In this document: positions 1-64,000 of the stretch, one piece after another
Layout: each line of letters opens with the position of its first letter
Numbering within the stretch: the first letter of the stretch is position 1
DNA from: an uncultured Solirubrobacterales bacterium
GTDB lineage: Bacteria > Actinomycetota > Thermoleophilia > Solirubrobacterales > Solirubrobacteraceae
Length of the DNA stretch: 64,000 nucleotides
Assembly: GCA_963706545.1 (NCBI GenBank)
Contig: OY970161.1
Location: 3,954,105 to 4,018,104 of the forward strand
Direction of reading: 5' to 3'
The notes under the pieces: generated by a model
The model's input: the letters and a program-made list of their open reading frames with translations, nothing else
What the model was told of the DNA's origin: nothing
The model's database searches: none
Translations under genes and position numbers: made by a program

Positions 1-2020
1 CCCTCCCGCCCTTGCCGGTCTTCTTGGTCTTGGGCCTCCTGACGCACCTGCCCTTCCTCTTCATGTAACCCTTCCCGCAATGCCTTGGCTTCCCCTTCGG
101 GGTGCCCACGGAGGTCGGCACGGGCTGCTGCAGGTTCCCCAAGCCAGAGAACGTCGCGCTCCCGCTTTCGCCGAGCAACGACGGCACGCTCGGCGGACCC
201 TGGCAGGAGTCACCGTTGCAGCCACCCGCCGGAATTGAAAGCGCAGAAAAACCGCCGTCGATCCGCGCGTCGTAGAGACTCGCCAGCCCATCGCTGTCCT
301 GCGGCAGGATACCTTCGGTCAACGTGAAGAAGATATCACGGCCCGACGGCGTGACCGTCGCCTGTATGTCGGACGTCAACGAATGCCCCGTCGAGATCAG
401 CCCCACCGTACCTTCGTGCCACTCGTAGACGTCAACAGCACCCGACTGCGACTGCAAATCGTTGACCGCCCGCGGCGAGAGCGCTCCCGCGGTGCTGAAG
501 ACCACCGTCGAGCCGTCATCGCTGACAGCACGCGTGTTCGTCTCGAACAACCCCGCCTGGGCCACGTTGCCCGTGGCGCCATATTCAGGCACGGCTATGC
601 TCACGCCGCGGACGTTGCCATTGCCGTTTTCAGCGTAACCTTCTTCACCGGTCGAGACACGCACCAGCTTCCCGCTGCCCGCGTCATACTCGAAGACCTG
701 CGCAGACTTGCTTGTATCGCCTGGCGTAATATGCGCGGTCGTCGCGAATACAAAGAAGCGGCCCCCTTCGCAACCCGATTCTTCGGTTTCACCGAGTTCG
801 CGGCTGGGACAGCCGCTGCACTGAGCCTCGATTTCGCCGCTGTTGCCGCCGGGAACCGCCTGCGCGATGAACGCCGCCTCCTTCGTCACCGTGTCATACA
901 CGTACAGGTTCTCCTTGCCTTCTTCAGCTTTTTCGTCGTTTTCGTTTTCGTTCGCGGCGAGCACACCCGTCGAGAGGAAGTACAGATGAGAACCATCGTC
1001 GCTGGAGCGCAGATAGGTGTTCGAGTCCCCAGCCGGAGCGATCGCCACCCGTTCAGTGACTGTTTCCTGCCCCGATTCGCTATCGATGAGGTCCATGAAA
1101 AGTTCACCGCCAGCACTCTTGAGGAAGACCTTCGCACCACTACCGGACGCACCCTCGAACAGACCATCGAGTGCGAGCGTCTTCGCTCCATTCACACGAA
1201 CATACGATATCCCGCTCGTCGCCTTGTTCGTAAAGAAGATCTCCGCTCCATCGTTGGAGATCGCGTGGAAAACCGATTCCAGACGCCCTTCACCGTTCCC
1301 AAGTTCAGCATTGAACGCCTCTTTGTTGGGAGGTGATTCAATCGAGACAGTGCGCAGCACCGGCGCCGGCCCGCCAACCCCGGCGAGCTCGTAGAGCTCG
1401 TGTTCGCCATTTTTAAAATCGAAACCGGGAATGACGATATGCGAGAAGCCCGGAGACTCATCCGCAGGCTGTTCTATACCCCTTTCTTCGAACTTAGGGA
1501 TATTCCCGTATTCCGGCAGTTCTTCGAAGGAAAAGGCCGGTGCTTCCGCCAGGTTCTGACTGAAAAACAGACCGGTAGTACCCGCCTGCGGACCAACCAG
1601 AAACTGGACGCGCACCACCTGCTTCGTCAGGTCGAAAGAACTCGTCATACCACTGACCAGCCCCCGGAGCGCAGCCGGGACGCCGACCCACGACGTTACC
1701 CAACCTTGCGTGCTCCGCCGGGCGATGTAGTGGTTCAATGCATACTCGCTCCCGATACCGGCAAACCCACCGGCCGAGACGAATTCTGCCGCTTCACCGT
1801 CGGGAGCCGTACCATCGAAGTAGAGCACTCCGCTGTCTGCTGTGTCCACAGGGCTGACCAGCTCATACGCACGGCACTCAGGAAGCTGAGTGGAGCGCGC
1901 TTCTGAACGCAACGCTTCGTTCGGGCACGCCGCGACGGCCTCGGTGGTACCCACAAGCCCCACTGCGCACACCAGCGTCAACCCGACCACCGCCACGAAT
2001 CGTGCATTCATTGGTTCCAT
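1..2020 (-). CDS. Secreted beta-propeller-like (TolB/WD40-like) protein, module copy 1; 3' end runs off the window
   Basis: Hand translation from ATG at 2020 (MEPMNARFVAVVGLTLVCAVG...) is open to position 2 and collinear with 12511..14562 (RAYELVSP, AISNDGAEIFF, RAVSDDGSTVVFST, LYDARIDGG). It is missing from the ORF track because its stop lies outside the window. Confidence 0.85.
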   Translation of the reverse strand, partial: MEPMNARFVAVVGLTLVCAVGLVGTTEAVAACPNEALRSEARSTQLPECRAYELVSPVDTADSGVLYFDGTAPDGEAAEFVSAGGFAGIGSEYALNHYIARRSTQGWVTSWVGVPAALRGLVSGMTSSFDLTKQVVRVQFLVGPQAGTTGLFFSQNLAEAPAFSFEELPEYGNIPKFEERGIEQPADESPGFSHIVIPGFDFKNGEHELYELAGVGGPAPVLRTVSIESPPNKEAFNAELGNGEGRLESVFHAISNDGAEIFFTNKATSGISYVRVNGAKTLALDGLFEGASGSGAKVFLKSAGGELFMDLIDSESGQETVTERVAIAPAGDSNTYLRSSDDGSHLYFLSTGVLAANENENDEKAEEGKENLYVYDTVTKEAAFIAQAVPGGNSGEIEAQCSGCPSRELGETEESGCEGGRFFVFATTAHITPGDTSKSAQVFEYDAGSGKLVRVSTGEEGYAENGNGNVRGVSIAVPEYGATGNVAQAGLFETNTRAVSDDGSTVVFSTAGALSPRAVNDLQSQSGAVDVYEWHEGTVGLISTGHSLTSDIQATVTPSGRDIFFTLTEGILPQDSDGLASLYDARIDGGFSALSIPAGGCNGDSCQGPPSVPSLLGESGSATFSGLGNLQQPVPTSVGTPKGKPRHCGKGYMKRKGRCVRRPKTKKTGKGGR

Positions 2021-2065
2021 CCACTCTCTGTTTGGTTGGCTGGTTTCACCGGCACCGAATACGCC

Positions 2066-2096
2066 GGGTGGGACCGGCATCGTACCGGCCCCACCC
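2066..2096 (-). terminator. GC-rich hairpin between the small secreted gene and the propeller gene (copy 1)
   Basis: Imperfect inverted repeat gggtgggaccgg...ccggccccaccc with no U-tract. Equivalent hairpins occur in the other two copies. Confidence 0.5.
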
Positions 2097-2123
2097 AAAC
2101 ACCTAACTGTCTTCAGTCTACCG

Positions 2124-2768
2124 TCACGAGACCCGAATCCTACTGCCCGCTGTTGCCGATAACAGCGTGATTAGGCCCACTACTGCACCTGATTTTGCCC
2201 CTCCTTCGGTGCATTTCGCTTTGGGGCTATGTTCTTCTTCGAATTCGCTGACCACGACGCCTTTTACCGTTTCATTTGTTACCTTGGTGCTGGGCACAAG
2301 GCCGGCTTCTGCCAAACATTCATCCACTTTTGAACCGCCTATGGTTTTGCATTTTACGCGCCATCCCGGTTCACCGTTACCGGTCGTCTTGATATTGTCA
2401 CGTAGTTCTTTGCCGCTTTCGTACACTTCAGTTTGCCACGGCAGGCCTTTCGCTGTGATTTCTTCTACGTTTTCACAGACTTTCTTGGCTGCGCACTGCG
2501 AGGCCTGGACTTCGATGACTTCTACCCTGTCGAGACTTCCGGGGCCGATCGTCCCTTTCTCGGCGCCACCGCATTCGACTTCTGATGTGCCCAGGAGCGT
2601 TTTGGTGTCCTTCAATTTCAATGTCCCCGTGCCCATCACTTTTTCCGTCCCTTTCACTTCTGTTCCGTTTTGTTCCCACACGGGCGCTGCGGAGGCCGTA
2701 GCCGCTGTCGCCATGGCCATCGCCGCCAATGCCACGAGGCAAAGCCCCGCGATCCTAATGAACCTCAT
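2124..2768 (-). CDS. Small secreted protein with signal peptide and 6 conserved Cys (MRFIRI family, copy 1)
   Basis: 214 aa. Signal peptide ends ATASA, strong SD (aaaggagaag), paralogous to 8532..9155 and 14670..15299. Confidence 0.9.
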   Translation of the reverse strand: MRFIRIAGLCLVALAAMAMATAATASAAPVWEQNGTEVKGTEKVMGTGTLKLKDTKTLLGTSEVECGGAEKGTIGPGSLDRVEVIEVQASQCAAKKVCENVEEITAKGLPWQTEVYESGKELRDNIKTTGNGEPGWRVKCKTIGGSKVDECLAEAGLVPSTKVTNETVKGVVVSEFEEEHSPKAKCTEGGAKSGAVVGLITLLSATAGSRIRVS

Positions 2769-3219
2769 GTTTGCTTCTCCTTTGTATGTACTCGCTATTG
2801 ATGGATAATGGTCACCAGGAACACCGCATCGCCACGATTCAACGGCGCGACACCCTTGCCGACCAGTAATGCCTACTGCCTAACCTTCACACTTAGCGAC
2901 CCTTTGTCGAGTCACCTCGGCAACTCCCCAGCTGCTAACTCCCGGGAGGTTCATATGCATCGGCGCACAACGGTCAGGTCACAGGACCTTCCGGTCCTAT
3001 TGATCTTCGTCTTTTCTTCTGCCGGTGCATGATATTCGCTTCCCTTTATGTTTCGCAGCCTTGAAGCTGCCTGTACATGCCTGTACAACATGGCAGGTCT
3101 ACGAAGGCATTTCAACCCTTGTCTCCGACTCGACCGTGGCTGCGCCGGCGCGGGCCAAGAGGCCGCGAAAATGGTTTGAATACAGGGGATACGGCTCCTT
3201 CGGGCCTCCGGAGGCGCCC
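2769..3219. repeat. Conserved ~450 bp non-coding leader of the module (copy 1)
   Basis: Aligns by eye to 9156..9572 and 15300..15737. Confidence 0.85.
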
Positions 3220-3249
3220 TTACGGAGGGGCCTGACGGATGACCGGCCG
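3220..3249 (-). repeat. Duplicate of the last 30 bp of gcvPB
   Basis: ttacggaggggcctgacggatgaccggccg matches 15738..15767 at 29 of 30 positions. Confidence 0.9.
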
Positions 3250-3253
3250 ATGC

Positions 3254-5653
3254 TTAGCCGTAAAAACGCGAGATGACGAGTAGCTGGCTGAAGATGTCGT
3301 GGAAGAGAAACAGGACCACGGTCAGGGCCCCGGCGGCTGGCCCGAGGCGCCGGCCGGCCCCGCGCGTGGCGAGGGCGAGGAGGGCGGCGGCGAGCGGGAG
3401 GAGCGGCAGGAGGTAGCGCGGCTCGGCGTAGCCTGCTCCCTGGATGAAGCGGTTGAGGTGTGAGTCGAGGCCGATCAATAGAAGCAGCCCGAGCGCCATC
3501 GAGAGGTAGACGAGGATCTCTGAGAGGCGGGCGCGCAGCGCGCGGTGGCGCGCGAGGAGCGAGCGCAAACACAGCAGCGCGAGCAGGGTGGCGGGGATCA
3601 GCGCGAGGTTGTAGACCCAGACCGGGAAGGTCGTGTCGAGCCAACCGTAGAGGCCGACGGTGCGGTTGAACCAGACGTCGCGGAGGGTCGAGAGGCCGGG
3701 GAACCAGGCGGACATACCGGGGAGGCGGGGGAGGTAGAGCTGCCAGGTGTAGGCGACCTCTTCGACGATCGACTGCCGCCGCAGGCCCTGGAGGGCGACC
3801 GTGACCAGACCCAGGGCATGATGGTGAAAGAGGAGGTTGTCGAGGACGTAGAGGCAGCCAGGGCTGAGGGCGAGCGCCAGTCCGAGCGCCAGCGGGCCGA
3901 AGGCGCGTGCGGGCCGGCCGGTCGCGGGGTCGGCGTCGGGGGCAGACGGGTCGGCGGGGTCGGGATCGGCGCCGGGGTGGGAATCGGCGGGGTCGGCGGG
4001 GTCGGGGTCGGCGGCGGAGTCGGAGGGGGCGCCGGCGCGGGGCCGCCCGCGGAGGGCGAGCACGAAGAGCCCGAGGAATGCGCCGGGCGCGAGCCCGACG
4101 AAGTTGAGCTTGGAGAGAAAGCCCAGGGCGATGAGTACGCCGATCGCGGCGGCGTTGCCCCGGGAAAGCCCACGGCGGAAGGCGCGCGCGAGCGCGAAGA
4201 AGAGCGCGGCGCAGACGGCGCAAAGGAGCGCGTCGGGGGTGACCGCGCCGGAGGTCACGCCGAGCAGCGGCAGGAACGCCGCCGAGAGACCGGCCACGGT
4301 CCACGCCCAAGGCGCGCGGGGAAGGGCCTCGCGGACGAAAAGGAAGACGAACAGCGCCGAGAGACCGGCGAAGAGCGCGCTGAGGAGCCGCATCGCCTCG
4401 AGGCGATCGAGCAGGTTGCCGGAGTAGGCGAGGCGGTAGGGGATCGTCTCGAGCGCGTAGTAGAGCGGCGGCTGGGAGGAGGCGACGCCGGCCCCGCGCG
4501 TGTCTGAGCGGTTGAAGGGAAGGGCGAGGTCTTCCCCGAGCTGCCGCCGCGCGGCCGGCGAGGAGATCGTCCCGACTTCGGGGTGCCACTCGACGGCGCG
4601 CTGGCGGAGGTCCCGCAGGATGATGGTCTCCTCCCCGGAGAAGAGGTCCCTCGGCGAGTGCGGCAGCCGCCCGGTTTCCGCCAAAAGCTGGGCGTAGGCG
4701 AAGTGCGAGGGCTCGTCGGGGAACTGGAAGGGCGGTGTGACGAGCGACCAGGAGACCGCGCTCAGGAAGGCGACGAGGGCACAGGTCAACGCGGCCCGCC
4801 GGACCCGCCGCGACGCCGCAACGGCCTCCCCACCCGCCGAAGGAGCGTCCTGTGAGCCCGCCGGGAAATCGGCAAGCGGCCGGAAGGTCGTGCGCGGAGC
4901 GCGCGCGCCGTCAACGCCTTCCCGCAGGACGAGGCGCGCAGCGAGGAGGGCAGCGGCGAGCATCAGGGCGGCCACCAGCCACGCGACCCACGCGCCGGAA
5001 GGAGCGCGCGCGAAACCCATGCGGGCAGCGATCGAGGAGGCGAGCGAGAGCCAGGAGCGCGGGCCGGGCCGGAGGTATTCCATCCTCAGCCAGACGGCGT
5101 GGATGCCGGCGGGCGTCGTGACGCGCGTCCCGTTGAGCTGGACCGGTTCGACCGATTCCCCGACCGTCGTGCAGGCGTTCGCGGAGGCGATCGTCTTCGC
5201 TACCCGCGCGACCGGGACGGTGACGGTTTCGCCGACCCCCCAGCCGGGGGCGTGGACGCCCGTGGCCACGACGGAGGCACCCCTGAAGATCTTCAAAGAG
5301 ACGCGCGGCCCGACATTCGCCGAGAGTGAGACGCGGACCGCTTCGGTCCCCGCCGGCACGGTCCCGGCGCTCTGACAGATCGTCACTTCGCCGCCGCTCG
5401 TGTAGCCGACAAGCATGTTCGCGGCGACGCCGTCGGTGCCGGCGACGACGTTCAACGGGGGACGCGAGAGTACGACGACGAGCGCCACCACCCCAGCCGC
5501 GAGGCCAACGGCAAGCGCGAGCCCTACGTAAAGCCCGGAACGCGCGCCGGCCGAAGGGGCACCCGCCGCGATCGGCGGGCGAGAGGGGATGTGGCCCTCG
5601 GCCGTTGTGCTCACAGGACCGGGAGGATCGAGGAGGCACCGAGCCTCGCGCAA
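3254..5653 (-). CDS. Polytopic membrane protein, DUF2142 / GT-C glycosyltransferase-like; start uncertain (possibly GTG 5614)
   Basis: Motifs TPPFQFPDEPSHFAY, QPPLYY, LSKLNF, RYLLP, many TM helices and an N-terminal extracytoplasmic domain. Confidence 0.7.
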   Translation of the reverse strand: MREARCLLDPPGPVSTTAEGHIPSRPPIAAGAPSAGARSGLYVGLALAVGLAAGVVALVVVLSRPPLNVVAGTDGVAANMLVGYTSGGEVTICQSAGTVPAGTEAVRVSLSANVGPRVSLKIFRGASVVATGVHAPGWGVGETVTVPVARVAKTIASANACTTVGESVEPVQLNGTRVTTPAGIHAVWLRMEYLRPGPRSWLSLASSIAARMGFARAPSGAWVAWLVAALMLAAALLAARLVLREGVDGARAPRTTFRPLADFPAGSQDAPSAGGEAVAASRRVRRAALTCALVAFLSAVSWSLVTPPFQFPDEPSHFAYAQLLAETGRLPHSPRDLFSGEETIILRDLRQRAVEWHPEVGTISSPAARRQLGEDLALPFNRSDTRGAGVASSQPPLYYALETIPYRLAYSGNLLDRLEAMRLLSALFAGLSALFVFLFVREALPRAPWAWTVAGLSAAFLPLLGVTSGAVTPDALLCAVCAALFFALARAFRRGLSRGNAAAIGVLIALGFLSKLNFVGLAPGAFLGLFVLALRGRPRAGAPSDSAADPDPADPADSHPGADPDPADPSAPDADPATGRPARAFGPLALGLALALSPGCLYVLDNLLFHHHALGLVTVALQGLRRQSIVEEVAYTWQLYLPRLPGMSAWFPGLSTLRDVWFNRTVGLYGWLDTTFPVWVYNLALIPATLLALLCLRSLLARHRALRARLSEILVYLSMALGLLLLIGLDSHLNRFIQGAGYAEPRYLLPLLPLAAALLALATRGAGRRLGPAAGALTVVLFLFHDIFSQLLVISRFYG

Positions 5654-5722
5654 GCGGCCGGGAGGAAAGCCCCGAAAACGGGCACGCCACGGCCCATTCG
5701 CGTTTCCGACCTGGGCGCGCCT

Positions 5723-6412
5723 TTACGACTCGACGGCCGGCCCCTCGCCGCCCCCACGCGCCTCCCCGGCCCGCAGCAGCCGCTCGCGCAGCTCGGCGCG
5801 CTCCTCGGGGGTCGGGTCCCACTGCGAAACGTCGGGCAGCGCCTCCAACGAGCGCAGCCCAAAGAGCTTGAGGAAGTCCGTCGTCGTGCGATACAGCACC
5901 GCCCCGAACTGCGAACGGCCGGCCTCCTCGATCAGGCCGTGCTCCAGCAGCGTGGAGGACGCGGAATCAGCCGAGACGCCGCGGATGCGCGTGATCTCCG
6001 GCCGCGACACCGGCTGCAGGTAGGCAACGATCGCCAACGTCTCGGCCTGCGCCGGCGTCAGCGTCGCGGCGCGCGGCCGGCTGAAGAGGCGCCGCGCGGC
6101 CTCCTCCGTGGCGGGGTCGGTCGCGAACGTAAAGCCACCCGCCAGCTCGCGCAGTTGGATCCCCCTGTTTCCGGGGCCGTACCGCTCGGCGAGCAAGCCA
6201 ATCGCCTCGACGACCATCGGCTCCTCGGCCTGCGTCGCGTCAGCCAACTCGCGGACGCTGAGCGGATTGCTACTGAGGAAAAGCAGCGCCTCCACGGTGC
6301 GGGCGAGCTCCGCGAGGCCGGCCTCCTCGGCGGCCTCGGCCACAGGCGCCGCCTCGACGGCCGGGACCTCCTGCACCCGCTCGGACCCGTCCACGTCGGC
6401 CCCCTCGCTCAC
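5723..6412 (-). CDS. scpB: SMC-Scp complex subunit ScpB
   Basis: VEALLF, ETLAIVAYLQPVSRPEITRIRGV, LYRTT..FL..FGL..L..LP. Confidence 0.95.
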   Translation of the reverse strand: MSEGADVDGSERVQEVPAVEAAPVAEAAEEAGLAELARTVEALLFLSSNPLSVRELADATQAEEPMVVEAIGLLAERYGPGNRGIQLRELAGGFTFATDPATEEAARRLFSRPRAATLTPAQAETLAIVAYLQPVSRPEITRIRGVSADSASSTLLEHGLIEEAGRSQFGAVLYRTTTDFLKLFGLRSLEALPDVSQWDPTPEERAELRERLLRAGEARGGGEGPAVES

Positions 6413-7177
6413 TCAGGCCCATCCGATCGCCGCCGCCGGGGCGACAGGCCGCTCGGCGAGCGCGCGGACGTCGATCGCGCCGAAGCACTCGTCCTGCTCC
6501 CAGATGGCTTCGCCGCGTTTGTAGAGCTCCAACAGCGCAAAGAGCGTGACCGCGACCGTCATGCGGTCGGCGCCAGCGACGGCCTCGTCGAACGTAAAGC
6601 GCCCGCGCCGCAAGAGCGCGCGCAGGTGGGCGAGGCGCTCGCTCAAGCTGACGCGCGGGATCGTGATGTGGCGAATGCTGATCGCCGGCGGCAGCGCCAG
6701 GAGTCGCCCGATCGCTTCGCCGAGCGCCGTCGGGTCGTGGCCTCCCTCGACAAACTCCGGTGCCACGGCGCGCAGGTGCGCCGGCGGCGGCGCCGCCCGG
6801 AAGCGGACGCCCTCCTCGCGCGCGAGCAGTTCGCGCAGCAGGCCGGCCGCGGAGCGGTAGCGGCGGGCGTCGAGCATCCGCTCCAGCAGCTCCTCGGCAG
6901 CCTCGGCGGGCTCCAGTTCGAGCAGCGCCTCGTCCTCTTCGCCGGCGAGCATCAGCCGCGACTTCAGCTCCAAAAGGGCCGCGAGCAGGACGATGAACTC
7001 GGTCGCGCTCTCCAGGTCGAGCTCGCCGCGCCCCTCCATGTGGTCGAGGTAGGCCAGCACGACCTCCGCGACCTGCAGCTCGAGGAGGTCGATCTCCTCG
7101 CGCAACACCAACGTCAACAGCAGGTCAAAGGGCCCGCTGAAGAGGTCGAGATCGAGCTCGAGGGAGGCGATGCTCAC
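6413..7177 (-). CDS. scpA: Segregation and condensation protein A (kleisin)
   Basis: FSGPFDLLLTLV, EFIVLLAALLELKSRLML, LFALLEL, EQDECFG; adjacent to scpB. Confidence 0.95.
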   Translation of the reverse strand: MSIASLELDLDLFSGPFDLLLTLVLREEIDLLELQVAEVVLAYLDHMEGRGELDLESATEFIVLLAALLELKSRLMLAGEEDEALLELEPAEAAEELLERMLDARRYRSAAGLLRELLAREEGVRFRAAPPPAHLRAVAPEFVEGGHDPTALGEAIGRLLALPPAISIRHITIPRVSLSERLAHLRALLRRGRFTFDEAVAGADRMTVAVTLFALLELYKRGEAIWEQDECFGAIDVRALAERPVAPAAAIGWA

Positions 7178-7278
7178 CCTCCCACGGTACCGGTCGGATC
7201 CGACGGTCTGCCGCGACGTGGACGCGGCGCCCGACAGGCCCGGCCCGTGCGCGGCTCAGCCCCGCCCCGCGACGCGGC

Positions 7279-8283
7279 TCAACCCGCCCGCGCGGCCCCC
7301 ACGCCCATCGCCGCGCGCACATCGGCAAGCGTCTCCGCGGCGATCCCGCGCGCCCGCGCAGCCCCCTCGGCAAGCACGGCCTCGAGCGCCGCCTCGTCGG
7401 CCCGCAGCGCGGTGTAACGCTCGCGCACCGGGGCGAACAGCGCGACGACGGCCTCCGCAACGGCACCCTTCAGATCGCCGTAGCCGCGGGCCTCCGCGAG
7501 GTCGGCTTCCACCTGCTCCGGTGTCGCAGAGCGCGCGGCGGCCAAGATCTCGATCAGGTTGGAGACCCCCGGCTTGTCCGCCGCACGGCGGATCTCGCTG
7601 CCGGAGTCGGTCACGGCGCGGCGGAACTTCTTCTCGATCGCCGCCGGCTCGTCGAGCACGTAGACGGTGCCCTCGGGGCTCCCTCCCGTCGTGGACATCT
7701 TCCGCGTCGGCTCCTGGAGGTCCATGATCCGCGCCCCCACCTCGGGGATGCGGTGCTCCGGCACGACCAAAATCTCGCAGCCGCCCCCGAACCGCGCGTT
7801 GAACCGCCGCGCCACATCGCGCATCAGCTCCAGGTGCTCACGCTGGTCCTCCCCCACCGGAACCTCCCGCGCGCGATAGGCGAGCACGTCGGCCGCCTGC
7901 AAGACCGGATAGACAAGCAGCCCCGTCGAAACGAGCTCGCGCTGCACGACCGACTTGTCGCGGAACTGGTGCATCCGCCGCAGCCGGCCCAGCTCGGTCA
8001 CCGAGCACAGCAGCCAGCACAGCTCGGTATGCTCCGGCACGTCGCTCTGGCGGAAGAGGATGCAGCGCCCCGGATCGAGCCCGGCCGCGAGCAGCAACGC
8101 CGTCAGGTCGTACAGGCTCTCACGCAGCGCCGCCGGCTCATACGCCACCGTGATCGCATGCAGATCGACGATGCAGTAGAGCGCCTCCCCGCGCTCCTGC
8201 CCGGCGACGTACTGGACGATCGCGCCGAGGTAGTTGCCCAGGTGCTTCGTGCCGGTCGGCTGGATGCCGGAGAAGATGCGCAT
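7279..8283 (-). CDS. trpS: Tryptophan--tRNA ligase
   Basis: IFSGIQPTG..HLGNY, YPVLQAADVL, VPVGEDQ, KMST. Confidence 0.97.
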   Translation of the reverse strand: MRIFSGIQPTGTKHLGNYLGAIVQYVAGQERGEALYCIVDLHAITVAYEPAALRESLYDLTALLLAAGLDPGRCILFRQSDVPEHTELCWLLCSVTELGRLRRMHQFRDKSVVQRELVSTGLLVYPVLQAADVLAYRAREVPVGEDQREHLELMRDVARRFNARFGGGCEILVVPEHRIPEVGARIMDLQEPTRKMSTTGGSPEGTVYVLDEPAAIEKKFRRAVTDSGSEIRRAADKPGVSNLIEILAAARSATPEQVEADLAEARGYGDLKGAVAEAVVALFAPVRERYTALRADEAALEAVLAEGAARARGIAAETLADVRAAMGVGAARAG

Positions 8284-8303
8284 TGGGTGGAGAGTATCTA
8301 CCT

Positions 8304-8422
8304 AAGGTCGCCGCAGGACACGCCTTCTGCAAGGTCTTCAAGCGCGAGGACGATCGATCACAGCATTGACGACCCGCAACTGGCCGATCAGCGCGACGAG
8401 TCGTACATACATTGGGTCCATC
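8304..8422 (-). pseudogene. Mosaic deletion scar of the propeller and large-protein genes (module copy 2)
   Basis: 8304-8347 matches 10053-10096, 8347-8382 matches 10370-10405, and 8384 onward matches 14522 onward. It translates as MDPMYVRLVALIG-QLRVVNAVIDRP-RA-stop. Confidence 0.85.
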
Positions 8423-8466
8423 AACTCCCTCTCCGATCGGCCGACCCCGTCGGCGTTCGATATGCC

Positions 8467-8496
8467 GGGCGGGGCCGCCTTACGCCGGCCCCGCCC
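8467..8496 (-). terminator. GC-rich hairpin downstream of the small secreted gene (copy 2)
   Basis: gggcggggccg-N8-cggccccgccc. Confidence 0.55.
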
Positions 8497-8531
8497 GAGA
8501 ACCTACAAAACCTGACTGCCTTAAACTACCG

Positions 8532-9155
8532 TCACGAAACCGAAATCACTTTGCCAATCGGTTCGGATAACGTCGTGATTATGCCTTCCACTTCGCCTGA
8601 TGCGTCCGCTCCCTCGGTGCAGTCCGCTTTCGATTTTGGGTTGAATGTGCCGAGCTCATTCGGTGTTACGTTCGTTTGCACCTCATCGCCTTCTTTCCCG
8701 GCTTCCGTCACACATTCATCGGTTTTTCTACCAGCGAGGGTTTTGCACGTAACGGACCAACCCGGCTCGCCTTTGATTTCTGAGATCTTGTTGAGTACCT
8801 TGCCTTCGGTTTCGTACAGTTCGGTTTGCCACGGAAGGCTCAGTGGCTTGACTGTTTCTACGTTTTCACAGACTCTGATCGGTTTGCAACTCGCAACAGT
8901 TATGGTTTCTACGCGGTCAATCTTCCCGGGGCCGATCGTTCCCGTAGTCGTACCACTGCACTCGACGGCGGATTCGCCAAGAGGTGTCAGGTTGTCGGCG
9001 AGTCTCAACGTCCCCGAACCCATCACTTTTTCCGTCCCTTTCACTTCTGTTCCATTAACCTCCCACACGGGCTGCGCGGAGGCCGTAGCCGCTGTCGCCA
9101 TGGCCATCGCCGCCAATGCCACGAGGCAAAGCCCCACGATCCTAATGAACCTCAT
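8532..9155 (-). CDS. Small 6-Cys secreted protein (copy 2)
   Basis: 207 aa, signal peptide, same SD; closest to 14670..15299. Confidence 0.9.
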   Translation of the reverse strand: MRFIRIVGLCLVALAAMAMATAATASAQPVWEVNGTEVKGTEKVMGSGTLRLADNLTPLGESAVECSGTTTGTIGPGKIDRVETITVASCKPIRVCENVETVKPLSLPWQTELYETEGKVLNKISEIKGEPGWSVTCKTLAGRKTDECVTEAGKEGDEVQTNVTPNELGTFNPKSKADCTEGADASGEVEGIITTLSEPIGKVISVS

Positions 9156-9572
9156 ATCTGCTTCTCCTTTGTATGCACTCGCTATTGATAAATATGGTCG
9201 TCACGAACACCGCGCCGCCACAATTCAACGGCGCGACACCCTTGCCGACCAGTAACACCTACTACCTAACCTTCACACTCAGCGACCCTTTGTCGAGTCA
9301 CCTCAGCAACTCCCCGACCACTGACTTCCCGGGGAGGTTCACATGCATCGGCGCACGACGGTCAGATCGCGGGACCTTCCGGTCCTATTGATCTTCGTCT
9401 TATCTTCTGCCGGTGCATGGTATTCGCTTCCTTGATGGTCTGTTAGCGCAGCCTTGAAGCTGCCTGTACAACATGACAGGTCCGCGAAGGCATATCAACC
9501 CTTGTCTTCGACTCCACCGCTGGCTGCGCCGGCGCGGGCCGAGAAGCCACGCAAATGGATCGAATACAGGGG
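9156..9572. repeat. Conserved non-coding leader (copy 2)
   Basis: Aligns to copies 1 and 3 up to gaatacagggg. Confidence 0.85.
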
Positions 9573-9601
9573 CATGCCCGGGAACCGCGCCTAAGGTGGG
9601 G

Positions 9602-9630
9602 GGCCTTGCGGCGCAATCGCGCCGCAGGCC
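9602..9630 (-). terminator. Hairpin after the large secreted protein gene
   Basis: ggcct-tgcggcgc-aatc-gcgccgca-ggcc, about 10 bp after the stop. Confidence 0.6.
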
Positions 9631-9640
9631 GGGTGGTCCC

Positions 9641-12514
9641 CTACTTCCTCCGCTTGCAGCCCGTGACCGTGATCTTTGTGCTCTTGTCGAGCACGGTGCC
9701 GTTCTGGGCTACGAATTCGGTTGGGATCTTCAGTTTGGCGTTGCAGAGGTTGCCGGTTGCGGCGAGGGCTGAGTTGGGGCCCTCGGGGAGTGTCAAGGTG
9801 AAGGTGCCCACGGGCACGTCGGGGACGGTCTTGAAGGTGGAGCTCGTGATACCGTGTTTGTTGATAAATGTTGCGCCGACCAGGTCGACTGTCACACCGT
9901 AGCCCTGCAGGACAACGATCAGGCTCGGGAACGCTTCGCCGCCGTGGCTGACGAAATAGGCAGGGCCTTCCAACGGGACCGGAAGGATCGGCGTCACGGC
10001 CTTCGCAGAGCCGACGACCGACGCGGCCGGGCAGTTCGCGGGGTTCGCTTCGAAGGTCGCCGCGGGACACGCCTTCTGCAAGGTCTTCAAGCGCGAAGGA
10101 AGCCGCTTAGGCAGTTCGACTTTGACCTTCGCGACGTTCGCCTCGCTGCCCTGCGGGGCCTTCGGGAAACTGAGCATCGCTGTCAGACTCGCACCGTCAA
10201 GACGACTTGTATGAGCCGAGGTCGAAACCGCGAACGCCGGTTTGAACGCCAGAGCAGCACAGTTAGTCACCTGGAAGTGATTGGAAACAGCCACACTCGC
10301 ACCTTCAGTATCGCTCAGCGTCCCGGTGACCGCTGTCGGTTCGCAGTCCGTCGGGTTGAACGTAAAACCAGGACGATCAATCACAGCATTGACGACCCGC
10401 AACTGCAACGGAATACCATCAAGCACCGTCGGAAGGGGGTCCGTCGTCACCGTCAACCGCGCAGTATGAGGATCGACAGCGATCGCCGCACGGACCACCA
10501 CCGTGCCCGCCCCGGTCGTACCGGAGAGGGTGTACGGGCCGGCCTTCGCGGGGACTACGATCGAGAGGCCGTAAGGTGCTCCCTTATAAGGCCCGGTGAT
10601 GAAGATCTGCCCGCCGGTCACGAGGAAGGGCTCGGCACCAGGCCCGGTCAAGACCTGGAAGTGGCCGATCAAGCTTGCCGCGCCGCACGTCCCCTGCGCC
10701 GCCTGCGGTTCACCGCAGAGCTTGACGCTCGACAACATGCCAGACAAACCCAGCGGCATCTTCAACTGCATCCCAGACAGGAAACCATCAGCGTCCGAGC
10801 GCCCGAAAGCGAGCGTAAGCGGGGTGAAAGCGCCGGCCTGGACATTCGTCGTCTCGGCCGTGAAGGACGGCTTGAACTGTGGGGGGCTGCAGCCGGTCAC
10901 TTCGAAGGCGCTGCTCGGCGTGGAGTCGATCACGAACGGCGAGCTCCACGGCGTCAGGTCGGCTTCGCTGACAGCCGGGCCGCAGGCCCGGGGGTTCGCG
11001 AGCGTCGCACGGGGACCACCGACCAGTTCCAGCTTGACGCTTTCGAACGGGAGCTGAGGGTCTTCTTCAAAGACAGTCGTGACACGACCAGTCGTCGGGT
11101 TGATCGAACCGGTGCCGGCGAGCTTGACAGTGATCCCGTCGCTGCCTTCCCCGATCGCCTGCAAGTAAAGACGGACCATCCGGCCGTCCTGAGCATCTTC
11201 AGGGGTACAAGGGTTACAGATCGGGGCGCCGAGAAAGACCGTGCCCCGCAGCGGCGCCGGAAGATCAGGCGTCGTTATACGAAGCTGACCAACCGTCGAA
11301 GACGGTTCACACGAGGCCGGGCTCGCCGACGTTGACCCGAACTCATCAGGAACTTCACGAGGATCCACACCAGGGTCGTCGTGGCAGACCCCCAACCCCT
11401 GCGCAGCAGAGGGAGAAATCACCATCCCTTCCGGGAGCGAGACCTTCACATCACGAACATCGGAGGTACCCAGGACTTCGGGGCTGTCGGGCTGCGGGAC
11501 GGCTAGTTCTACGCCGAGGCCGACCGGGGCACCGGCCAAGGAGGTGTCGGGCTGGACCGTCAGCGATGAGCCGAACGTCAGCTTTTCACAGCCGGTGACC
11601 GGTTCCATCGCCGGAGAGGATTCGGCGATCTTCCAGTTCGGATCGCCCTTCAGAGGGTTACCGTTCGCATCGAGCGCACCGGGATGAATCCAGGAATCGG
11701 TTTCGATCGTCGCCGTCAAGGGTTCGCCCGTGCACTCAGTCGGGAGACGGATAAAAGGGACCGGGGGAGCGCCACTTGACTCGCCGCCGCCCGGACAGGG
11801 TTCTTCAAAGGCCCGTCCCGGCGGTTCATCCGTGACCCATGCGCATTCCTCGCCGCGCTGGGCATCGTGGGAGGGGTTGGCCGGCACACCCCAAATCGTG
11901 ATCGACGCGGTCGTGACTTCGACCTCTGGGATGTCCGAGGAGGTCGCGCTCAACGTGTACCCTTCGCCGGTCCGCGCGCCCCCAGTGATCACGAAATCCA
12001 ACTGGTTATAGAAGCCAAACTCCGCAGGCCGACCGTTGAGCGGCGTGAGATTGTAAAGAGGGGTCTGCTCCAAGCTGTGGGACGGACTTGTGAGGATCGT
12101 TCCGACCTGGCTGCTCGGCGGGCAGCCGTGGCCTTCGCCCTGCGAGAAGACGGCGATCGGGCAGCGCGGTACCGCCTGCGGGTTGAAGACAAGCCCCGGG
12201 GGGAAGCTCACCCTGATGTCCTTCGGTTCTTCGACGGACACCATCACATGACCGCCGTTGCGGTTTAGGGCTTTATGGAGATTGAGATGGAAGGTCGTCG
12301 TCAGCTCATAGGGAGTGCCGCCGGCCTGGGTGTAGAAAGCGGTGCACGGCAGGCCGTTTTCGGAGCTTTCGTTAGCGCAGCTGGAGAGCTGGAAGCTCGC
12401 GATGCCGAACTGGGGTTCAGCGGCCGCTGCGCCGGCCGGTGCCGCCACTAGCAGCAGCCCAACCAACAACAGGAAGAGCAAGAGCGCCGGCCTCAACGGG
12501 ATATGAATCCTCAT
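9641..12514 (-). CDS. Large secreted Cys/Pro-rich protein (~957 aa) with four internal repeats
   Basis: ATG at 12514 (MRIHIPLRPALLLFLLLVGLLLVAAPAGAAA, signal peptide) overlaps the upstream stop (ATGA). The repeated motif V.LP.G...C occurs four times. Confidence 0.85.
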   Translation of the reverse strand: MRIHIPLRPALLLFLLLVGLLLVAAPAGAAAAEPQFGIASFQLSSCANESSENGLPCTAFYTQAGGTPYELTTTFHLNLHKALNRNGGHVMVSVEEPKDIRVSFPPGLVFNPQAVPRCPIAVFSQGEGHGCPPSSQVGTILTSPSHSLEQTPLYNLTPLNGRPAEFGFYNQLDFVITGGARTGEGYTLSATSSDIPEVEVTTASITIWGVPANPSHDAQRGEECAWVTDEPPGRAFEEPCPGGGESSGAPPVPFIRLPTECTGEPLTATIETDSWIHPGALDANGNPLKGDPNWKIAESSPAMEPVTGCEKLTFGSSLTVQPDTSLAGAPVGLGVELAVPQPDSPEVLGTSDVRDVKVSLPEGMVISPSAAQGLGVCHDDPGVDPREVPDEFGSTSASPASCEPSSTVGQLRITTPDLPAPLRGTVFLGAPICNPCTPEDAQDGRMVRLYLQAIGEGSDGITVKLAGTGSINPTTGRVTTVFEEDPQLPFESVKLELVGGPRATLANPRACGPAVSEADLTPWSSPFVIDSTPSSAFEVTGCSPPQFKPSFTAETTNVQAGAFTPLTLAFGRSDADGFLSGMQLKMPLGLSGMLSSVKLCGEPQAAQGTCGAASLIGHFQVLTGPGAEPFLVTGGQIFITGPYKGAPYGLSIVVPAKAGPYTLSGTTGAGTVVVRAAIAVDPHTARLTVTTDPLPTVLDGIPLQLRVVNAVIDRPGFTFNPTDCEPTAVTGTLSDTEGASVAVSNHFQVTNCAALAFKPAFAVSTSAHTSRLDGASLTAMLSFPKAPQGSEANVAKVKVELPKRLPSRLKTLQKACPAATFEANPANCPAASVVGSAKAVTPILPVPLEGPAYFVSHGGEAFPSLIVVLQGYGVTVDLVGATFINKHGITSSTFKTVPDVPVGTFTLTLPEGPNSALAATGNLCNAKLKIPTEFVAQNGTVLDKSTKITVTGCKRRK

Positions 12515-14562
12515 CGCTTCGTCCTCCCGCTCTTGCCGGCTCGCTTGGCCTTGGGCCTCCTGACGCATCTGCCCCTCCTCTTCATGTAGCCCTTCCCGCA
12601 ATGCCTCGGCTTCGCCTTCGGGGTACCCACGGGGGTCGGCACGGGTGGCTGTAGGTTCCCCAAGCCAGAGAACGTCGCGCTCCCGCTTTCGCCGAGCAGC
12701 GACGGCACGCTCGGCGGGCCCTGGCAGGAGTCGCCCTTGCACCCGCCCGCCGGGATTGGCACCGCGGGGAACCCGCCATCGATTCGCGCGTCGTAGAGGC
12801 TCTCCAGCCCGTCGGTGTCCTGCGGCAGGATGCCTTCCGTTGACGTGAAGAAGATGTCGCGGCCAGACGGTGTGATCGCCGGATGTTCGTCGGAGGTGAG
12901 CGAGTGCCCGGTCGAGATCAGGCTCACCTCTCCGTCGTGCCACTCGTAGATGTCGCTCGGGCCCAGCTGCGGCTGCAGGTCATTGACCGCGCGCGGCGAT
13001 AGCGCCCCCGAGGTGCTGAACACGACCGTCGAGCCGTCGTCGCTGACGGCGCGCGTCCTCATCTCGAACTCTTCCGCCTGGGAAAGGTCCCCTGTGCGTC
13101 CAAACTCGGGCATCGCTATGCTCGCGCCCCGGACGTTGCCTTCGCCGTTTTCGGCGTAGCCTTCTTCGCCGGTCGAGACGCGCACCAGCTTTCCGGTGTC
13201 GGCGTCGTACTCGAAGACCTGCTGGCCGCTGCTCGCGTCGCCGGGCGTGATCTTCGCCGTCGTCGCGAAGACGAAGAAGCGCCCCCCTTCGCAGCCCGCT
13301 TCCTTGGCTTCACCGAGTTCTTCGCTCGGACAACCGTTGACCTGAGCTTCGATTTCGCCTTCGACGACGTTGCTGCCGAGGCGTGCCCGCGCGATGAACG
13401 CGGCTTTCTTGGTTTCCGTGTCGTACACGTACAGGTTTTCCTCGCCTTTTTCGGCCTTTTCGCTGTTTTCGTTTTCGTTTGCGGCGAGAACGCCCGTGGA
13501 GAGGAAGTACAGGCGGGCACCGTCATCGCTGGAGCGCAGATAGGTGTTCGAGTCCCCGGCCGGAGCGATCGCCACCCGTTCACGTTCAACGACCGCTTCC
13601 TGCCCCGGTTCGCTGTCAATGAGGTCCATATACAGTTCGCCGCCGGCGCTCTTGAGGAAGACCTTCGCGCCGTCTTCGGAGGCCCCCTGAAAGAGCCCGC
13701 CGAGTTCAAGCGTCTTCGCCCCGTTCACGCGAACATACGACATGCCGGTTTCTTCGTACGTGAAGAATATCTCTGCTCCATCGTTAGAGATCGCGTGAAA
13801 TGCCGAATCCAGCTCCGCTTCGCCGCTGCCGAGTTCACCATTGAACGCCCTTTCCCCGGGAGGCGGTTCGATCGTCACTACGCGAAACACGGGCATCCGT
13901 TCACCGGCACCAGCCAGTTCGTCGAGCTCGTGATGAGAACCGCCGGCGGAGGGAACGACGATGTGTGCGAAATTCGGAGACTCGTCCACGGCCTGTCCGA
14001 CTCCACCGTTGTTATGATATTCCTGGATTTCCGTAAAGGTAAAATCCGGTGCGGCCTCCAAATCGTCGCTGACGAACAGACCGGCAGTTCCTTCCTGTGC
14101 GCCTGACAGGAACTGGACGCGCACCACCTGCTTCGTCAAGTCGAACGAGCTGGTCACGCCGCTGACCAGCCCCTGGAGCGCTGCCGGGACACCGACCCAC
14201 GACGTTGTCCAACCTTGCGTACTCCGCCGGGCGATGTAGCTGTTGAAGGCGTAGTCGCTACCGATGCCGGCGAACCCGCCGTCCGAGACGAATTCCGCCG
14301 CTTCTCCGCCGGGGGCCGCACCGTAGAAGTTCAGCACGCCGCTGTCCGCCGTGTCCGGCGGGCTGACCAGCTCATAAGCGCGACACTGCGGGAGCTGACT
14401 GGAGCGCGCTTCTGCGCGTAGCTGTTCCTCTTCCTTGCGCTTGGGTTCTTCCACCTTAGCGCAGGAGGATTCGGCGGCCTCCGCCGTACTCACAAACCCC
14501 ACGGCGCACACCAGCATCAGACCGATCAGCGCGACGAGTCGTACATACATTGGGTCCATCAA
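12511..14562 (-). CDS. Secreted beta-propeller-like (TolB/WD40-like) protein, module copy 3
   Basis: 683 aa, signal peptide, repeated S.DG..v.F blade motifs, C-terminal C..G......C motif followed by a Lys/Arg tail. Confidence 0.85.
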   Translation of the reverse strand: MMDPMYVRLVALIGLMLVCAVGFVSTAEAAESSCAKVEEPKRKEEEQLRAEARSSQLPQCRAYELVSPPDTADSGVLNFYGAAPGGEAAEFVSDGGFAGIGSDYAFNSYIARRSTQGWTTSWVGVPAALQGLVSGVTSSFDLTKQVVRVQFLSGAQEGTAGLFVSDDLEAAPDFTFTEIQEYHNNGGVGQAVDESPNFAHIVVPSAGGSHHELDELAGAGERMPVFRVVTIEPPPGERAFNGELGSGEAELDSAFHAISNDGAEIFFTYEETGMSYVRVNGAKTLELGGLFQGASEDGAKVFLKSAGGELYMDLIDSEPGQEAVVERERVAIAPAGDSNTYLRSSDDGARLYFLSTGVLAANENENSEKAEKGEENLYVYDTETKKAAFIARARLGSNVVEGEIEAQVNGCPSEELGEAKEAGCEGGRFFVFATTAKITPGDASSGQQVFEYDADTGKLVRVSTGEEGYAENGEGNVRGASIAMPEFGRTGDLSQAEEFEMRTRAVSDDGSTVVFSTSGALSPRAVNDLQPQLGPSDIYEWHDGEVSLISTGHSLTSDEHPAITPSGRDIFFTSTEGILPQDTDGLESLYDARIDGGFPAVPIPAGGCKGDSCQGPPSVPSLLGESGSATFSGLGNLQPPVPTPVGTPKAKPRHCGKGYMKRRGRCVRRPKAKRAGKSGRTKR

Positions 14563-14604
14563 CTCCCTCTCCGATCGGCCGACCCCGTCGGCATTCGATA
14601 TACC

Positions 14605-14634
14605 GGGCGGGGCCGGCTGACACCGACCCCGCCC
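14605..14634 (-). terminator. GC-rich hairpin downstream of the small secreted gene (copy 3)
   Basis: gggcggggccgg...ccgaccccgccc. Confidence 0.5.
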
Positions 14635-14669
14635 GAGAACCTACAACACCTGACTGCCTTAAACTACCG

Positions 14670-15299
14670 TCACGAAACCGAAATCACTTTGCCAATCGGT
14701 TCGGATAACGTCGTGATTATACCTTCCACCTTGCCTGCTTCTACCCCTCCTTCGGAGCAGTCCGCTTTCGATGTCGGGTTGAATGTGCCGGTCTCATTCG
14801 GTGTCACGTTCGCTTGCACCTCATTGCCTTCTTTCCCGGCTTCCGTTTCACATTTATCGGTTTTGATACCACCGATGGTTTTGCAGGTAACGGACCAACC
14901 CGGCTCCCCATTGCTAGGGATTTCTGAGATCTTGTTGAGTACTTTGCTCTCGGTTTCGTACAGTTCGGTTTGCCACGGAAGGTGCAGTGGCTTGACCGTT
15001 TCGACGTTTTCACAGACTTTGATCTGTTTGCAACTCGCAATAGTTATGGTTTCTACGCGGTCAATCTTCCCGGGGCCGATCGTTCCCGTACTCGTACCAC
15101 TACACTGGACGGCGGATTCGCCAAGGAGTGTTTTGGTGTCGGCGAGTCTCAACGTCCCCGTACCCATCACTTTTTCTGTCCCTTTCACTTCTGTTCCATT
15201 GACCTGCCACACGGGCTGCGCGGAGGCCGTAGCCGCTGTCGCCATGGCCATCGCCGCCAATGCCACGAGGCAAAGCCCCGCGATCCTAATAAACCTCAT
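14670..15299 (-). CDS. Small 6-Cys secreted protein (copy 3)
   Basis: 209 aa, signal peptide, SD aaaggagaag. Confidence 0.9.
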   Translation of the reverse strand: MRFIRIAGLCLVALAAMAMATAATASAQPVWQVNGTEVKGTEKVMGTGTLRLADTKTLLGESAVQCSGTSTGTIGPGKIDRVETITIASCKQIKVCENVETVKPLHLPWQTELYETESKVLNKISEIPSNGEPGWSVTCKTIGGIKTDKCETEAGKEGNEVQANVTPNETGTFNPTSKADCSEGGVEAGKVEGIITTLSEPIGKVISVS

Positions 15300-15737
15300 A
15301 TCTGCTTCTCCTTTGTATGCACTCGCTATTGATAAATATAGTCGTCACGAACACCACGCCGCCACGATTCAACGGCACGACACCCTTGCCGACCAGTAAT
15401 ACCTACTACCTAACCTTCACACATAGCGACCCTTTGTCGAGTCACCTCAGCAACTCCCCAACCACTGACTTCCCAGGGAGGTTCACATGCATCAGCGCAC
15501 GACGGTCAGGCCGCAGGACCTTTCCGGTCCTATTGATCTTCGTCTTATCTTCTGCCGATGCATGGTATTCGCTTCCTTGATGGTTGCTTGTGCAGCCTTG
15601 AAGCTGCCTGTACAACATGACAGGTCCGCAGAGTCGTATCAACCCTTGTCTCCGACTCAACCGCTGGCTGCACCGCGCGAGCCGAGAGGCCGCGACAATG
15701 CTTTGAATACAGGGGATACGGCCCTCCGGAGGCGCTC
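15300..15737. repeat. Conserved non-coding leader (copy 3)
   Basis: Aligns to copies 1 and 2 and abuts the gcvPB stop. Confidence 0.85.
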
Positions 15738-17272
15738 TTACGGAAGGGCCTGACGGATGACCGGCCGCTTCGCGGCCGTGACCTCGTCGAGACGACGCAC
15801 AGGGGTCGTGTGGGGGGCCGTTCGGGCGATCTCGGGGTCCGCAGCGGCCTCTCGGAGGATGGCGGCGATCGCGTCGGCGAAAGCGTCCAAGGTCTCCCGC
15901 GTCTCAGTCTCGGTCGGCTCGACCATCAGCGCCTCCTCAACGAGCAGCGGAAAGTAGACGGTAGGCGGGTGAAAGCCGAAGTCAAGCAGGCGCTTGGCGA
16001 GATCGAGCGTCCGGATCTGAAGCTGGCGCTTCATCGGGCCCCCGGAGAGCACGAACTCGTGCATGCAGAGCTCGCCGTATGCGAGCGGCAGGTACTCGGC
16101 CACCCCGTGCTCCCGCAGCCGCGCAAGCAGGTAGTTGGCGTTCAGTACGGCGGTCTCGGAGGCGTCGCGCAGCCCCTCGGCGCCGAGCGAGCAGATGTAG
16201 GCGTACGCCCGCACGAAGCAGCCGTAGTTGCCCTGGAAGCCGCGCAGGCGCCCGATCGACTTGGACCCGACTGGAGGGTGGCGCAGGCGGCCGGAGGCCG
16301 CCGAGCCGGACCCCTCCTCTTCAATCGACCCGGAGCCAAAATCGAGGTCGAAGGCGCCGTCCTCGCGCCTGACGACGGACGGCACGGGCAGGAACGGCGC
16401 GATGCGCTCTGAGACCGCGATCGGCCCGGAGCCAGGGCCACCGCCGCCGTGGGGCTGGGTGAAGGACTTGTGGAGGTTGAAGTGGACGATGTCGAAGCCC
16501 ATGTCCCCGGGCCGCGAGTGCCCCATCACGGCGTTGAGGTTGGCACCGTCGTAGTAGAGGACGGCGCCGGCGTCGTGGACGAGACGGGCGATCTCCTGGA
16601 TGTGGGGGTCGAACAGCCCGAGCGTGTTGGGGTTGGTGAGCATCAGGCAGGCGACGTCGGGCCCGACCTTCGCGCGCAGGTCCTCGAGGTCGATGCCCCC
16701 GGCGGCGTCGGTAGCGAGCGGGACGACCTCCAGGCCGGCCATCGTGACGGTCGCGGGGTTGGTCCCGTGGGCGGTGTCGGGCGCGAGCACCTTGGTTCGC
16801 CGCTCCCCCCGGTCCTCGTGAAAGGCACGCGCGAGCAACACGCCGGCGAGCTCGCCGTGCGAGCCCGCGGAGGGCTGCAGACAGACATGCGGCAACCCCG
16901 CGATCTCAGCGAGCGCCCCCTGCAGACGCCACATCAGCTCGAGCGCCCCCTGCGCGCGCGCGGGGTCCTGCAGCGGGTGCAGCCGTGCGTGGCCTGGCAA
17001 CGCGGCGACGCGCTCGTGCAAGCGCGGGTTGTGCTTCATCGTGCACGACCCGAGCGGGTAGAAGCCAGAGTCCAGATCGAAGTTACGCTTGGAGAGCCGC
17101 ACATAGTGGCGCACGAGCTCAGGCTCTGACACCTCCGGCAGCCGCGGCCCCTCGGCGCGAAGCAGGTGCGCGGGCAGCAGCTCCCCGGGATCGACCGCGG
17201 GCACGTCGAGCTCCGGGCAGTGAAAAGCGCGACGTCCCGGAGCGCCCCGCTCGAAGATCGTGAGCGTATCGG

Positions 17273-17276
<4 letters not shown>
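15738..17276 (-). CDS. gcvPB: Glycine dehydrogenase (decarboxylating) subunit 2
   Basis: FYPLGSCTMKHNP, YYDGANLNA, HFNLHKSF, PHGGGGPG, HPPTVYFPL. Confidence 0.97.
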
Positions 17277-18661
<1,385 letters not shown>

Positions 18662-18924
18662 GGACCTCTCAGCCTAGCCGCCGGCCCAGACCCCCGCCGG
18701 GAGGGCGTCGCGGACGCGTGCGGGCCCGGGAGGAGAGAGAGGATGAAGGATGTTAAACGCGCGGGAAGGGTCAGCCGCGGAGCGGGAGCGCACGGCGCAA
18801 CGGGCAGTCGGCGGGGTCGAAGCTCCCCTCCCGGCGCGCTCGAACACGGTCCGCCCTAGCGTTTCCTCCCAAGCGCGGGGTACTGTGGCCGACATGGATC
18901 GAATCCCGGCCAACACGGCGCGGC

Positions 18925-18952
18925 TGATATCACATCGAGGGCGTGATATCAT
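18925..18952 (+). promoter_or_regulatory. Two TGATATCA palindromes (putative TA operator) overlapping a TATCAT -10 box
   Basis: TGATATCA at 18925-18932 and 18944-18951, immediately upstream of the antitoxin. Confidence 0.65.
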
Positions 18953-18959
18953 CGCCCTC

Positions 18960-19268
18960 CTGAAGCAACTGCTCCTACGTGTCCCGGAGGACCTCCATCG
19001 GCGGCTCGCCGCGCGGGCGGCGCGCGAGGGCCGCAGCATGAACGCCGTCGCCGGCGCGATCCTCGACGCCTCCACGGATGCGGATCTGGGCGCCCCACCC
19101 ACCCCCCAGGAGCGGCTGCGCGCCAGAGCGGCTGCCCTGGGAATGCTCAGCGAGGTCCCCGCTCGCCCGGTGAGCGAGGCCGAGCGCGAGCGCATTATCG
19201 CCTCGACTCGGGGTTTGGGGCCGATCCTGGATCGACTCATCGACGAAGACCGCGCCGACCGCCTGTGA
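18960..19268 (+). CDS. Ribbon-helix-helix antitoxin (cognate to the PIN toxin); apparent CTG start
   Basis: (L)KQLLLRVPEDLHRRLAARAAREGRSMNAV is an RHH pattern. The stop overlaps the toxin start (GTGA). Confidence 0.75.
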   Translation: MKQLLLRVPEDLHRRLAARAAREGRSMNAVAGAILDASTDADLGAPPTPQERLRARAAALGMLSEVPARPVSEAERERIIASTRGLGPILDRLIDEDRADRL

Positions 19269-19714
19269 TCGTCTATCTCGACTCCTCCGTACTGGCACGG
19301 TCCTACCTCCACGACGAGGAGGGCCACAAAGAGGCCGTCGCGCTGCTCAACAATCCGGACATCGGTCGCGTCACCGGAAGCTGGACACGGATCGAGGTAT
19401 CCGGCGCGCTGATTCGCGCCGCACGCACCGGCCGACTCGACGCCGATGAGCAGGGCCTGATCGCCACTCTGGACGCGGATCTCGAAACCAGCGGACGGGT
19501 GGCGGAGCTGGCCGTCTCCCAGGCCGACGTCGAGAAGAAGGCACTGGAGCTTGTGCGCGAGCACGCCCTGCGGACTCTGGACACCTGGCACCTCGCGGTC
19601 GCCTCGCTGACCGTCCCCGCTCTCGCAGCACCCGAGAAGGAGGAAATCGGATTCGCCTCCCGCGACGAGGACCAGGCGGCCGTCGCCGAGCAGCTGGGCT
19701 TCAAACGCGTCTGA
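19265..19714 (+). CDS. vapC: PIN-domain (VapC-like) toxin
   Basis: MIVYLDSSVL, TRIEV, LRTLDTWHLA, FASRDEDQ: the acidic PIN residues are present. Confidence 0.9.
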   Translation: MIVYLDSSVLARSYLHDEEGHKEAVALLNNPDIGRVTGSWTRIEVSGALIRAARTGRLDADEQGLIATLDADLETSGRVAELAVSQADVEKKALELVREHALRTLDTWHLAVASLTVPALAAPEKEEIGFASRDEDQAAVAEQLGFKRV

Positions 19715-19784
19715 GCGCTAGCTCGGCATCCTCGAGCAGCAATCTATCTGCTGTCATGATGCTCGTCGGTGGAATGCCTGTGCC

Positions 19785-20180
19785 TCAGACGAGGCTCGCG
19801 ACGTACGCGTCGGCGTCCATCAGGTCCTCGGTCTCGGAGGGGTCGGAGAGGCGCACCTTGACGAGCCAGCCGGCGCCGTAGGGGTCGTCGTTGATCTTCT
19901 CGGGTTCCTCGGCGAGCGCATCGTTGACCTCGACGATCTCCCCGGAGAGGGGGGCGATCACGTCGGAGACGGCCTTGACGGACTCGACCTCGGCGTAGGG
20001 CTCGTCCTGCATCAGCGTGGTGCCCACGGAGGGCGGCTCGCAGAAGACGACCTCGCCGAGGGCGTCCTGGGCGTACCAGGTGATGCCCAGCGTGGCGTGA
20101 TCGGGCTGGGCGAGGTCGATCCTAGCCCAGTCGTGCTCGGCGTGGTAGAGCAGGTCGTCGGGGTAGCTGGCGTCAGCCAT
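19785..20180 (-). CDS. gcvH: Glycine cleavage system H protein
   Basis: YHAEHDWA, EVESVKAVSDV (lipoyl-Lys), INDDPYGAGWL; start at 20180 or 20189. Confidence 0.97.
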   Translation of the reverse strand: MADASYPDDLLYHAEHDWARIDLAQPDHATLGITWYAQDALGEVVFCEPPSVGTTLMQDEPYAEVESVKAVSDVIAPLSGEIVEVNDALAEEPEKINDDPYGAGWLVKVRLSDPSETEDLMDADAYVASLV

Positions 20181-20243
20181 GAGGTCCACGCCAGAATAAC
20201 CGACGGCCCGGTAGCGCGAACCCCACCGGCCCCTCGCGAACCC

Positions 20244-21299
20244 CTACGGGCCCTTCCGGTAGAGCGGCTTCTCCCGCACGGTCGCGGGGCGAATCCTGCC
20301 CCGAACATCGACCTCCAGACGGGTGCCCACCGCGGCGCGCGCGGCGGGGACGTAGGCGAGGCCGATGCCGACCCCGAGGCAGGGGGAGAGCGTGCCGCTG
20401 GTAACGACCCCGCCGCCCATCACAGGGTTGCCCTGCCGGGCGATCCCGGGGCCGTCGATCGCGAACGCGACGAGCTGCTCCGTCGGGCCTGCGGTGCGCA
20501 CCGCGCGCACTGCCTCGGCGCCGAGGAAGCCGGTGTCCTCCTTGCAGCACCACCCGAGCCCGGCCTCGATTGGGCCCCGCTCCACCGAGAGGTCGTTGCC
20601 GTACAGGTGAAAGCACGCCTCCAGACGCAGCGTGTCGCGCGCCGCGAGGCCCGCCGGCACGGCGCCGCGGCGCACGAGCTCGTCCCACAGCCGCGGCGCG
20701 TCGGCGGGCGCCAGCAGCAACTCCACGCCGTCCTCCCCGGTGTAGCCGGTGCCACAGACAAGCACCTCGGCGCCCCCCATGCGGCGCTCGCCGGCGGTCA
20801 TGCGCGGGGGCAGCGGGGAGTCGGAGAGCGCCTGCACGATCTCACGCGCGAGGGGGCCCTGTACGGCGAGCATCGCGTAGTCATCGAGGCGGTCGTGCAC
20901 CTGCGCGTCGCAGCCACCGGCGTGCGCGCGAAACCACTCCAGGTCGCGCGCGTGGTTGGCGGCGTTGGTGACCGTCAGGAAGCGCTCGTCCTGGAGGCGG
21001 TAGGTGAAGAGGTCATCCAGCACCCCCCCGTCCTCGCGGCAGAGCACGCTGTACTGCGCGCCTCCCACCGGGATCGCGGCGACATTGTTTGAGAGCAGCC
21101 GCTGCAGCAGCGCCTCGGCGTCGGGGCCGACGGTTTCGAGCTCGCCCATGTGCGAGACGTCGAAGATCCCGCAGCCACGGCGCACCGCCAGGTGCTCCTC
21201 GCGAACGCCGGCGTACTGCACCGGCATCTCCCAGCCGGCGAACTCGACGAGCTTCGCACCGGCGGCGAGGTGTCGGTCGTACAGGGCGGTGCGGCGCAT
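20244..21299 (-). CDS. gcvT: Glycine cleavage system aminomethyltransferase T
   Basis: FAGWEMPVQY, FDVSHMG, TGYTGEDGVE, GLAARDTLRLEA. Confidence 0.97.
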   Translation of the reverse strand: MRRTALYDRHLAAGAKLVEFAGWEMPVQYAGVREEHLAVRRGCGIFDVSHMGELETVGPDAEALLQRLLSNNVAAIPVGGAQYSVLCREDGGVLDDLFTYRLQDERFLTVTNAANHARDLEWFRAHAGGCDAQVHDRLDDYAMLAVQGPLAREIVQALSDSPLPPRMTAGERRMGGAEVLVCGTGYTGEDGVELLLAPADAPRLWDELVRRGAVPAGLAARDTLRLEACFHLYGNDLSVERGPIEAGLGWCCKEDTGFLGAEAVRAVRTAGPTEQLVAFAIDGPGIARQGNPVMGGGVVTSGTLSPCLGVGIGLAYVPAARAAVGTRLEVDVRGRIRPATVREKPLYRKGP

Positions 21300-21326
21300 C
21301 CGCCGCAGGCTAGCGGAGGTTGACTG

Positions 21327-21377
21327 AAAAAAGAGGGACCCGGCTCACCGGCCTTTGGCCGGTTGCGCCACCCTCTT
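21327..21377 (-). terminator. Intrinsic terminator after ftsZ
   Basis: On the minus strand: outer aagaggg/ccctctt stem, inner accggcc-aaa-ggccggt hairpin, then a T-run. Confidence 0.7.
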
Positions 21378-22455
21378 AGCGCAGGAACGGCGGGACGTCG
21401 ATGTCGTCGTCGGAGATCTCCAGCGACGAGCGCTCGCGCTCGCCGATGCGGGGCCCGCGGTCCACCGCACGGCCAGTGCGCTCGCGGCGCCCGCCGCGGT
21501 CCGGACGGTGGTCGAAGCCGGTGCCGATCACGGTGACGCGCACCTCGTCACCAAGGTTCTCGTCGATCACCGCGCCGAAGATGATGTTGGCGTCCTTGTC
21601 GGCCGCCTCCTGGATGATCTCGGCGGCCTCGTTGACCTCGAACAGCCCGAGCTCCCGGCCACCGGTGATGTTGAGCAGGATGCCGGTGGCGCCCTCCACG
21701 GACTCTTCCAGCAGCGGTGAGGAGATCGCGATCTTAGCGGCCTCCGCGCAGCGGTTCTCCCCGGCGGCCGAGCCGATGCCCATCAGCGCCGAGCCGGCGT
21801 CGTGCATGATCGTGCGCACGTCGGCGAAGTCGAGGTTGATCAGGCCGGGGATCGTTATGAGGTCGGTGATCCCCTGGATGCCCTGGCGCAGCACGTCGTC
21901 GGCCTCCTTGAAGGCGTCGAGCATCGACGTGCGCCGCTCGACGACGGCGAGCAGCTTCTCGTTGGGGATCACGATCAGCGTGTCCACGACCTCGCGCAGC
22001 CGCTCGATGCCCTCGGTCGCCGAGCGCGCGCGCTGGGTGCCCTCGAACTCGAACGGGCGGGTGACCACACCGACGGTCAGCGCGCCGATCTCATTCTTGG
22101 CGATCTCCGCGATCACGGGCGCCGCGCCGGTCCCCGTACCGCCCCCCTCGCCCGCGGTGACGAACACCATGTCCGCGCCCTTCAGCGCCTCCTTGATGTC
22201 GTCGCGCGACTCCGCCGCCGCGGCGAACCCGACCTCGGGGTTGGCGCCTGCGCCGAGGCCGTGCGTAGAGACGTGGCCGATGTTGAGCTTGATGTCGGCG
22301 TCGCACCCTGCGAGCGCCTGCGCGTCGGTGTTGGCGGCGATGAACTCCACGCCGCGCAGCCCCGAGTCGACCATGCGGCTGACGGCGTTGGTGCCGCCGC
22401 CGCCGACGCCCACGACCTTGATCACTGCCAGGTAACTGCCTACGCCGCTCTCCAT
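21376..22455 (-). CDS. ftsZ: Cell division protein FtsZ
   Basis: [17 protein letters not shown] tubulin signature, INLDFADV, C-terminal DVPPFLR. Confidence 0.99.
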
Positions 22456-22647
22456 GGTCTTGTGTGCGCTTTCCGCCGAAGCCTAGAGTAATAGTTAAGG
22501 GTTCAGATCCGTTCCCGTACAGGAAACCAGATTTGCCCACGGTATGCAGGGAACTTCGCCCTGTCAACAGGTGCGACGACTTTTGCAGGATCTCTTGCAG
22601 AACCGCGGACTCTCGACCACTGCCCGAGGAATGGCTTTTCGCTGACC

Positions 22648-23715
22648 TCAGCCTGAGGTTGAGACTGAGGGTTCGAGGAGGGTTGTGCTCGGGACTTCCT
22701 GTGGGGTTGCCTGCGGGGTGGTTGGTGCAGCTTCCTGTGGGGTGGTCGGCGAGGCGGTCTGCGCCGCTTCCTGTGGAGTGGCCTGAGGCGTGCTTGCGGC
22801 AGCGCTCGAGGTGTTGACACCGGAGTCGCCGGTGACGGCTTCTTCGAGCGTGCGGGCGAGCGCAGCGGAGGTAGGGTCGGACGCGCTCACGCCCCCGGGC
22901 GCGGTACTCCCCTGCAGGCCGCCGGCTGCGGTGGTGCCCGCGGCGGGCCGTTCGGGGGCGCGCACATCGACGTAGGTCGCCCCCGCGGAGGACGGGTCGG
23001 CGAGCACGCGCGCGGCGGAGAGCCACTTGGCGTGCGGGCGCGTTGCGTCGCCGAAGTAGAGCAGTAGCCCGCCGCGCATCGCCACAGTGAGCCCTTCGCG
23101 GGCCTCGTAAACGCGCTCGACCCAGCCAAGCAGCATCGACGGCGCGGCCCCCAGCACGCTCAGCTCGGCGCGCACCGGCACGTCCTGGACGCGCCCGGAG
23201 CGCAGCGACGAGCCGCCGGCAGCAAGCGCGGGTAGCGCCGCGGTAAGCGTCGGCAGCGAGGACGAGAGCAGGCCCGGCCCGAGCACGACCCCGTCGGCGG
23301 CCACCGCGGTGCGCACACCCCCCACCGTCAGCGCCGCGACCGGCAACTGCTCGACCACGAGGATACGCAGCCCGTGGGGAAAGCTCGCGCGCACGCTCAA
23401 GCCCCGCACCACGCGGAAGGGCGCAACCGCGGCGCGCAGCGCGCCCACGTTCACGTCCAGCGTGCTCTGGCGCCGAGCGGCGGAGCTCAGCGCGGCGTCG
23501 ATGACCGCGGCGTCGGGCCCCTGCACGCCGGCTATCTGCACCCGCTGCACCGCCACCAGCGGCGAGTCGCGCAGCCACAGCCAGCCGCCGCCGAGCAGCG
23601 CCAGCGCGGCGAGCGCGATGCCGAGCCTCCTCGCGGTCGCGCCGCGCGGGAGCGCGAGGGTCAGCGGACGGGGCAGGCGACCGATCGGCAGTCGCGCGGC
23701 GAAAGAGCGATCCAC
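22648..23715 (-). CDS. ftsQ: Cell division protein FtsQ/DivIB with a low-complexity TTPQEA tail
   Basis: Single TM helix, POTRA-like region (FPHGLRILVVEQLPVA), YVDVRAPERP; position before ftsZ. Confidence 0.85.
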   Translation of the reverse strand: MDRSFAARLPIGRLPRPLTLALPRGATARRLGIALAALALLGGGWLWLRDSPLVAVQRVQIAGVQGPDAAVIDAALSSAARRQSTLDVNVGALRAAVAPFRVVRGLSVRASFPHGLRILVVEQLPVAALTVGGVRTAVAADGVVLGPGLLSSSLPTLTAALPALAAGGSSLRSGRVQDVPVRAELSVLGAAPSMLLGWVERVYEAREGLTVAMRGGLLLYFGDATRPHAKWLSAARVLADPSSAGATYVDVRAPERPAAGTTAAGGLQGSTAPGGVSASDPTSAALARTLEEAVTGDSGVNTSSAAASTPQATPQEAAQTASPTTPQEAAPTTPQATPQEVPSTTLLEPSVSTSG

Positions 23716-23855
23716 CCTGGAGTCTTCGACCTCGGTTGGCGAACCCCTACAGCGGTCTTGCCGTTCAGCCTTGGACGCGTTACGATGTTCATGCTAGTAC
23801 GACGATTGAGATCGCCGTCTTGGAGGGGCCCGGGCAACCGGGCCCCTTTGTGTAA

Positions 23856-24779
23856 TCAGCGCTTGGGACCCCACGGCCACCGCACCGGCCCGAGCGTTTG
23901 CACCTCGGGCTCCAGCGCCACGCCGAAGCGCTCCAGCACGCGGCGGCGGCCCTCGGCCATCAGCGCGACGATCTCGGCCGTGGTCGCCGTGCCGGTGTTC
24001 TCGATGAAGTTGGCGTGCTTGGGCGCGAAGCGCGCGCCGCCGACGGCCAGGCCGGAGCAGCCGGCGTCGGCGAGCAGCACGCCCGCGGTGCGCCCCTCCG
24101 CGCGGGCGTCGTCGGAGTTCCTGAAGGTCGAGCCGAACGTCTTGATGCCCTGCGGCTGGGCCTCGTGGCGGCGGGCGCGCAGCTGCGCGAGCGTCGACCG
24201 GACCTGCGCGGGCGGCGCGGAGTACAGCGCGAACGAGGCGCGCGCTACCACCTCGCCGGCGGCGAGGGAGGAGTGGCGATAGGCGAATCCCAGGTCGGCC
24301 GGCCCGCGGCGAATGGCGCCCCGCGCGGTGGCGAGGTCCACCCACTCCAGCGTCCGCGCGAGCTCACCGCCGTAGGCGTTGGCGTTCATCCGCACCGCGC
24401 CGCCGACGGTGCCGGGGATCGAGACGCCGAACTCGATCCCCGACAGGCCCGCCCGCGCGGCGAACGCGGCCACCGCTGGTAGGCGCGCGCCGCCGCCGCA
24501 GAGCAGCCCCCGCTCCCCTACCCGCTCGATCCGCCCGAGCGCCCCCTCGAGCTTCAGCACGAGGCCGGGCACGCCCTCGTCGGCGATGAGCAGGTTCGAG
24601 CCGGATCCGACCACCGCGACGGGCGCCTGCGCGGCGTGCGCCCACGCGAGCAGCTCCAGCAGCTGCGCCTCCTCGCCGACGCGCGCGAACAGCTCCGCCG
24701 GGCCGCCCGCGCGTACCGTGGCGAGGCGAGCGAGGGGAAAGTCCCGCTGCACGGACGATGGCGGCGGGGGGGTGGTCAT
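23856..24779 (-). CDS. murB: UDP-N-acetylmuramate dehydrogenase
   Basis: GSGSNLL, IPGTVGGAVRMNANAYG, FGSTFRN, KHANFIEN, LEPEV; ATG 24779 overlaps the murC stop. Confidence 0.95.
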   Translation of the reverse strand: MTTPPPPSSVQRDFPLARLATVRAGGPAELFARVGEEAQLLELLAWAHAAQAPVAVVGSGSNLLIADEGVPGLVLKLEGALGRIERVGERGLLCGGGARLPAVAAFAARAGLSGIEFGVSIPGTVGGAVRMNANAYGGELARTLEWVDLATARGAIRRGPADLGFAYRHSSLAAGEVVARASFALYSAPPAQVRSTLAQLRARRHEAQPQGIKTFGSTFRNSDDARAEGRTAGVLLADAGCSGLAVGGARFAPKHANFIENTGTATTAEIVALMAEGRRRVLERFGVALEPEVQTLGPVRWPWGPKR

Positions 24780-26107
24780 TCCCCTCCGACGAGGCGGCGC
24801 CCCAGCGCGTCGACGTCCCCGGCGCCCATCACAACGCACAGGTCTCCCTCGCCGAGCAGCCTTCGCAGCACCGGCTCGGCGTCGGCGAACGTGGGCAGCC
24901 AATGGACCAAGCGGCCCCCCGCGGCATCAGCGGCCGCCTGCGCAATCATCAGCCCGCTCACGCCGGGGTGGTCCTCGGCGCGCTCGCGCGCGGGGTACAC
25001 GTCGAGCACGACCACCACGTCGGCCAGCGCCAGGGCACGCCCGAACTCCCGAGCAAGCAGCGCGGTGCGCGAGTAGAGGTGGGGCTGGAAGACCGCCACG
25101 AGCCGCCGGGGCTCCAGCGTGCGCGCCGCGCTCAGGGTCGCGGCGACCTCCGTGGGGTGATGTGCGTAGTCGTCATAAACAACGACCCCGCGGGGAGTGG
25201 CGCCGAGCTGCTGAAAGCGACGGCCCGCGCCGGTGAAGCCCTCGACGCCCTCGATCGCCCGCCCGGGGTCGGCGCCGGCGAGCAGCGCCGCCTCCAGCGC
25301 CCCGGCGGCGTTGAGCGCATTGTGAGCACCGGGCACCGCGAGGCGGACCTCGTGGTCGCGCCACACGAAGCGCGAGCCTCCGGCCGTGAGCATCGGCGCG
25401 GGCACGTCGTAGGCGACGACCTCGCCCGTGCGCAGCTCCAGCAACTCGGGGCGGTTCCACACCACCGCGGCCCGCGGTTTCTTCAGGAACGCACGGAAGG
25501 CGCCGCGCAGCTCCGCCAGCGAGGCGAAGCTCGCGTGGTGGTCGAGCTCCACGTTGGTGAGCACCGCGAGCTCCACCGCAAGCGAGAGCATCGAGCGGTC
25601 GGACTCGTCGGCCTCGACCACCAGCCACTCGCCCGCGCCCCACCGCGCGTTGGGCAGACCGCCGCCGACGGGCGCCCCCACCAGCCAGCCGGGCTCCAGG
25701 CGAGCGGCGCGCAGGGCGTGTACGAGCAGCGACGCGGTGGTCGTCTTGCCGTGGGTGCCGGCCACCGCTATCGTGCGCCGCAGCGCGGTCAGCTCGCCGA
25801 GCAGCTCCGCGCGGGGCCGCTCGTGCAGCCCCCGCTCGCGCGCGGCAGCCCGCTCGGGGTTCTCGGGGGGCACGGCGGAGGAGTAGACGACCTCCACGTC
25901 CTCCCCGGGGGGCACCGCGGCGCCATCGTGGCCGAGGCTCGCCGCCAGCACCCCGTCCGCGCGCAGGCGCTCCAGGTAGGGCGACTCTGCCCGGTCCGAT
26001 CCGCTGACCTGCGCCCCCAGGGCGTGCGCGGCGCGCGCGTAGCCGCTCATCCCCGCGCCGCCCACGCCGACGAAGTGCAGCCGCCGCCCGCTCCACGGCC
26101 CGCTCAT
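24776..26107 (-). CDS. murC: UDP-N-acetylmuramate--L-alanine ligase
   Basis: HFVGVGGAGMSG, AGTHGKTTT, EADESD, DDYAHHPTEV, FQPHLYSRT. Confidence 0.97.
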   Translation of the reverse strand: MSGPWSGRRLHFVGVGGAGMSGYARAAHALGAQVSGSDRAESPYLERLRADGVLAASLGHDGAAVPPGEDVEVVYSSAVPPENPERAAARERGLHERPRAELLGELTALRRTIAVAGTHGKTTTASLLVHALRAARLEPGWLVGAPVGGGLPNARWGAGEWLVVEADESDRSMLSLAVELAVLTNVELDHHASFASLAELRGAFRAFLKKPRAAVVWNRPELLELRTGEVVAYDVPAPMLTAGGSRFVWRDHEVRLAVPGAHNALNAAGALEAALLAGADPGRAIEGVEGFTGAGRRFQQLGATPRGVVVYDDYAHHPTEVAATLSAARTLEPRRLVAVFQPHLYSRTALLAREFGRALALADVVVVLDVYPARERAEDHPGVSGLMIAQAAADAAGGRLVHWLPTFADAEPVLRRLLGEGDLCVVMGAGDVDALGRRLVGGE

Positions 26108-27201
26108 CGCTGGGCAGCCTCAAGCAGCTCTTCAGCCACCGCCTCGGCGGCGTCGGGGCGCGCCAGGCGCCAGGCGGCGGCCGCCATCGCCCGCATCCGC
26201 TGGGGGTCGGCGAGCAGCGCTGCCACCTCGCGGGCCAGCCGCGCAGTGCTCAGCTCACTGTCGGGGATCACAACCGCGGCGCCTCCCTGCACCATCCACC
26301 GGGCGTTCGCCGCCTGGTGGTCGGCGGCGGCGTGCGGGTAGGGCACGAGGATCGCGGGCCGGCCGTGGGCGACGACCTCGAACAGCGAGCCCCCCGCGCG
26401 GGCGACCACGAGGTCGGCAGCAGCGAGCGCGTCGGCGAAGGCGGCGAGGTCGAGGTACTCGCGCAGGTCGTACCCCGCCGGCAGCAGCCGCGCGGCCAAC
26501 TCGGGGTGGTCGCGGCGACCGCAGACGTGCAGCACATGAAAGGCCGCCCCGGCGAACGCCTCGACCGCGGCGAGGTTGATCGAGCGCGCCCCCAGCGAGC
26601 CCCCGAAGACCAGCACGCAGGTCTCCCCCGGCTCGATCCCCAGCCGCTCACGCGCGCCGGCGCGGTCCTCCTGGGGCGGGGGGATTGGGCGGCCCGTGAC
26701 CCTGTAGCGACGCCCCGTACGGCCTGTGAGCGGAAATGCCAGGCAGACCCTCCGCGCGAACGGAGCGAGCGCGCGGTTGGCCAGGCCGAGGTGGCTGTCA
26801 GCCTCGGTCAGCACCAGCGGCACGCGGCGTGTGAGCGCGGCGAGGCCCACCGGCCCGGAGACGTAGCCGCCGCCGCCCATCACCGCGTCCGGCTCGAGCT
26901 CCCCCAGCAGCGCGCGGGCGCGCAGGAACGCCCGGACCGCGAGCGCCACCGCGCGCGCCGCCCGCAGCGGGTTGCGGCGGTCCAGGCCGACGACCGAGAT
27001 CGTGCCCAGCGGGTACCCCGCGGCCGGCACCAGCTGCGCCTCCGCGCGCTCGCCGCCGATGAACGTCACCTCTGCGCCCCGCGCGCGCAGGGCGTCAGCC
27101 ACCGCGAGCGCCGGCACGACGTGTCCGGCGGTCCCCCCGGCTGCGATCACGACTCTGGGCGGCCTTGCGCTCACCGACCAATCCTGCCTGTTTGCGCTCA
27201 C
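26104..27201 (-). CDS. murG: MurG glycosyltransferase (start 27201 or 27171)
   Basis: AGGTAGHV, GGGGYVSGP, VFGGSLGA, DHQAANA. Confidence 0.97.
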   Translation of the reverse strand: MSANRQDWSVSARPPRVVIAAGGTAGHVVPALAVADALRARGAEVTFIGGERAEAQLVPAAGYPLGTISVVGLDRRNPLRAARAVALAVRAFLRARALLGELEPDAVMGGGGYVSGPVGLAALTRRVPLVLTEADSHLGLANRALAPFARRVCLAFPLTGRTGRRYRVTGRPIPPPQEDRAGARERLGIEPGETCVLVFGGSLGARSINLAAVEAFAGAAFHVLHVCGRRDHPELAARLLPAGYDLREYLDLAAFADALAAADLVVARAGGSLFEVVAHGRPAILVPYPHAAADHQAANARWMVQGGAAVVIPDSELSTARLAREVAALLADPQRMRAMAAAAWRLARPDAAEAVAEELLEAAQR

Positions 27202-28375
27202 GCGCGTCGCCCACCACGCGTATGTGGGCGCTGGTGCCGGAGGCGACGTTCAGCAGCAGGCCCATCGCGGCGAGCATCACGACGAGGCTGGTGGACCCGT
27301 AGGAGATGAACGGCAGCGGCACACCCGTGAGCGGCGCGAGGCCGAGCACCGCGAACACGTTGAGCAGCGCCTGGGAGAGGATCAGCGTGGTCATGCCGAC
27401 CGCGATCAGCGCGCTGTAGAGGCTGCGCGCTCGCTTCGCCGCGCGCAGACCCGCGTAGCCGATCAGCGCGTAGAGGAAGAACAGCGCGTACACCCCCACC
27501 ACCCCGAGCTCTTCGGCGATCACCGCGAGGATGAAGTCGGTCTGTGCCTCCGGGAGGTAGAAGATCTTCTGCACCGATTGGCCCGGCCCCACCCCGAGGA
27601 GGCCACCCGAGCCGATCGCGATCTGGCCCTGGACGGCCTGGAAGCCGCTGCCGGAGGCGTGCGCCCAGGGGTCCAGGAACGAGGTCAGCCGCGCGCGGGC
27701 GTAAGGCTGCGCGAGCGCGTACAGCGCGACCACCGCCAGCGCGCAGCCGGCGAGGATCGCGAGGTTGCGCAGCGGAATCCCGGCGGCGAGCAGCAGCGCG
27801 GAGGTCGTGAACGCGATCACCAGGGCGCTGCCGAGGTCCGGCTCGCTCACCACCAGCAGGCAGGCGCCGCCGACCACGACCAGCAGTGGCCGCGAGAGCT
27901 CGCGCAGGTCGTGCACGCGCTGCGGGCGGCGCGCGAGCAGCGTGGCGGCGTAGAGCGTCAGCGCAAGCTTCAGCAGCTCGGAGGGCTCGAACTGGAAGAT
28001 GCCCGGGCCGATCCACCGGCGCGCCCCGTTGACGGAGACCCCCACGTGCGGGATGTGGACCGCCAGCACGAGCACGAACGAGACCGCCAGCAGCGGCGCG
28101 ACGACGCCCTGCACCTTCGCGACCCCGTTGCGCGCCAGGTAGTGCATCAGCGCCAGCCCCACCCCCCCGAAGATCACGAACTTCACGAGGTAGGCGCTGC
28201 CGTTGCCTTCGCCCTGCAGCACCGTGCTCGCCGAGGAGGCGCTGTAGACCATCACCGCCCCGAACGCCAGCAGGCAGAGCGTCGCGGTCAGCAGGATGCG
28301 GTGCTCGAGCGGCTGGGGGCGGGCACCGCTCCATCCCTGGGCTTTGGCTTTGGCGCCGCGCGCGGCCGGAGGCAT
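27095..28375 (-). CDS. ftsW: SEDS peptidoglycan polymerase FtsW
   Basis: NGARRWI, FEPSELLK, EPDLGS, YLPEAQTDFI, GVPLPFISYGS. Confidence 0.95.
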   Translation of the reverse strand: MPPAARGAKAKAQGWSGARPQPLEHRILLTATLCLLAFGAVMVYSASSASTVLQGEGNGSAYLVKFVIFGGVGLALMHYLARNGVAKVQGVVAPLLAVSFVLVLAVHIPHVGVSVNGARRWIGPGIFQFEPSELLKLALTLYAATLLARRPQRVHDLRELSRPLLVVVGGACLLVVSEPDLGSALVIAFTTSALLLAAGIPLRNLAILAGCALAVVALYALAQPYARARLTSFLDPWAHASGSGFQAVQGQIAIGSGGLLGVGPGQSVQKIFYLPEAQTDFILAVIAEELGVVGVYALFFLYALIGYAGLRAAKRARSLYSALIAVGMTTLILSQALLNVFAVLGLAPLTGVPLPFISYGSTSLVVMLAAMGLLLNVASGTSAHIRVVGDARERKQAGLVGERKAAQSRDRSRGDRRTRRAGARGG

Positions 28376-28420
28376 CCCCAGCCACTTCGACGCCAGCCCG
28401 CGAAAGCCTCCCGCGGCGGC

Positions 28421-29488
28421 CTACCGCTTGTGCTTCTTGGCCTTTGTCTGACGCTTCGCGGCTTTGCCGTGGTGCTTACCCTTGAGGTGCTTGCCGTGCT
28501 CGGATTTCGGCTTACCCGTGCCCGTCTTCGCCGACTCACCGAGCGGACTCGAGACCTGGAGCACCGGCGAGGAAGATGTTCCAGCCCCGGCGGGCTGATC
28601 GCTGCTGCCCGACGCCGGGGGCTGGCCGCCGCTGGATTCAGGCGAGACTTTCGAGCTCAGCGGTTCGAACAGGCCTTCCGGCGGTTCGAACACTCCACCG
28701 TTCACGCTTGCGTGTTCGCCCCCTTCGTGGGTTGCGGTCACTCCCCAGCCATACTCTTCCCCGTCCCTCAAGGTCACGCCGGCGCTGTTGAGGTCGAGGC
28801 TGACGCTCTGGCCGACGAAGGAGCCGAGGAGCCTTCCGGACGGCAGCGGGATCGCCCTCATGTATTCGCACCTTTCGTGCGCGCAGGAGGACCACATATA
28901 GAACTGATAAGTCGTCGCCAGCCCCTCGGTGTCGATCTTCCCTTCAAGCGTCGCGTCGGTCCGGGTCAGGTGCGAGAGCGACACCGATTCGATCACGGGT
29001 GCGGTGGCCGCCGAAGGCGTCGTGAATGTCTGATCGGGGCCTTCGACTATCTGACCGCCGTTGGAAGCGATGATCCGGTAGTGGTACGTCGTAGCGGGAT
29101 CAAGGGTCGCCCCGATACTTGCCAGATCGACGCTGACGGACTGATCGCCGAACCCCGCCGGGATGTACTCGGGTTTGGGCTCGACCAACCCGGGCGGCAA
29201 CGGCGGTCCATCGGTGATCGATTCGCACTGCATGAATCCCGGCAGTGGGAGGGGACAGTCGGGTTTCGTGTAGTTGTAGCTGGCGTTCGTATCGATCTGG
29301 AACTCGTAGGCCGTGTAAAGGCCATTTGGATCAATCTGCGCTTCGAGTGTGGCGCCGGTCGGAGTCACCTGCGAGACGGACTCGTCTTCGATCGCCGGCG
29401 CGGAACCGGCGAGCGCCGCGGCGGGCAGAACGGCAAAGGCCAGGCAGGTGCCTACCGTCGCAATCAGCCAACGCAGCGGACATCGCAT
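28421..29488 (-). CDS. Secreted protein with two FnIII-like beta-sandwich repeats and a Lys/His-rich tail, at the murD position
   Basis: Signal peptide MRCPLRWLIATVGTCLAFAVLPAAALA, repeats (V..VT.TGATLEAQIDPNG / LTRTDATLEGKIDTEG), SD gaagggag. Confidence 0.75.
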   Translation of the reverse strand: MRCPLRWLIATVGTCLAFAVLPAAALAGSAPAIEDESVSQVTPTGATLEAQIDPNGLYTAYEFQIDTNASYNYTKPDCPLPLPGFMQCESITDGPPLPPGLVEPKPEYIPAGFGDQSVSVDLASIGATLDPATTYHYRIIASNGGQIVEGPDQTFTTPSAATAPVIESVSLSHLTRTDATLEGKIDTEGLATTYQFYMWSSCAHERCEYMRAIPLPSGRLLGSFVGQSVSLDLNSAGVTLRDGEEYGWGVTATHEGGEHASVNGGVFEPPEGLFEPLSSKVSPESSGGQPPASGSSDQPAGAGTSSSPVLQVSSPLGESAKTGTGKPKSEHGKHLKGKHHGKAAKRQTKAKKHKR

Positions 29489-29621
29489 CAACCCAGACTC
29501 CCTTCGGTGCACCCAGACGTACGCATCGTCAACCCAACCCAGGGGCATCGTACACGACCGTCGGGACGAGCGCAACGGACCGCGACCTCGCGCCGCGGCG
29601 GGCGGCTCAGGCGACGGCGCT

Positions 29622-30602
29622 TCAGGCGATGCTCTGGCGGTAGATCGTGAAGCCGATCGCGCAGCAGATCGCGGCGATGATCCAGAAGCGCAGGATGATC
29701 TTGGTCTCCGACCAGCCGCGCAGCTCGAAGTGGTGGTGGATCGGGGCCATCAGGAAGACACGCTTATGGCGCAGCTGGAAGTAGAGCACCTGGATCGCGA
29801 CCGACAGCGCCTCGATCACGAAGATCCCGCCGAGCAGGATCAGCAGCACCTCCGTCTGGGTCATCACCGCGAGGCCCGCGATCGCGCCCCCCAACCCCAG
29901 CGCGCCGGTGTCGCCCATGAAGATCGTCGCCGGGAACGCGTTGAACCACAGAAAGCCGATGCACCCCCCCACCAGGCACCCCGCGAGCATCGAAAGGTCC
30001 GACTGGGTGGAGACGTACTCCGAGGTGATGAACGTGATGCCGACGTACGCGAGCAGCACGATCGCCGCGCAGCCCGCCGCGAGGCCGTCGAGGCCGTCGG
30101 TGAGGTTGACCGCGCTGGTTGTGCCCGCCACCACCAGGTAGATCAGCAGCGGGTAGAACGGCCCCAGGTCCACGTGGTAGTCCACGATCCGCAGCCGCAG
30201 CGTCTCCTGCAGGTGGGCCTCGTGGGTCGCCACGAACCACAGCCCCAGCGAGATCGCGATCGTCACCCCCAGCTTCGTGCGCGCCCGCAGACCGAGCGAG
30301 CGGCGCCGCACGAGCTTGGTGTAGTCGTCGGCGAAGCCCAGCAGCGCGCACGCCAGCATCGTGCCGAACACCCCCAGCGCCCGCCATTCGCCGCCCGTCA
30401 GGATCAGGAACGGGATCGCAACCGCGATGAAGACGATCACACCGCCCATCGTCGGGGTGCCAGCCTTCTGGCGGTGGCCCTCTGGGCCCTCCTCGCGGAT
30501 CTGCTGCCCGAACTCACGCTTGCGCAGGAACTCGATGAACTTCGGGCTCAGGAAGATGCAGATCAAGAGCGCCGCGGTGCCCCCGATCAGAACGCGGCCC
30601 AC
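29622..30602 (-). CDS. mraY: Phospho-N-acetylmuramoyl-pentapeptide transferase
   Basis: KAGTPTMGG, FADDY, NLTDGLDGL, FMGDTG, MAPIHHHFE. Confidence 0.98.
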   Translation of the reverse strand: MGRVLIGGTAALLICIFLSPKFIEFLRKREFGQQIREEGPEGHRQKAGTPTMGGVIVFIAVAIPFLILTGGEWRALGVFGTMLACALLGFADDYTKLVRRRSLGLRARTKLGVTIAISLGLWFVATHEAHLQETLRLRIVDYHVDLGPFYPLLIYLVVAGTTSAVNLTDGLDGLAAGCAAIVLLAYVGITFITSEYVSTQSDLSMLAGCLVGGCIGFLWFNAFPATIFMGDTGALGLGGAIAGLAVMTQTEVLLILLGGIFVIEALSVAIQVLYFQLRHKRVFLMAPIHHHFELRGWSETKIILRFWIIAAICCAIGFTIYRQSIA

Positions 30603-30603
30603 C

Positions 30604-32208
30604 TTAGCGGTCCCCTGCGGGCGCGGGCGCGAGCTCGGCTGGCCCCGCCGCCACGGCGCCCGTGGGCGGTCCGGCAGGCTCTGTCCCTGTGGGCGATCCC
30701 GCGACTCCCGGCTGGCTCGCCCCCCCCACCAGCGTCTCGGCGACCAGCTCCAGGCCGACCCCGCGCGAGCCCTTCACGAGCACGTAGTCGCCCGCGCGCA
30801 ACAGCCCTGACAGAGCCTCGGCCGCCGCGGCGGCGTCCGCCACGCAGTGGACCTCTCCCTCGAATCCCTCCCCCACCTCACCCGCCAGGGAACCGACCGC
30901 GACCAGCAGCTCAACCCCCCGCGCGCGGGCGTACGCGCCGATCTCGCGGTGCAGGCGCCGCTCCTCGGGGCCCAGCTCGAGCATGTCGCCGAGCACCGCC
31001 ACGCGGCGCGCCGGCGCGCTCGCTGCGAGGTCGTCGAGCGCGGCGCGCATCGACATCGGGTTGGCGTTGTAACAGTCGTTGATCACCACGATCTCCTCCG
31101 GCAGTGCGATGCGCTCACCGCGCAGCGCCGAGAACCGCACTACCACCCTCCCCGCGGGGGTCACGCCGAGAGCGCGCGCGGCAGCCACCGCGGCCACCAG
31201 GTTGCGCAGGTTATGGGATTGGGCGAACGACGGCCTCACGCGGATGAGCCCGCCCTGCTCGCCGCCCGATGCAGCCTCCGCGGACGCGCACTCCCCACCG
31301 CCAGCGTGGTCGATGATCATCACCTCCCCATCCTCCCGGCGCTCCACGAGCTCCACGTCCCCGCCCTCTCCGAACCTCACGGTCTTCAGATCCTCGCGCA
31401 GGTGCACCGCGAGCAGCGGCTCACCGGCCGGCACCACCGCAGTCGCGCCCGGTGCCATGCCCGCGATCAGCTCCGCCTTCGCGGCCGCCACCGCCTCCAG
31501 CGACCCCAGCTGCCGTAGGTGCACTGGGCCCACGTTCACGATCACGCCCACCTCAGGCTCGGCGATCGCCGTCAGCTGCGCGATCTGCCCCCGCCCCCGC
31601 ATCGCCATCTCCAGCACCAGCACCCGCGTGCCCCGCGACGCGGCGAGCACCGCCAGCGGCAGCCCGATCTCAGTGTTGAGATTCGCCGGGCTCGCCACCG
31701 TCGGGCCGCCGAGCTCCGCTTCCGCGCCGCGTAGCAGCGCCGCGAGGATGTCCTTCGTCGAGGTCTTCCCCGTCGAGCCCGTGACCGCGACCACCTTCGC
31801 CCCCGCCTCGCCCAGCGCCCGCCGCCACGCGTGCGCGAGCGACTGTAGGCCGGCCAGCGGGTCGGGGTGGACGAGCACGGCGCCGCTGCCGGGGTCTGAG
31901 CCGCCAGGTGTGTCGGCGGGCCCGGCGGACGCAGCAGTGACGCCAGCCTCAAGGGATTCCGCGTGGGCGGGGCGCACCAGCACGCCCCATGCACCCGCGC
32001 TCAGCGCTTGCGCCGCGTAGACGCCGCCGTCCAGCCGCTCCCCCGGCAGGCCCACGAACAGGTCCCCTGGCTGCACGCTGCGCGAGTCGATACTCACGCG
32101 GCTCGGTCCTGCAGCGTCCACGCCGCCCGGGGTTGGTAGACCACTACCCGTGCGCACCACCTGCGCTCCCGCGGCCGCGGCCACCTGCGCCGCGTCCCAC
32201 TCGATCAC
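30604..32208 (-). CDS. murF: UDP-MurNAc-tripeptide--D-Ala-D-Ala ligase
   Basis: SIDSRSV, VTGSTGKTSTK, NLNTEIGLP, DCYNANPMSM, VLGDMLELG, VKGSRG. Confidence 0.96.
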   Translation of the reverse strand: MIEWDAAQVAAAAGAQVVRTGSGLPTPGGVDAAGPSRVSIDSRSVQPGDLFVGLPGERLDGGVYAAQALSAGAWGVLVRPAHAESLEAGVTAASAGPADTPGGSDPGSGAVLVHPDPLAGLQSLAHAWRRALGEAGAKVVAVTGSTGKTSTKDILAALLRGAEAELGGPTVASPANLNTEIGLPLAVLAASRGTRVLVLEMAMRGRGQIAQLTAIAEPEVGVIVNVGPVHLRQLGSLEAVAAAKAELIAGMAPGATAVVPAGEPLLAVHLREDLKTVRFGEGGDVELVERREDGEVMIIDHAGGGECASAEAASGGEQGGLIRVRPSFAQSHNLRNLVAAVAAARALGVTPAGRVVVRFSALRGERIALPEEIVVINDCYNANPMSMRAALDDLAASAPARRVAVLGDMLELGPEERRLHREIGAYARARGVELLVAVGSLAGEVGEGFEGEVHCVADAAAAAEALSGLLRAGDYVLVKGSRGVGLELVAETLVGGASQPGVAGSPTGTEPAGPPTGAVAAGPAELAPAPAGDR

Positions 32209-33767
32209 GCCGTCGCCCCGGCCACGTGCACACGGTGCCTGCGCAGCGCCTCACGAGCGACCGTCGCATCGTCGAAGGGCACCTTCCTCCCGTTCGCGAA
32301 CTCCTGGCCCTGCTCGTGGCCCTTGCCCGCGATGACCACCACATCACCGCGCTCCGCGACCGCGATCGCACGGTCGATCGCCGAGCGACGGTCAGCGATC
32401 GACTCGACCGGTAGCGTCCCGATCGCGCGGGTCTGTGTGGCGCCGTGCAGGATCTCGGCGATGATCGCCTCCGGGTCTTCCGATCGGGGGTTGTCGGAGG
32501 TCACGATCACGACGTCTGCCAGGCGAGCCGCCACCTCACCCATCAGCGGACGCTTGCCCCGGTCCCTGTCCCCGCCGGCGCCGAACACGCAGATCACGCG
32601 CCCCTCAGCCACTTCGTGCGCCGCGCGCAGCACGTTCTCCAGCGAGTCCGGCGTGTGGGCATAGTCCACCAGCACCGCGTACTCCTGGCCCTCGTTGACG
32701 GGCTCGAAGCGCCCCGGCACCCGCACCCCACGCTCCAGCGCCGCCACCAGCGTGGCGAGGTCCACGCCCAGCGAGTGGACGGCCGCGAGCGCCCCCACCG
32801 CGTTGGCGACGTTGAAGCGGCCCGGCAGCGGGAGCGCCACCTCGCGCCGGCCCTCGGTGGTGTGCAGAGTGAAGCGGCACCCCTGGAAGTCGCAGCACAC
32901 ACCGGTCGCTCGATAGGTGGCCCGGGACGCGACGTCCTCCAGCGCGGAGACCTCCCTGTCCGGTGTCCGCGTGAGCGCGGAGATCGCGCCGCCCGCCCCC
33001 TCCACCGCGAACGTCACCGCCCCCGGCAGCTCGGTCGCGAGCCGGCGCCCGTAGGGGTCGTCCACGTTGAGGACGCTCACACCCGGGGGCGTCGGCACGA
33101 ACAGCCGCCGCTTGGCCTGGAAGTACTCCTCCATCGTGCCGTGGAAGTCGAGGTGGTCCTGCGTCAGATTGGTGAAGATCCCCGCGGCGAAGCGCACCCC
33201 CGCGGCGCGTCCGAGCTCCAGGGCGTGCGAGGAGACCTCCATCGCGCACGCGCCCTCGCCCCCGTCGAGCATCGCGCGCAGGGCGGCCTGCAGATCGATC
33301 GCCTCGGGGGTCGTGCGGGACACCGGCCGCTTCTCCCCTCCGACGACAGACGTCACCGTGCCCAGCAGCCCGCAGGGGCGCCCGCCGGCTTCAAGCAGCG
33401 CCCGCACGAGGTACGCGGTGGTGGTCTTGCCGTTGGTGCCCGTCACCCCCACCACCTCGAGCGTGGCACTCGGGTCGCCATAGAAGCGCGCCGCCACCGG
33501 CCCCTCCGCCGCGCGCGCGGAGGGCACGAGAACCTCGGGCACCCCCAGCCCCAGCGGGCGCTCCACCACAAGCGCCGCCGCCCCCGCCGCCACCGCCTGC
33601 GCCGCGTGGTCGTGGCCGTCGCTGTGCCCGCCCGGCACGCAAAAGAACAGCGTCCCCGGCTGCACCCGCCGGCTGTCGTAAGCGAGACCCTCGATCTCCA
33701 CCGCCGCGGTCTCGCCCGTGACGCCACTCGCGCCTAGCCCGGCCGGGATGAGCTCAGCCAGCCTCAT
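32205..33767 (-). CDS. murE: UDP-MurNAc-dipeptide--diamino acid ligase (meso-DAP-type DNPR motif)
   Basis: GVTGTNGKTTT, TTPEAIDL, MEVSSHAL, NLTQDHLDFH, DYAHTPD, SDNPRSE, AGKGHE. Confidence 0.96.
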   Translation of the reverse strand: MRLAELIPAGLGASGVTGETAAVEIEGLAYDSRRVQPGTLFFCVPGGHSDGHDHAAQAVAAGAAALVVERPLGLGVPEVLVPSARAAEGPVAARFYGDPSATLEVVGVTGTNGKTTTAYLVRALLEAGGRPCGLLGTVTSVVGGEKRPVSRTTPEAIDLQAALRAMLDGGEGACAMEVSSHALELGRAAGVRFAAGIFTNLTQDHLDFHGTMEEYFQAKRRLFVPTPPGVSVLNVDDPYGRRLATELPGAVTFAVEGAGGAISALTRTPDREVSALEDVASRATYRATGVCCDFQGCRFTLHTTEGRREVALPLPGRFNVANAVGALAAVHSLGVDLATLVAALERGVRVPGRFEPVNEGQEYAVLVDYAHTPDSLENVLRAAHEVAEGRVICVFGAGGDRDRGKRPLMGEVAARLADVVIVTSDNPRSEDPEAIIAEILHGATQTRAIGTLPVESIADRRSAIDRAIAVAERGDVVVIAGKGHEQGQEFANGRKVPFDDATVAREALRRHRVHVAGATA

Positions 33768-33793
33768 CAGTGCACACGCCGCCTTCGCCTCAT
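33767..33793 (-). other. Candidate leaderless upstream mini-ORF MRRRRRVH coupled to murE
   Basis: TAGACT-N8-ATG AGG CGA AGG CGG CGT GTG CAC TGA; the stop overlaps the murE ATG (TGATG). Confidence 0.35.
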
Positions 33794-33916
33794 CGGCTCT
33801 GAGTCTAGTTTCAGCCCCCGACGCGCCCCGCGGACTCCTGCTTTTCAGGCCGCTGCGGCCCCCGGCACCCCAGGCGGGGGGCCAGCTCCGGGGGCTCGAC
33901 CGTCGCTCCAGGGCAC

Positions 33917-35410
33917 TCAGGCGAGGACCCGCTCCAAGGTCTCGCTCGCCGCCCCGGCGCCCGAGAACTCCATCGCGCCGTCCTCGAGCGCCCCGAACCT
34001 GAGGCTCACGATGTCGAGCGGATAGTTCTGGTGCAGCCGCCACGGAGCCTTCGACCCCTGTTTCGGGAACTGGTCGATCGAGCGCAGCACGTAGCCTGAG
34101 GCGAGGTCGATGAACGGCAGCTCGGCGACCGAAGGGTCCCGGTTGCGCGGCGTGCACTGCCGGTACCCGTGCTCGTCTTTATGTTTCAGCAGACGACACA
34201 CGTAGTCGTGGGTCAGGTCGCACTTGAGCGTCCACGAGGCGTTGGTGTACCCCGCCGTGAACGCGAGGTTCGGTACGCCGCTGAGCATCATGCCCTTGTA
34301 GCTCATCGTCTCGGAGAGCTTCACCTCGCGGCCGTCGACGGCGATCTGCATGCCTCCCAACGCCAGCAGGTTCAGGCCGGTCGCGGTGACGACCAGGTCG
34401 GCCTCCAGCTCGGTGCCGGAAGTGAGCTTCAGACCCCGCTCGGTGAACGTCTCGATGCGATCGGTGACGACCGACGCGCGACCCTCGCGGATCGCCTCGA
34501 AGAGATCGCCGTCGCGTACCAGGCACAGGCGCTGATCCCACGGGTTATACGTGGGCGTGAAATGCCTGTTGACGTCGAACCCCAGCGGGAGCTGGCGTTC
34601 GATGCCTTTGCGGATCAGCGCCCTCATCGCCTGCGGCCGGCGTCGCGAGAACTGAAAGCTCAGCATCATCAGCAGGACGCTCTTCCAGCGCATGACCGGA
34701 TACACGGCCCTGGCGGGCAGCCAGCGGCGCAGCGACTTGGCGAGCGGGTCTTCGGAAGGCAGCGAGACGACGTAGCTGGGTGAGCGCTGCAGCATCGTGA
34801 CGTGCGCGGCGCTCTGCGCCATCGCGGGGACGAGCGTGATCGCAGTCGCGCCGCTGCCCACCACGACCACGCGCTTGCCGGCGTACTCGACGTCCTCGCC
34901 CCACCGCTGCGGATGCACGATGCGCCCGGCGAAGCGCTCCGCGCCAGGGAGCTCCGGCGTATAGCCCTCGTCGTAGCGGTAGTACCCGCTGCACATCAGC
35001 AGGAAGCCGCAGCTCAGCCACACCGTCTCCCCGGTGTCGGTGCGCTCGGCCTCCACCGTCCACCGCGCATCCTCTGTGGACCACTCCGCGCGCACCACGC
35101 GGTGGTGGAAGCGGACCTTCTCCTCGACGCCATACTCACTCGCGGTCTGGCGCACATAGCTGAGGATCGAGGACCCGTCCGCGATCGCCTGCTCCCCCCT
35201 CCACGGCCGGAACGAGTAGCCCAGCGTGTACATGTCCGTGTCCGAGCGGATCCCCGGATACCGGAACAGATCCCACGTCCCGCCGATACTCTCGCGCGCC
35301 TCGAGGATCGCGTAGGTCTTGCCCGGGCACTTATCCTGCAAATGACACCCGGCGCCGATACCGGACAAGCCGGCCCCGACGATCAGCACGTCTACATGTT
35401 CGAACGGCAT
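33917..35410 (-). CDS. Flavin-containing monooxygenase, EthA/Baeyer-Villiger-like
   Basis: VGAGLSG, GGTWDLFRYPGIRSDTD, FAGRIVHPQRW fingerprint, GSGATA, MLQRSPSY. Confidence 0.92.
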   Translation of the reverse strand: MPFEHVDVLIVGAGLSGIGAGCHLQDKCPGKTYAILEARESIGGTWDLFRYPGIRSDTDMYTLGYSFRPWRGEQAIADGSSILSYVRQTASEYGVEEKVRFHHRVVRAEWSTEDARWTVEAERTDTGETVWLSCGFLLMCSGYYRYDEGYTPELPGAERFAGRIVHPQRWGEDVEYAGKRVVVVGSGATAITLVPAMAQSAAHVTMLQRSPSYVVSLPSEDPLAKSLRRWLPARAVYPVMRWKSVLLMMLSFQFSRRRPQAMRALIRKGIERQLPLGFDVNRHFTPTYNPWDQRLCLVRDGDLFEAIREGRASVVTDRIETFTERGLKLTSGTELEADLVVTATGLNLLALGGMQIAVDGREVKLSETMSYKGMMLSGVPNLAFTAGYTNASWTLKCDLTHDYVCRLLKHKDEHGYRQCTPRNRDPSVAELPFIDLASGYVLRSIDQFPKQGSKAPWRLHQNYPLDIVSLRFGALEDGAMEFSGAGAASETLERVLA

Positions 35411-35420
35411 CTCCGCCACT

Positions 35421-37127
35421 TTACCCGGCCGGGACGCCGAGGTACGGCAGCGCGAAGGCCATGATCTGGCCAAACGCCGGGGCGGCGACGGTGCCGCCGT
35501 AGATCGAGCCGCTCTGCGGTTCGTCGACGATCACCGCGCACTCCAGCTTCGGGTCGGAGGCCGGGGCGAAGCCCATGAACGAGGCCACGTACGCCGTTTC
35601 TGAGTATTCGCCGGTCGTGGGGTCCACCTTGCTGGCCGTGCCCGTCTTGCCCGCGAGCTGGTAGCCCGGGACCGAGACCTCGCTGGCGGTGCCCCCCGGA
35701 GCGAGCACCCCGCGCAGCATCTGGCGCACCTGCGCCGCGGTGCTCGCCGAGATCACGCGGTGGCCGGCCGGCAGCTGGGTCGGGTGGCCGTTCACCGCTG
35801 CAACGATGTGTGCTGGGCGCAGGATGCCGCCGTTGGCGATCGCCGCGTACGCCGTGGCCATCTGGATCGGGGTCACCGACTCGCCCTGGCCGATCGGCAG
35901 GTTGCCCATCGAGGAGCCCGAGTATTCGCTCGGCTGCAGCACCTGCCCCGTTTCCTCGCCCGGCAGTTCGATCCCCGTACGGGCCCCGAAGCCGAAGCGA
36001 TGCACCCACGCGTTGAAGCGGTCCTGCCCCTCCAGCGCCCCGATCTTGATCGCCCCCACATTGCTCGACTGCGCGAGGATCTGCGCCGTGCTCAACATCT
36101 CTTCGGGGTGTTCCTCCGCGTCGTGGATCGTGCGGTCGGCCACCTGGATCTCGTCGGGGACGTCGAATTCCGTGTTCGGTGTGATCAGGTTTTCCTGCAG
36201 CGCCCCCGAGACCGTCACCGCCTTGAAGGTTGAGCCTGGTTCGTAGTCGAAACTCACCGCGCGGTTCTCCAGTTCTTCCTCGGAGCCGACCTCCGCTTTG
36301 TTCGGGTTCATCTGCGGCCAGTTCGCCATCGCCAGCACCGCACCCGTGTCCGGGTTCATCACGATCGCCGTCGCGTCGTGCGGGTGAAAGACCCGGCCCA
36401 CCGCGCTCAGCACCGCTTCGCTGCGCTGCTGGATGTTCGCGTCGAGCGTCAGCCGCAGTTGCGCGCCCGGCGCTTCGCGGCGCACATTGGCGATCGACAC
36501 CGGCTGGCCCCGCGCGTCGCTGACCACCCGCCGCTCGCCCGCCTTCCCGCGCAGAGCCGCGTTGTCCGCGTATTCGAGACCCGACAGCCCTTCCCCGGCG
36601 GTTCCCCCGTTGACCCCCAGCACCTGCCCCGCCAGCGCGCCCCGGGGGTACACCCTGCGCGTCGTCGGCGTGGCCGTCACCCCGGGGACGTTCAGCGCCA
36701 GCACCGCCTGCGCCTGCGCCGCCGGCAGCGCGCGCGCAAGGTACACGAAGCCGCTGCGCTCGCTCAGGTCGGTCAGCACCTGCGCCTGCGGGCGCCCGAG
36801 CAGCGGCGCCAGGCGCTCGGCGGCTTCCAGGGGGTCCTTGACCAGGTACGGGGTCGCCGAGATTTCGTCGGCCGGCTCGGAGATCGCCAGCACCGTCCCG
36901 TTGCGATCGGTGATCGTGCCCCGCTGGGCCGGCACCGTTTCATCGGTCACCTGCTGGGTGTGCGCCAGCCGGCGCAGCGCCGCGCCGTGCACCACCCCGA
37001 GGTACATGGTGCGCGCCGCGGCCACCGCCAGCAGCGCCACGAACACCGCGAACAGCGCCCCGATCCGGCGCTGGCCGAACTGGGGATGCGAGCGCAGCGA
37101 GTGTCTCCCTGTTCGGTCGCTCGCCAC
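35421..37127 (-). CDS. ftsI: Class B penicillin-binding protein FtsI
   Basis: RGTITDRNG, EPGSTFK (SxxK), SSNVG (SxN), GKTGT. Confidence 0.95.
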   Translation of the reverse strand: MASDRTGRHSLRSHPQFGQRRIGALFAVFVALLAVAAARTMYLGVVHGAALRRLAHTQQVTDETVPAQRGTITDRNGTVLAISEPADEISATPYLVKDPLEAAERLAPLLGRPQAQVLTDLSERSGFVYLARALPAAQAQAVLALNVPGVTATPTTRRVYPRGALAGQVLGVNGGTAGEGLSGLEYADNAALRGKAGERRVVSDARGQPVSIANVRREAPGAQLRLTLDANIQQRSEAVLSAVGRVFHPHDATAIVMNPDTGAVLAMANWPQMNPNKAEVGSEEELENRAVSFDYEPGSTFKAVTVSGALQENLITPNTEFDVPDEIQVADRTIHDAEEHPEEMLSTAQILAQSSNVGAIKIGALEGQDRFNAWVHRFGFGARTGIELPGEETGQVLQPSEYSGSSMGNLPIGQGESVTPIQMATAYAAIANGGILRPAHIVAAVNGHPTQLPAGHRVISASTAAQVRQMLRGVLAPGGTASEVSVPGYQLAGKTGTASKVDPTTGEYSETAYVASFMGFAPASDPKLECAVIVDEPQSGSIYGGTVAAPAFGQIMAFALPYLGVPAG

Positions 37128-37133
37128 CGCGCG

Positions 37134-37973
37134 CTACCCCCCCGGGGCCGCCTGGGTGCCCCCGCCCGCGCCGGCCGGCGCGCTCGCCGGCGCTTCGGAG
37201 GCTCCGCCCGTCGCGGCCGGCGTGCTCGCCGCTTCGGAGGCTCCGCCCGTCGCCGACGGTTCCGGAGTGGACGCAGCCGTCGTGGAGGGCGCCGTCGCCG
37301 TCGTGGCGGCCGGGGGACTCTCGCTTTCCGCCGGGGCGGGTGGGGTTTCCGTGGAAGCGCTCGGCGCAGACGTCGTCACTTCCGCGCTCGCCGTTTCGCC
37401 GCCGGTGGCGGTGCCCGTACTTGCTTCCATACCAGCGGTGGCGCTGGCGGCTGCCTGCAGCTGTGTGGGTTTGGTGAGCGCCGCCGCGGCGAGGCGCACG
37501 TCGAGCGGGCCCCGCACCGTGTCGAAGTGCAGCGCGCCCGGGGGCGCGGGCACCATGCCCTGGGCGGACGCCAGCTGTTCGATGCGTTCGGCAGAGGCCA
37601 GCGTCGAGTCTTCGATCGCCAGCGTCGAGTTTTCTCGCTGCAGCGTCGCCGCGTGCTCAATCGCGCGGCCGATACCCACGTTCAGCTTGACCACCCACAG
37701 CTGCGCCGCCACGATCCCGATCAGCGCGAACCCGACCACTGCGATCCACGCGCGCCCGCGGATCAGCCGATCAAGCAGGTGGTAGGGCAGGCGCTGCCCG
37801 GTGGGCGCAGGGGTGCGCGCGGCGGGGCGGGTGGGTCCGGAGACCCGCCGCGGACGCGCTGGCGGCCGCAGTGGCCGCGCGGGGCGGCCATGAGATGGCG
37901 GGCCACCCACCCGACGCCGCGGGCGAACCGCGGGGGCAGGCACGGCCACGGCCCCGGCGGGTGGCGGGGTCAC
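37134..37973 (-). CDS. ftsL: FtsL-like membrane protein with a long Ala/Thr/Pro tail
   Basis: Lies between rsmH and ftsI; one TM helix then a heptad region ending ERIEQLASAQGM. Confidence 0.65.
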   Translation of the reverse strand: MTPPPAGAVAVPAPAVRPRRRVGGPPSHGRPARPLRPPARPRRVSGPTRPAARTPAPTGQRLPYHLLDRLIRGRAWIAVVGFALIGIVAAQLWVVKLNVGIGRAIEHAATLQRENSTLAIEDSTLASAERIEQLASAQGMVPAPPGALHFDTVRGPLDVRLAAAALTKPTQLQAAASATAGMEASTGTATGGETASAEVTTSAPSASTETPPAPAESESPPAATTATAPSTTAASTPEPSATGGASEAASTPAATGGASEAPASAPAGAGGGTQAAPGG

Positions 37974-38034
37974 GCCACACCCCCAGGGCGCGCCCTCTCA
38001 GCCGATCCCACACTCGCAGGCCAGTTGGCTGCAG

Positions 38035-39009
38035 TCATCCCGCGCCTCCCTGGTTCCCCGGGTTCCCCGGCTTCTCTGCCAGCTTCCTCGCGGCGCGCAG
38101 CCGCGCCGAGGCCGCACGCGGGTTGTGCGCGAGCTCGCCCGCGGAGGCCGTGATCGCGCGGCGCGTGAGCAGCGCCGCCTGGGGCTCACGCCCGCAGGCA
38201 CACACGGGCAGGTCGGGCGGGCAGATACAGCCCCGGGCGCGCTCGGCGAGGAAGCGCTTCACGCGCCGGTCCTCCAGCGAGTGGAAGGAGATCCCGGCGA
38301 GCACCCCGCCCTCGCACAGCAGCTCCCACGCCAGTGGCAGCCCGCGGTCGAGCTGGCCGAGCTCGTCGTTGACGGCGATCCGCAGCGCCTGAAAGACCCG
38401 CTTGGCGGGGTGCCCGCCGGCGAAGCGCGCGGGGGTGGGGATGGCAGTGTTGACGATCTCCACGAGCTCGTGCGTGGTCTCGATCGGCGCCCGTTCGCGG
38501 CGGCGCACGATCGCGCGGGCGATCGCGCCCGCGTGGCGCTCCTCGCCGAGCTCGCGCATCATCGCCGCCAGGCGGCGCTGCTCCCAGGTGGCGAGCACCT
38601 CGCGGGCGTCGAGCTCCTGCTCGGGATCCATGCGCATATCGAGCGGCGCGTCGTAGGAGTAGGAGAAGCCGCGCTCGCGGGTGTCCACCTGCATCGAGGA
38701 CATCCCCAGGTCGAAGTACGCCACGTCCGCACGCACCCCCTCGCTCGCGAGCAGTTCCAGCGCTTCGGCATACCCGCTGTGGATGAAGCGCACCGCGCAC
38801 GGCACCTCCTCGGCGAGCTCCGCAAAGCGCTCCTCGGCCTCGGGGTCGCGGTCGATCGCCACCAGCATCCCCTCCGCGCCCAGGCGCTCGGCCACCAGGC
38901 GAGCATGACCGCCGCCGCCGAAGGTGCAGTCCACCGCGATCTGCCCCGGATGAGGATCGAGCACGCCGATCAGCTCGCCAGCCAGCACCGGGATATGGAT
39001 GCTTGTCAT
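38035..39009 (-). CDS. rsmH: 16S rRNA C1402 methyltransferase RsmH
   Basis: HIPVL, DCTFGGGGHA, DLGMSSMQ, RGFSY, PLDMRMD, FQALRIAVN, SFHSLEDR. Confidence 0.98.
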   Translation of the reverse strand: MTSIHIPVLAGELIGVLDPHPGQIAVDCTFGGGGHARLVAERLGAEGMLVAIDRDPEAEERFAELAEEVPCAVRFIHSGYAEALELLASEGVRADVAYFDLGMSSMQVDTRERGFSYSYDAPLDMRMDPEQELDAREVLATWEQRRLAAMMRELGEERHAGAIARAIVRRRERAPIETTHELVEIVNTAIPTPARFAGGHPAKRVFQALRIAVNDELGQLDRGLPLAWELLCEGGVLAGISFHSLEDRRVKRFLAERARGCICPPDLPVCACGREPQAALLTRRAITASAGELAHNPRAASARLRAARKLAEKPGNPGNQGGAG

Positions 39010-39060
39010 GTCGATAGTGCCTAGCACGAGACGAGAGGTCTCCGCCTCATCCTGGGCATG

Positions 39061-39501
39061 TCAAGCAGCATGATCCACACGCGCGGTGATCTCCGCGACG
39101 CCGCTCAGCAGCGTCGGTCGGTGCTCGTTCCAACGGTCGCGGTCCCACAGCTCCAGGCGGTCCCCGGCGCCGACGACCACGACCTCCTTGCTCAGCCCCG
39201 CATGCTCGGCGAGGAAGCCGGGGAGCATGATGCGCCCTGCTGAGTCCAGCTCGACGTCCTGGGAGCTGCCGTAGAAGAACCGCTCGAGCTCGGCCAGTCG
39301 CGGGGAGAGCGGGTCCAACTGCGCCAGCGCGCGCTCGGTGTAGCGCTCGTACTCCTGCGGGCGCCACACCCCGATGCATGGCTCGAGGTCGACGGGCATC
39401 GCCATCACCACTCCCTCCGCCAGCGTCGCGCGGTAGCGCGCCGGGACCGTGAGGCGGTTCTTGACGTCGAGCGTGTGGTCGAAGGTGCCACGGAAAGCCA
39501 C
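39061..39501 (-). CDS. mraZ: Division/cell wall cluster regulator MraZ
   Basis: FRGTFDHTLDVKNRLTVPARYR, LDSAGRIMLP, VVGAGDRLELWD; GTG start at 39501. Confidence 0.95.
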   Translation of the reverse strand: MAFRGTFDHTLDVKNRLTVPARYRATLAEGVVMAMPVDLEPCIGVWRPQEYERYTERALAQLDPLSPRLAELERFFYGSSQDVELDSAGRIMLPGFLAEHAGLSKEVVVVGAGDRLELWDRDRWNEHRPTLLSGVAEITARVDHAA

Positions 39502-39527
39502 TTGAGAGGCTCCTGATCCAGTCGTTG

Positions 39528-39570
39528 GAGCCGAGGTGGAGAGGTGGGAGGAGCCTCTCCACCTCGGCTC
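39528..39570. repeat. Perfect 17 bp inverted repeat upstream of mraZ
   Basis: gagccgaggtggagagg-N9-cctctccacctcggctc. Confidence 0.9.
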
Positions 39571-39584
39571 GTTCCCGGCAAAGT

Positions 39585-39635
39585 ACCCCACTTTCCCCCA
39601 CAACGCAACCCCAATTGCACATTTTTCCCCACTTT
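39585..39635 (-). promoter_or_regulatory. MraZ-box-like GTGGG direct repeats
   Basis: GTGGG boxes on the minus strand at 39628-39632, 39597-39601 and 39587-39591, the last two 10 bp apart as in known MraZ binding sites. Confidence 0.7.
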
Positions 39636-39801
39636 CCCTCTCCGACGCCCTCCTTATGCCCAAAAATCCCTGCACCTCGCTGGTTTTCAAGGCGTCGTGC
39701 AAGGAGCCTCCGAGTGCGCCAAAAGCTGCAAACGGGGCTGCAGGGCCGCGATCTGCGAGGCAAGTTGCAAGTTCGCCGGTCGTGGGCATACGATCTCTTT
39801 C

Positions 39802-41625
39802 ATGAGACGCACCGCCCGAGCAGCCCTCCTGATGCTCCTGATGACCGTCGCTGCTGCGGCGCTCGCAGGGTGCGGCTCCTCGAGCAGTCCCGGCACGAGC
39901 GCGAGCCCCGCGACAGTGACCCCGGCCTCGACACCGCTGTACCTCGACGCGGTGGTGCGCCCCGAAGGCAGCCTGAAGACGGACGCGACCTCGGCGGGGC
40001 GCACGCTCACGGGGCGCCAGAAACCGTTCGAAGGACTGCTGAAGCTGCTGGCGGGACCCACCGGCAAGACCCCCAACTACTCCAAGGAAGTCGAGCCGTG
40101 GCTGGGGCCCCACGCGGGGGTCTTCCTCAGCGCGGTCGATCTCGCCCGCGCCCAGGGCCTGCTAGGAGGAGAACTGCTCAAGAAAGCCCTCTCCGAAGGG
40201 CTCACTGGCGTGGAAGCGGCGCTGGTCGATCAGACGATCGCATCTGATCGTCGATCGTCCGGCCAGGGCGGGCTGTCCGCGGCGCTCAGTTCGAGCGGGG
40301 CCCAGGGGGCGCTGGTGCTCAACACCACCAACGTCAACGCGGCGCGCTCGTTCCTCGAAGCCCAGGCGCACAGTGCGGGCGCGCACAGCGAGAGCTACCG
40401 CGGCGTCACCTACCAGGTGTCCCCCGACGGGGTGGCCGAGGGGATCGTGCACCGCTTCGCGGTGATCGGCAGCGAAGCGGGGCTGAAGAGCGTGATCGAC
40501 ACGGCGGCCGGCGGCCCGTCGCTGGCGCAGGCGGCGCCCTACACAAAGCTGACCTCGACCGCCGAATCCGGAGCGCTTGCCAACGCCTACTTCAGCCCCG
40601 AAGAGCTCGCGCACTCCGCGAAGGCCGCCGGCAGCAGCGAAGAAGGATCGTCGATCCTGCCCCTGGTGGAGGGCCTGCTCAGCAACCCGGGCCAGCTGTA
40701 CCTGTCGGTGATCCCCAGCGCAGACTCGGTGGCGATCGACCTCGACACGCTGCCCTCGACTTCCTCGACGAGCGGATCGAGCTCGGCGGCGGGGGAATCG
40801 AGCTCCACCCACCCCTCTGACGAATCGAGCGGATCCGCCGCCGCCGGCTCCACGAGCGGAGCGCAGGTCCTGCGCGGGCTCCCCGGCAGCTCGTGGTTGG
40901 CGATCGGGTTCGGAGACTTCGGCAAGACGTTCGCTGGCAACACCCAGGGCCTGCACGCACTCGCCTCGCTGGCCTCGGGAGTGAGCCTCGGCAGCATCAG
41001 CTTCGGCGCTGCGTTCGCGCCGCTGAGCTCGCACGCGCTCAACGTGCAGCGCGACCTGCTGAGCTGGATGGGCGCGACCGGCGTCTACGTGAGTGGCAGC
41101 AGCGTGCTGAGCCTGCAGGCGGCGGTCGTCATCGACTCCAAGAATCCAGCGCGCTCACGTGAAGCGGTCGCCAAGTTCGCGCAGGCCTACCGCGAAGCGG
41201 GCGGGAGCACCTCCCCCACCTCCGTCCCGGGCACCGAAACGGCGGTGACCGTGAAGCTGCCCAACTTCCCCCTCACGCTGACGCTGGCCTACGGGCAGGG
41301 GAAGTTCGTGGCGGGGATCGGGTCGTCCTCGATCCAGGAAGCGCTCAAACCCCAGAGCACGCTGGCCGGCACCTCCAGCTACACCGCCGCTGCGAGCGCG
41401 CTCGGTCAGGGGATCCAGCCGAGCGCGCTGGTCGAAGTCCACACGCTCTCCGGTCTAATCGAATCGCTCGGGCTCAACCAGACCCCGGGCTTCTCGGGCT
41501 TCGCCTCGGCGGTCGCGCCGCTCAGCGCCATCGCCGTGGGCGGCGGGGAGTCGCTGCCCGGCGGCGTCACGCGGGCGCGCGTGGTGCTCGGGCTGCAGGC
41601 CCCGGAACAGCCGGCGTCCGGCTGA
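39802..41625 (+). CDS. Lipoprotein, DUF3352-like
   Basis: MRRTARAALL...ALAGC lipobox, PASTPLY, VEPWLG; TACGAT-N7-ATG start. Confidence 0.7.
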   Translation: MRRTARAALLMLLMTVAAAALAGCGSSSSPGTSASPATVTPASTPLYLDAVVRPEGSLKTDATSAGRTLTGRQKPFEGLLKLLAGPTGKTPNYSKEVEPWLGPHAGVFLSAVDLARAQGLLGGELLKKALSEGLTGVEAALVDQTIASDRRSSGQGGLSAALSSSGAQGALVLNTTNVNAARSFLEAQAHSAGAHSESYRGVTYQVSPDGVAEGIVHRFAVIGSEAGLKSVIDTAAGGPSLAQAAPYTKLTSTAESGALANAYFSPEELAHSAKAAGSSEEGSSILPLVEGLLSNPGQLYLSVIPSADSVAIDLDTLPSTSSTSGSSSAAGESSSTHPSDESSGSAAAGSTSGAQVLRGLPGSSWLAIGFGDFGKTFAGNTQGLHALASLASGVSLGSISFGAAFAPLSSHALNVQRDLLSWMGATGVYVSGSSVLSLQAAVVIDSKNPARSREAVAKFAQAYREAGGSTSPTSVPGTETAVTVKLPNFPLTLTLAYGQGKFVAGIGSSSIQEALKPQSTLAGTSSYTAAASALGQGIQPSALVEVHTLSGLIESLGLNQTPGFSGFASAVAPLSAIAVGGGESLPGGVTRARVVLGLQAPEQPASG

Positions 41626-43522
41626 CGCCCTCGGTCTCGATGATCACACGACAGGGGCGCTTGCCCAGCAGGTAGACCGCGGTCGGCCCGATGCGCCGCT
41701 CGCCGGCGGGGGCGTGGAGAGTCGACCAGTAGATCACGTCGGAGTGCAGCCGCTGGGCCTCCTGGACGAGCGCCGCGCCGGGGTTGCGCGTGCGGATCAG
41801 GCCGGTGTGGATCTTCAAGCCCGCGCGGCGCGCCTGGATGCGCGCGCTCTCCAGCACCGAGCGGCCCTGGGCCTCCTCCTCCTCGAGGCCCGCCTCCAAC
41901 GAGAGCTGGGAGGGGACGGGCAGCACGAACACCGCGTACAGCACCCCGTCCTCGCCGATCAGCTTGGCGGCGCTCGAGAGCGCAGTGGCGCTGACGTCCT
42001 CGCCGAAGATCGGCACCAGCGCGGTGCGGTAGCCGAGCTCCGCGAAGTCTGGGGGGCGCTCGGCGCGGGGCAGGCGGTAGGACTTGCGCGGGTCCAGGCC
42101 CTGACGTTTGCGGTAGTAGAAGTAGCCGCCCATCCCGAGCACCATCCAGGGGATGCCGACGATCTTCGCCTCGGTGTGCAGCACGGTCACCGCGACCCAC
42201 GCCGCGGCCGTACCGAGACCGCCGATCACGGCGGTCATCGGTATCTCGGCGCCTTTGATGCGCACCCCCCACGGGCTGCGGTAGGGGCGCTCGCGATCTG
42301 GGTCGCTGACGCGCAGCTTCACAATCGCCGCGTGCGCCGTCGTGAAGGAGAGCATCGCGCCGAACGAGTAGAGGTTGCCGAGCACTTCGGTGTTGCCGTA
42401 GAGGATCAGGGTGCCGGCCAGCAGCGAGAAGAAGACCAGCGTGAACCACGGCGTGCGGTACTTGGAGTGCAGTTTGGAGAACAACTGCGGCAGCTGGCGG
42501 TGCTCGGAGAGCGACCACGACAGGCGCGAGATCCCGATCATCCCGGCGTTGGTCGCGATGAACAGGATCGTCGCGGCGAGCAGCCCGAGGTAGTACGTGG
42601 CCAGTTTCAGCACCGTGCCGTGCAGCCCGAGGTGCTCGACCACGCCGAGCATCGGGTCGTTCTCGAAGAAGCCGCCGAGCGAGGTCGCGTACCCAGGTTT
42701 GGGGAACGACTGTTTGAGCTCGGCGCTGTAGCCGACGCCGTGGTGCACGACCGGCAACGCCGAGAGGGCGACCACCGAGATGCCCGCGTAGACCGCCAGC
42801 ACGGCGAGCACCACGAGGTTCACGGCTTTCGGCACCTGCCTGCCCGGGTCGGTGGACTCCTCGGCCATGTTGGCGACGGTCTCGATGCCCGTGTAGGCGA
42901 GCATCGCCAGCGACAGCGCGAAGATCAGTTCTTTCCAGGTAGGCACCGAGCCCAGGTGCACCTGGTGGACCAGCAGCGAGGGGTTCAGCACGAGCGCGAC
43001 CCCGAGGCAGACCAGCATGATCTGCGTGCTGAGGTCCACGATCGCCAGGACGAGGTTGAGCTTGGCCGACTCGCCGAGCCCGCGGATGTTCAGCCACGCC
43101 AGCACGGCGACCACGATCAGGCCCCCGAAGATGTCGTCCGGGTTGTGCTTGAGCGCGCCCAGGCCGGGGAACGCGCTCAGGTAGTGCGGGACGAAGAACG
43201 CGGAGATCGCGATCGTGAGGATGTAGTCGAGGCTCAGCGCCCAGCCGGCGAAGAACGAGACGACGTCGTCGAAGGCGTGGCGCGCGAACGACGAGGACCC
43301 GCCCGCTTCGGGGAACATCGAGGCGCCCTCGGCGTACGTTTTCGCGGTCAGCGCGAACAGGCCGCCGGCAAACAGGAAGACCAGCGGGGTGAGCCCCAGC
43401 GCGTGCGCGGCGACGAGCCCCAGCGCGTAGTAGATCGAGGAGCCGACGTTCCCGTAGGCGGTCGCGAACAGGCCGGGAACCCCGACCGACTTACGCAGTC
43501 CGTGCTCGCTCAGGCGCGCCAT
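41567..43522 (-). CDS. APC-family amino acid permease with a C-terminal universal stress protein domain
   Basis: GNVGSSIYYALG, YAEGASMFPEAGGS, AYTGIETVA, LYSFGAML; C-terminal alpha/beta Usp-like region ending PCRVII. Confidence 0.85.
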   Translation of the reverse strand: MARLSEHGLRKSVGVPGLFATAYGNVGSSIYYALGLVAAHALGLTPLVFLFAGGLFALTAKTYAEGASMFPEAGGSSSFARHAFDDVVSFFAGWALSLDYILTIAISAFFVPHYLSAFPGLGALKHNPDDIFGGLIVVAVLAWLNIRGLGESAKLNLVLAIVDLSTQIMLVCLGVALVLNPSLLVHQVHLGSVPTWKELIFALSLAMLAYTGIETVANMAEESTDPGRQVPKAVNLVVLAVLAVYAGISVVALSALPVVHHGVGYSAELKQSFPKPGYATSLGGFFENDPMLGVVEHLGLHGTVLKLATYYLGLLAATILFIATNAGMIGISRLSWSLSEHRQLPQLFSKLHSKYRTPWFTLVFFSLLAGTLILYGNTEVLGNLYSFGAMLSFTTAHAAIVKLRVSDPDRERPYRSPWGVRIKGAEIPMTAVIGGLGTAAAWVAVTVLHTEAKIVGIPWMVLGMGGYFYYRKRQGLDPRKSYRLPRAERPPDFAELGYRTALVPIFGEDVSATALSSAAKLIGEDGVLYAVFVLPVPSQLSLEAGLEEEEAQGRSVLESARIQARRAGLKIHTGLIRTRNPGAALVQEAQRLHSDVIYWSTLHAPAGERRIGPTAVYLLGKRPCRVIIETEGVSRTPAVPGPAARAPRAPA

Positions 43523-43644
43523 CAGCCCGGAGCGTATACGCGGACGGCCCGTGCAAGTTCCCATTCATGCCCCCCACGCAGGCAGGAGCCGGGCTTATGA
43601 TTGCGACGGCTCGGGACCCGACACGACCTCCCGGCACTTACGTC

Positions 43645-44130
43645 ATGGACAAGACACGCCGCGGAAACTACGACTCGGGAGAGGACTTCGTCCTCGAATA
43701 CGGGGAGCTGCGCTTCACCTTCAACGAGGAGGACTTCGCCGAGCGCTGCGAGCAGGCCGCGCTGAAGGTGGGCTTCGTCGGGGGCCGGCTCGGGGAGGAC
43801 GAGCTCGAAGACCTCGTCAACCTCGCGGTCAACGGCGAGATCCACGACCCGGCCTCGGCGCTGGGGGAACACGTCAACGAGTGCTGGGCCGAGCTGGTGG
43901 GTCCGGCGGAGCGCTCACTAGTGCACTGGTTGCGCCGCCTCGTATTCCGTGGCGCGTGGCTCGACCAGCGCGTCAACGAGGGCGAGCTCGGCGTGGCCTT
44001 CGTCGAGGAGACCTGCAGCTTCGCCTACGTGCAGCCCGCCGGCGGACGCGATGGCGATCCATCCCGCGGTGGCGAGCCGATCGAGCTCTCGCCCGAGCCC
44101 TCCTGGGGCCGCGTGGCCTACCGGCGCTGA
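43645..44130 (+). CDS. Hypothetical acidic protein
   Basis: Open frame with genome-typical codon use and a TATGAT -10 box upstream; start could be 43567. No family recognised. Confidence 0.7.
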   Translation: MDKTRRGNYDSGEDFVLEYGELRFTFNEEDFAERCEQAALKVGFVGGRLGEDELEDLVNLAVNGEIHDPASALGEHVNECWAELVGPAERSLVHWLRRLVFRGAWLDQRVNEGELGVAFVEETCSFAYVQPAGGRDGDPSRGGEPIELSPEPSWGRVAYRR

Positions 44131-44131
44131 G

Positions 44132-45424
44132 TCAGCCGGCTACAGCGGCGGCGCGGGCCTCGGTGATCGCGCGGGCGCCGTCCTCCCCGACGAGCAGCTC
44201 GGGGCGCACGGCGCCGCTGCTGGCGAGGTCGAGCGCCGGCAGGCGCCCGGTGGAGGTCAGCGTGACGTCGAGCGCGATCACGGTGCTCTCGCCCCCAAAC
44301 GGGCGGGCCGCTGTGGCGATCACCGTCAGCGAGCCCCCCTCGGCGAGGTTGCGGGCGCCGGCGAGGACCCTGCGTGCCGCGTGGGGGTGCAGGCCGTCGA
44401 GCGAGTCGACCACCACCACCACGTCCCCACCGCGGGCGGCAACGCGCTTGGCGGTGTCCACGACGTGTTCCACGGTCTGACCCTGAAGGTCGGCGGAGGC
44501 CGCGAGGTCGAGCGCCGCGGCGGGCGCCACAGGCCCCTCGCGCCAGGCCGCAATCTCCTCGGGACGGACGCCCGCGAGCACGAGCATCACCTCCAAGCCC
44601 TCGCGCCCGGCCAGAGCACCAAGCAGACGCCGCAGGGTCTCGGTCTTGCCGGAGCGGGCCGCCCCCACGATCGCCACGCGCGAGCCGCGGCCGATCGGGG
44701 TGAGCCATTCGATCGCCTTCAACGTGGGGTCCTCGGCGTCGAGCTCGAGGCGCTCGCTCGGGTAGGCGGCGGCGAGGTCCTCGTAGCGGGTGCCCTCCGC
44801 CACAGACTCCGCGGAGGCGCCGTTGATCGTGTCCACGCGCGCCAGCGAGGGGTAGCGCTCGGACTGGCGCGGCGTGCGCAGCGGGCCGCTCACGCGGTCC
44901 CCGGAGACCAGTTCGCAGCGGCGCACCTGCGCGGCGGAGATGTAGAGGTCCTCGTCAGAGGCCTCCGGCGGAGAGACGCGCAGGAAGGCGGAGCCGTTGC
45001 CGAGCAGCTCGACCACGCCCTCGACGACGCGTTCCTCGCGACTCTCGCCGCCACGGGCGCCCCGCTCTGCAGGGCGTCGGGCGGGCTCCTCCTTGGCCGC
45101 TCGCTGCTCGGCGTCCGGCTCCTGCTCCTCGGCGGACGCTTTGCCCCGGCGTGTACGCGTGGGACGCCGCGGGCGCACGGTGCGCCGGCCGGACTCCGGC
45201 TCCGAGCGGTCGGACTCCTCCCCAGGCTCCTCCGCGGGCGCAGCGGACGCTCCGCGGTCTCCGTCGGCCTGCGTGCCTCCGTCGGCGCCGGAGCGCTCGA
45301 GGATCGCGTCAACCAGCTCCGCCTTGCGCAGACGGCGGAAGCCGTCGAGGCCGAGCTGATCGGCGATCGCGTGCAGGTCTGAGAGCGAGCTCGCGTCAAG
45401 CTCGGAGTGCTCGAGTACAGCCAT
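44132..45424 (-). CDS. Rho-like protein with an intact RNA-binding module and a degenerate ATPase/translocase domain
   Basis: LSDLHAIA N-terminal bundle, EGVVELLGNGSAFLR / DLYIS..QVRR OB-fold, PIGRGSR, GAARSGKT, VRPEE, VVDS, ARNLAEGGSLTVIAT; SD ggggagg. Confidence 0.88.
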   Translation of the reverse strand: MAVLEHSELDASSLSDLHAIADQLGLDGFRRLRKAELVDAILERSGADGGTQADGDRGASAAPAEEPGEESDRSEPESGRRTVRPRRPTRTRRGKASAEEQEPDAEQRAAKEEPARRPAERGARGGESREERVVEGVVELLGNGSAFLRVSPPEASDEDLYISAAQVRRCELVSGDRVSGPLRTPRQSERYPSLARVDTINGASAESVAEGTRYEDLAAAYPSERLELDAEDPTLKAIEWLTPIGRGSRVAIVGAARSGKTETLRRLLGALAGREGLEVMLVLAGVRPEEIAAWREGPVAPAAALDLAASADLQGQTVEHVVDTAKRVAARGGDVVVVVDSLDGLHPHAARRVLAGARNLAEGGSLTVIATAARPFGGESTVIALDVTLTSTGRLPALDLASSGAVRPELLVGEDGARAITEARAAAVAG

Positions 45425-45547
45425 GGTGGTCCTCCCCTTGTCGGTGTGTGTGGGCGGTTGGCGTCCGGTCGCGTTGGCCAGCGGCCGGCACCCGTGAGGC
45501 ATGGGCCTCAGTGCACAGGGCAGCTTACGGCATACCGCACGACGCCC

Positions 45548-46501
45548 TCAGGCCCTGTCGTGTCTCAGTTCCTCGGCGAGGACGAGATCCCTCTGCGGAG
45601 CACCCGCGAGGCCCGACAGCGCGGCGCGCACGGCGAGGAAGTCCGCGGCGGCGGCCACGTCGTGCAAGCGGAAGATGTGCGCGCCGGCGTCGAGCCCGTG
45701 CGCGAGCGCGGCAAGGGTGCCGGCGAGCCGCTCGCGGGGAGGGCGACCGGTGAGCGCGCCGAGGAAGTCCTTGCGGGAGATCGCCCACAGCAGCGGCAGC
45801 CCGAGCTCGTGCAGGCACTCGGCACGGGAGAGCAGCTCGATCGTCTGGGCGGGAGTCTTGGCGAAGTCTGGCCCGGGGTCGAGGATCAACTGCTCGCGCT
45901 CGACGCCGGCGTCCAGCGCCACCGCGACGCGGGCCCGCAGGAAGGCCAGCACCTCCGCGAGCACGTCCGCGTAGAGGTCGGGGTCCTGGCGGCGCACGCG
46001 GGGGGCGGCAGCGGTGTGCATCACCACCAGCGCGGCCCCCGTCTCGGCGCAGACCTCGGCGAGCGCGGGGTCGCGCAGGCCAGAGACGTCGTTGACGATC
46101 CGCGCGCCGGCGGCGATCGCCGCGCGGGCGACGGCGGGCTTGTAGGTGTCCACGGAGACCACCACGGGGTGGACGGTGTCCTCGTGGGAGAGGTCCGAGT
46201 GGGTTCGATCCGAATCCGAGTCGAGCTCCGCGACGACGCGCTCGATCAGCGACACGACGCGCTCGATCTCCTCCTGCGCCGGCACGGGCGGGCGCCCGGT
46301 GGTGGCCGACTCCCCCCCGATGTCGATGATGTCGGCGCCGGCGGCCACAAGCTCCCGCGCGAGGTCCACGCGCTCCTCCAGGCTCCCGTAGCGCCCGCCA
46401 TCGGAGAAGGAGTCGGGCGAAGCGTTGACGACCCCCATCAGCCAGGGGCGCGCGCCGAGCTCGAGCACGCGATCGACTGCGCGCACGCGGTACCGTCTCA
46501 C
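45548..46501 (-). CDS. folP: Dihydropteroate synthase
   Basis: LMGVVNASPDSFSDGG, IIDIGGESA, SVDTYK, ILDPGPDFAK, ISRKDF, FRLHDV. Confidence 0.95.
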   Translation of the reverse strand: MRRYRVRAVDRVLELGARPWLMGVVNASPDSFSDGGRYGSLEERVDLARELVAAGADIIDIGGESATTGRPPVPAQEEIERVVSLIERVVAELDSDSDRTHSDLSHEDTVHPVVVSVDTYKPAVARAAIAAGARIVNDVSGLRDPALAEVCAETGAALVVMHTAAAPRVRRQDPDLYADVLAEVLAFLRARVAVALDAGVEREQLILDPGPDFAKTPAQTIELLSRAECLHELGLPLLWAISRKDFLGALTGRPPRERLAGTLAALAHGLDAGAHIFRLHDVAAAADFLAVRAALSGLAGAPQRDLVLAEELRHDRA

Positions 46502-48180
46502 GCGCCCTGCAGCCCCTCGGCGTGGGCCTCCTCGGCGAAGCGCTCGACCTCCTCGTGCGTGCGCTGCTCGCTCCAGCCCAGCTCGCCCGCGAGCACGTCG
46601 GCGACACGGCTCACCGGGCTGCCCGACCCGCCCTCCCCCGCACCGCCGTCGCTCAGCTCCCGCGCAGCCAGCAGCCCGAGGCGGGTGCGGCGCAGGAGCA
46701 CGTCCCCCACCGAGCGCGCCTGCTCGCGGCGGGCGGCGAGGGCAGCCTCGGCGAGCAGGTCGGGCAGGCCGGGGAGGATCGGCTGGGCCAGCTCACCACG
46801 GGCGCCCGCGAGCGCGAGCACGTCGTGGGCGGCGTACCCGTAGCGGGCGGCCAGCGCCGCGTAGGACTCCTCGGGCACGCCCTCCACGCGCTCGAGCTCC
46901 CCCGCCGCGACGGCCTGCCCGAGCGGGATTTCGTGCGTGCGGCAGGGCGCCTCGCGCGCGTCGCGCTCCACGAGACGGTCCACGGTCAGCTTCGCCATCC
47001 GCCGCCACGTGGTGAGCTTGCCCCCGGTGATTGTGATCATGCCGCTGGAGGTCTCGTACAGCTCGGCCTTGCGGGAGATGTCCACCGACTTGCGCGGGTC
47101 GCCGCTGGAGATCAGCGGCCGCACCCCGGCGTAGGCGCCGGTGAGGTCCTCGGGCCCCAGCGAGGTGGCGAAGAAGGTGTTGACGGCGTCCAGCAGGTAG
47201 GCGACGTCCTCCGCGGAGGGGCGTACGTGGGCGAGGTCGCCCTCGTAGTCGTTGTCGGTCGTGCCCACCAGCGTGCGACCCAACCAGGGCAGTGCGAAGA
47301 TCGAGCGGCCCTCTCCTGCGGGCACAATCGCCCCGCCCACCAGCGGTACGTCCTCGCGGCTGAGTGTGATGTGGGTGCCGCGGCTCGGCCTGATGCGCGG
47401 CAGCTCGGCCTCGTCGTGGAGCTCCTGCGGACGCAGCTCGTCGGCCCACACCCCGGTCGCGTTCACCACGCTCGCGGCGCGTACCACGAACTCCCCTCCC
47501 CCCTCCCGATCCAGCGCCCGCACGCCCTGAGCGCGACCGTCGCCTTCGAGCAGGCCGACGGCCGCCACGCGGTTGGCGCACACCGCCCCGAAGCGCTCGG
47601 CCTCCCCGAGCACGGTCAGGACCAGGCGCACGTCGTCGGTCTGGCAGTCGTAGAAGAGGTAGCCGCCGGTCGGCTCGCGCGGGGCGAGCGCGGGCAGCAG
47701 CTCGAGCACCTCAACGCCTGAGATCATGCGGTGGCGCTCGGGGCTCCACGCGCGCTCCGCTCCCGATGATCCGTCCCCGCGACGTCCGCGCCGGCGTCCT
47801 CGCTCGACCGACATCACGTCGTAGAGGTTCAGCCCCACCCCCATCAGGCGGTCCGGGCGGGCGCCTTCGAAGGCGGGTACCACCAGCGGCAGCGGGTGCA
47901 CGAGGTGCGGCGCGAGCGACACCATCAGCTGGCGCTCCAGCAGCGCCTCGCGCACCAGGCCCAGGTCGAAGTTCTGCAGGTAGCGCAGGCCGCCGTGCAC
48001 GAGCTTGGAGGAGCGGCTGGAGGTCCCCGCGGCGTAGTCGGCACGCTCGAGCAGCGCTACTGAGTAGCCGCGCGTGGAGGCGTCCAGCGCGACCCCCGCG
48101 CCGGTGATGCCGCCGCCGATCACCACCACGTCGAACTCGTTGCCCGCCAGCGCCTGGAGAGCCTGGTCGCGCTCGATCAC
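46498..48180 (-). CDS. glpD: FAD-dependent glycerol-3-phosphate dehydrogenase
   Basis: VIGGGITGAG, GTSSRSSKLVHGGLRYL, VNATGVWAD, AYAGVRPL, ITGGKLTTWR. Confidence 0.93.
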   Translation of the reverse strand: MIERDQALQALAGNEFDVVVIGGGITGAGVALDASTRGYSVALLERADYAAGTSSRSSKLVHGGLRYLQNFDLGLVREALLERQLMVSLAPHLVHPLPLVVPAFEGARPDRLMGVGLNLYDVMSVERGRRRGRRGDGSSGAERAWSPERHRMISGVEVLELLPALAPREPTGGYLFYDCQTDDVRLVLTVLGEAERFGAVCANRVAAVGLLEGDGRAQGVRALDREGGGEFVVRAASVVNATGVWADELRPQELHDEAELPRIRPSRGTHITLSREDVPLVGGAIVPAGEGRSIFALPWLGRTLVGTTDNDYEGDLAHVRPSAEDVAYLLDAVNTFFATSLGPEDLTGAYAGVRPLISSGDPRKSVDISRKAELYETSSGMITITGGKLTTWRRMAKLTVDRLVERDAREAPCRTHEIPLGQAVAAGELERVEGVPEESYAALAARYGYAAHDVLALAGARGELAQPILPGLPDLLAEAALAARREQARSVGDVLLRRTRLGLLAARELSDGGAGEGGSGSPVSRVADVLAGELGWSEQRTHEEVERFAEEAHAEGLQGA

Positions 48181-48272
48181 GACCGCCAGTCTCGCAGAGC
48201 CCCCGGAGGTTCAGGGCCTCGCAGCAGCCGCAGGTGTCAGACCCCGCAGCAGCAGGTGCAGCGGCGGGCGTG

Positions 48273-49381
48273 TCAGGCCTTGCAGCGGCGGGTGCGCCCG
48301 GAGTGCCGGCGGGCGTGGCCTGAGTGCCCGCCGCGCACGGTCTTCGGGCAGAGGCCGCGGTGGACCCCTCCCGCCGAGGCGAGCGGGGAGCCCGCGTTCA
48401 GGAAGCTCGCGACCGCGGGGTCCGCGACACGCACGTACACCCCGGGGTAGCCCGCTTGCGCGCAGCCGTTGCCGAAGTCCACGAGCCCCAGGAGCACGTC
48501 ACCCGTCGGCGAGGCCTGGCCGGCCGCGCCCGGGGCCACCAGCGGCCCGCCGGAGTCCCCGTAGCAGGAGTCCGGGCCTCCGGGTCCTCCCGGCTGCCCG
48601 CCCCCCGCGCAGAGCATCCGCGGCGTGATCGTCTGTTCGATCGTGGCGTACGCTTCTTCGCAGAGCCCCGTCGGCACGAGCGGCACGGCCACCTTGTGCA
48701 GGCGCAGCGGGTAGGCAGGAGCCCCACCCGGCTCGGGGTTCAGGTCCCCCCAGCCGCTGACCACCGCCGGCGTCGCGGCGGAGGTCGCCTGGCCGGCGGA
48801 CGTCGCCGTGGACCGCAGCGTGGCGAGCGCGGTTTCGGACCCCGCCCACCCCAGCGGAGCGATTGCGTCGCTGCCGTCCGGCACCGGCGCCGCGCCGCTC
48901 CACAGGGGACGTGCCAGTCGCAGCACCCCTACGTCGTAGTCGCTCGTGGAGGGGTTGTAAGCCGGATCGGCAGTCGCCGACACCACCGGATCCTGCACGC
49001 TCCCGGGGTCGGTCGGTTCGAGGTAGGTGGAGCCCGCGAGTACCTCGATTTCGCCGGGCGGGCTGCGTTGGCCCCGTTCGCCGATCAGGCAGTGCGCCGC
49101 AGTCGCCACGCTCCGTGGCCCGAGGATCACCCCGCCGCAGAAGAAGCCCTTCGCGGGCGACCCCGCGCGCGGGTTGTATAGGGCGACCTGGAAGGGGAAT
49201 TCGTCGATCGACGCATCCGTGCCATCGACGATGCTCGCGTTGGCAACCGGACCGCCCTGAGCCCGCAGAGGACTCCCCTGCGCGAGCGTCGGGCCGACCG
49301 CACCCACTCCCAAGACCCAAATGACGGTGGCCACCGCCTCCGCAGCGTAGACACGCCGGAGTGCGGTACCAAGACCGTTCA
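48273..49381 (-). CDS. Secreted trypsin-like (S1) serine protease; start uncertain
   Basis: FFCGG, TAAHC (His), DYDVGVL (Asp), GDSGGP (Ser), GYPGVYVRV. Confidence 0.9.
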
Positions 49382-49563
49382 TTCCTCTCAGTTGAGAGTA
49401 GAGTACATTGACGAAACGCGCAACCCCGGCGATGGAAGAAACCCGTAGATCGGAGCGCGGCCGCCGAGCGAGGGCTCTCACTCACATTGAGTCAGCGATA
49501 CGCGACTGTCCGCGATCCGGGCGGGCTACCCCGCCGGGACCGTAGTTCCCCCTCGCCGGGCGC

Positions 49564-51083
<1,520 letters not shown>

Positions 51084-51087
<4 letters not shown>

Positions 51088-51470
51088 AAGCCTCCTCCCT
51101 CTGCGCCGTCGGCTCCTACGCTCTCTTTGGCAGCACTGCCGCCGCCCCCGGGCTCACCCTCCGCTTTCGCCGGCGGCTTGGGCTTGGACTTGAACATCTC
51201 CAGCATCCTGTCGGTCACGAGGAAGCCACCGACGATGTTGATCGTGCCGAACGCCACCGCGATCACCAGCAGCGCCTTGCTCAAGCCGTCGAGTCCCGGG
51301 AAGCCGAGCAGGATCAGGCCGCCGAGCAGCACGATGCCGTGGATCGCGTTGGTGCCCGACATCAGCGGGGTGTGCAGGGTGTTGGGGACCTTGGAGATCA
51401 CCACGAACCCGATGAAGCCCGCGAGCACGAGGATCGCGAGGTTGGTTGTGAGGACGCTCGCGAGGATCAC
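51084..51470 (-). CDS. pntAb: NAD(P) transhydrogenase alpha subunit, membrane part
   Basis: VPNTLHTPLMSGTNAIHG, INIVGGFLVTDRMLEMF. Confidence 0.95.
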
Positions 51471-52615
51471 GCGCCGGCCCCCCCGCCATTGGCCGCCTCG
51501 ACCGCGGCCCGCGCCCCCGCGTGCACGATCTCACCCTCGCGCACGACGCAGGCGCCCGCGACGATCTCGTCCTCGAAGTCCAGGTGCAGCGCCCCGTCCT
51601 CGCCCACGAGCAGCTCCAGCAGCGCAAGCACGTTGCGCGCGAACAGCGCCGAGGCGTGCTCGGGCAGGGTGGCCGGGAGGTTGAGCGGCGCGAGGATCGA
51701 CACGTCGTGGCGCACCACCGTCTCCCCCGGCTCGGTCAGCTCGCAGTTGCCCCCCGACTCCCCCGCGAGGTCCACCACCACCGACCCCGGCCGCATCCCC
51801 CGCACAGCGTCCTCGGTCACGAGCCGCGGCGCGGGGCGGCCGGGCACGAGCGCAGTGGTGATGACCACGTCGAAGCCCTTGATCGCCTCCGTCAGCGCCT
51901 GCTGCTGGCGGGCGCGCTCCTCCTCGGTGAGCTCGCGCGCGTAGCCCCCCTCGCCGGCGGCCTCCAGCCCGAGGTCGAGCCACTGGGCGCCCAGCGAGCG
52001 CACCTGCTCGGCCACCTCGGGGCGCACGTCGTAGCCGGTCGTGCGCGCCCCCAGGCGTTTCGCGGTCGCCAGCGCCTGCAGACCGGCCACGCCGGCCCCC
52101 AGCACGAGCACCTTCGCCGGCGGGATCGTACCCGCGGCGGTCATCAACATCGGGTAGAAGCGCCCCATCCGCTCAGCTCCCTCCAGCGCCGCGCGGTAGC
52201 CCGCGACGTTGGACTGCGAGGAGAGCGCGTCCATCGACTGCGCGCGGGAGATGCGCGGGATCGCCTCCATCGCGAGCGCCGTCGCCTTCGCGTCTGCGAG
52301 CGCGCGGGTCGTCTGCGGGCTCGTGAGTGGCGCGAGGAAGCCGACCAGCAGCGAGCCCGCGCCGAGCAGGCCCACCTCGGCCGCGGTGGGTGGGGAGATC
52401 GTGACCACCACGTCGGAGCGCCACACCTCCGCGGCGTCGTCGGTCAACTCCGCGCCGGCGTCCGTGAAAGCACCGTCGGGCAGCAGCGCGGCGGCGCCCG
52501 CCCCGCGCTGCACGAGGACCTCGAGGCCCCGGGCCTTCAGCTTGCCGACCACCTCGGGCACGAGCGCCACCCGGTGCTCGCCCGCCGCGGTCTCCTTCGG
52601 AACGCCAACCCGCAT
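51467..52615 (-). CDS. pntAa: NAD(P) transhydrogenase alpha subunit, NAD(H)-binding domain I
   Basis: VGVPKET, RISRAQSMDALSSQ, RFYPMLMTAAGT, GAGVAGL, ITTALVPG. Confidence 0.95.
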   Translation of the reverse strand: MRVGVPKETAAGEHRVALVPEVVGKLKARGLEVLVQRGAGAAALLPDGAFTDAGAELTDDAAEVWRSDVVVTISPPTAAEVGLLGAGSLLVGFLAPLTSPQTTRALADAKATALAMEAIPRISRAQSMDALSSQSNVAGYRAALEGAERMGRFYPMLMTAAGTIPPAKVLVLGAGVAGLQALATAKRLGARTTGYDVRPEVAEQVRSLGAQWLDLGLEAAGEGGYARELTEEERARQQQALTEAIKGFDVVITTALVPGRPAPRLVTEDAVRGMRPGSVVVDLAGESGGNCELTEPGETVVRHDVSILAPLNLPATLPEHASALFARNVLALLELLVGEDGALHLDFEDEIVAGACVVREGEIVHAGARAAVEAANGGGAGA

Positions 52616-52690
52616 TGAGGGGCGGGAACGTATCCGATCGAGCGGACGCGCGCCACCCCGGTGGACCATCTGCGAGACTCAAAGGACCCC

Positions 52691-53263
52691 ATGACCGTCA
52701 ACCTAACCCGCATCTACACCAAGCTTGGGGACTCCGGCGAGACCCACCTCGGGGACATGAGCCGTGTCTCCAAGCTGCACCCCCGGGTGGAGGCGTACGG
52801 CACGGTGGACGAGCTGAGCGCCACGCTCGGGGTGGCGCTCCTGCAGCCGGAACTGCCGGCGCGCTTCGGGGAGTGGCTGCAGCGCGTGCAGAACGACCTG
52901 CTCGATCTCGGCGCCGACCTCTCAGTGCCCGCCGCCGACGGCGCGGAGCGCGAGCGGCTGCGCCTCACCTCCGCTTACACTACGTGGCTGGAGGAGGCGC
53001 TCGACGAGGTCAACGCCAAGCTCCCCCCGCTGCGCTCCTTCGTGATCCCCGGCGGGACCCCCGCGGCCGCGCACCTGCACGTCTGCCGCACCGTGTGTCG
53101 GCGCGCGGAGCGCCGCGCGCTCGCGGTGCAGGACGCGAACCTGGAGGTCGTGCGCTACCTCAACCGGCTCTCCGATCTGCTCTTCGTCCTCGCGCGCGCC
53201 GCCAACGAGGAGGCCGAGTCTCTGTGGGACCCGGGCGCGCACGGGGCGACGCCAGCGCCCTGA
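52691..53263 (+). CDS. pduO: PduO-type cob(I)alamin adenosyltransferase
   Basis: IYTKLGDSGET, EAYGTVDEL, FVIPGG, RTVCRRAER, YLNRLSDLLFVLAR. Confidence 0.95.
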   Translation: MTVNLTRIYTKLGDSGETHLGDMSRVSKLHPRVEAYGTVDELSATLGVALLQPELPARFGEWLQRVQNDLLDLGADLSVPAADGAERERLRLTSAYTTWLEEALDEVNAKLPPLRSFVIPGGTPAAAHLHVCRTVCRRAERRALAVQDANLEVVRYLNRLSDLLFVLARAANEEAESLWDPGAHGATPAP

Positions 53264-53303
53264 CCACAGCACACTGACCCGGCGCCCGACCCCGCCGGGA
53301 CCG

Positions 53304-54038
53304 TCAGCCTGCGTGGGGAGGGTCCACAGACCCGCGGCGCGACGTAAGTGGCCCGGGCTCATCCCAGGCGCGGCCCATCGCGGCCACAGCCAGCGAGACG
53401 CACAGCGCGGCGAGCAGGTAGCCGCCGAGCACGTCGGAGGGCATGTGCCACGCGAGGATCAGCAGCGAGCAGCCGACCGCGACTGCGACCGCACAGCCGA
53501 GCGCCGCGACCAGCGGACGCAGGCTGTGGGGAGCAACGAGCAGCGCACACAGCACGAGCGTCATCGCCGCGGTCGCGTGACCGCTCGGCCAGGACGCGGG
53601 GCCGATCCACTCCCAGCCGACGCTGTCGTGGGGGTGCGCGAGCAGCGGCTTGAGCAGCTCGGCGAGGCCAGGTGTGGCGAGCGCCACCACCGCCACCGCG
53701 AGCGCCACCCGCGGGCGGCGGCGCAGCAGCGCGACGGCGACCAACAGCAGCGCCCATACGGTGTAGAGCAGAGGATCAAGCAGGTGCAGCAGGTCTTCGG
53801 CAAGCGCGTCGACGCCAGGGCGCCGGAGCCGGGTGAAGTCGTTGAGCAGCACCGCGTCGCGTAGGTGGATCGCAGGGACGAGCTCCGCGAGCGTCCACGT
53901 CGCGGCCATCCCGACCAGGCACAGCCCGGCGGCACGGAGCGCCCACGCGCCCCCCGGCCGGCCGGCGAGCTCGCGCGCCGGCCCGCCCGCGCCGTGTGGC
54001 GCAACGCGCGGCGACGCCGTCAAGGGTGCGCTCGACAT
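53304..54038 (-). CDS. PAP2-family phosphatase
   Basis: LKPLL, SWPSGH, WHMPSDVLGG; multiple TM helices. Confidence 0.85.
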   Translation of the reverse strand: MSSAPLTASPRVAPHGAGGPARELAGRPGGAWALRAAGLCLVGMAATWTLAELVPAIHLRDAVLLNDFTRLRRPGVDALAEDLLHLLDPLLYTVWALLLVAVALLRRRPRVALAVAVVALATPGLAELLKPLLAHPHDSVGWEWIGPASWPSGHATAAMTLVLCALLVAPHSLRPLVAALGCAVAVAVGCSLLILAWHMPSDVLGGYLLAALCVSLAVAAMGRAWDEPGPLTSRRGSVDPPHAG

Positions 54039-54085
54039 ACTCGCCAGAGGGTAGAGGTTCGCCGCGCACCCGCGTCGCGGGCCGC

Positions 54086-55741
54086 TCACCCGATTGGCAA
54101 CGGCGCGCGGGCGAGCGCGGTGAGCGCCTGCGCGGTGACCCACACCGGTGACTGGGCGCTCGTGCGGGAGTAACGCACGCTGCCGTTGGGGGCCACAAGG
54201 CTTTCCAGGTAGCCGAGCGGGGAGCGGCTGCCGCGGTTACGGACGGCTTCCACGTCGAGGCCGGCCGCGACAAGGCCCTGGACGGCCCACGCAGTGGACT
54301 GGGCGTTCGATTCGCCTCCCGGCTGCTCAGGGAAGCCGCCGTCGGGGTTCTGGGCGTGCACGAGGAACGCGACCGCGCGCGAGACGCCCGCGCCGCTGTG
54401 GATGCCCGCGTCAAGGAGCCCCTGTAGGGCGGCGGCGGTGTCGTCCACGTCGGAGGAGCCCCCCCGCTCGGCGAAGTTGAAGCCGCCGTCGGAGTCCTGC
54501 TGTCCGGCGATCCACGCGCCCGCAGCGCGCACGGTGGAGTTGCTCGCCGGGTACCCCGCAGCGCGCAGGGCGAAGACGGCGAACGCCGTGAGGTTGACCT
54601 GGTTGGAGAAGGACCCGTCGGCGGCGCGGTATCCCAACAGCCCCGCCAGCAGGTTCTTGCCGGCCAGCGAGGTCACGGGGGCTCCGCAGGCGCGCAGTGC
54701 GAGCATCGTGCGCTCGAGGTCGCCGGGTCCTTCGAGAGTGCCGGCCTGCGCGCGCAGCGCTTCGAGCACCGTGTGGCCGTCGCGGCGCACGCTCTGCGGG
54801 GGGCGCCCGGCGGCCGCTAGGCCCAGCGCCGCCCACGCCGAGTACAGCTCGCTGGGGGGCTGCCCCGCCGCGGCGCCCCACCCCCCGTCGGAGTCCTGCG
54901 CGGAGGCGAGGTAGCCAAGCTCGGGGGAGACGTTCACGCGTGCAGCGGAGGCGGTGGCCACGGCGAAGAGCGGGGTCGAGGAGAGGCCCACGGGAGAGAC
55001 GAACAAGGAGGCCGTCGCCGTGGGAGCGCCGACCGGGCGCAGGACGTCGGCGCGGGCTGACCCGCCGCCCGCCAGCAAAGCGCCGGCAAGACCAAGCGCG
55101 AAGGCCAGCAGCGCGGGCACGCCGGCGCCGGAGGCCTCCCAGCGGACGTCCATGCGGGCACGCATCCGGATCAGCACCCGCGCGAGCTCGGGCGCGAAGG
55201 CGAGGCCAAAGAGGAACGAGGCGCCGGCGTCCACGAGGTTGAAGGAGAGCGCGGTCGCCCCGGCGATGAGCAAGAAGGCGGCGAGGGTGTGGGTGGCGCC
55301 GAGGGTCCACGTGTACACGTTCATGACCTCCGTGGCAGCGAGTGCGGCGAGGCCGCAGGCGAGTGCCAGGGGCAGGCGCCCGAGGCGCCTGCCGGTGAGC
55401 CGCCCCAGGACGGCGCCCGCCACGCCGACCATCCCCCAGGCGGCCATCTGCCAGGGGGTGTAGGGACCCTGGCCGAGCATGACGTTGGAGGCGAGCATCC
55501 CGATGGCCCCCACGGCGAAGCCGGGGAGAGGCCCGAGCACGTAACCGACGACGAGCACGATCGCGGTAATCGGCTTGACTTCAGGGAGCGCCACGAACGC
55601 GTCGCGCCCGAGCGCGGCCACGGCGGCAAGGGTTGCGACGACGGCCACCATCCGTGCGGAGGGCTGGGAGCGCTCGTAGGCGAGCCAGCCGGCGAGCAGC
55701 ACGAGGCCGACGATCAGGAAGGTGGCGAGCGGCCAGCTCAT
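54086..55741 (-). CDS. ECF S component (CbrT-like) fused to a prenyltransferase/squalene-cyclase-like alpha/alpha-barrel domain
   Basis: N-terminus VKPITAIV, GFAVGA, GQGPYTPWQM; C-terminal repeats AQDSDGGWG, QQDSDGGFN, AQNPDGGF. ATG 55741 overlaps the upstream stop. Confidence 0.85.
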   Translation of the reverse strand: MSWPLATFLIVGLVLLAGWLAYERSQPSARMVAVVATLAAVAALGRDAFVALPEVKPITAIVLVVGYVLGPLPGFAVGAIGMLASNVMLGQGPYTPWQMAAWGMVGVAGAVLGRLTGRRLGRLPLALACGLAALAATEVMNVYTWTLGATHTLAAFLLIAGATALSFNLVDAGASFLFGLAFAPELARVLIRMRARMDVRWEASGAGVPALLAFALGLAGALLAGGGSARADVLRPVGAPTATASLFVSPVGLSSTPLFAVATASAARVNVSPELGYLASAQDSDGGWGAAAGQPPSELYSAWAALGLAAAGRPPQSVRRDGHTVLEALRAQAGTLEGPGDLERTMLALRACGAPVTSLAGKNLLAGLLGYRAADGSFSNQVNLTAFAVFALRAAGYPASNSTVRAAGAWIAGQQDSDGGFNFAERGGSSDVDDTAAALQGLLDAGIHSGAGVSRAVAFLVHAQNPDGGFPEQPGGESNAQSTAWAVQGLVAAGLDVEAVRNRGSRSPLGYLESLVAPNGSVRYSRTSAQSPVWVTAQALTALARAPLPIG

Positions 55742-57474
55742 CCGGCCAACTCCAGCACCGCGTGGGCGTCGGCAGCGCGGCGCGCGAGCAACCCCGCGCC
55801 CTCCTCGGGCGCCAGCGCGCCCCCGGCGCCACCGAGGATGCGGGCGGTCTCGGTCGCGAAGTACCACCCGCCGGCGAGCAGCTCCGCGGCGGGGCCGTCG
55901 GCGATCACGCGCCCGTCGGCGAGCAGCACCGCGCGGACGGCGCACGCGCACGCGAACTCGGGGTCGTGGGTGGCGACCACCACCGCCTGACCGCGGGCGG
56001 CGCGGCGGCGCAACTCCTCAGCGAGCAGGGCCTTGGCGTGGCGGTCCATCCCACGGGTGGGCTCGTCGAGCGCGAGCACCGCGGGCTCCTCGCCCCCGTC
56101 GGTGACGATGGCGAGCGCGAGCCGCTGGCGCTCCCCGCCGGAGAGGTCGCGGGGGTTGCGCGCCCCCTCCTCCGCGAGGCCGGCTAGCGCAAGCGCGCGA
56201 GGGGAAGCCTCGCGGTCGAGGCGGTCGTGGAGGAAGTAGTCAGAGGGGTTCTGCAGCAGCAGCGCGACGCGCCCCGCCCGCTCGACGCGCCCGCGGGTGG
56301 GCTCCAGCAGCCCGGCTGCGTGGCGCAACAGCGTGGACTTGCCGGCGCCGTTGCGTCCCATCAGGGCGACGGTCTCGCCGGGCTCCACGCGCAGCTCGGC
56401 GCCGCGCAAGATCGCGGGGCCGCGGTGGAGCTCGTGCCACACGCCGCGCAGGTGGAGCGCCGGAGCGGGGCGGGTGTCTCGGCGGAGCAGGCGGCGGCCG
56501 AGGGACGGCACGGCGGAAGGCCCACTGGGAGCGACGGGTCCCGGGGCGGACGTGGGTGTGGCCGACGCAGGTGTGGCCCCCTGCCTGCGGTTGTCCACTG
56601 CGGTCGCTACGACGGCAGGGGGCGCCTGGGAGCATACTCCCTCAGCAGACAACAGTCCGCGGTCACGCAGCGTGGCGCGCGCCTGCTTGACACCCACCGG
56701 CGGGGGGTCGAGCCCGGCGAGCGCGAACAGACGGGCGCCGGGGGTCTGCAGTGCGGGCTCCTCGCGCCCGGCCCACTCCAGGAACGCGCGGGGGTCGCCG
56801 TCGTGCACGAGGCGCCCCCCGCGCAGAGCGAGCACGCGGTCGGCGGCCGGCAGGCAGCGCTCGAGGCGGTGCTCGGCGAGCAGCACGGTGACGTCCCACT
56901 CCTGGTTGAGGCGGCGCAGCAGCCCGAGCAGCTCGTCCCCGGCGACAGGGTCGAGCTGGGAGGTGGGCTCGTCGAGCAGCAGCACCGGCGGGCGGCCCGC
57001 GAGCGCGGCGCCGAGCGCGACGCGCTGCTGCTCCCCACCGGAGAGCGTGTGCGCGGGGCGGTCCAGCAGGTGGTCCACACCGAGCGCGAGCGCCGCCTCC
57101 TCGACCCCGCGCGCGACCGCCGCCGCGCCGTGTCCGCGAGTCTCCAGCGCAAGCGCGAGCTCAGCGCGCACGGAGCTCATCACGAGCTGCGTCTCGGGGT
57201 CCTGGAAGAGCGCGCCCGCAAGCGTCCCGAGGCGCGCGGGCCCGTGCTCGCGCGTGTCGAGGCCCGCGAGCTCCACGCGCCCCGCGAAGCGCCCGCCGTG
57301 GAAGTGCGGCACCAGCCCACAGGCAGCGCGCAACAGCGTGGACTTGCCCTCCCCGGAGAGGCCGGCGAGCAGGCAGAACTCGCCCGCCGCCACCTCGAAG
57401 GACACGTCCTCCAGAGCAGGACGGTCCGCGGCGGGGTAGTGGTACGTGACGTCGTGAAAAGAGAGGACGTTCAT
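55738..57474 (-). CDS. ECF ATP-binding protein with two fused ABC domains
   Basis: GLSGEGKST / LSGGEQQR / LDEPT, then GRNGAGKST / LSGGERQR / LDEPTRGMD. Confidence 0.93.
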   Translation of the reverse strand: MNVLSFHDVTYHYPAADRPALEDVSFEVAAGEFCLLAGLSGEGKSTLLRAACGLVPHFHGGRFAGRVELAGLDTREHGPARLGTLAGALFQDPETQLVMSSVRAELALALETRGHGAAAVARGVEEAALALGVDHLLDRPAHTLSGGEQQRVALGAALAGRPPVLLLDEPTSQLDPVAGDELLGLLRRLNQEWDVTVLLAEHRLERCLPAADRVLALRGGRLVHDGDPRAFLEWAGREEPALQTPGARLFALAGLDPPPVGVKQARATLRDRGLLSAEGVCSQAPPAVVATAVDNRRQGATPASATPTSAPGPVAPSGPSAVPSLGRRLLRRDTRPAPALHLRGVWHELHRGPAILRGAELRVEPGETVALMGRNGAGKSTLLRHAAGLLEPTRGRVERAGRVALLLQNPSDYFLHDRLDREASPRALALAGLAEEGARNPRDLSGGERQRLALAIVTDGGEEPAVLALDEPTRGMDRHAKALLAEELRRRAARGQAVVVATHDPEFACACAVRAVLLADGRVIADGPAAELLAGGWYFATETARILGGAGGALAPEEGAGLLARRAADAHAVLELAG

Positions 57475-57568
57475 GAGAGATCGTCCGCGCGGGTGAGTGC
57501 CGCACCGAGGTGGTGTGGGCGGGGCGTCCTACCCCGCCACCCTGCGTCGCGCTTCGGCCCAAGCGTCT

Positions 57569-58504
57569 TCACAGCTCGACCCCCCGGCGGTCACAGAACG
57601 GCAGCAGCACCGCGAGCACGAGCGCCGCGCAGAGCGCGCACAGGCCGAGGCCGACGGGGGCGTGCACCAGCGGGTATGCGGTGAACGAGGCGGCGCCACC
57701 AAGCCGCGCGAGCAGCGCGAGCGCGAGAACGGCCGCCCCGGAGGCGGCGAAGGCGAGGTCGTGGCGCGACCACGGCCGCTGCACGCGCGGGGCCCGGGGG
57801 GCAGCGGCGAAGCCGCGGAGCTCGAGCGTGGCGGCGACGTCCATCGCGCGGTCGAGTGAGCCGGCGAGCACCGCGCTGAGCAGTGCGACGCGCCCACGGG
57901 CGCCGCCGGCCGCCCGCCGAACGGCCCCACCGCTGGGCGATCCTCCCGCGGGCCCACCGCCGGGGCGGGTGCGCTGCGCCTCGGCGAGGCGGTGGGCGTC
58001 GGCGGCGAGCAGGGGAATCATGCGCACCGCAAGCGAGGCGGTGAGCGCCGAGCGGAAGGAGAGGCGGCGGAAGATCCGCAGCAGCGCGTCGGGGTCCACC
58101 GCAAGGCTCGCGAGCGCGGAGGCGAGGATCAGGATCGTGACCTTCAGCGCGACCACCGCGCCGAACACGAGCGCCTCGACCGTCAGGTCGCCCTGTCCGA
58201 AGGGGCCGAGGTCACCGAGCCGTGCCAACACGGTGAGGCCCTCGCGGGAGACGAGCACGTTGACCGCGACGATCGGCAGCCCCACGATCAGCGCCACGCG
58301 CAGGGCGCGCGTGAGCTCACGGCCGACCCCCGCCCCCCAGCCGGCGCCGAGGATCGCGAGCACGAGCACGGCGAGCGCGAGAGGGTGGTAGAGCAGCAGC
58401 GTGGCCGCTGTGAGCGCGAGCGCCCACAGCGCAGCGACCCCGGCACGTGTCGCGTGCAGCGGGCTCGCGAGGGGGCGGTACAGGAGCAGCCCGGCGCGGT
58501 TCAT
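57569..58504 (-). CDS. ECF transmembrane T component (CbiQ/EcfT family)
   Basis: PLHATRA, TM helices, C-terminal A..LELRGF coupling-helix motif. Confidence 0.88.
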   Translation of the reverse strand: MNRAGLLLYRPLASPLHATRAGVAALWALALTAATLLLYHPLALAVLVLAILGAGWGAGVGRELTRALRVALIVGLPIVAVNVLVSREGLTVLARLGDLGPFGQGDLTVEALVFGAVVALKVTILILASALASLAVDPDALLRIFRRLSFRSALTASLAVRMIPLLAADAHRLAEAQRTRPGGGPAGGSPSGGAVRRAAGGARGRVALLSAVLAGSLDRAMDVAATLELRGFAAAPRAPRVQRPWSRHDLAFAASGAAVLALALLARLGGAASFTAYPLVHAPVGLGLCALCAALVLAVLLPFCDRRGVEL

Positions 58505-58623
58505 GGGACGGAGCTCGGTTGGGGCAGCACGGCGCGGTTCACGGGCTCGGGCTCGGCTGGGGCAGGGGCAGCACGGCGCGGTTCACGGGCTCGGGCTCGG
58601 CTGGGGCAGGGGCAGCACGGCGC
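58501..58623. repeat. 44 bp tandem duplication at the junction between the lipoprotein gene and ecfT
   Basis: Unit ggggcagcacggcgcggttcacgggctcgggctcggctggggca at 58521-58564 and 58565-58608, then a partial third copy. Confidence 0.9.
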
Positions 58624-59539
58624 CCGTGGCAGTCACCGCGACGGCGAAACGGTCGCGCAGCGCCGCTTCGTCGAGGGCGTGCGCGGCCAGGGCCACGCCG
58701 GCGGCGTCGGTGCCGGTGAGGACCCATTCGGGGTCCCCTTCGCCGGCGCGGGTGGCGGCGATCAGTCCGGCGCTGCCTGTGAGTGTGCGCACGGTGGCAC
58801 CCGAGGCGTCGAGCAGCGCGAGCGCGCGCCCCGAGGGGGCTACGCGCGCGTACACCCCGCTCGCGCGGGGGCCGCGTTCGAGCGACTGCGAGTTGAAGTC
58901 GCCACGCACCTGCGGCCACGTGCCGACGAGCAGGCGCAGCGTGTCGGGCTCCCCGGCGGGCGCCGGCGCGGCGAGCGCAAAGCGCACCCCCGCGGCACGC
59001 AGGTGGGCGCGAACCGTGAGGCAGGGGTTGCCTTCGGGCTGCGTGCATTCCACGCGAACCGGCTGGCGCAGCCCTTCGAGCCCGTACAGGAACGGCTCGG
59101 GGTAGGAGCCGACGACGGCCGGTATTTCATCGGTCTGGCTCCAGTCGTGCAGGTCCCACCACACGCGGTCCCCCGGGTGCACGTTCGTCTCGGCCGCGCC
59201 CTTGGACGCCTGCACGCCGTTGACGTAGTAAAACCAGTCGGCCGGTTCCCCGCCTTCGGAGCCGCCGGAGTGCCCCGCGATGCTCTCCACGAAACCGCCG
59301 CCGTAGCGGGTGCTGACGGCGGCGTTGCGCTCCAGCAGGCTCATCACCGTCTCCTGGCCCTGCACGCGGGGGGCGCGCAGGGCGAGCACGGGCTGCACCC
59401 CGAAGTCGCGCGTGACGTCCAGGCGCACCCCGCCGGGCGTGGGCCCCGCACCGAGGCCGCAGCCGGCGAGCAGGACGGCGGCCGGTGCGGCGAGCCACAC
59501 GCGCCACCGACCGCCGCCCCGGTGTCTCCTACTTGACAT
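58583..59539 (-). CDS. DUF4430 (transcobalamin beta-domain-like) lipoprotein
   Basis: VLLAGC lipobox; TVMSLL..., YGGGFVESIAG, DWFYYVNGV...G......PGDRVWW. Confidence 0.8.
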   Translation of the reverse strand: MSSRRHRGGGRWRVWLAAPAAVLLAGCGLGAGPTPGGVRLDVTRDFGVQPVLALRAPRVQGQETVMSLLERNAAVSTRYGGGFVESIAGHSGGSEGGEPADWFYYVNGVQASKGAAETNVHPGDRVWWDLHDWSQTDEIPAVVGSYPEPFLYGLEGLRQPVRVECTQPEGNPCLTVRAHLRAAGVRFALAAPAPAGEPDTLRLLVGTWPQVRGDFNSQSLERGPRASGVYARVAPSGRALALLDASGATVRTLTGSAGLIAATRAGEGDPEWVLTGTDAAGVALAAHALDEAALRDRFAVAVTATGAVLPLPQPSPSP

Positions 59540-60812
59540 AGAAGACGACGTGACTCACTCCGTCCGCGAGCTGTGTGGCGTGACCCGCATCGTCCAAGGC
59601 CTCGACGTCGTAGACGTACCGACCCGCGGGCAGCCGGGCCGGGAGCAGGTAGCTGAACGAGGTCGTGTCGGCCACGTCGAAGAAGCGTGTCGTGTGGCAG
59701 CCGGCACGCACGAAGGCTCCCCTGCGCCCGCTGAACGCGAAGCAGCGGTGGTGGACGCTGCGCGTGAGCGCGATGCGCACCTCGTGGAGCGTGTCCCCGG
59801 CGGGGATTTCGACGCTTCCTCCGAGGATGCGAGGAGCCGCGCGACGGGAGTAGACGCGACCACTCACGACTCCGCCCGCACGGGCCACCTCCGGAGGCGG
59901 CGGAGGCCCGGTGCTGGGGCCCAGTGGACCGCCGCAGGAGGACGTTGCCGCACAGAGGACGCACGTGGACGCCGTTGCACAGGCGACCGTGGTTCCGCAG
60001 GTGCCGTCGTTGCCGTTGTGGACGCACACGACCAAGCCACCCGAGCGCACTGATTCGGCCTGTGTGGCCTTGAGCGTCACGGTCCCCGTGTGGGCGAGCG
60101 CGATCGTGGCGTTGCCGTTCGCGTCGGTCGTGGGGCTGGCGGGGATCGGGGTCGTGACGCCCGCGAACACTTCGCCGATCGCGGCGCCCGCGATCGGCTG
60201 GCCGGTCTGCCCGTCGACGACGTGCACGGAGAAGGGCGTGCCGGCGTCGACGCTCGCGGGACCGGTCAGGCTCAGCAGGTGGTGCAGGTTGAAGTAGTTG
60301 TAGGCCCACAGCACTTCGCTGCCGGGGGCGAGTGCGATCTGGCAGCCACCCACGGGCGCGGTCGTGTCGTTGACTGCATAGCCCCACGAGTCGTAGGGGG
60401 GTGACGTTTCGTTTTCGTCTGAGCCGACCTGAGTGACGAGGAAGTCCCCCGGATTTTCGTTTTCTTTGGCGCCCGAGCCGAACCATTCGGCGTTGAAGGC
60501 AAGCCCGTTCGCACGCGCCGCGTCGCGCAGCGCTGTGGTCGGCGTACCGCTGGCGCTGCCACCGTTGGCTTCGCGCCCACCGAAGCCGTTTTCCGAGTAG
60601 TCGCACGGGTGGGGACCTTTGCTGGAGAGCGTTTCGAACGTTTCGCCCTGGGTCGCGATTTCTCCTTCGAAGAGCGTCTCGGTCGGACCCTCGACGCGCA
60701 GCTTGACTGTGACCGGCGCCGCAAGCGCGGTCGCGCACGAGACCAGCACTGCAAGGAGACCAATGAGGACGCCGGCGAGCGTCGGGCGGGTACGAGGAGC
60801 GATGACGAGCAT
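59529..60812 (-). CDS. Secreted protein with a DUF4430-like N-terminal domain and Ig-like C-terminal domains
   Basis: Signal peptide, V.LRVEG..ETLFEG, SWGYAVND..A.VGGC...L.PG.EVLWAY; first gene after the riboswitch. Confidence 0.7.
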   Translation of the reverse strand: MLVIAPRTRPTLAGVLIGLLAVLVSCATALAAPVTVKLRVEGPTETLFEGEIATQGETFETLSSKGPHPCDYSENGFGGREANGGSASGTPTTALRDAARANGLAFNAEWFGSGAKENENPGDFLVTQVGSDENETSPPYDSWGYAVNDTTAPVGGCQIALAPGSEVLWAYNYFNLHHLLSLTGPASVDAGTPFSVHVVDGQTGQPIAGAAIGEVFAGVTTPIPASPTTDANGNATIALAHTGTVTLKATQAESVRSGGLVVCVHNGNDGTCGTTVACATASTCVLCAATSSCGGPLGPSTGPPPPPEVARAGGVVSGRVYSRRAAPRILGGSVEIPAGDTLHEVRIALTRSVHHRCFAFSGRRGAFVRAGCHTTRFFDVADTTSFSYLLPARLPAGRYVYDVEALDDAGHATQLADGVSHVVFYVK

Positions 60813-60854
60813 GGAGCCAACCCCTTTCCACGAGGGCTTGTGGGCTTGCGGCCG

Positions 60855-61020
60855 GAGGCAGGTCTCCTGGCTCCCGGGCCTACCCCTCGCGCCTTCCCGA
60901 TGGCCGACGGCCGATCAGTGGCTCGCGCTTCGACGCGCGTAGCGGGGGGCATCCCCGGTCACAGTGGCGGGTCCGCGCCGGACTCTCACCGGCTTCCCTC
61001 GACCACCGACCGTATGAACG
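60855..61020 (-). ncRNA. Cobalamin riboswitch
   Basis: Minus strand reads agggaagccggtgagagtccggcgcggacccgccactgt ... gccactg ... gggaagg ... gagccaggagacctgcc (B12 box). Confidence 0.95.
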
Positions 61021-61029
61021 GGACAGATA

Positions 61030-62274
61030 CTACCGCCCGACGGCGTCCAAGTCGCTGTCCACGTCGGCCAGCGCGCTGCGAGCGGCGGCGTCGAGCACCG
61101 GGCGCTCGACCATCAGCCTGCGGGCGCGGTCGAGATCGTCCGAGCGCCCGACGGTCAGCGCAGCGACGAGGCGCCCGTCCTTCACGTACCACGTGGTGAA
61201 ACTGCCCTCGTCCATCGAGCCGCGCACGATCTCCTCATCCCACTCGCGCGCCGGGCCAACGTACTCGAGTTCCGCCCAGTCGCCGAGCACGGAGAAGAAG
61301 TAGGGAACCGTCTCGTGGGGGACGTCGCGGCCGAGCATGTTCAGCGCGGCGGTCTTGCCGTGGTTGAAGGCGACGTCCCAGTGCTCGATCCGCAGCGGCC
61401 CACCGTGCAGCGGGGAGTCGTACTCGCAGATGTCCCCCGCTGCGAACACCCCGGGGGCGGAGCTCTGCAGGCACGCGGAGCAGCGCACTCCCCCGCCCTG
61501 CCCCAGCTCCAGGCCGGCGCCGCGCGCGAGCTGCACGTCGGGGGTCACGCCCGCGCCGATCACGACCGCTTCGGCCGGGAGCTCCAGGCCGTTCTTGGTG
61601 ACGACCTTCGCCACCCGGCCCTCGCCCTCGAAGCGCTCCAGCTCGTCGCGCCCGTGGATCGTGACGCCGTGCGCTTCCAGCAGCTCCTGGAAGAAGCGCC
61701 CGCTCGCGGAGCCGAAGCCGCGTTCGAGCGTGAGCTCCTCCTGCATCACGACCGTGCACCGCTTGCCCACCATCGTCAGCGAGGCCGCCACCTCGCAGCC
61801 GATGTAGGAGCCGCCGATCAACACCACGTGCTCGGCGTCCGCCACACCCGCGCGGATCGCGTCGGCGTTGCCGAGCGTGCGCAGGTAGTGGATCTGCTCC
61901 AGCTCGCACCCCGGCACGTTCAGCCGCCGCACGTTCGCCCCGGTGGCCAACAGCGCCTGGCCGAACTCGAGCTCCTCCTTGGTCGAGAGCTTGGCGGTGC
62001 GCGCCCCGGCGTCGAGGGCGGTGACGCTGGTGCGGGTCAGCAGCTCCACCTCCTGCTCGGACCACCACTTCTGCGGACGGAAGAACGCCTCGCTGCGCTC
62101 CTCCGCGCCGCGCAGGTAGCCCTTTGAGCAGTTCGGGCGGTTGTACGGCGGGTCGGGCTCGCGCCCCACGACCACCACGCTCCCCTCCGCGCCCTCCTCG
62201 CGCAGCCACCGTGCGCAGTTGGCGCTCGCGAGCCCTCCTCCGATCAGCAGGTAGTCGACCTTGCGGGCAGCCAT
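61030..62274 (-). CDS. FAD-dependent NAD(P)H:ferredoxin reductase-like oxidoreductase
   Basis: IGGGLAS, PPYNRPNCSKGYL, LLATGA, IGGSYIGCEVA, FAAGDI, RIEHWDVA, PYFFS. Confidence 0.9.
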   Translation of the reverse strand: MAARKVDYLLIGGGLASANCARWLREEGAEGSVVVVGREPDPPYNRPNCSKGYLRGAEERSEAFFRPQKWWSEQEVELLTRTSVTALDAGARTAKLSTKEELEFGQALLATGANVRRLNVPGCELEQIHYLRTLGNADAIRAGVADAEHVVLIGGSYIGCEVAASLTMVGKRCTVVMQEELTLERGFGSASGRFFQELLEAHGVTIHGRDELERFEGEGRVAKVVTKNGLELPAEAVVIGAGVTPDVQLARGAGLELGQGGGVRCSACLQSSAPGVFAAGDICEYDSPLHGGPLRIEHWDVAFNHGKTAALNMLGRDVPHETVPYFFSVLGDWAELEYVGPAREWDEEIVRGSMDEGSFTTWYVKDGRLVAALTVGRSDDLDRARRLMVERPVLDAAARSALADVDSDLDAVGR

Positions 62275-62290
62275 GCGCGCTTAATCTACG

Positions 62291-62563
62291 CTACGCGAAA
62301 GCCGGGACGCGCAGAGTCAGCGCCGAGGCTGCTCCGGACCCCCGCTGGCCGATCTCCGATCGGTCGGCTGGGTCGCTGTCGTGGTAGAGCAGCCACGCCT
62401 CCAGCAACCCCTCCGCAAGCTCATCCAACGTTGCTCCGGATGCGAACAGCCCCGGGCAGCTCGGCACCTCCGCCCAGAGCGAACCGTCCTCCTCATGAAC
62501 CAGCGCCTGAATCTCGATCTGCTCTTCCACGAAACCCAACTTTCGTCTGATGCTCTTCATCAT
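62291..62563 (-). CDS. hicB: HicB-like antitoxin (RNase H-like domain, no obvious DNA-binding domain)
   Basis: VHEEDGSLWAEVPSCPGLFASGATLDEL; ATGA overlap with hicA. Confidence 0.85.
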   Translation of the reverse strand: MMKSIRRKLGFVEEQIEIQALVHEEDGSLWAEVPSCPGLFASGATLDELAEGLLEAWLLYHDSDPADRSEIGQRGSGAASALTLRVPAFA

Positions 62564-62757
62564 AGACCTGCCTCTCTCAGGATCGCCGAGGTCAACCTGC
62601 GCCCATAATCGCCACCCCGGTGCTTCGGCAAGGTGATGGGCCGATGTCCGGGCTTCTCCATCTTCACCACATGCTTGCCGCCGCGGGTCGCAGTCCAGCC
62701 ATGGGCTTCCAGGAGCTTTCTGGCCGACTTCTGGCTCAGCGGAGTTGATCTGCCCAT
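62560..62757 (-). CDS. hicA: HicA-like mRNA interferase toxin
   Basis: LLEAHGW..TRGGKHV..EKPG...ITLPKH....L..IL..AG. A TGACGGCGTCA palindrome at 62757-62767 abuts the start. Confidence 0.88.
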   Translation of the reverse strand: MGRSTPLSQKSARKLLEAHGWTATRGGKHVVKMEKPGHRPITLPKHRGGDYGRRLTSAILREAGL

Positions 62758-62764
62758 GACGGCG

Positions 62765-63871
62765 TCACAACCCCGGCGGGTGGCGCACCGACCAGTGCGC
62801 CCATTCGGGGATGTGGTCGAGGATGCGCCAGCGGGGGCCGTTTTCGTTGCGGTTGGGGCCGACGTCGGTGCCGTCGTGGCTGGTATCCAGGCGCAGGCCC
62901 GCGATCACGATGAAGACGTGGTCGGTGGGCGCGGTGGTGGCATAGATCGTCACCCACTGCCCGGGGCCGGGCTCGCCCCAGTCGACGTAGTCCTGGGCGA
63001 GGGGGTTCTCGCGCACGATTTCCGCCAGCGGGCGCACCCCCGCGCGGTCGAGCACGTAGTTGACCGTGCTCGAGCAGTCCTCGCTCGTAGCGCCCAGCGG
63101 GTCGGGGTGCCCGGCGGGGCCGTAGGGTAGGTCCTGCAGCTCGTTGCCGGCCACCACCATCGCCTGCACCGCCGGGGGCACGTCCTCGGGGATCAGCGCG
63201 ACGTGGCCGTTCTGAGGGGAGAGCACGGCCCGTTCGCCGGAGATCGTCTCGACCGGTGCCGCGCTGGCGCCGCTGATGCCGCTGATGCCGCTGACATCGC
63301 TGACTTCGGAGCCTGGTGGGCCTCTATATATCGCCGCCCACCGTTCCACTTCAGCGACGTACCACCACGCGTGGTTGTACGCGTAGATCGCCTCGCGGTA
63401 GTCCCCGGGGGCGCCCGAGGCTCGTAGGTAGTTGGCGGCTCCGAAGATCGCGTCCGCCGAGTTCCAGCGGTCGGGCGGGCTGTCGCCTTCGGCGTCCACG
63501 CCGTACTGCGCCCACGTCGACGCGAGGAACTGCATCGGCCCTCCCGCGCCGGCCGAGTTGACCGCGCCCTGCTGCCTGCACGACGGGTCGGGATCCTGCC
63601 CGTGGTCGCACTCGACCTTGCCGATGCCGGCGAGGACCGCCCAGTCGAGGCCATAGTGGGCGGCCGCCCGCAGGTAGAGACGCAGATATTCCGGCGGGAT
63701 TTCGGCGCGTGCCTGCGCGGACACGCCATACCCCCCGGCACCTTCAGCGCCGATCCCGCCCGCGAGCGCCTGCGACCCGCCGCTCGTGACGGCGAGGCTC
63801 GCCGCGCCGAGCCCGAGCGCCACCGCAAGCGGGGGAACGACGGCGAGCGCCACGAGCGTCGGTCCTTTCAT
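62765..63871 (-). CDS. Bifunctional cell wall hydrolase: lytic transglycosylase plus NlpC/P60-like domain
   Basis: YGLDWAVLAGIGKVE, AGAGGPMQFLASTW, DAIFGAANYL; C-terminal DCSS...HVFI. Confidence 0.8.
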   Translation of the reverse strand: MKGPTLVALAVVPPLAVALGLGAASLAVTSGGSQALAGGIGAEGAGGYGVSAQARAEIPPEYLRLYLRAAAHYGLDWAVLAGIGKVECDHGQDPDPSCRQQGAVNSAGAGGPMQFLASTWAQYGVDAEGDSPPDRWNSADAIFGAANYLRASGAPGDYREAIYAYNHAWWYVAEVERWAAIYRGPPGSEVSDVSGISGISGASAAPVETISGERAVLSPQNGHVALIPEDVPPAVQAMVVAGNELQDLPYGPAGHPDPLGATSEDCSSTVNYVLDRAGVRPLAEIVRENPLAQDYVDWGEPGPGQWVTIYATTAPTDHVFIVIAGLRLDTSHDGTDVGPNRNENGPRWRILDHIPEWAHWSVRHPPGL

Positions 63872-64000
63872 CCGCCCCCCAACTGGCGTTTGCGCCGCCT
63901 GGCGACCTCATGGGCATCGCGCATCACCGGGGACTCGTGCCCGCCGCCGGCCACGTGGTCCCGCGGGTCGTGCCTGCGCGGGTGCCTGCGCGCGCCGTGC
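63868..64000 (-). CDS. 3' end of an unidentified gene coupled to the hydrolase
   Basis: Open frame ...SPVMRDAHEVARRRKRQLGGG-stop with ATGA overlap at 63868-63871. Confidence 0.5.
   Translation of the reverse strand, partial: HGARRHPRRHDPRDHVAGGGHESPVMRDAHEVARRRKRQLGGG

Follow-up and report, generated by a model that had tools for sequence, protein, structure and literature searches.

Rho is regarded as a near-universal and often essential ring motor, and the share of termination that needs RNA translocation is still debated. The canonical protein, represented by E. coli Rho (structures 1pv4 and 3ice; model TIGR00767), has a Rho_N domain, an OB fold and a RecA-type ATPase domain in that order, and the actinobacterial 'Type 2' Rho proteins, such as M. 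tuberculosis Rho (7oqh) and the Nitriliruptoria protein P0242, have a long, disordered insert rich in Arg, Glu and Gly between Rho_N and the OB fold. The Type 2 proteins keep all of the catalytic and pore-loop residues (30 of 30) and are most conserved in the ATPase core, and M. tuberculosis Rho is reported to function despite poor ATPase activity. Another Rho-derived protein of atypical architecture, with Actinomycetota among its hosts, is the 'Group B / Type 4' Rho (paralog_Rho2, NF041509), which has no N-terminal domain, keeps the catalytic residues, and coexists with a full Rho. Within the ATP-synt_ab superfamily, the non-catalytic alpha subunit of F1-ATPase keeps its P-loop and binds nucleotide although the catalytic carboxylate is absent. 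RHON1 of Arabidopsis plastids and the cyanobacterial DUF4912 'Rho-like' proteins are described as having part of the Rho N-terminal region and no motor, and a function in transcription termination has been reported for RHON1 (PMC13613805).

Moreira et al. 2024 (NAR, PMC11347177) found C. woesei and B. soli to be without a Rho ATPase domain, confirmed this with a six-frame hmmsearch, and reported in these genomes only 'Rho-like' proteins, that is, proteins with the Rho_N and RNA-binding domains in which the Rho ATPase domain is undetectable; their main text treats both species as being without a functional Rho. Both belong to Solirubrobacterales, and a motor-less Rho of this order is already noted in part in the literature (PMC11347177).

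The DNA analysed here is a window of 64 kb, meaning the whole stretch presented, and a preliminary description of it had reported a Rho homolog that has lost parts of its motor. We confirm that this homolog is real and that the resemblance goes beyond chance similarity. The open reading frame listed for the window is 44132..45502 on the minus strand, and the true start is the ATG at 45424 (MAVLE...), in agreement with the N-termini of more than 70 orthologs. The features of the gene and its product, with equivalent residues numbered as in E. coli Rho, are as follows:

45431..45437, minus strand: Shine-Dalgarno sequence GGGGAGG, with a 6-nt spacer to the ATG, read from the sequence.
44132..45424, minus strand: complete coding sequence for a Rho-like protein of 430 aa, with a TGA stop (44132-44134), from the open reading frame list, ortholog N-termini and intact orthologs in 80 loci.
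45293..45403, minus strand: Rho_N helical bundle, residues 8-44 (Pfam PF07498, E=1.3e-8; AF2 pLDDT about 95; omega 0.16).
45035..45286, minus strand: disordered insert with acidic and basic residues (residues 47-130), whose length differs between orthologs, at the 'Type 2' insert position of actinobacterial Rho (from pLDDT, composition and omega).
45146..45187, minus strand: Arg-rich motif RRTVRPRRPTRTRR, residues 80-93, within the insert (conservation in the family alignment).
44810..45025, minus strand: OB-fold primary RNA-binding domain, residues 134-205 (Pfam PF07497, Rho_RNA_bind, E=6.5e-20; PBS residues all present).
44210..44719, minus strand: degenerate RecA-like (ATPase-like) domain, residues 236-405 (partial ATP-synt_ab match; AF2 pLDDT about 88-95; Foldseek; omega 0.26).
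44642..44665, minus strand: Walker A (P-loop) GAARSGKT, with the K184 and T185 equivalents kept and Arg for K181 (alignment to E. coli Rho).
44555..44578, minus strand: LAGVRPEE replacing LIDERPEE, with D210 changed to G and the catalytic E211 to V, and with R212, P213, E214 and E215 retained (alignment to E. coli Rho).
44402..44422, minus strand: Walker B strand VVVVVDS, with the D265 equivalent retained (128 of 128 relatives).
44378..44404, minus strand: junction of a 22-residue deletion directly after DS, with R269 and the entire Q-loop (K283, T286) gone (alignments).
44282..44308, minus strand: junction of a 13-residue deletion after IATAARPFGGE, with the R-loop (K326) and EEFKGTG gone (alignments).
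44192..44218, minus strand: SGAVRPELL replacing SGTRKEELL, with the Arg finger R366 changed to V and K367 to R, a basic residue one position on (alignment to E. coli Rho).
44135..44191, minus strand: short C-terminal helix, ending about 29 residues before the end of E. coli Rho (alignments).

Rho_N and Rho_RNA_bind are detected while the ATPase domain lies below the model thresholds, as in the published definition of 'Rho-like' proteins. The Pfam ATP-synt_ab match scores 27.3 bits against a cutoff of 29.5 and covers the first half of the profile alone, and neither the curated Rho models (NF006886, 177 against 315 bits; TIGR00767, 169 against 509) nor the paralog_Rho2 model NF041509 (125.8 against 628 bits) are passed. 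Nonetheless, phmmer matches in the PDB are exclusively to Rho, with E values of about 1e-35 to 1e-37. An AF2 model from a shallow, family-only alignment reached a pLDDT of 55, and we have used instead a deeper alignment that gives 80.5 overall but includes canonical Rho, so that the model is biased towards the Rho fold. With this model the best 50 Foldseek matches in the PDB are all Rho (rmsd 3.1 Å over 337 columns to 3ice_A), and the nearest canonical relative in fold is 7oqh, with a TM score of 0.70; the protein is thus predicted to adopt the three-dimensional fold of Rho. By sequence too the closest canonical relative is the Type 2 Rho, at 37% over the OB and ATPase domains, and this is the probable ancestor type.

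The preliminary description had held that the N-terminal bundle, the acidic/basic insertion, the OB fold and Walker A and B are kept, and all of these are seen in the Pfam matches and the alignments to E. coli Rho. For the finer comparison we read residue states in 128 relatives, including alignments to an E. coli Rho sequence identical to that of 1pv4. The equivalents of the seven PBS residues F64, R66, D78, Y80, E108, R109 and Y110 are invariant in all 128, in keeping with the suggestion that the RNA-binding head is preserved. The insert (R16, E15, A14 and G10 among 84 residues) is modelled at a pLDDT below 50 over residues 49-116, and accounts for most of the spread in ortholog length, from 412 to 549 aa. 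Its Arg-rich motif is well conserved in the family alignment, R92 being invariant and R85, R86, R87 and R90 conserved at 90% or more.

The RecA-like domain is a mixture of retained and missing parts. It shares with canonical Rho the P-loop GK(T/S), the Walker B Asp, R212, and the ARN and GGSLT motifs; in the family K184 is present in all 128 sequences, T185 is a Thr in 117 and a Ser in 11, K181 is an Arg in 118, and the residues from R212 to E215 are retained throughout. Unlike canonical Rho, it has neither Glu211, the Arg366 finger, nor R269, lacks the two pore loops (Q and R) with which the ring channel grips RNA, and is shorter by about 29 C-terminal residues. The change of LIDERPEE to LAGVRPEE, read earlier as loss of the catalytic Glu211, is general: position 211 is a Val in 71 relatives, an Ala in 41 and an Ile in 9, with no Glu in any of the 128, and position 210 is a Gly in 126. 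The altered arginine finger and the short C-terminus are likewise borne out, with position 366 occupied by Val (67), Leu (57) or Ile (3) and never by Arg, and position 367 by Arg (82) or Lys (45); R353 changed to G is similarly paired with V354 changed to R, the Arg again moving one position on. The deletions, put at about 20 and about 12 residues from the sequence of this gene, are in fact of 22 and 13, and both gaps are present in 128 of 128 relatives, the longer one relative to canonical Nitriliruptoria Rho as well as to E. coli. In the AF2 model the Q-loop deletion site becomes a tight turn from strand to helix, predicted with confidence (pLDDT about 95), and the R-loop site a hairpin joining strands 365-372 and 381-385. 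Aligning the 128 relatives restored neither the Glu nor the loops, and it appears that the known requirements of the Rho motor are lost while the P-loop is kept.

The gene is not decaying. Full-length coding sequences of 71 orthologs, extracted from 81 loci, contain no internal stops; among the other 10 loci, nine were missed by the start-codon pattern alone, seven of them having a start readable in the open reading frame, and one (L042) is truncated by the end of its contig. The reading frame is intact at each complete locus fetched, with start and stop conserved and all of the C-termini coinciding. The omega values of the window gene against its three closest orthologs are 0.066, 0.076 and 0.11, and across pairs they are 0.15 for the OB domain, 0.26 for the ATPase-like domain and about 0.67 for the insert; on these sequence comparisons the Rho-like gene is under purifying selection, at an omega of 0.07-0.26. 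Since the orthologs are intact and omega is low, the losses are not the product of random decay, as had been argued earlier in part from the strong Shine-Dalgarno sequence. The distribution of constraint has shifted. In this family the OB domain is the most conserved (mean identity 88%, against 77% for the ATPase core, in at least 128 sequences), whereas the canonical Nitriliruptoria Rho has the reverse order (ATPase core 90%, OB 83%). Identity to E. coli Rho in the OB domain is similar for the Rho-like family and canonical actinobacterial Rho (40% and 44%), and in the ATPase core it is 33% as against 68%.

These features set the protein apart from each of the relatives described above. It shares with Type 2 Rho the insert and its position, but not the intact catalytic and pore-loop residues. 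The Group B / Type 4 Rho is its mirror image, for the window protein keeps Rho_N and has lost the catalytic residues. RHON1 and the DUF4912 proteins, as described, have the Rho_N domain only, without the OB fold or RecA-like domain that are both present here. The likeness to F1-ATPase alpha, a P-loop RecA/F1-type domain without a catalytic carboxylate, is one of analogy, and that subunit works together with catalytic beta subunits as part of a hetero-hexamer, whereas no catalytic partner is evident for the window protein. The 'Rho-like' proteins of C. woesei and B. soli (PMC11347177) come from the same order and have the same detectable Pfam architecture with a sub-threshold ATPase domain, and on these two grounds they and the window protein almost certainly form one family, although the main text of that study makes no mention of a retained, degenerate RecA-like domain such as we see here.

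What kind of Rho this is depends largely on whether a canonical one accompanies it. The preliminary description took it for a paralog, an extra, motor-dead Rho that could regulate a coexisting canonical Rho by covering rut sites or by poisoning it in mixed hexamers. The motor-dead features themselves would suit such a role, Moreira et al. 2024 (PMC11347177) report second rho genes from 62 genomes of Actinomycetota, and the data from the source genome, of 4.08 Mb, consist of the 64-kb window. We nonetheless regard a paralog as quite improbable: both of the Solirubrobacterales genomes analysed genome-wide are without any Rho ATPase domain (PMC11347177), the second copies described so far ('Group B') belong to the opposite type, and the arrangement of Rho_N, insert and OB fold is that of the primary actinobacterial Rho. 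Further, no canonical Rho assignable to Solirubrobacterales surfaced when cluster representatives were searched exhaustively, the nearest being P0242, which groups with Egicoccus/Nitriliruptor in the class Nitriliruptoria. A tblastn search with E. coli Rho and canonical actinobacterial Rho against the window and 81 loci (about 1 Mb, a small sample and so a weak test) matched the Rho-like gene alone and found no second rho in the flanking DNA. Given the two species without a Rho ATPase domain, the actinobacterial insert layout and a nearest canonical Rho from outside the order, the gene is most likely the native rho of the lineage in degenerated form; the paralog label is probably mistaken, and the poisoning or tuning of true Rho hexamers goes with it, since a sole homolog would have no true Rho to modulate. 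The Rho-like protein is probably the only Rho homolog of its lineage, with the absence of a canonical rho extrapolated from published work on two related species.

A different possibility is that the protein is an active if unorthodox Rho, hydrolysing ATP with substitute residues, for instance with position 367 supplying a basic finger and a different acidic residue serving as the base, and terminating transcription as a ring motor or an ATP-driven clamp through a remodelled, narrower channel. The P-loop Lys and Thr (or Ser), the Walker B Asp, R212, E214, E215 and GGSLT are invariant, an Arg returns one position after each of the two that are lost, purifying selection acts on the ATPase-like domain (omega 0.26), and the deletions are predicted to be structurally clean. 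That the P-loop, the Walker B Asp and R212 are strictly conserved, together with a basic residue at 367, indicates that the nucleotide site still matters, which leaves room, on sequence alone, for residual or unconventional ATPase activity. However, 121 of the 128 relatives have a Val, Ala or Ile in place of Glu211 and none has the Glu, R269 and both RNA-contacting pore loops are missing from every one, and the ATPase core has diverged from that of E. coli roughly twice as much as the canonical actinobacterial core has. Beyond the 128 there are remoter loop-less relatives, at 36-50% identity, for which a cluster look-up yielded no taxonomy. Three remote members carrying these deletions (P0210, P0213 and P0248) are also without the Walker A Lys, and the clade thus tolerates full loss of the nucleotide site; an active motor therefore seems to us unlikely. 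Less credible by far is a functionless, pseudogene-like remnant, which could appeal to the many catalytic residues lost and to the higher omega of the ATPase-like domain relative to the OB domain. Intact frames with conserved start and stop and a strong Shine-Dalgarno sequence at all complete loci, the low omega, mean identities of 77-88% in at least 128 sequences, presence in at least 333 species and a confidently folded model all speak against it, and we have rejected this candidate as effectively refuted by omega, intactness and conservation.

We favor, with some confidence, the interpretation that the gene is the actual rho of Solirubrobacterales, inherited vertically from an insert-bearing actinobacterial Rho, with a RecA motor domain that was disabled and then re-stabilised. 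The conserved residues suggest that it has been retained as a non-translocating RNA-binding, and probably nucleotide-binding, protein, which would still bind pyrimidine-rich single-stranded RNA in the manner of Rho, with the Arg-rich motif of the disordered insert probably assisting. Nucleotide may still bind as a structural or regulatory ligand, by analogy with F1-ATPase alpha, and the protein may still oligomerise, but efficient ATP hydrolysis, RNA threading and translocation would not be expected to be possible with the residues and loops that remain. Its role would then be independent of translocation, for example in covering or chaperoning nascent RNA that is not translated, or in affecting RNA polymerase by contacts for which no pulling is required. 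A stronger version, to which we give little credence, is that this is the sole 'translocation-independent Rho' of the whole order, which still silences or terminates untranslated transcription, or otherwise affects RNA polymerase, by means of nothing more than the N-terminal RNA-binding head, the Arg-rich insert and a non-hydrolysing ring gated by nucleotide; if so, the motor would be dispensable for a core Rho function.

An abundant soil order thus appears to keep a Rho under purifying selection with the catalytic and RNA-gripping parts cleanly excised and the primary RNA-binding site intact residue for residue. Should the order have no other Rho homolog, its transcription termination and RNA surveillance would proceed with no Rho motor at all, and the protein would show what the head domain of Rho does alone.

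The surroundings of the gene are conserved, with the order glpD-folP-rhoL-(convergent 161-187 aa ORF)-permease/Usp present in about 80 of 81 loci, and these neighbours (folP-like, glpD, permease/Usp and the conserved unknown ORF) gave no hint of function. No relevant Rfam or tRNA match lies close to the gene, and the sole PADLOC match is weak and to the P-loop only. Between 38 and 54 kb of the window we found four terminator-like sites, where 3.2 are expected, and no promoters; classical intrinsic terminators are not enriched in these 16 kb, a result that bears neither on how the gene is regulated nor on compensation for a missing Rho.

Relatives are present in at least 333 GTDB species representatives, the best 80 of which are all Solirubrobacterales / Solirubrobacteraceae, and in thousands of metagenomic clusters. 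A protein search with a 58%-identical member matched only uncultured Solirubrobacteraceae MAGs and no named Conexibacter or Baekduia isolate. The sequencing runs containing the gene are soil and peat metagenomes only, and evidence of expression comes from a single 161-nt metatranscriptome contig from a relative. NCBI names these relatives 'Rho termination factor N-terminal domain-containing protein', while JGI and older NCBI entries use 'transcription termination factor Rho', a name that claims more than the sequence supports.

The Rho-like gene (rhoL; 44132-45424, minus strand) starts at the ATG at 45424 and encodes a product of 430 aa, the window protein, with the N-terminus MAVLEHSELD...; an M(A/T/P)VLERSEL N-terminus is common to more than 70 orthologs, and GGGGAGG can be read upstream of the ATG with a spacer of 6 nt. 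The enclosing frame and the Pfam matches of the product are as follows.

44132..45502, minus strand, ORF containing the Rho-like gene (ORF listing)
Residues 8-44 of the window protein, Rho_N (E=1.3e-8)
Residues 134-205 of the window protein, Rho_RNA_bind (E=6.5e-20)
Residues 235-342 of the window protein, partial ATP-synt_ab (27.3 bits, under the family cutoff of 29.5)

The two NCBIfam equivalog models for Rho have cutoffs of 315 and 509 bits; the window protein reaches 177 in the first and 169 in the second and is thus rejected as Rho by the curated models. Its sequence matches in the PDB (HMMER) are Rho in every case, with the alignments interrupted exactly at the loops that the preliminary description had reported missing.

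The E. coli Rho reference sequence, which we checked to be identical to 1pv4, was aligned to the window protein and its relatives; every sequence statement of the preliminary description holds on this alignment. Walker A (GAARSGKT) and Walker B (VVVVVDS), both described as kept, retain K184 and T185 (E. coli numbering), with an Arg at K181, and D265, respectively. LIDERPEE has become LAGVRPEE as reported, with D210 replaced by G and the catalytic E211 by V, and with R212, P213, E214, and E215 retained. The deletion immediately following DS, first put at about 20 residues, is of 22 and removes R269 and the entire Q-loop, including K283 and T286; that following IATAARPFGGE, put at about 12, is of 13 and removes R-loop K326 and EEFKGTG. 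The arginine finger is altered as described (SGTRKEELL to SGAVRPELL; R366 to V, K367 to R), and the C-terminus, noted as short, lacks about 29 residues relative to E. coli Rho. The acidic and basic insertion between Rho_N and the OB fold spans residues 47-130 (84 residues, 16 of them Arg and 15 Glu) and contains a conserved Arg-rich motif, RRTVRPRRPTRTRR.

All of these features recur in the close relatives found in the first protein search (at least 120, at 65-98% identity), and among GTDB species, each scanned through a single genome, at least 333 species representatives encode a relative; the best 80 of these are MAGs assigned without exception to Solirubrobacterales or Solirubrobacteraceae, and many are closed chromosomes of 3.7-4.4 Mb. 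Residue states were counted in 128 family sequences aligned together with 30 canonical Nitriliruptoria Rho, all of which retain the canonical residues. There is not a single departure among the 128 at K184, D265, R212-E215, or the seven primary RNA-binding-site residues of the OB fold (F64, R66, D78, Y80, E108, R109, and Y110), a domain that the preliminary description had listed as kept, and both loop deletions are likewise present in all 128. Position 211 is a V in 71, an A in 41, an I in nine, and a Glu in none; position 366 is a V in 67, an L in 57, an I in three, and an Arg in none. Exhaustive HMMER searching of 1.84 billion cluster representatives recovers the loop-less type at identities as low as about 36% (the representative proteins P0140, P0168, and P0249 are examples), and in some distant loop-less members (P0210, P0213, and P0248) the Walker A Lys is also gone. 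Some orthologs (P0003, P0075, P0090, P0096, and that at locus L015) carry a 15-60-residue Gly/Asp/Ser-rich insertion (for example GRNGDASRRRVSPGFGREG) that separates the helix following the P-loop from the strand that comes next and is absent from the window protein; the ATPase-like domain thus tolerates large insertions. Differently degenerate metagenomic Rho-like families were also found (P0244, P0245, and P0259; P0247, P0253, and P0262), one of which keeps DERPEE but no longer has a Walker A Lys (GAT/GRT) and is about 17 residues short in the Q-loop, and another of which, of about 410 aa and without the insert, keeps Q-loop-length sequence and has E211 changed to A or K184 to Q/R. Motor-dead Rho derivatives may have had several origins.

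The view that the gene is a decaying remnant, which the preliminary description had argued against, is excluded by purifying selection and intact reading frames: Nei-Gojobori dN/dS values against the three closest orthologs are 0.066, 0.076, and 0.11, and there are no internal stops in 71 full-length orthologous CDS from 80 loci (of the other ten loci, nine failed only the start-codon pattern, with a start readable in seven, and L042 is cut by a contig end). The selection analysis that had been proposed, run over all moderately diverged ortholog pairs, gave omega values of 0.15 for the OB fold, 0.16 for Rho_N, and 0.26 for the ATPase-like domain, with 0.67 for the disordered insert, where the alignment is unreliable. 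Mean identity within the family is 88% in the OB fold and 77% in the ATPase core, whereas within canonical Nitriliruptoria Rho it is 83% and 90%; identity to E. coli Rho is 40% and 33% for the family, and 44% and 68% for the canonical proteins. Constraint is thus inverted between head and motor relative to real Rho, and these contrasts point to a burst of change in the motor domain, after which a constraint took hold that is new and weaker, but real; the head that binds RNA never departed from the Rho regime.

AF2 with a family-only alignment gave a pLDDT of 55, and with 88 sequences including canonical Rho a pLDDT of 80.5, with folded parts at about 88-95, residues 49-116 disordered, and both deletion junctions forming short, confident turns. 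The top 50 Foldseek matches of the model in the PDB are Rho chains only (for example, 3ice_A, rmsd 3.1 A over 337 columns; 6xav_A, TM 0.73; M. tuberculosis 7oqh, TM 0.70). The predicted Rho fold agrees with the sequence evidence, in a model that leans to Rho through the canonical Rho in its alignment.

The preliminary description took the gene to be a paralog, and several observations argue otherwise. In an analysis of 2730 genomes, Moreira et al. 2024 (NAR 52:8979, PMC11347177) defined 'functional' Rho as having RNA-binding and ATPase domains, searched genomes without a complete Rho again in six frames with domain models, and reported two Solirubrobacterales species, of Conexibacter (C. woesei) and Baekduia (B. 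soli), with 'Rho-like' proteins and no functional Rho. Both belong to the same order as all of the best relatives of the window protein, and the domain architecture described for their 'Rho-like' proteins is exactly our Pfam result. In its order of domains, including the insert, the window protein matches primary actinobacterial Rho, whereas second rho copies in Actinomycetota are of the opposite kind, missing the N-terminal domain and keeping catalytic residues (PMC11347177). Of all cluster representatives, P0242 is the canonical Rho nearest to the window protein, at 37% identity, and groups with Egicoccus and Nitriliruptor Rho (class Nitriliruptoria), and the order glpD-folP-rhoL-(convergent unknown ORF)-permease/Usp-DUF3352-mraZ-rsmH is kept in about 80 of 81 loci. 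From the two related species, architecture, P0242 placement, and synteny, we consider it probable that this is the sole Rho homolog of its genome; a motor-dead paralog beside a canonical Rho in the same genome is quite unlikely.

In Rho, E211 is the catalytic base and R366 the finger, and the Q- and R-loops form the secondary RNA site coupling RNA to hydrolysis. The window protein has an intact Rho-type primary RNA-binding cleft, P-loop, and Walker B, and lacks the base, the trans-acting Arg finger, R269, and both channel loops; given established Rho enzymology, it would be capable of neither ATP hydrolysis stimulated by RNA nor translocation. Binding of C/U-rich single-stranded RNA is probably retained, and nucleotide may be bound as a ligand, by analogy with the non-catalytic F1-alpha of the same superfamily. 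We therefore lean, on sequence grounds, toward a non-translocating RNA-binding, and probably nucleotide-binding, Rho descendant. A residual, unorthodox ATPase seems unlikely given these losses, even with basic residues reappearing one position past two of the lost arginines and a nucleotide site strictly conserved in the core family. Similarly improbable, and of high interest if true, is a naturally translocation-independent Rho still acting in termination.

It is already published that two Solirubrobacterales species have 'Rho-like' proteins and lack a functional Rho. Beyond the main text of Moreira et al. 2024 are the retention of a complete but motor-dead RecA-like domain with the pore loops exactly and cleanly excised, the extent of the family across hundreds of species under purifying selection, and the inverted constraint of head and motor.

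In one soil metatranscriptome run, a contig of 161 nt matches 44810-44970 at about 96% identity, which weakly suggests transcription of the gene in a close relative; carry-over of DNA is another possible source.

The Rho-like gene lies just upstream of a division and cell-wall cluster (window ~15700-39000), and mraZ is present at the syntenic locus L001. Other features of the window are as follows.

43567-44130, plus strand, ORF of ~161-187 aa (likely start M27, ~43645), convergent with the Rho-like gene, stops one base apart
38035-39027, minus strand, rsmH (MraW), in the division and cell-wall cluster
15738-17276, glycine dehydrogenase
9641-12943, minus strand, ORF of 1100 aa
12511-14562, minus strand, ORF of 683 aa
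60840-61022, minus strand, cobalamin riboswitch (RF00174, 77 bits), upstream of the minus-strand ORF 59529-60812

The convergent ORF has no match in Pfam or PADLOC; at 78-100% identity it is more conserved than the Rho-like gene, which it adjoins in 80 of 81 loci. G+C content falls to 0.59-0.64 at ~8300-15700 and 1-3200 (about 0.72 elsewhere), stretches that hold large ORFs such as those of 1100 and 683 aa together with smaller ones without a Pfam match, and that may be acquired islands.

Follow-up and report, generated by a model that had tools for sequence, protein, structure and literature searches.

In proteins of the animal transcobalamin family, cobalamin is held between an alpha-domain and a beta-domain; when the two domains of transcobalamin are expressed separately, they join and co-elute only with cobalamin as ligand, and the beta-domain by itself binds both cobalamin and cobinamide (PMC5599065). 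In bacteria, the S component CbrT moves cobalamin and cobinamide, hemin does not compete, and CbrT alone binds cobalamin with a nanomolar Kd (PMC5997447). Since CbrT is self-sufficient in binding, the need for accessory binders is not obvious. The Lsa1836-1840 operon of Lactobacillus sakei encodes an ECF module together with two separate secreted proteins, one resembling the alpha-domain of transcobalamin (prenyltransferase-like) and one resembling the beta-domain. The authors proposed that both secreted proteins scavenge the ligand and deliver it to the S component; they reported that this system, the only experimental precedent, imports heme (bioRxiv 10.1101/864751).

The locus described here lies in a window of 64,000 nucleotides (the whole stretch of DNA analyzed), to which all positions refer. 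It is a vitamin B12-repressed uptake operon of a soil actinobacterium, carried on the minus strand in the order riboswitch, g1, g2, EcfT, fused EcfA-A', and an S component fused to a barrel domain (S::barrel). All of the elements named in an earlier note on this DNA were located in the window, and its observation was thereby confirmed; its interpretation, an animal-type cobalamin clamp split between separate polypeptides, was partly supported. As that note had claimed, a cobalamin riboswitch aptamer heads the ECF operon (60840..61022, minus strand; Rfam RF00174, E=2.5e-17). It scored 77.4 bits against a gathering threshold of 31.5 and covered the full model (positions 1-189 of 189). Between the aptamer and the start codon of g1 lie 27 nt, which include a Shine-Dalgarno-like GGAAAGGGG run, and a homologous aptamer was present 5' of g1 in 69/69 related loci with flank. 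Riboswitch control of the operon is established at the level of sequence.

The conservation of the locus was examined in a set of 80 Solirubrobacterales loci, in which, where flank was available, the riboswitch was found in 69, g1 in 68, and g2 in 70. The complete operon with its riboswitch was present in all of the approximately 69 loci with sufficient flank. Because all related loci with sufficient flank keep all six parts, the gene order riboswitch-g1-g2-T-AA'-S::barrel is no chance juxtaposition. The S::barrel fusion itself is encoded by at least 499 species genomes.

The transporter genes were assigned as follows. EcfT, a CbiQ-family transmembrane coupling component (57569..58504, minus strand), matched Pfam CbiQ at 60 bits and NCBIfam ECF_T_CbiQ partially. 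EcfA-A' (55738..57474, minus strand) is a fused ATPase with two ABC domains (Pfam ABC_tran twice, E=2.5e-44); its matches to NCBIfam ECF_ATPase_1 and ECF_ATPase_2 reached an E value of about 1e-70 yet fell under the equivalog cut-offs. The listed open reading frame of S::barrel spans 54086..55951, but translation almost certainly begins at the ATG at position 55741, which forms an ATGA overlap with the EcfA stop codon; the protein then has 551 aa. The S-component domain of the fusion (aa 1-225; 55067..55741, minus strand) was delimited with this start/stop overlap, AF2 helices, and a family profile compared with CbrT. The only PDB match of that profile was CbrT of ECF-CbrT (6FNP_A, E=9.7e-6), with aa 34-193 aligning with CbrT aa 14-173; weak Pfam matches to ECF-ribofla_trS and ECF_trnsprt were also found. 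The locus thus contains an EcfT gene, two EcfA-type ABC domains, and a small integral-membrane S component homologous to the characterized CbrT, the features of a group I ECF transporter, and it very probably encodes a corrinoid ECF importer.

The six-helix core of the S domain is CbrT-like, and two additional transmembrane helices, which the earlier note had missed when it correctly described a CbrT-like S component fused to a barrel with QxxDGG repeats, lie before it (aa 3-25) and after it (aa 207-223). With two helices added to a CbrT homologue, the C terminus of the S component would emerge outside the cell. An Arg-rich cytoplasmic loop precedes the helix at aa 207-223, and this loop, together with the extra helix after the core, places the barrel outside. 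The barrel is therefore predicted to be extracytoplasmic, attached through a flexible tether some 45 residues long. The tether (aa 224-267; 54941..55072, minus strand) is of low complexity and predicted to be disordered, with a pLDDT of <50 for aa 222-267 in the AF2 model.

Upstream of EcfT, g2 (58583..59539, minus strand) encodes a 318-aa lipoprotein, in agreement with the earlier description of a DUF4430-like lipoprotein. Its lipobox (LLAG-C27) was invariant among orthologues. The DUF4430 domain (aa 63-131, window positions 59147-59353) matched the Pfam model at 60.1 bits (E=2.8e-16), as did that of every g2 orthologue (39/39), and the motifs DWFYYVNG and WWDxHDW were invariant in the family. 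An uncharacterized C-terminal domain (aa 140-318) bears two invariant Cys residues. The same Pfam model also matched the beta-domain of transcobalamin (aa 352-424, E values of 4e-4 to 8e-6), as found previously (PMC4350170). Since one model matches both g2, strongly, and the transcobalamin beta-domain, DUF4430 was assigned as beta-like, and the resemblance stated in the earlier note holds; the family profiles of g1 and g2 gave no direct match to the transcobalamin beta-domain.

The first gene, g1 (59529..60812, minus strand), encodes a 427-aa protein with an N-terminal signal sequence ending ALA/AP. Its N-domain (aa 34-175) is alpha/beta; the core of this domain (aa 116-172, window positions 60297-60467) is DUF4430-like but divergent and matched Pfam DUF4430 at 22.6 bits, below the cut-off of 23.8. 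Among the family members of g1, 56/75 matched DUF4430 (best E=8e-7), and the secreted DUF4430-like protein of the earlier note was retained on that basis, although for g1 itself the assignment is a weak one made from sequence. After the N-domain come an Ig-like domain (aa 178-265) and, beyond a disordered linker, a beta-sandwich (aa 311-427) at the C terminus. Pfam also reported CarboxypepD_reg and Big_1, and two Ig-like domains accompany the weak DUF4430-like one. The AF2 model had a mean pLDDT of 78, and a Foldseek search with it returned Ig-type matches only. A comparison of the g1 and g2 profiles with hhalign gave a probability of 2.5%.

The barrel (aa 268-551 plus the stop codon; 54086..54940, minus strand) was assigned as an alpha6/alpha6 fold by Pfam (SQHop_cyclase_C, 1.7e-11; Prenyltrans, 4e-9), AF2, and Foldseek, with 12 helices modeled confidently (pLDDT >90). 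It contains three canonical QxxDGG repeats (AQDSDGGW, QQDSDGGF, and AQNPDGGF) and two degenerate ones. The best 50 Foldseek PDB matches were all terpene cyclases and prenyltransferases, led by monodomain or class II cyclases (8paj, 8pak, and MstE) at 16 to 21% identity. The Foldseek check suggested in the earlier note thus went against a transcobalamin-like barrel: transcobalamin, intrinsic factor, and haptocorrin were absent from those 50 matches. Pfam gave no PF01122 (Cobalamin_bind) match in the barrel at E<=0.01, and hhalign of the barrel family against the transcobalamin family profile gave a probability of 1 to 2% (E=0.03 to 0.05), which is not significant. Judged by its sequence and modeled structure, the barrel is kin to terpene cyclases and not demonstrably to transcobalamin. 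The best-conserved residues of the barrel are polar and lie where the inner helices begin; the N termini of these six helices form its mouth, with the motifs ERT343-345, DVDDT431-435, SNAQST478-483, and PVW532-534. A protein prenyltransferase beta subunit was considered and rejected, as the sole Cys (C352) is not in a D-x-C context and there is no Zn triad; no prenyltransferase alpha-subunit gene is present. The best NCBIfam match was NF053823, "SCO2321 family membrane protein" (E=1.4e-25), and membership was likewise rejected, with 90.1 bits from partial stretches against a curated cut-off of 300. In many homologues, the barrel leads into a linker of low complexity and then a membrane anchor at the C terminus.

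Two genes flank the operon. A PduO-type ATP:cob(I)alamin adenosyltransferase (52661..53263, plus strand; Pfam Cob_adeno_trans, 207.6 bits) lies nearby, as already noticed from the sequence, as a convergent neighbor; its match to NCBIfam PduO_Nterm (178.8 bits) exceeds the cut-off, and it was kept in 75/80 loci. A PAP2-family membrane protein gene (53304..54143, minus strand; Pfam PAP2, E=1.8e-10), which the earlier note had overlooked, is directly 3' of S::barrel on the same strand. It likely starts at the ATG at 54038, and whether it belongs to the operon is uncertain. PAP2 was downstream in 75/80 loci; where insertions part it from the ECF genes, it remains beside pduO. Its product has PSGH and HxxxD and lacks both motif arginines.

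Other actinobacteria have B12-riboswitch ECF operons in which a DUF4430 domain, rather than the S component, is the fusion partner of the barrel. On a metagenome contig, a 76.8-bit cobalamin riboswitch is followed by a single protein made of a signal sequence, a DUF4430 domain (25.9 bits, over the cut-off), an Ig domain, and the barrel, and downstream of that protein lie EcfT, EcfAA', and an S component. The system of Streptomyces sp. SAT1 adjoins metE; there, the gene behind the cobalamin riboswitch encodes a 911-aa surface protein with two barrels, and EcfT, EcfAA', and S follow. These observations support the view that the barrel, the DUF4430-like domains, and the S component are one conserved module, fused in differing combinations across lineages. 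That the barrel repeatedly shares a chain with either the S component or a DUF4430-like domain suggests close physical cooperation.

Taken together, the locus resembles a modular device by which a bacterium captures B12. It would encode an ECF importer of the dedicated type (group I) for cobalamin or other corrinoids, shut down through the B12 riboswitch in replete cells, and the adjacent PduO would adenosylate the imported corrinoid. Capture would fall to a DUF4430 domain, which is homologous to the beta-domain of transcobalamin; once loaded, this domain would dock on the tethered barrel at its conserved polar mouth, and the complex would then sit directly over the CbrT-like pocket, so that the ligand could be passed on for ATP-driven import. 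We infer that g1 and g2 bind corrinoids, that the beta-domain touches the barrel, and that the ligand is handed over to the S domain. The barrel, g1, and g2 probably serve the importer as functional accessories. As a whole, the sequence of capture by a DUF4430 domain, docking on the barrel, and hand-over is our best explanation, which we put just short of an even chance. We are somewhat more tentative that the barrel, g1, and g2 form a transcobalamin-style two-part clamp, and the barrel is not specifically transcobalamin-like. Two different beta-domains might, as the earlier note suggested, also widen the range of corrinoids.

The surface proteins could also serve a corrinoid ECF importer with no clamp being formed. 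The DUF4430 lipoprotein, and perhaps g1, would then be a stand-alone capture or storage protein of high affinity, with a function like that of BtuG or BtuF, and the barrel a docking platform, spacer, or cell envelope anchor making no contact with the ligand. The sufficiency of the transcobalamin beta-domain for binding cobalamin and cobinamide fits this, as do the missing significant similarity of the barrel to the transcobalamin alpha-domain and, for a surface scaffold, the linker and C-terminal anchor of many homologues. However, the residues kept across barrels of 31 to 66% identity cluster at the canonical ligand-binding mouth and not on the outer surface, and the recurrent fusion of the barrel to an S component or DUF4430-like domain also speaks against it; we consider this arrangement rather unlikely. 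The ligand might instead be heme or another tetrapyrrole, which is the claim made for the homologous system of L. sakei, where deletion of the operon lowered heme uptake (bioRxiv 10.1101/864751). Against this reading stand the cobalamin riboswitches upstream here and in two other lineages, pduO next to this operon and metE next to that of Streptomyces, and an S domain nearest to CbrT, where hemin does not compete, which together make it very improbable.

An enzymatic barrel has also to be weighed, a monodomain acid catalyst of the class II terpene cyclase kind working outside the membrane. Its substrate would be either a polyprenyl lipid, in partnership with the PAP2 phosphatase, or a corrinoid, for instance in the remodeling of cobamides ahead of import. 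The earlier note had held that a terpene cyclase or prenyltransferase active site, with activity, in the barrel would refute its proposal, and the motif half of this was found at the level of sequence: the barrel retains a DxDDTA-type motif. The DVDDT motif (aa 431-435, window positions 54437-54451), of the DxDD general-acid type of class II cyclases, aligns residue for residue with SDVDDT of the drimenyl-diphosphate synthase SsDMS, and D433 corresponds to D303, the middle Asp changed in the D303E and D303A structures. D433 was retained in 82/95 diverse homologues (86%), the best structural matches are cyclases, and the PAP2-family gene lies immediately downstream and is joined to the barrel protein in one gene call. 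Yet the Asp residues flanking D433 were just 62 to 66% conserved, with S, T, R, or M as substitutes, and the conserved mouth is polar, not aromatic. The predicted extracellular side is remote from prenyl-diphosphate pools and from the cytoplasmic or membrane-face prenyl access of a cyclase; the genes around are ECF and B12 genes, no terpene-synthesis genes were found in the 64-kb window, and B12 controls the operon in three different lineages. Where insertions intervene, PAP2 tracks pduO and not the ECF genes, and its lone fusion, found in a metagenome-assembled genome, may reflect a frameshift in the assembly. We regard a catalytic role as improbable.

Capture by a DUF4430 domain followed by docking on the tethered barrel can be set beside several known systems. 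ECF-CbrT of Lactobacillus delbrueckii (6FNP; PMC5997447) and the locus have in common a CbrT-type S component together with EcfT and a pair of ATPase domains. In the locus, the S component is enlarged by two transmembrane helices and, at its C terminus, by the extracytoplasmic barrel; the two ATPases form a single fused chain; and the dedicated module is riboswitch controlled and co-encoded with two DUF4430-type surface proteins. The class II cyclases (SsDMS, 7XQ4; squalene-hopene cyclase, 1SQC; MstE, 6SBB; and 8PAJ/8PAK) and prenyltransferase beta subunits match the barrel best in sequence and structure; they, too, have repeats of the QxxDGG type and, where the equivalent inner helix begins, a motif like DxDDTA. 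In contrast to them, the barrel is a single domain tethered to a transporter outside the cell in a B12 uptake setting, and unlike the beta subunits, it has neither the Zn-ligand triad nor an alpha subunit. NF053823 is a family of barrel-containing actinobacterial membrane proteins whose name carries no function; in the literature, one paper mentions SCO2321, in an unrelated context. Bacteroides BtuG (PMC6143338) offers a functional analogy, as riboswitch-linked surface lipoproteins capture B12 for a transporter, but its fold is unrelated and it passes the ligand to an outer-membrane TonB-dependent transporter. With animal transcobalamin, intrinsic factor, and haptocorrin, the locus has in common an alpha6/alpha6 barrel and a DUF4430-type beta-domain, the latter found in g2 at 60 bits and in g1 below the threshold. 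The animal proteins are soluble single chains with alpha before beta and an alpha-domain of the PF01122 family, whereas here the two parts are on separate polypeptides and the barrel, which lacks PF01122, is tethered to the membrane. The idea of split, transcobalamin-like capture for an ECF transporter is not new, having already been put forward for Lsa1839/Lsa1840 of L. sakei (bioRxiv 10.1101/864751); that system differs in having a free barrel protein, a single beta-like protein, no riboswitch mentioned in the paper, and heme as the assigned ligand.

All of the operon elements that the earlier note had listed were recovered, from the Rfam riboswitch to the PduO-type adenosyltransferase. A complete cobalamin riboswitch aptamer (window 61022..60840, minus strand; 77.4 bits, E=2.5e-17), the sole Rfam family found in the whole 64-kb window, is followed by five genes on the same strand. 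The first of them, g1 (59529..60812; 427 aa), encodes a secreted DUF4430-like/Ig protein; its ATG lies 27 nt from the aptamer end, and the gap contains an GGAAAGGGG run. Then come g2 (58583..59539; 318 aa), encoding a DUF4430 lipoprotein, the gene for EcfT of the CbiQ family (57569..58504), and that for a fused, two-domain EcfA-A' ATPase (55738..57474). The fifth gene encodes an S component fused to an alpha6/alpha6 barrel (S::barrel). Its mechanical open reading frame (54086..55951, minus strand) overlaps ecfA over the first 70 codons; at 55741, an ATG shares the sequence ATGA with the ecfA stop. We therefore took the protein to be 551 aa long, a start choice consistent with the 510 to 580 aa of most database homologues. 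The GC content of the DNA in the operon region was 70% or more.

The S-domain profile had a sole PDB match, CbrT of the vitamin B12 transporter ECF-CbrT (6FNP_A, E=9.7e-6). A cobalt/nickel CbiMNQO system was ruled out, since the S domain was CbrT-like rather than CbiM-like and CbiN was absent. In the AF2 model of S::barrel (mean pLDDT 78), an extra N-terminal transmembrane (TM) helix (aa 3 to 25) precedes a six-helix core, an Arg-rich loop (RVLIRMRARMDVRWE), a further TM helix (aa 207 to 223), a disordered linker (aa 224 to 267), and a 12-helix alpha6/alpha6 barrel (aa 268 to 545, pLDDT >90). Both termini of S components are cytoplasmic. Given this, the added C-terminal helix, and the positive-inside rule, the barrel is predicted to lie outside the cell, in the compartment of g1 and g2. 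In six homologue representatives (P0253, P0260, P0262, P0263, P0281, and P0291), the barrel is followed by a long low-complexity stretch rich in Gly, Pro, and Ser and then by a C-terminal TM anchor; this arrangement, present in many S::barrel homologues, would attach the barrel to the membrane on both sides.

The barrel matched SQHop_cyclase_C and Prenyltrans in Pfam and, by sequence in the PDB, the drimenyl-diphosphate synthase SsDMS, squalene-hopene cyclase, and Rab geranylgeranyltransferase beta. Its best 50 Foldseek PDB matches (E<=1e-3) were all class II terpene cyclases or prenyltransferase beta subunits; the monodomain 8PAJ, 8PAK, and MstE were among the matches. A prenyltransferase was ruled out, there being no Zn triad and no alpha subunit. 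The SDVDDT of the barrel (aa 430 to 435) was identical to the aligned SDVDDT of SsDMS, which reads SDVEDT in the entry of the D303E mutant. Thus, D433, the middle Asp of DVDDT, is the counterpart of the catalytic general acid. Among 95 diverse barrel homologues (31 to 66% identity, drawn from a 50%-identity representative library), D433 was kept in 86%, T435 in 81%, D431 in 66%, and D434 in 62%; the other top-conserved positions were ERT343-345, SNAQST478-483, and P532/W534. According to the AF2 model and the alignment, the conserved residues, most of them polar, line one mouth of the barrel, where the six inner helices begin.

The two DUF4430 proteins differed in how clearly the domain was recognized. 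In g2, which has a conserved lipobox (LLAG-C27), the DUF4430 domain scored 60 bits (E=2.8e-16) in Pfam, and 39/39 orthologues matched the model. It is followed by a conserved C-terminal domain (aa 140 to 318; window 58583-59122, minus strand) with invariant C165 and C173 and the motifs GPRASGVYAR and WVxTGTD; this domain of about 170 residues had no PDB or Pfam relative except a weak TruB_C match in 8/39 members. The g1 protein, with a cleavable signal sequence, was below threshold (22.6 bits versus a Pfam cutoff of 23.8), and the model was matched by 56 of the 75 members of its family (best E=8e-7). The AF2 model of g1 consists of a beta-beta-alpha-beta-beta-beta-beta N-domain and two Ig-like or beta-sandwich domains. 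Foldseek with this model returned only antibody/Ig-type matches and was silent on the DUF4430 fold, as the small N-domain is outweighed by the two Ig-like domains. An hhalign comparison of g1 with g2 aligned the expected W-x-Y-x-V-N...G-D-x-V-W core at a nonsignificant probability of only 2.5%. Neither protein gave a meaningful hhalign alignment with mammalian transcobalamin, and the g2 family profile, being too narrow, did not find transcobalamin in the PDB. Assignment of g1 as DUF4430-like is therefore weakly supported. In one related Solirubrobacterales locus (L031), an extra gene between g1 and g2 (4346-5536, plus strand) specifies a secreted product that contains a CarboxypepD_reg Ig-like domain and, by eye, a DUF4430-like W-x-Y-x-V...V-L-W-F-W motif undetected by Pfam. 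It could be a third beta-like protein; a similar g1-g2 gap was found in L035, L036, L037, L045, L047, L048, L052, L070, and L071.

The split transcobalamin-like clamp proposed in the earlier note was partly supported, on the side of DUF4430 and through fusions in other lineages (described below), but not for the barrel. As a reference we used human TCN2 (100% identity to PDB 7QBF) and its mammalian family. In Pfam, transcobalamin comprises PF01122 for the alpha-domain and DUF4430 for the beta-domain (aa 352 to 424, E from 4e-4 to 8e-6), and DUF4430 has also been linked to the transcobalamin beta-domain in the literature (PMC4350170). As judged from sequence, this kinship is real. The barrel, however, had no match to PF01122 in a Pfam search, and an hhalign comparison between the barrel and transcobalamin families gave a probability of 1.1 to 1.6% (E=0.03-0.05). 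Transcobalamin, intrinsic factor, and haptocorrin were all missing from the best 50 Foldseek matches. A local hhalign match placed AQNPDGGF...SNAQSTAWAVQGL of the barrel opposite AQTPEGHFGNVYSTPLALQFL of transcobalamin. A relaxed local alignment, colinear over 227 columns, put D433 on transcobalamin D176 with an E of 0.03 and a probability of 1.6%, which we did not count as homology. These pairings, which lack statistical support, are suggestive of a very remote common ancestry. In fold class, the barrel agrees with the transcobalamin alpha-domain; kinship can be demonstrated only with terpene cyclases and prenyltransferases. The earlier note had taken a retained cyclase or prenyltransferase active site and activity as one argument against a clamp, and what was found goes half that way: a DxDD-type motif is kept at the sequence level.

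The neighborhood of the operon was also conserved. Directly 3' of the S::barrel gene is a gene for a PAP2-family membrane protein (53304..54143, minus strand), on which the PduO-type adenosyltransferase gene (52661..53263, plus strand) converges. The PAP2-family protein keeps PSGH and HxxxD, and both conserved motif arginines are replaced (KPLLAHPH, SLLILAWHMPSD). Its gene is downstream of S::barrel in 75/80 loci and stays with pduO where insertions part it from the ECF genes (L006, L013, and L051). One gene call in a metagenome-assembled genome (P0241, 816 aa, contig_1905) joins S, barrel, and PAP2, which could reflect an assembly frameshift. Upstream, a ferredoxin-NAD(+) reductase-like flavoprotein gene (61030-62274, minus strand), conserved in 65/80 loci, ends 8 nt before the aptamer. 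Enzymes of this type are able to give electrons for cobalamin reduction ahead of adenosylation, and one may speculate that the reductase, the uptake operon, and PduO form one salvage neighborhood. Farther out, a hicA toxin gene (65 aa; HicA_toxin in Pfam, E=1.2e-8) adjoins a HicB/UPF0150-like antitoxin gene (90 aa) at 62291-62757 (minus strand). The flanks at 49564-52669 (minus strand) and 29600-48200 contain pntA, pntA-4TM, and pntB transhydrogenase genes, a glycerol-3-phosphate dehydrogenase gene, folP, rho, an amino-acid permease fused to Usp, and an mraW/PBP/Mur ligase cell-division cluster. Since these are housekeeping genes, the B12 operon belongs to the conserved core chromosome rather than to an island. 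Genes for B12 synthesis or terpenes were not found elsewhere in the 64-kb window.

The S::barrel fusion had more than 4,000 database relatives; at E<=1e-30, there were 484 clusters at 50% identity, and at least 499 genomes in a scan of one genome per species encode one. The best 80 loci, all from Solirubrobacterales, contained the riboswitch (69 loci), g1 (68), g2 (70), EcfT (71), and EcfA-A' (77), and every locus with enough flank (about 69) had the order aptamer, g1, g2, T, AA', S::barrel. The most variable member was g1 (30 to 97% identity). Because all 80 loci are from one order, their synteny alone is weak evidence of a functional link, and more is learned from two loci in other lineages. 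On a metagenome contig (L082, 72% GC), a 76.8-bit cobalamin riboswitch is directly 5' of a gene for a signal sequence-DUF4430-Ig-like-barrel protein, its DUF4430 over the cutoff (25.9 bits), and the genes behind it encode EcfT, EcfAA', and a separate S component. Plasmids yielded no match in a tblastn search with the barrel at 1e-8 and, at 1e-3, only partial matches across the DVDDT repeats, one of which led to an operon on a plasmid of Streptomyces sp. SAT1 (L081). There, a 41.8-bit cobalamin riboswitch precedes the gene for a 911-aa surface protein with two barrels; genes for a 313-aa anchored protein, EcfT, EcfAA', and the S component follow, and metE adjoins. In one lineage, then, the barrel is joined to the S component and in another to DUF4430, each time within an ECF operon that has a B12 riboswitch, a Rosetta-stone case for physical cooperation. 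A divergent gene on the plasmid (1872-3284, minus strand) encodes a 470-aa secreted protein whose N-terminal part is an alpha/alpha barrel; for its C-terminal domain, Pfam gave no match beyond a subthreshold DUF4430 (E=0.058). This would be the transcobalamin domain order in one bacterial chain. Riboswitch-controlled ECF operons also encode an extracytoplasmic domain of about 150 aa without a Pfam match (VAVDF-x-HWGG...GC...AYWSYW...WxF/IGG; L081 3889-7562 and L082 3135-4070, plus strand). In Streptomyces sp. SAT1, one copy is fused to the two barrels and one stands alone with a TM anchor; the domain is also found on the metagenome contig and, fused to a barrel, in homologue representative P0336. 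It may be another corrinoid-binding module.

The locus very probably encodes a corrinoid ECF importer, and its accessory proteins are likely to be functional parts of that importer; that they form a true two-part clamp is possible, short of probable. The biochemical basis for a clamp is sound: transcobalamin alpha- and beta-domains expressed apart coelute only with cobalamin, and the beta-domain by itself binds cobalamin and cobinamide (PMC5599065). Our proposal, a rather tentative one, is a widespread actinobacterial ECF-CbrT importer in which a lipoprotein DUF4430 domain and an S-tethered prenyltransferase-type barrel clamp cobalamin above the pocket, assembled by the ligand in transcobalamin style. 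Of the mechanisms considered, we favor an ECF-CbrT-type importer dedicated to corrinoids, repressed by B12, and equipped with an extracytoplasmic capture module. The DUF4430 domain of g2, and probably that of g1, would bind the corrinoid, and the loaded domain would dock at the barrel's conserved polar mouth, with a flexible tether keeping the barrel above the CbrT-like pocket. The ligand would then be handed to the S domain and imported by ATP hydrolysis, and PduO would adenosylate it.

In a reading that we consider unlikely, the accessory proteins act without a clamp and the barrel is just a platform; the barrel's lack of significant similarity to transcobalamin speaks for it, and the fusions in other lineages speak against it. 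An enzymatic barrel, class-II-cyclase-like and working on lipid or corrinoids, possibly with the PAP2-family protein, seems improbable to us. The retained DxDD-type motif speaks for such an enzyme. Prenyl substrates are disfavored by the predicted outside location, the polar mouth, the imperfect conservation of the aspartates on either side of D433, and a B12 context that recurs in three lineages. Were the barrel catalytic, the locus would encode an extracellular enzyme joined, unusually, to a vitamin transporter. Heme or another tetrapyrrole would be a most improbable substrate. Heme has been argued for the Lactobacillus sakei operon compared below (bioRxiv 10.1101/864751); ECF-CbrT moves cobalamin and cobinamide with no competition by hemin (PMC5997447).

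ECF transporters are defined by substrate capture through a membrane-embedded S component, without an external binding protein, and the system described here looks like an exception. If the tentative clamp reading is true, that rule would be broken, a bacterial origin of the transcobalamin/intrinsic factor architecture, built from a DUF4430 domain and a terpene-cyclase-like barrel, would be suggested, and the former DxDD position (D433) would have been reused for ligand contact. Should the parts cooperate, this would account for how abundant soil actinobacteria compete for scarce corrinoids, provide a simple two-piece model for ligand-induced clamp assembly, and bear on the origin of animal B12 carriers.

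In the literature, we found no paper on the S::barrel fusion, on actinobacterial riboswitch-controlled versions, or on the SCO2321 family, and nothing relevant on the squalene oxidase repeat with cobalamin or on the 8PAJ and 8PAK structures. A split transcobalamin-like capture for an ECF transporter has already been proposed for L. sakei, whose operon lsa1836-1840 encodes an ECF S component, an AA' ATPase, a T component, and two secreted proteins, named transcobalamin beta-like and alpha-like, the latter prenyltransferase-like; the pair was modeled as a heterodimer and proposed to scavenge the ligand for the S component (bioRxiv 10.1101/864751). Two features are new relative to lsa1836-1840: the barrel is covalently linked to the S component, and riboswitch control is explicit.
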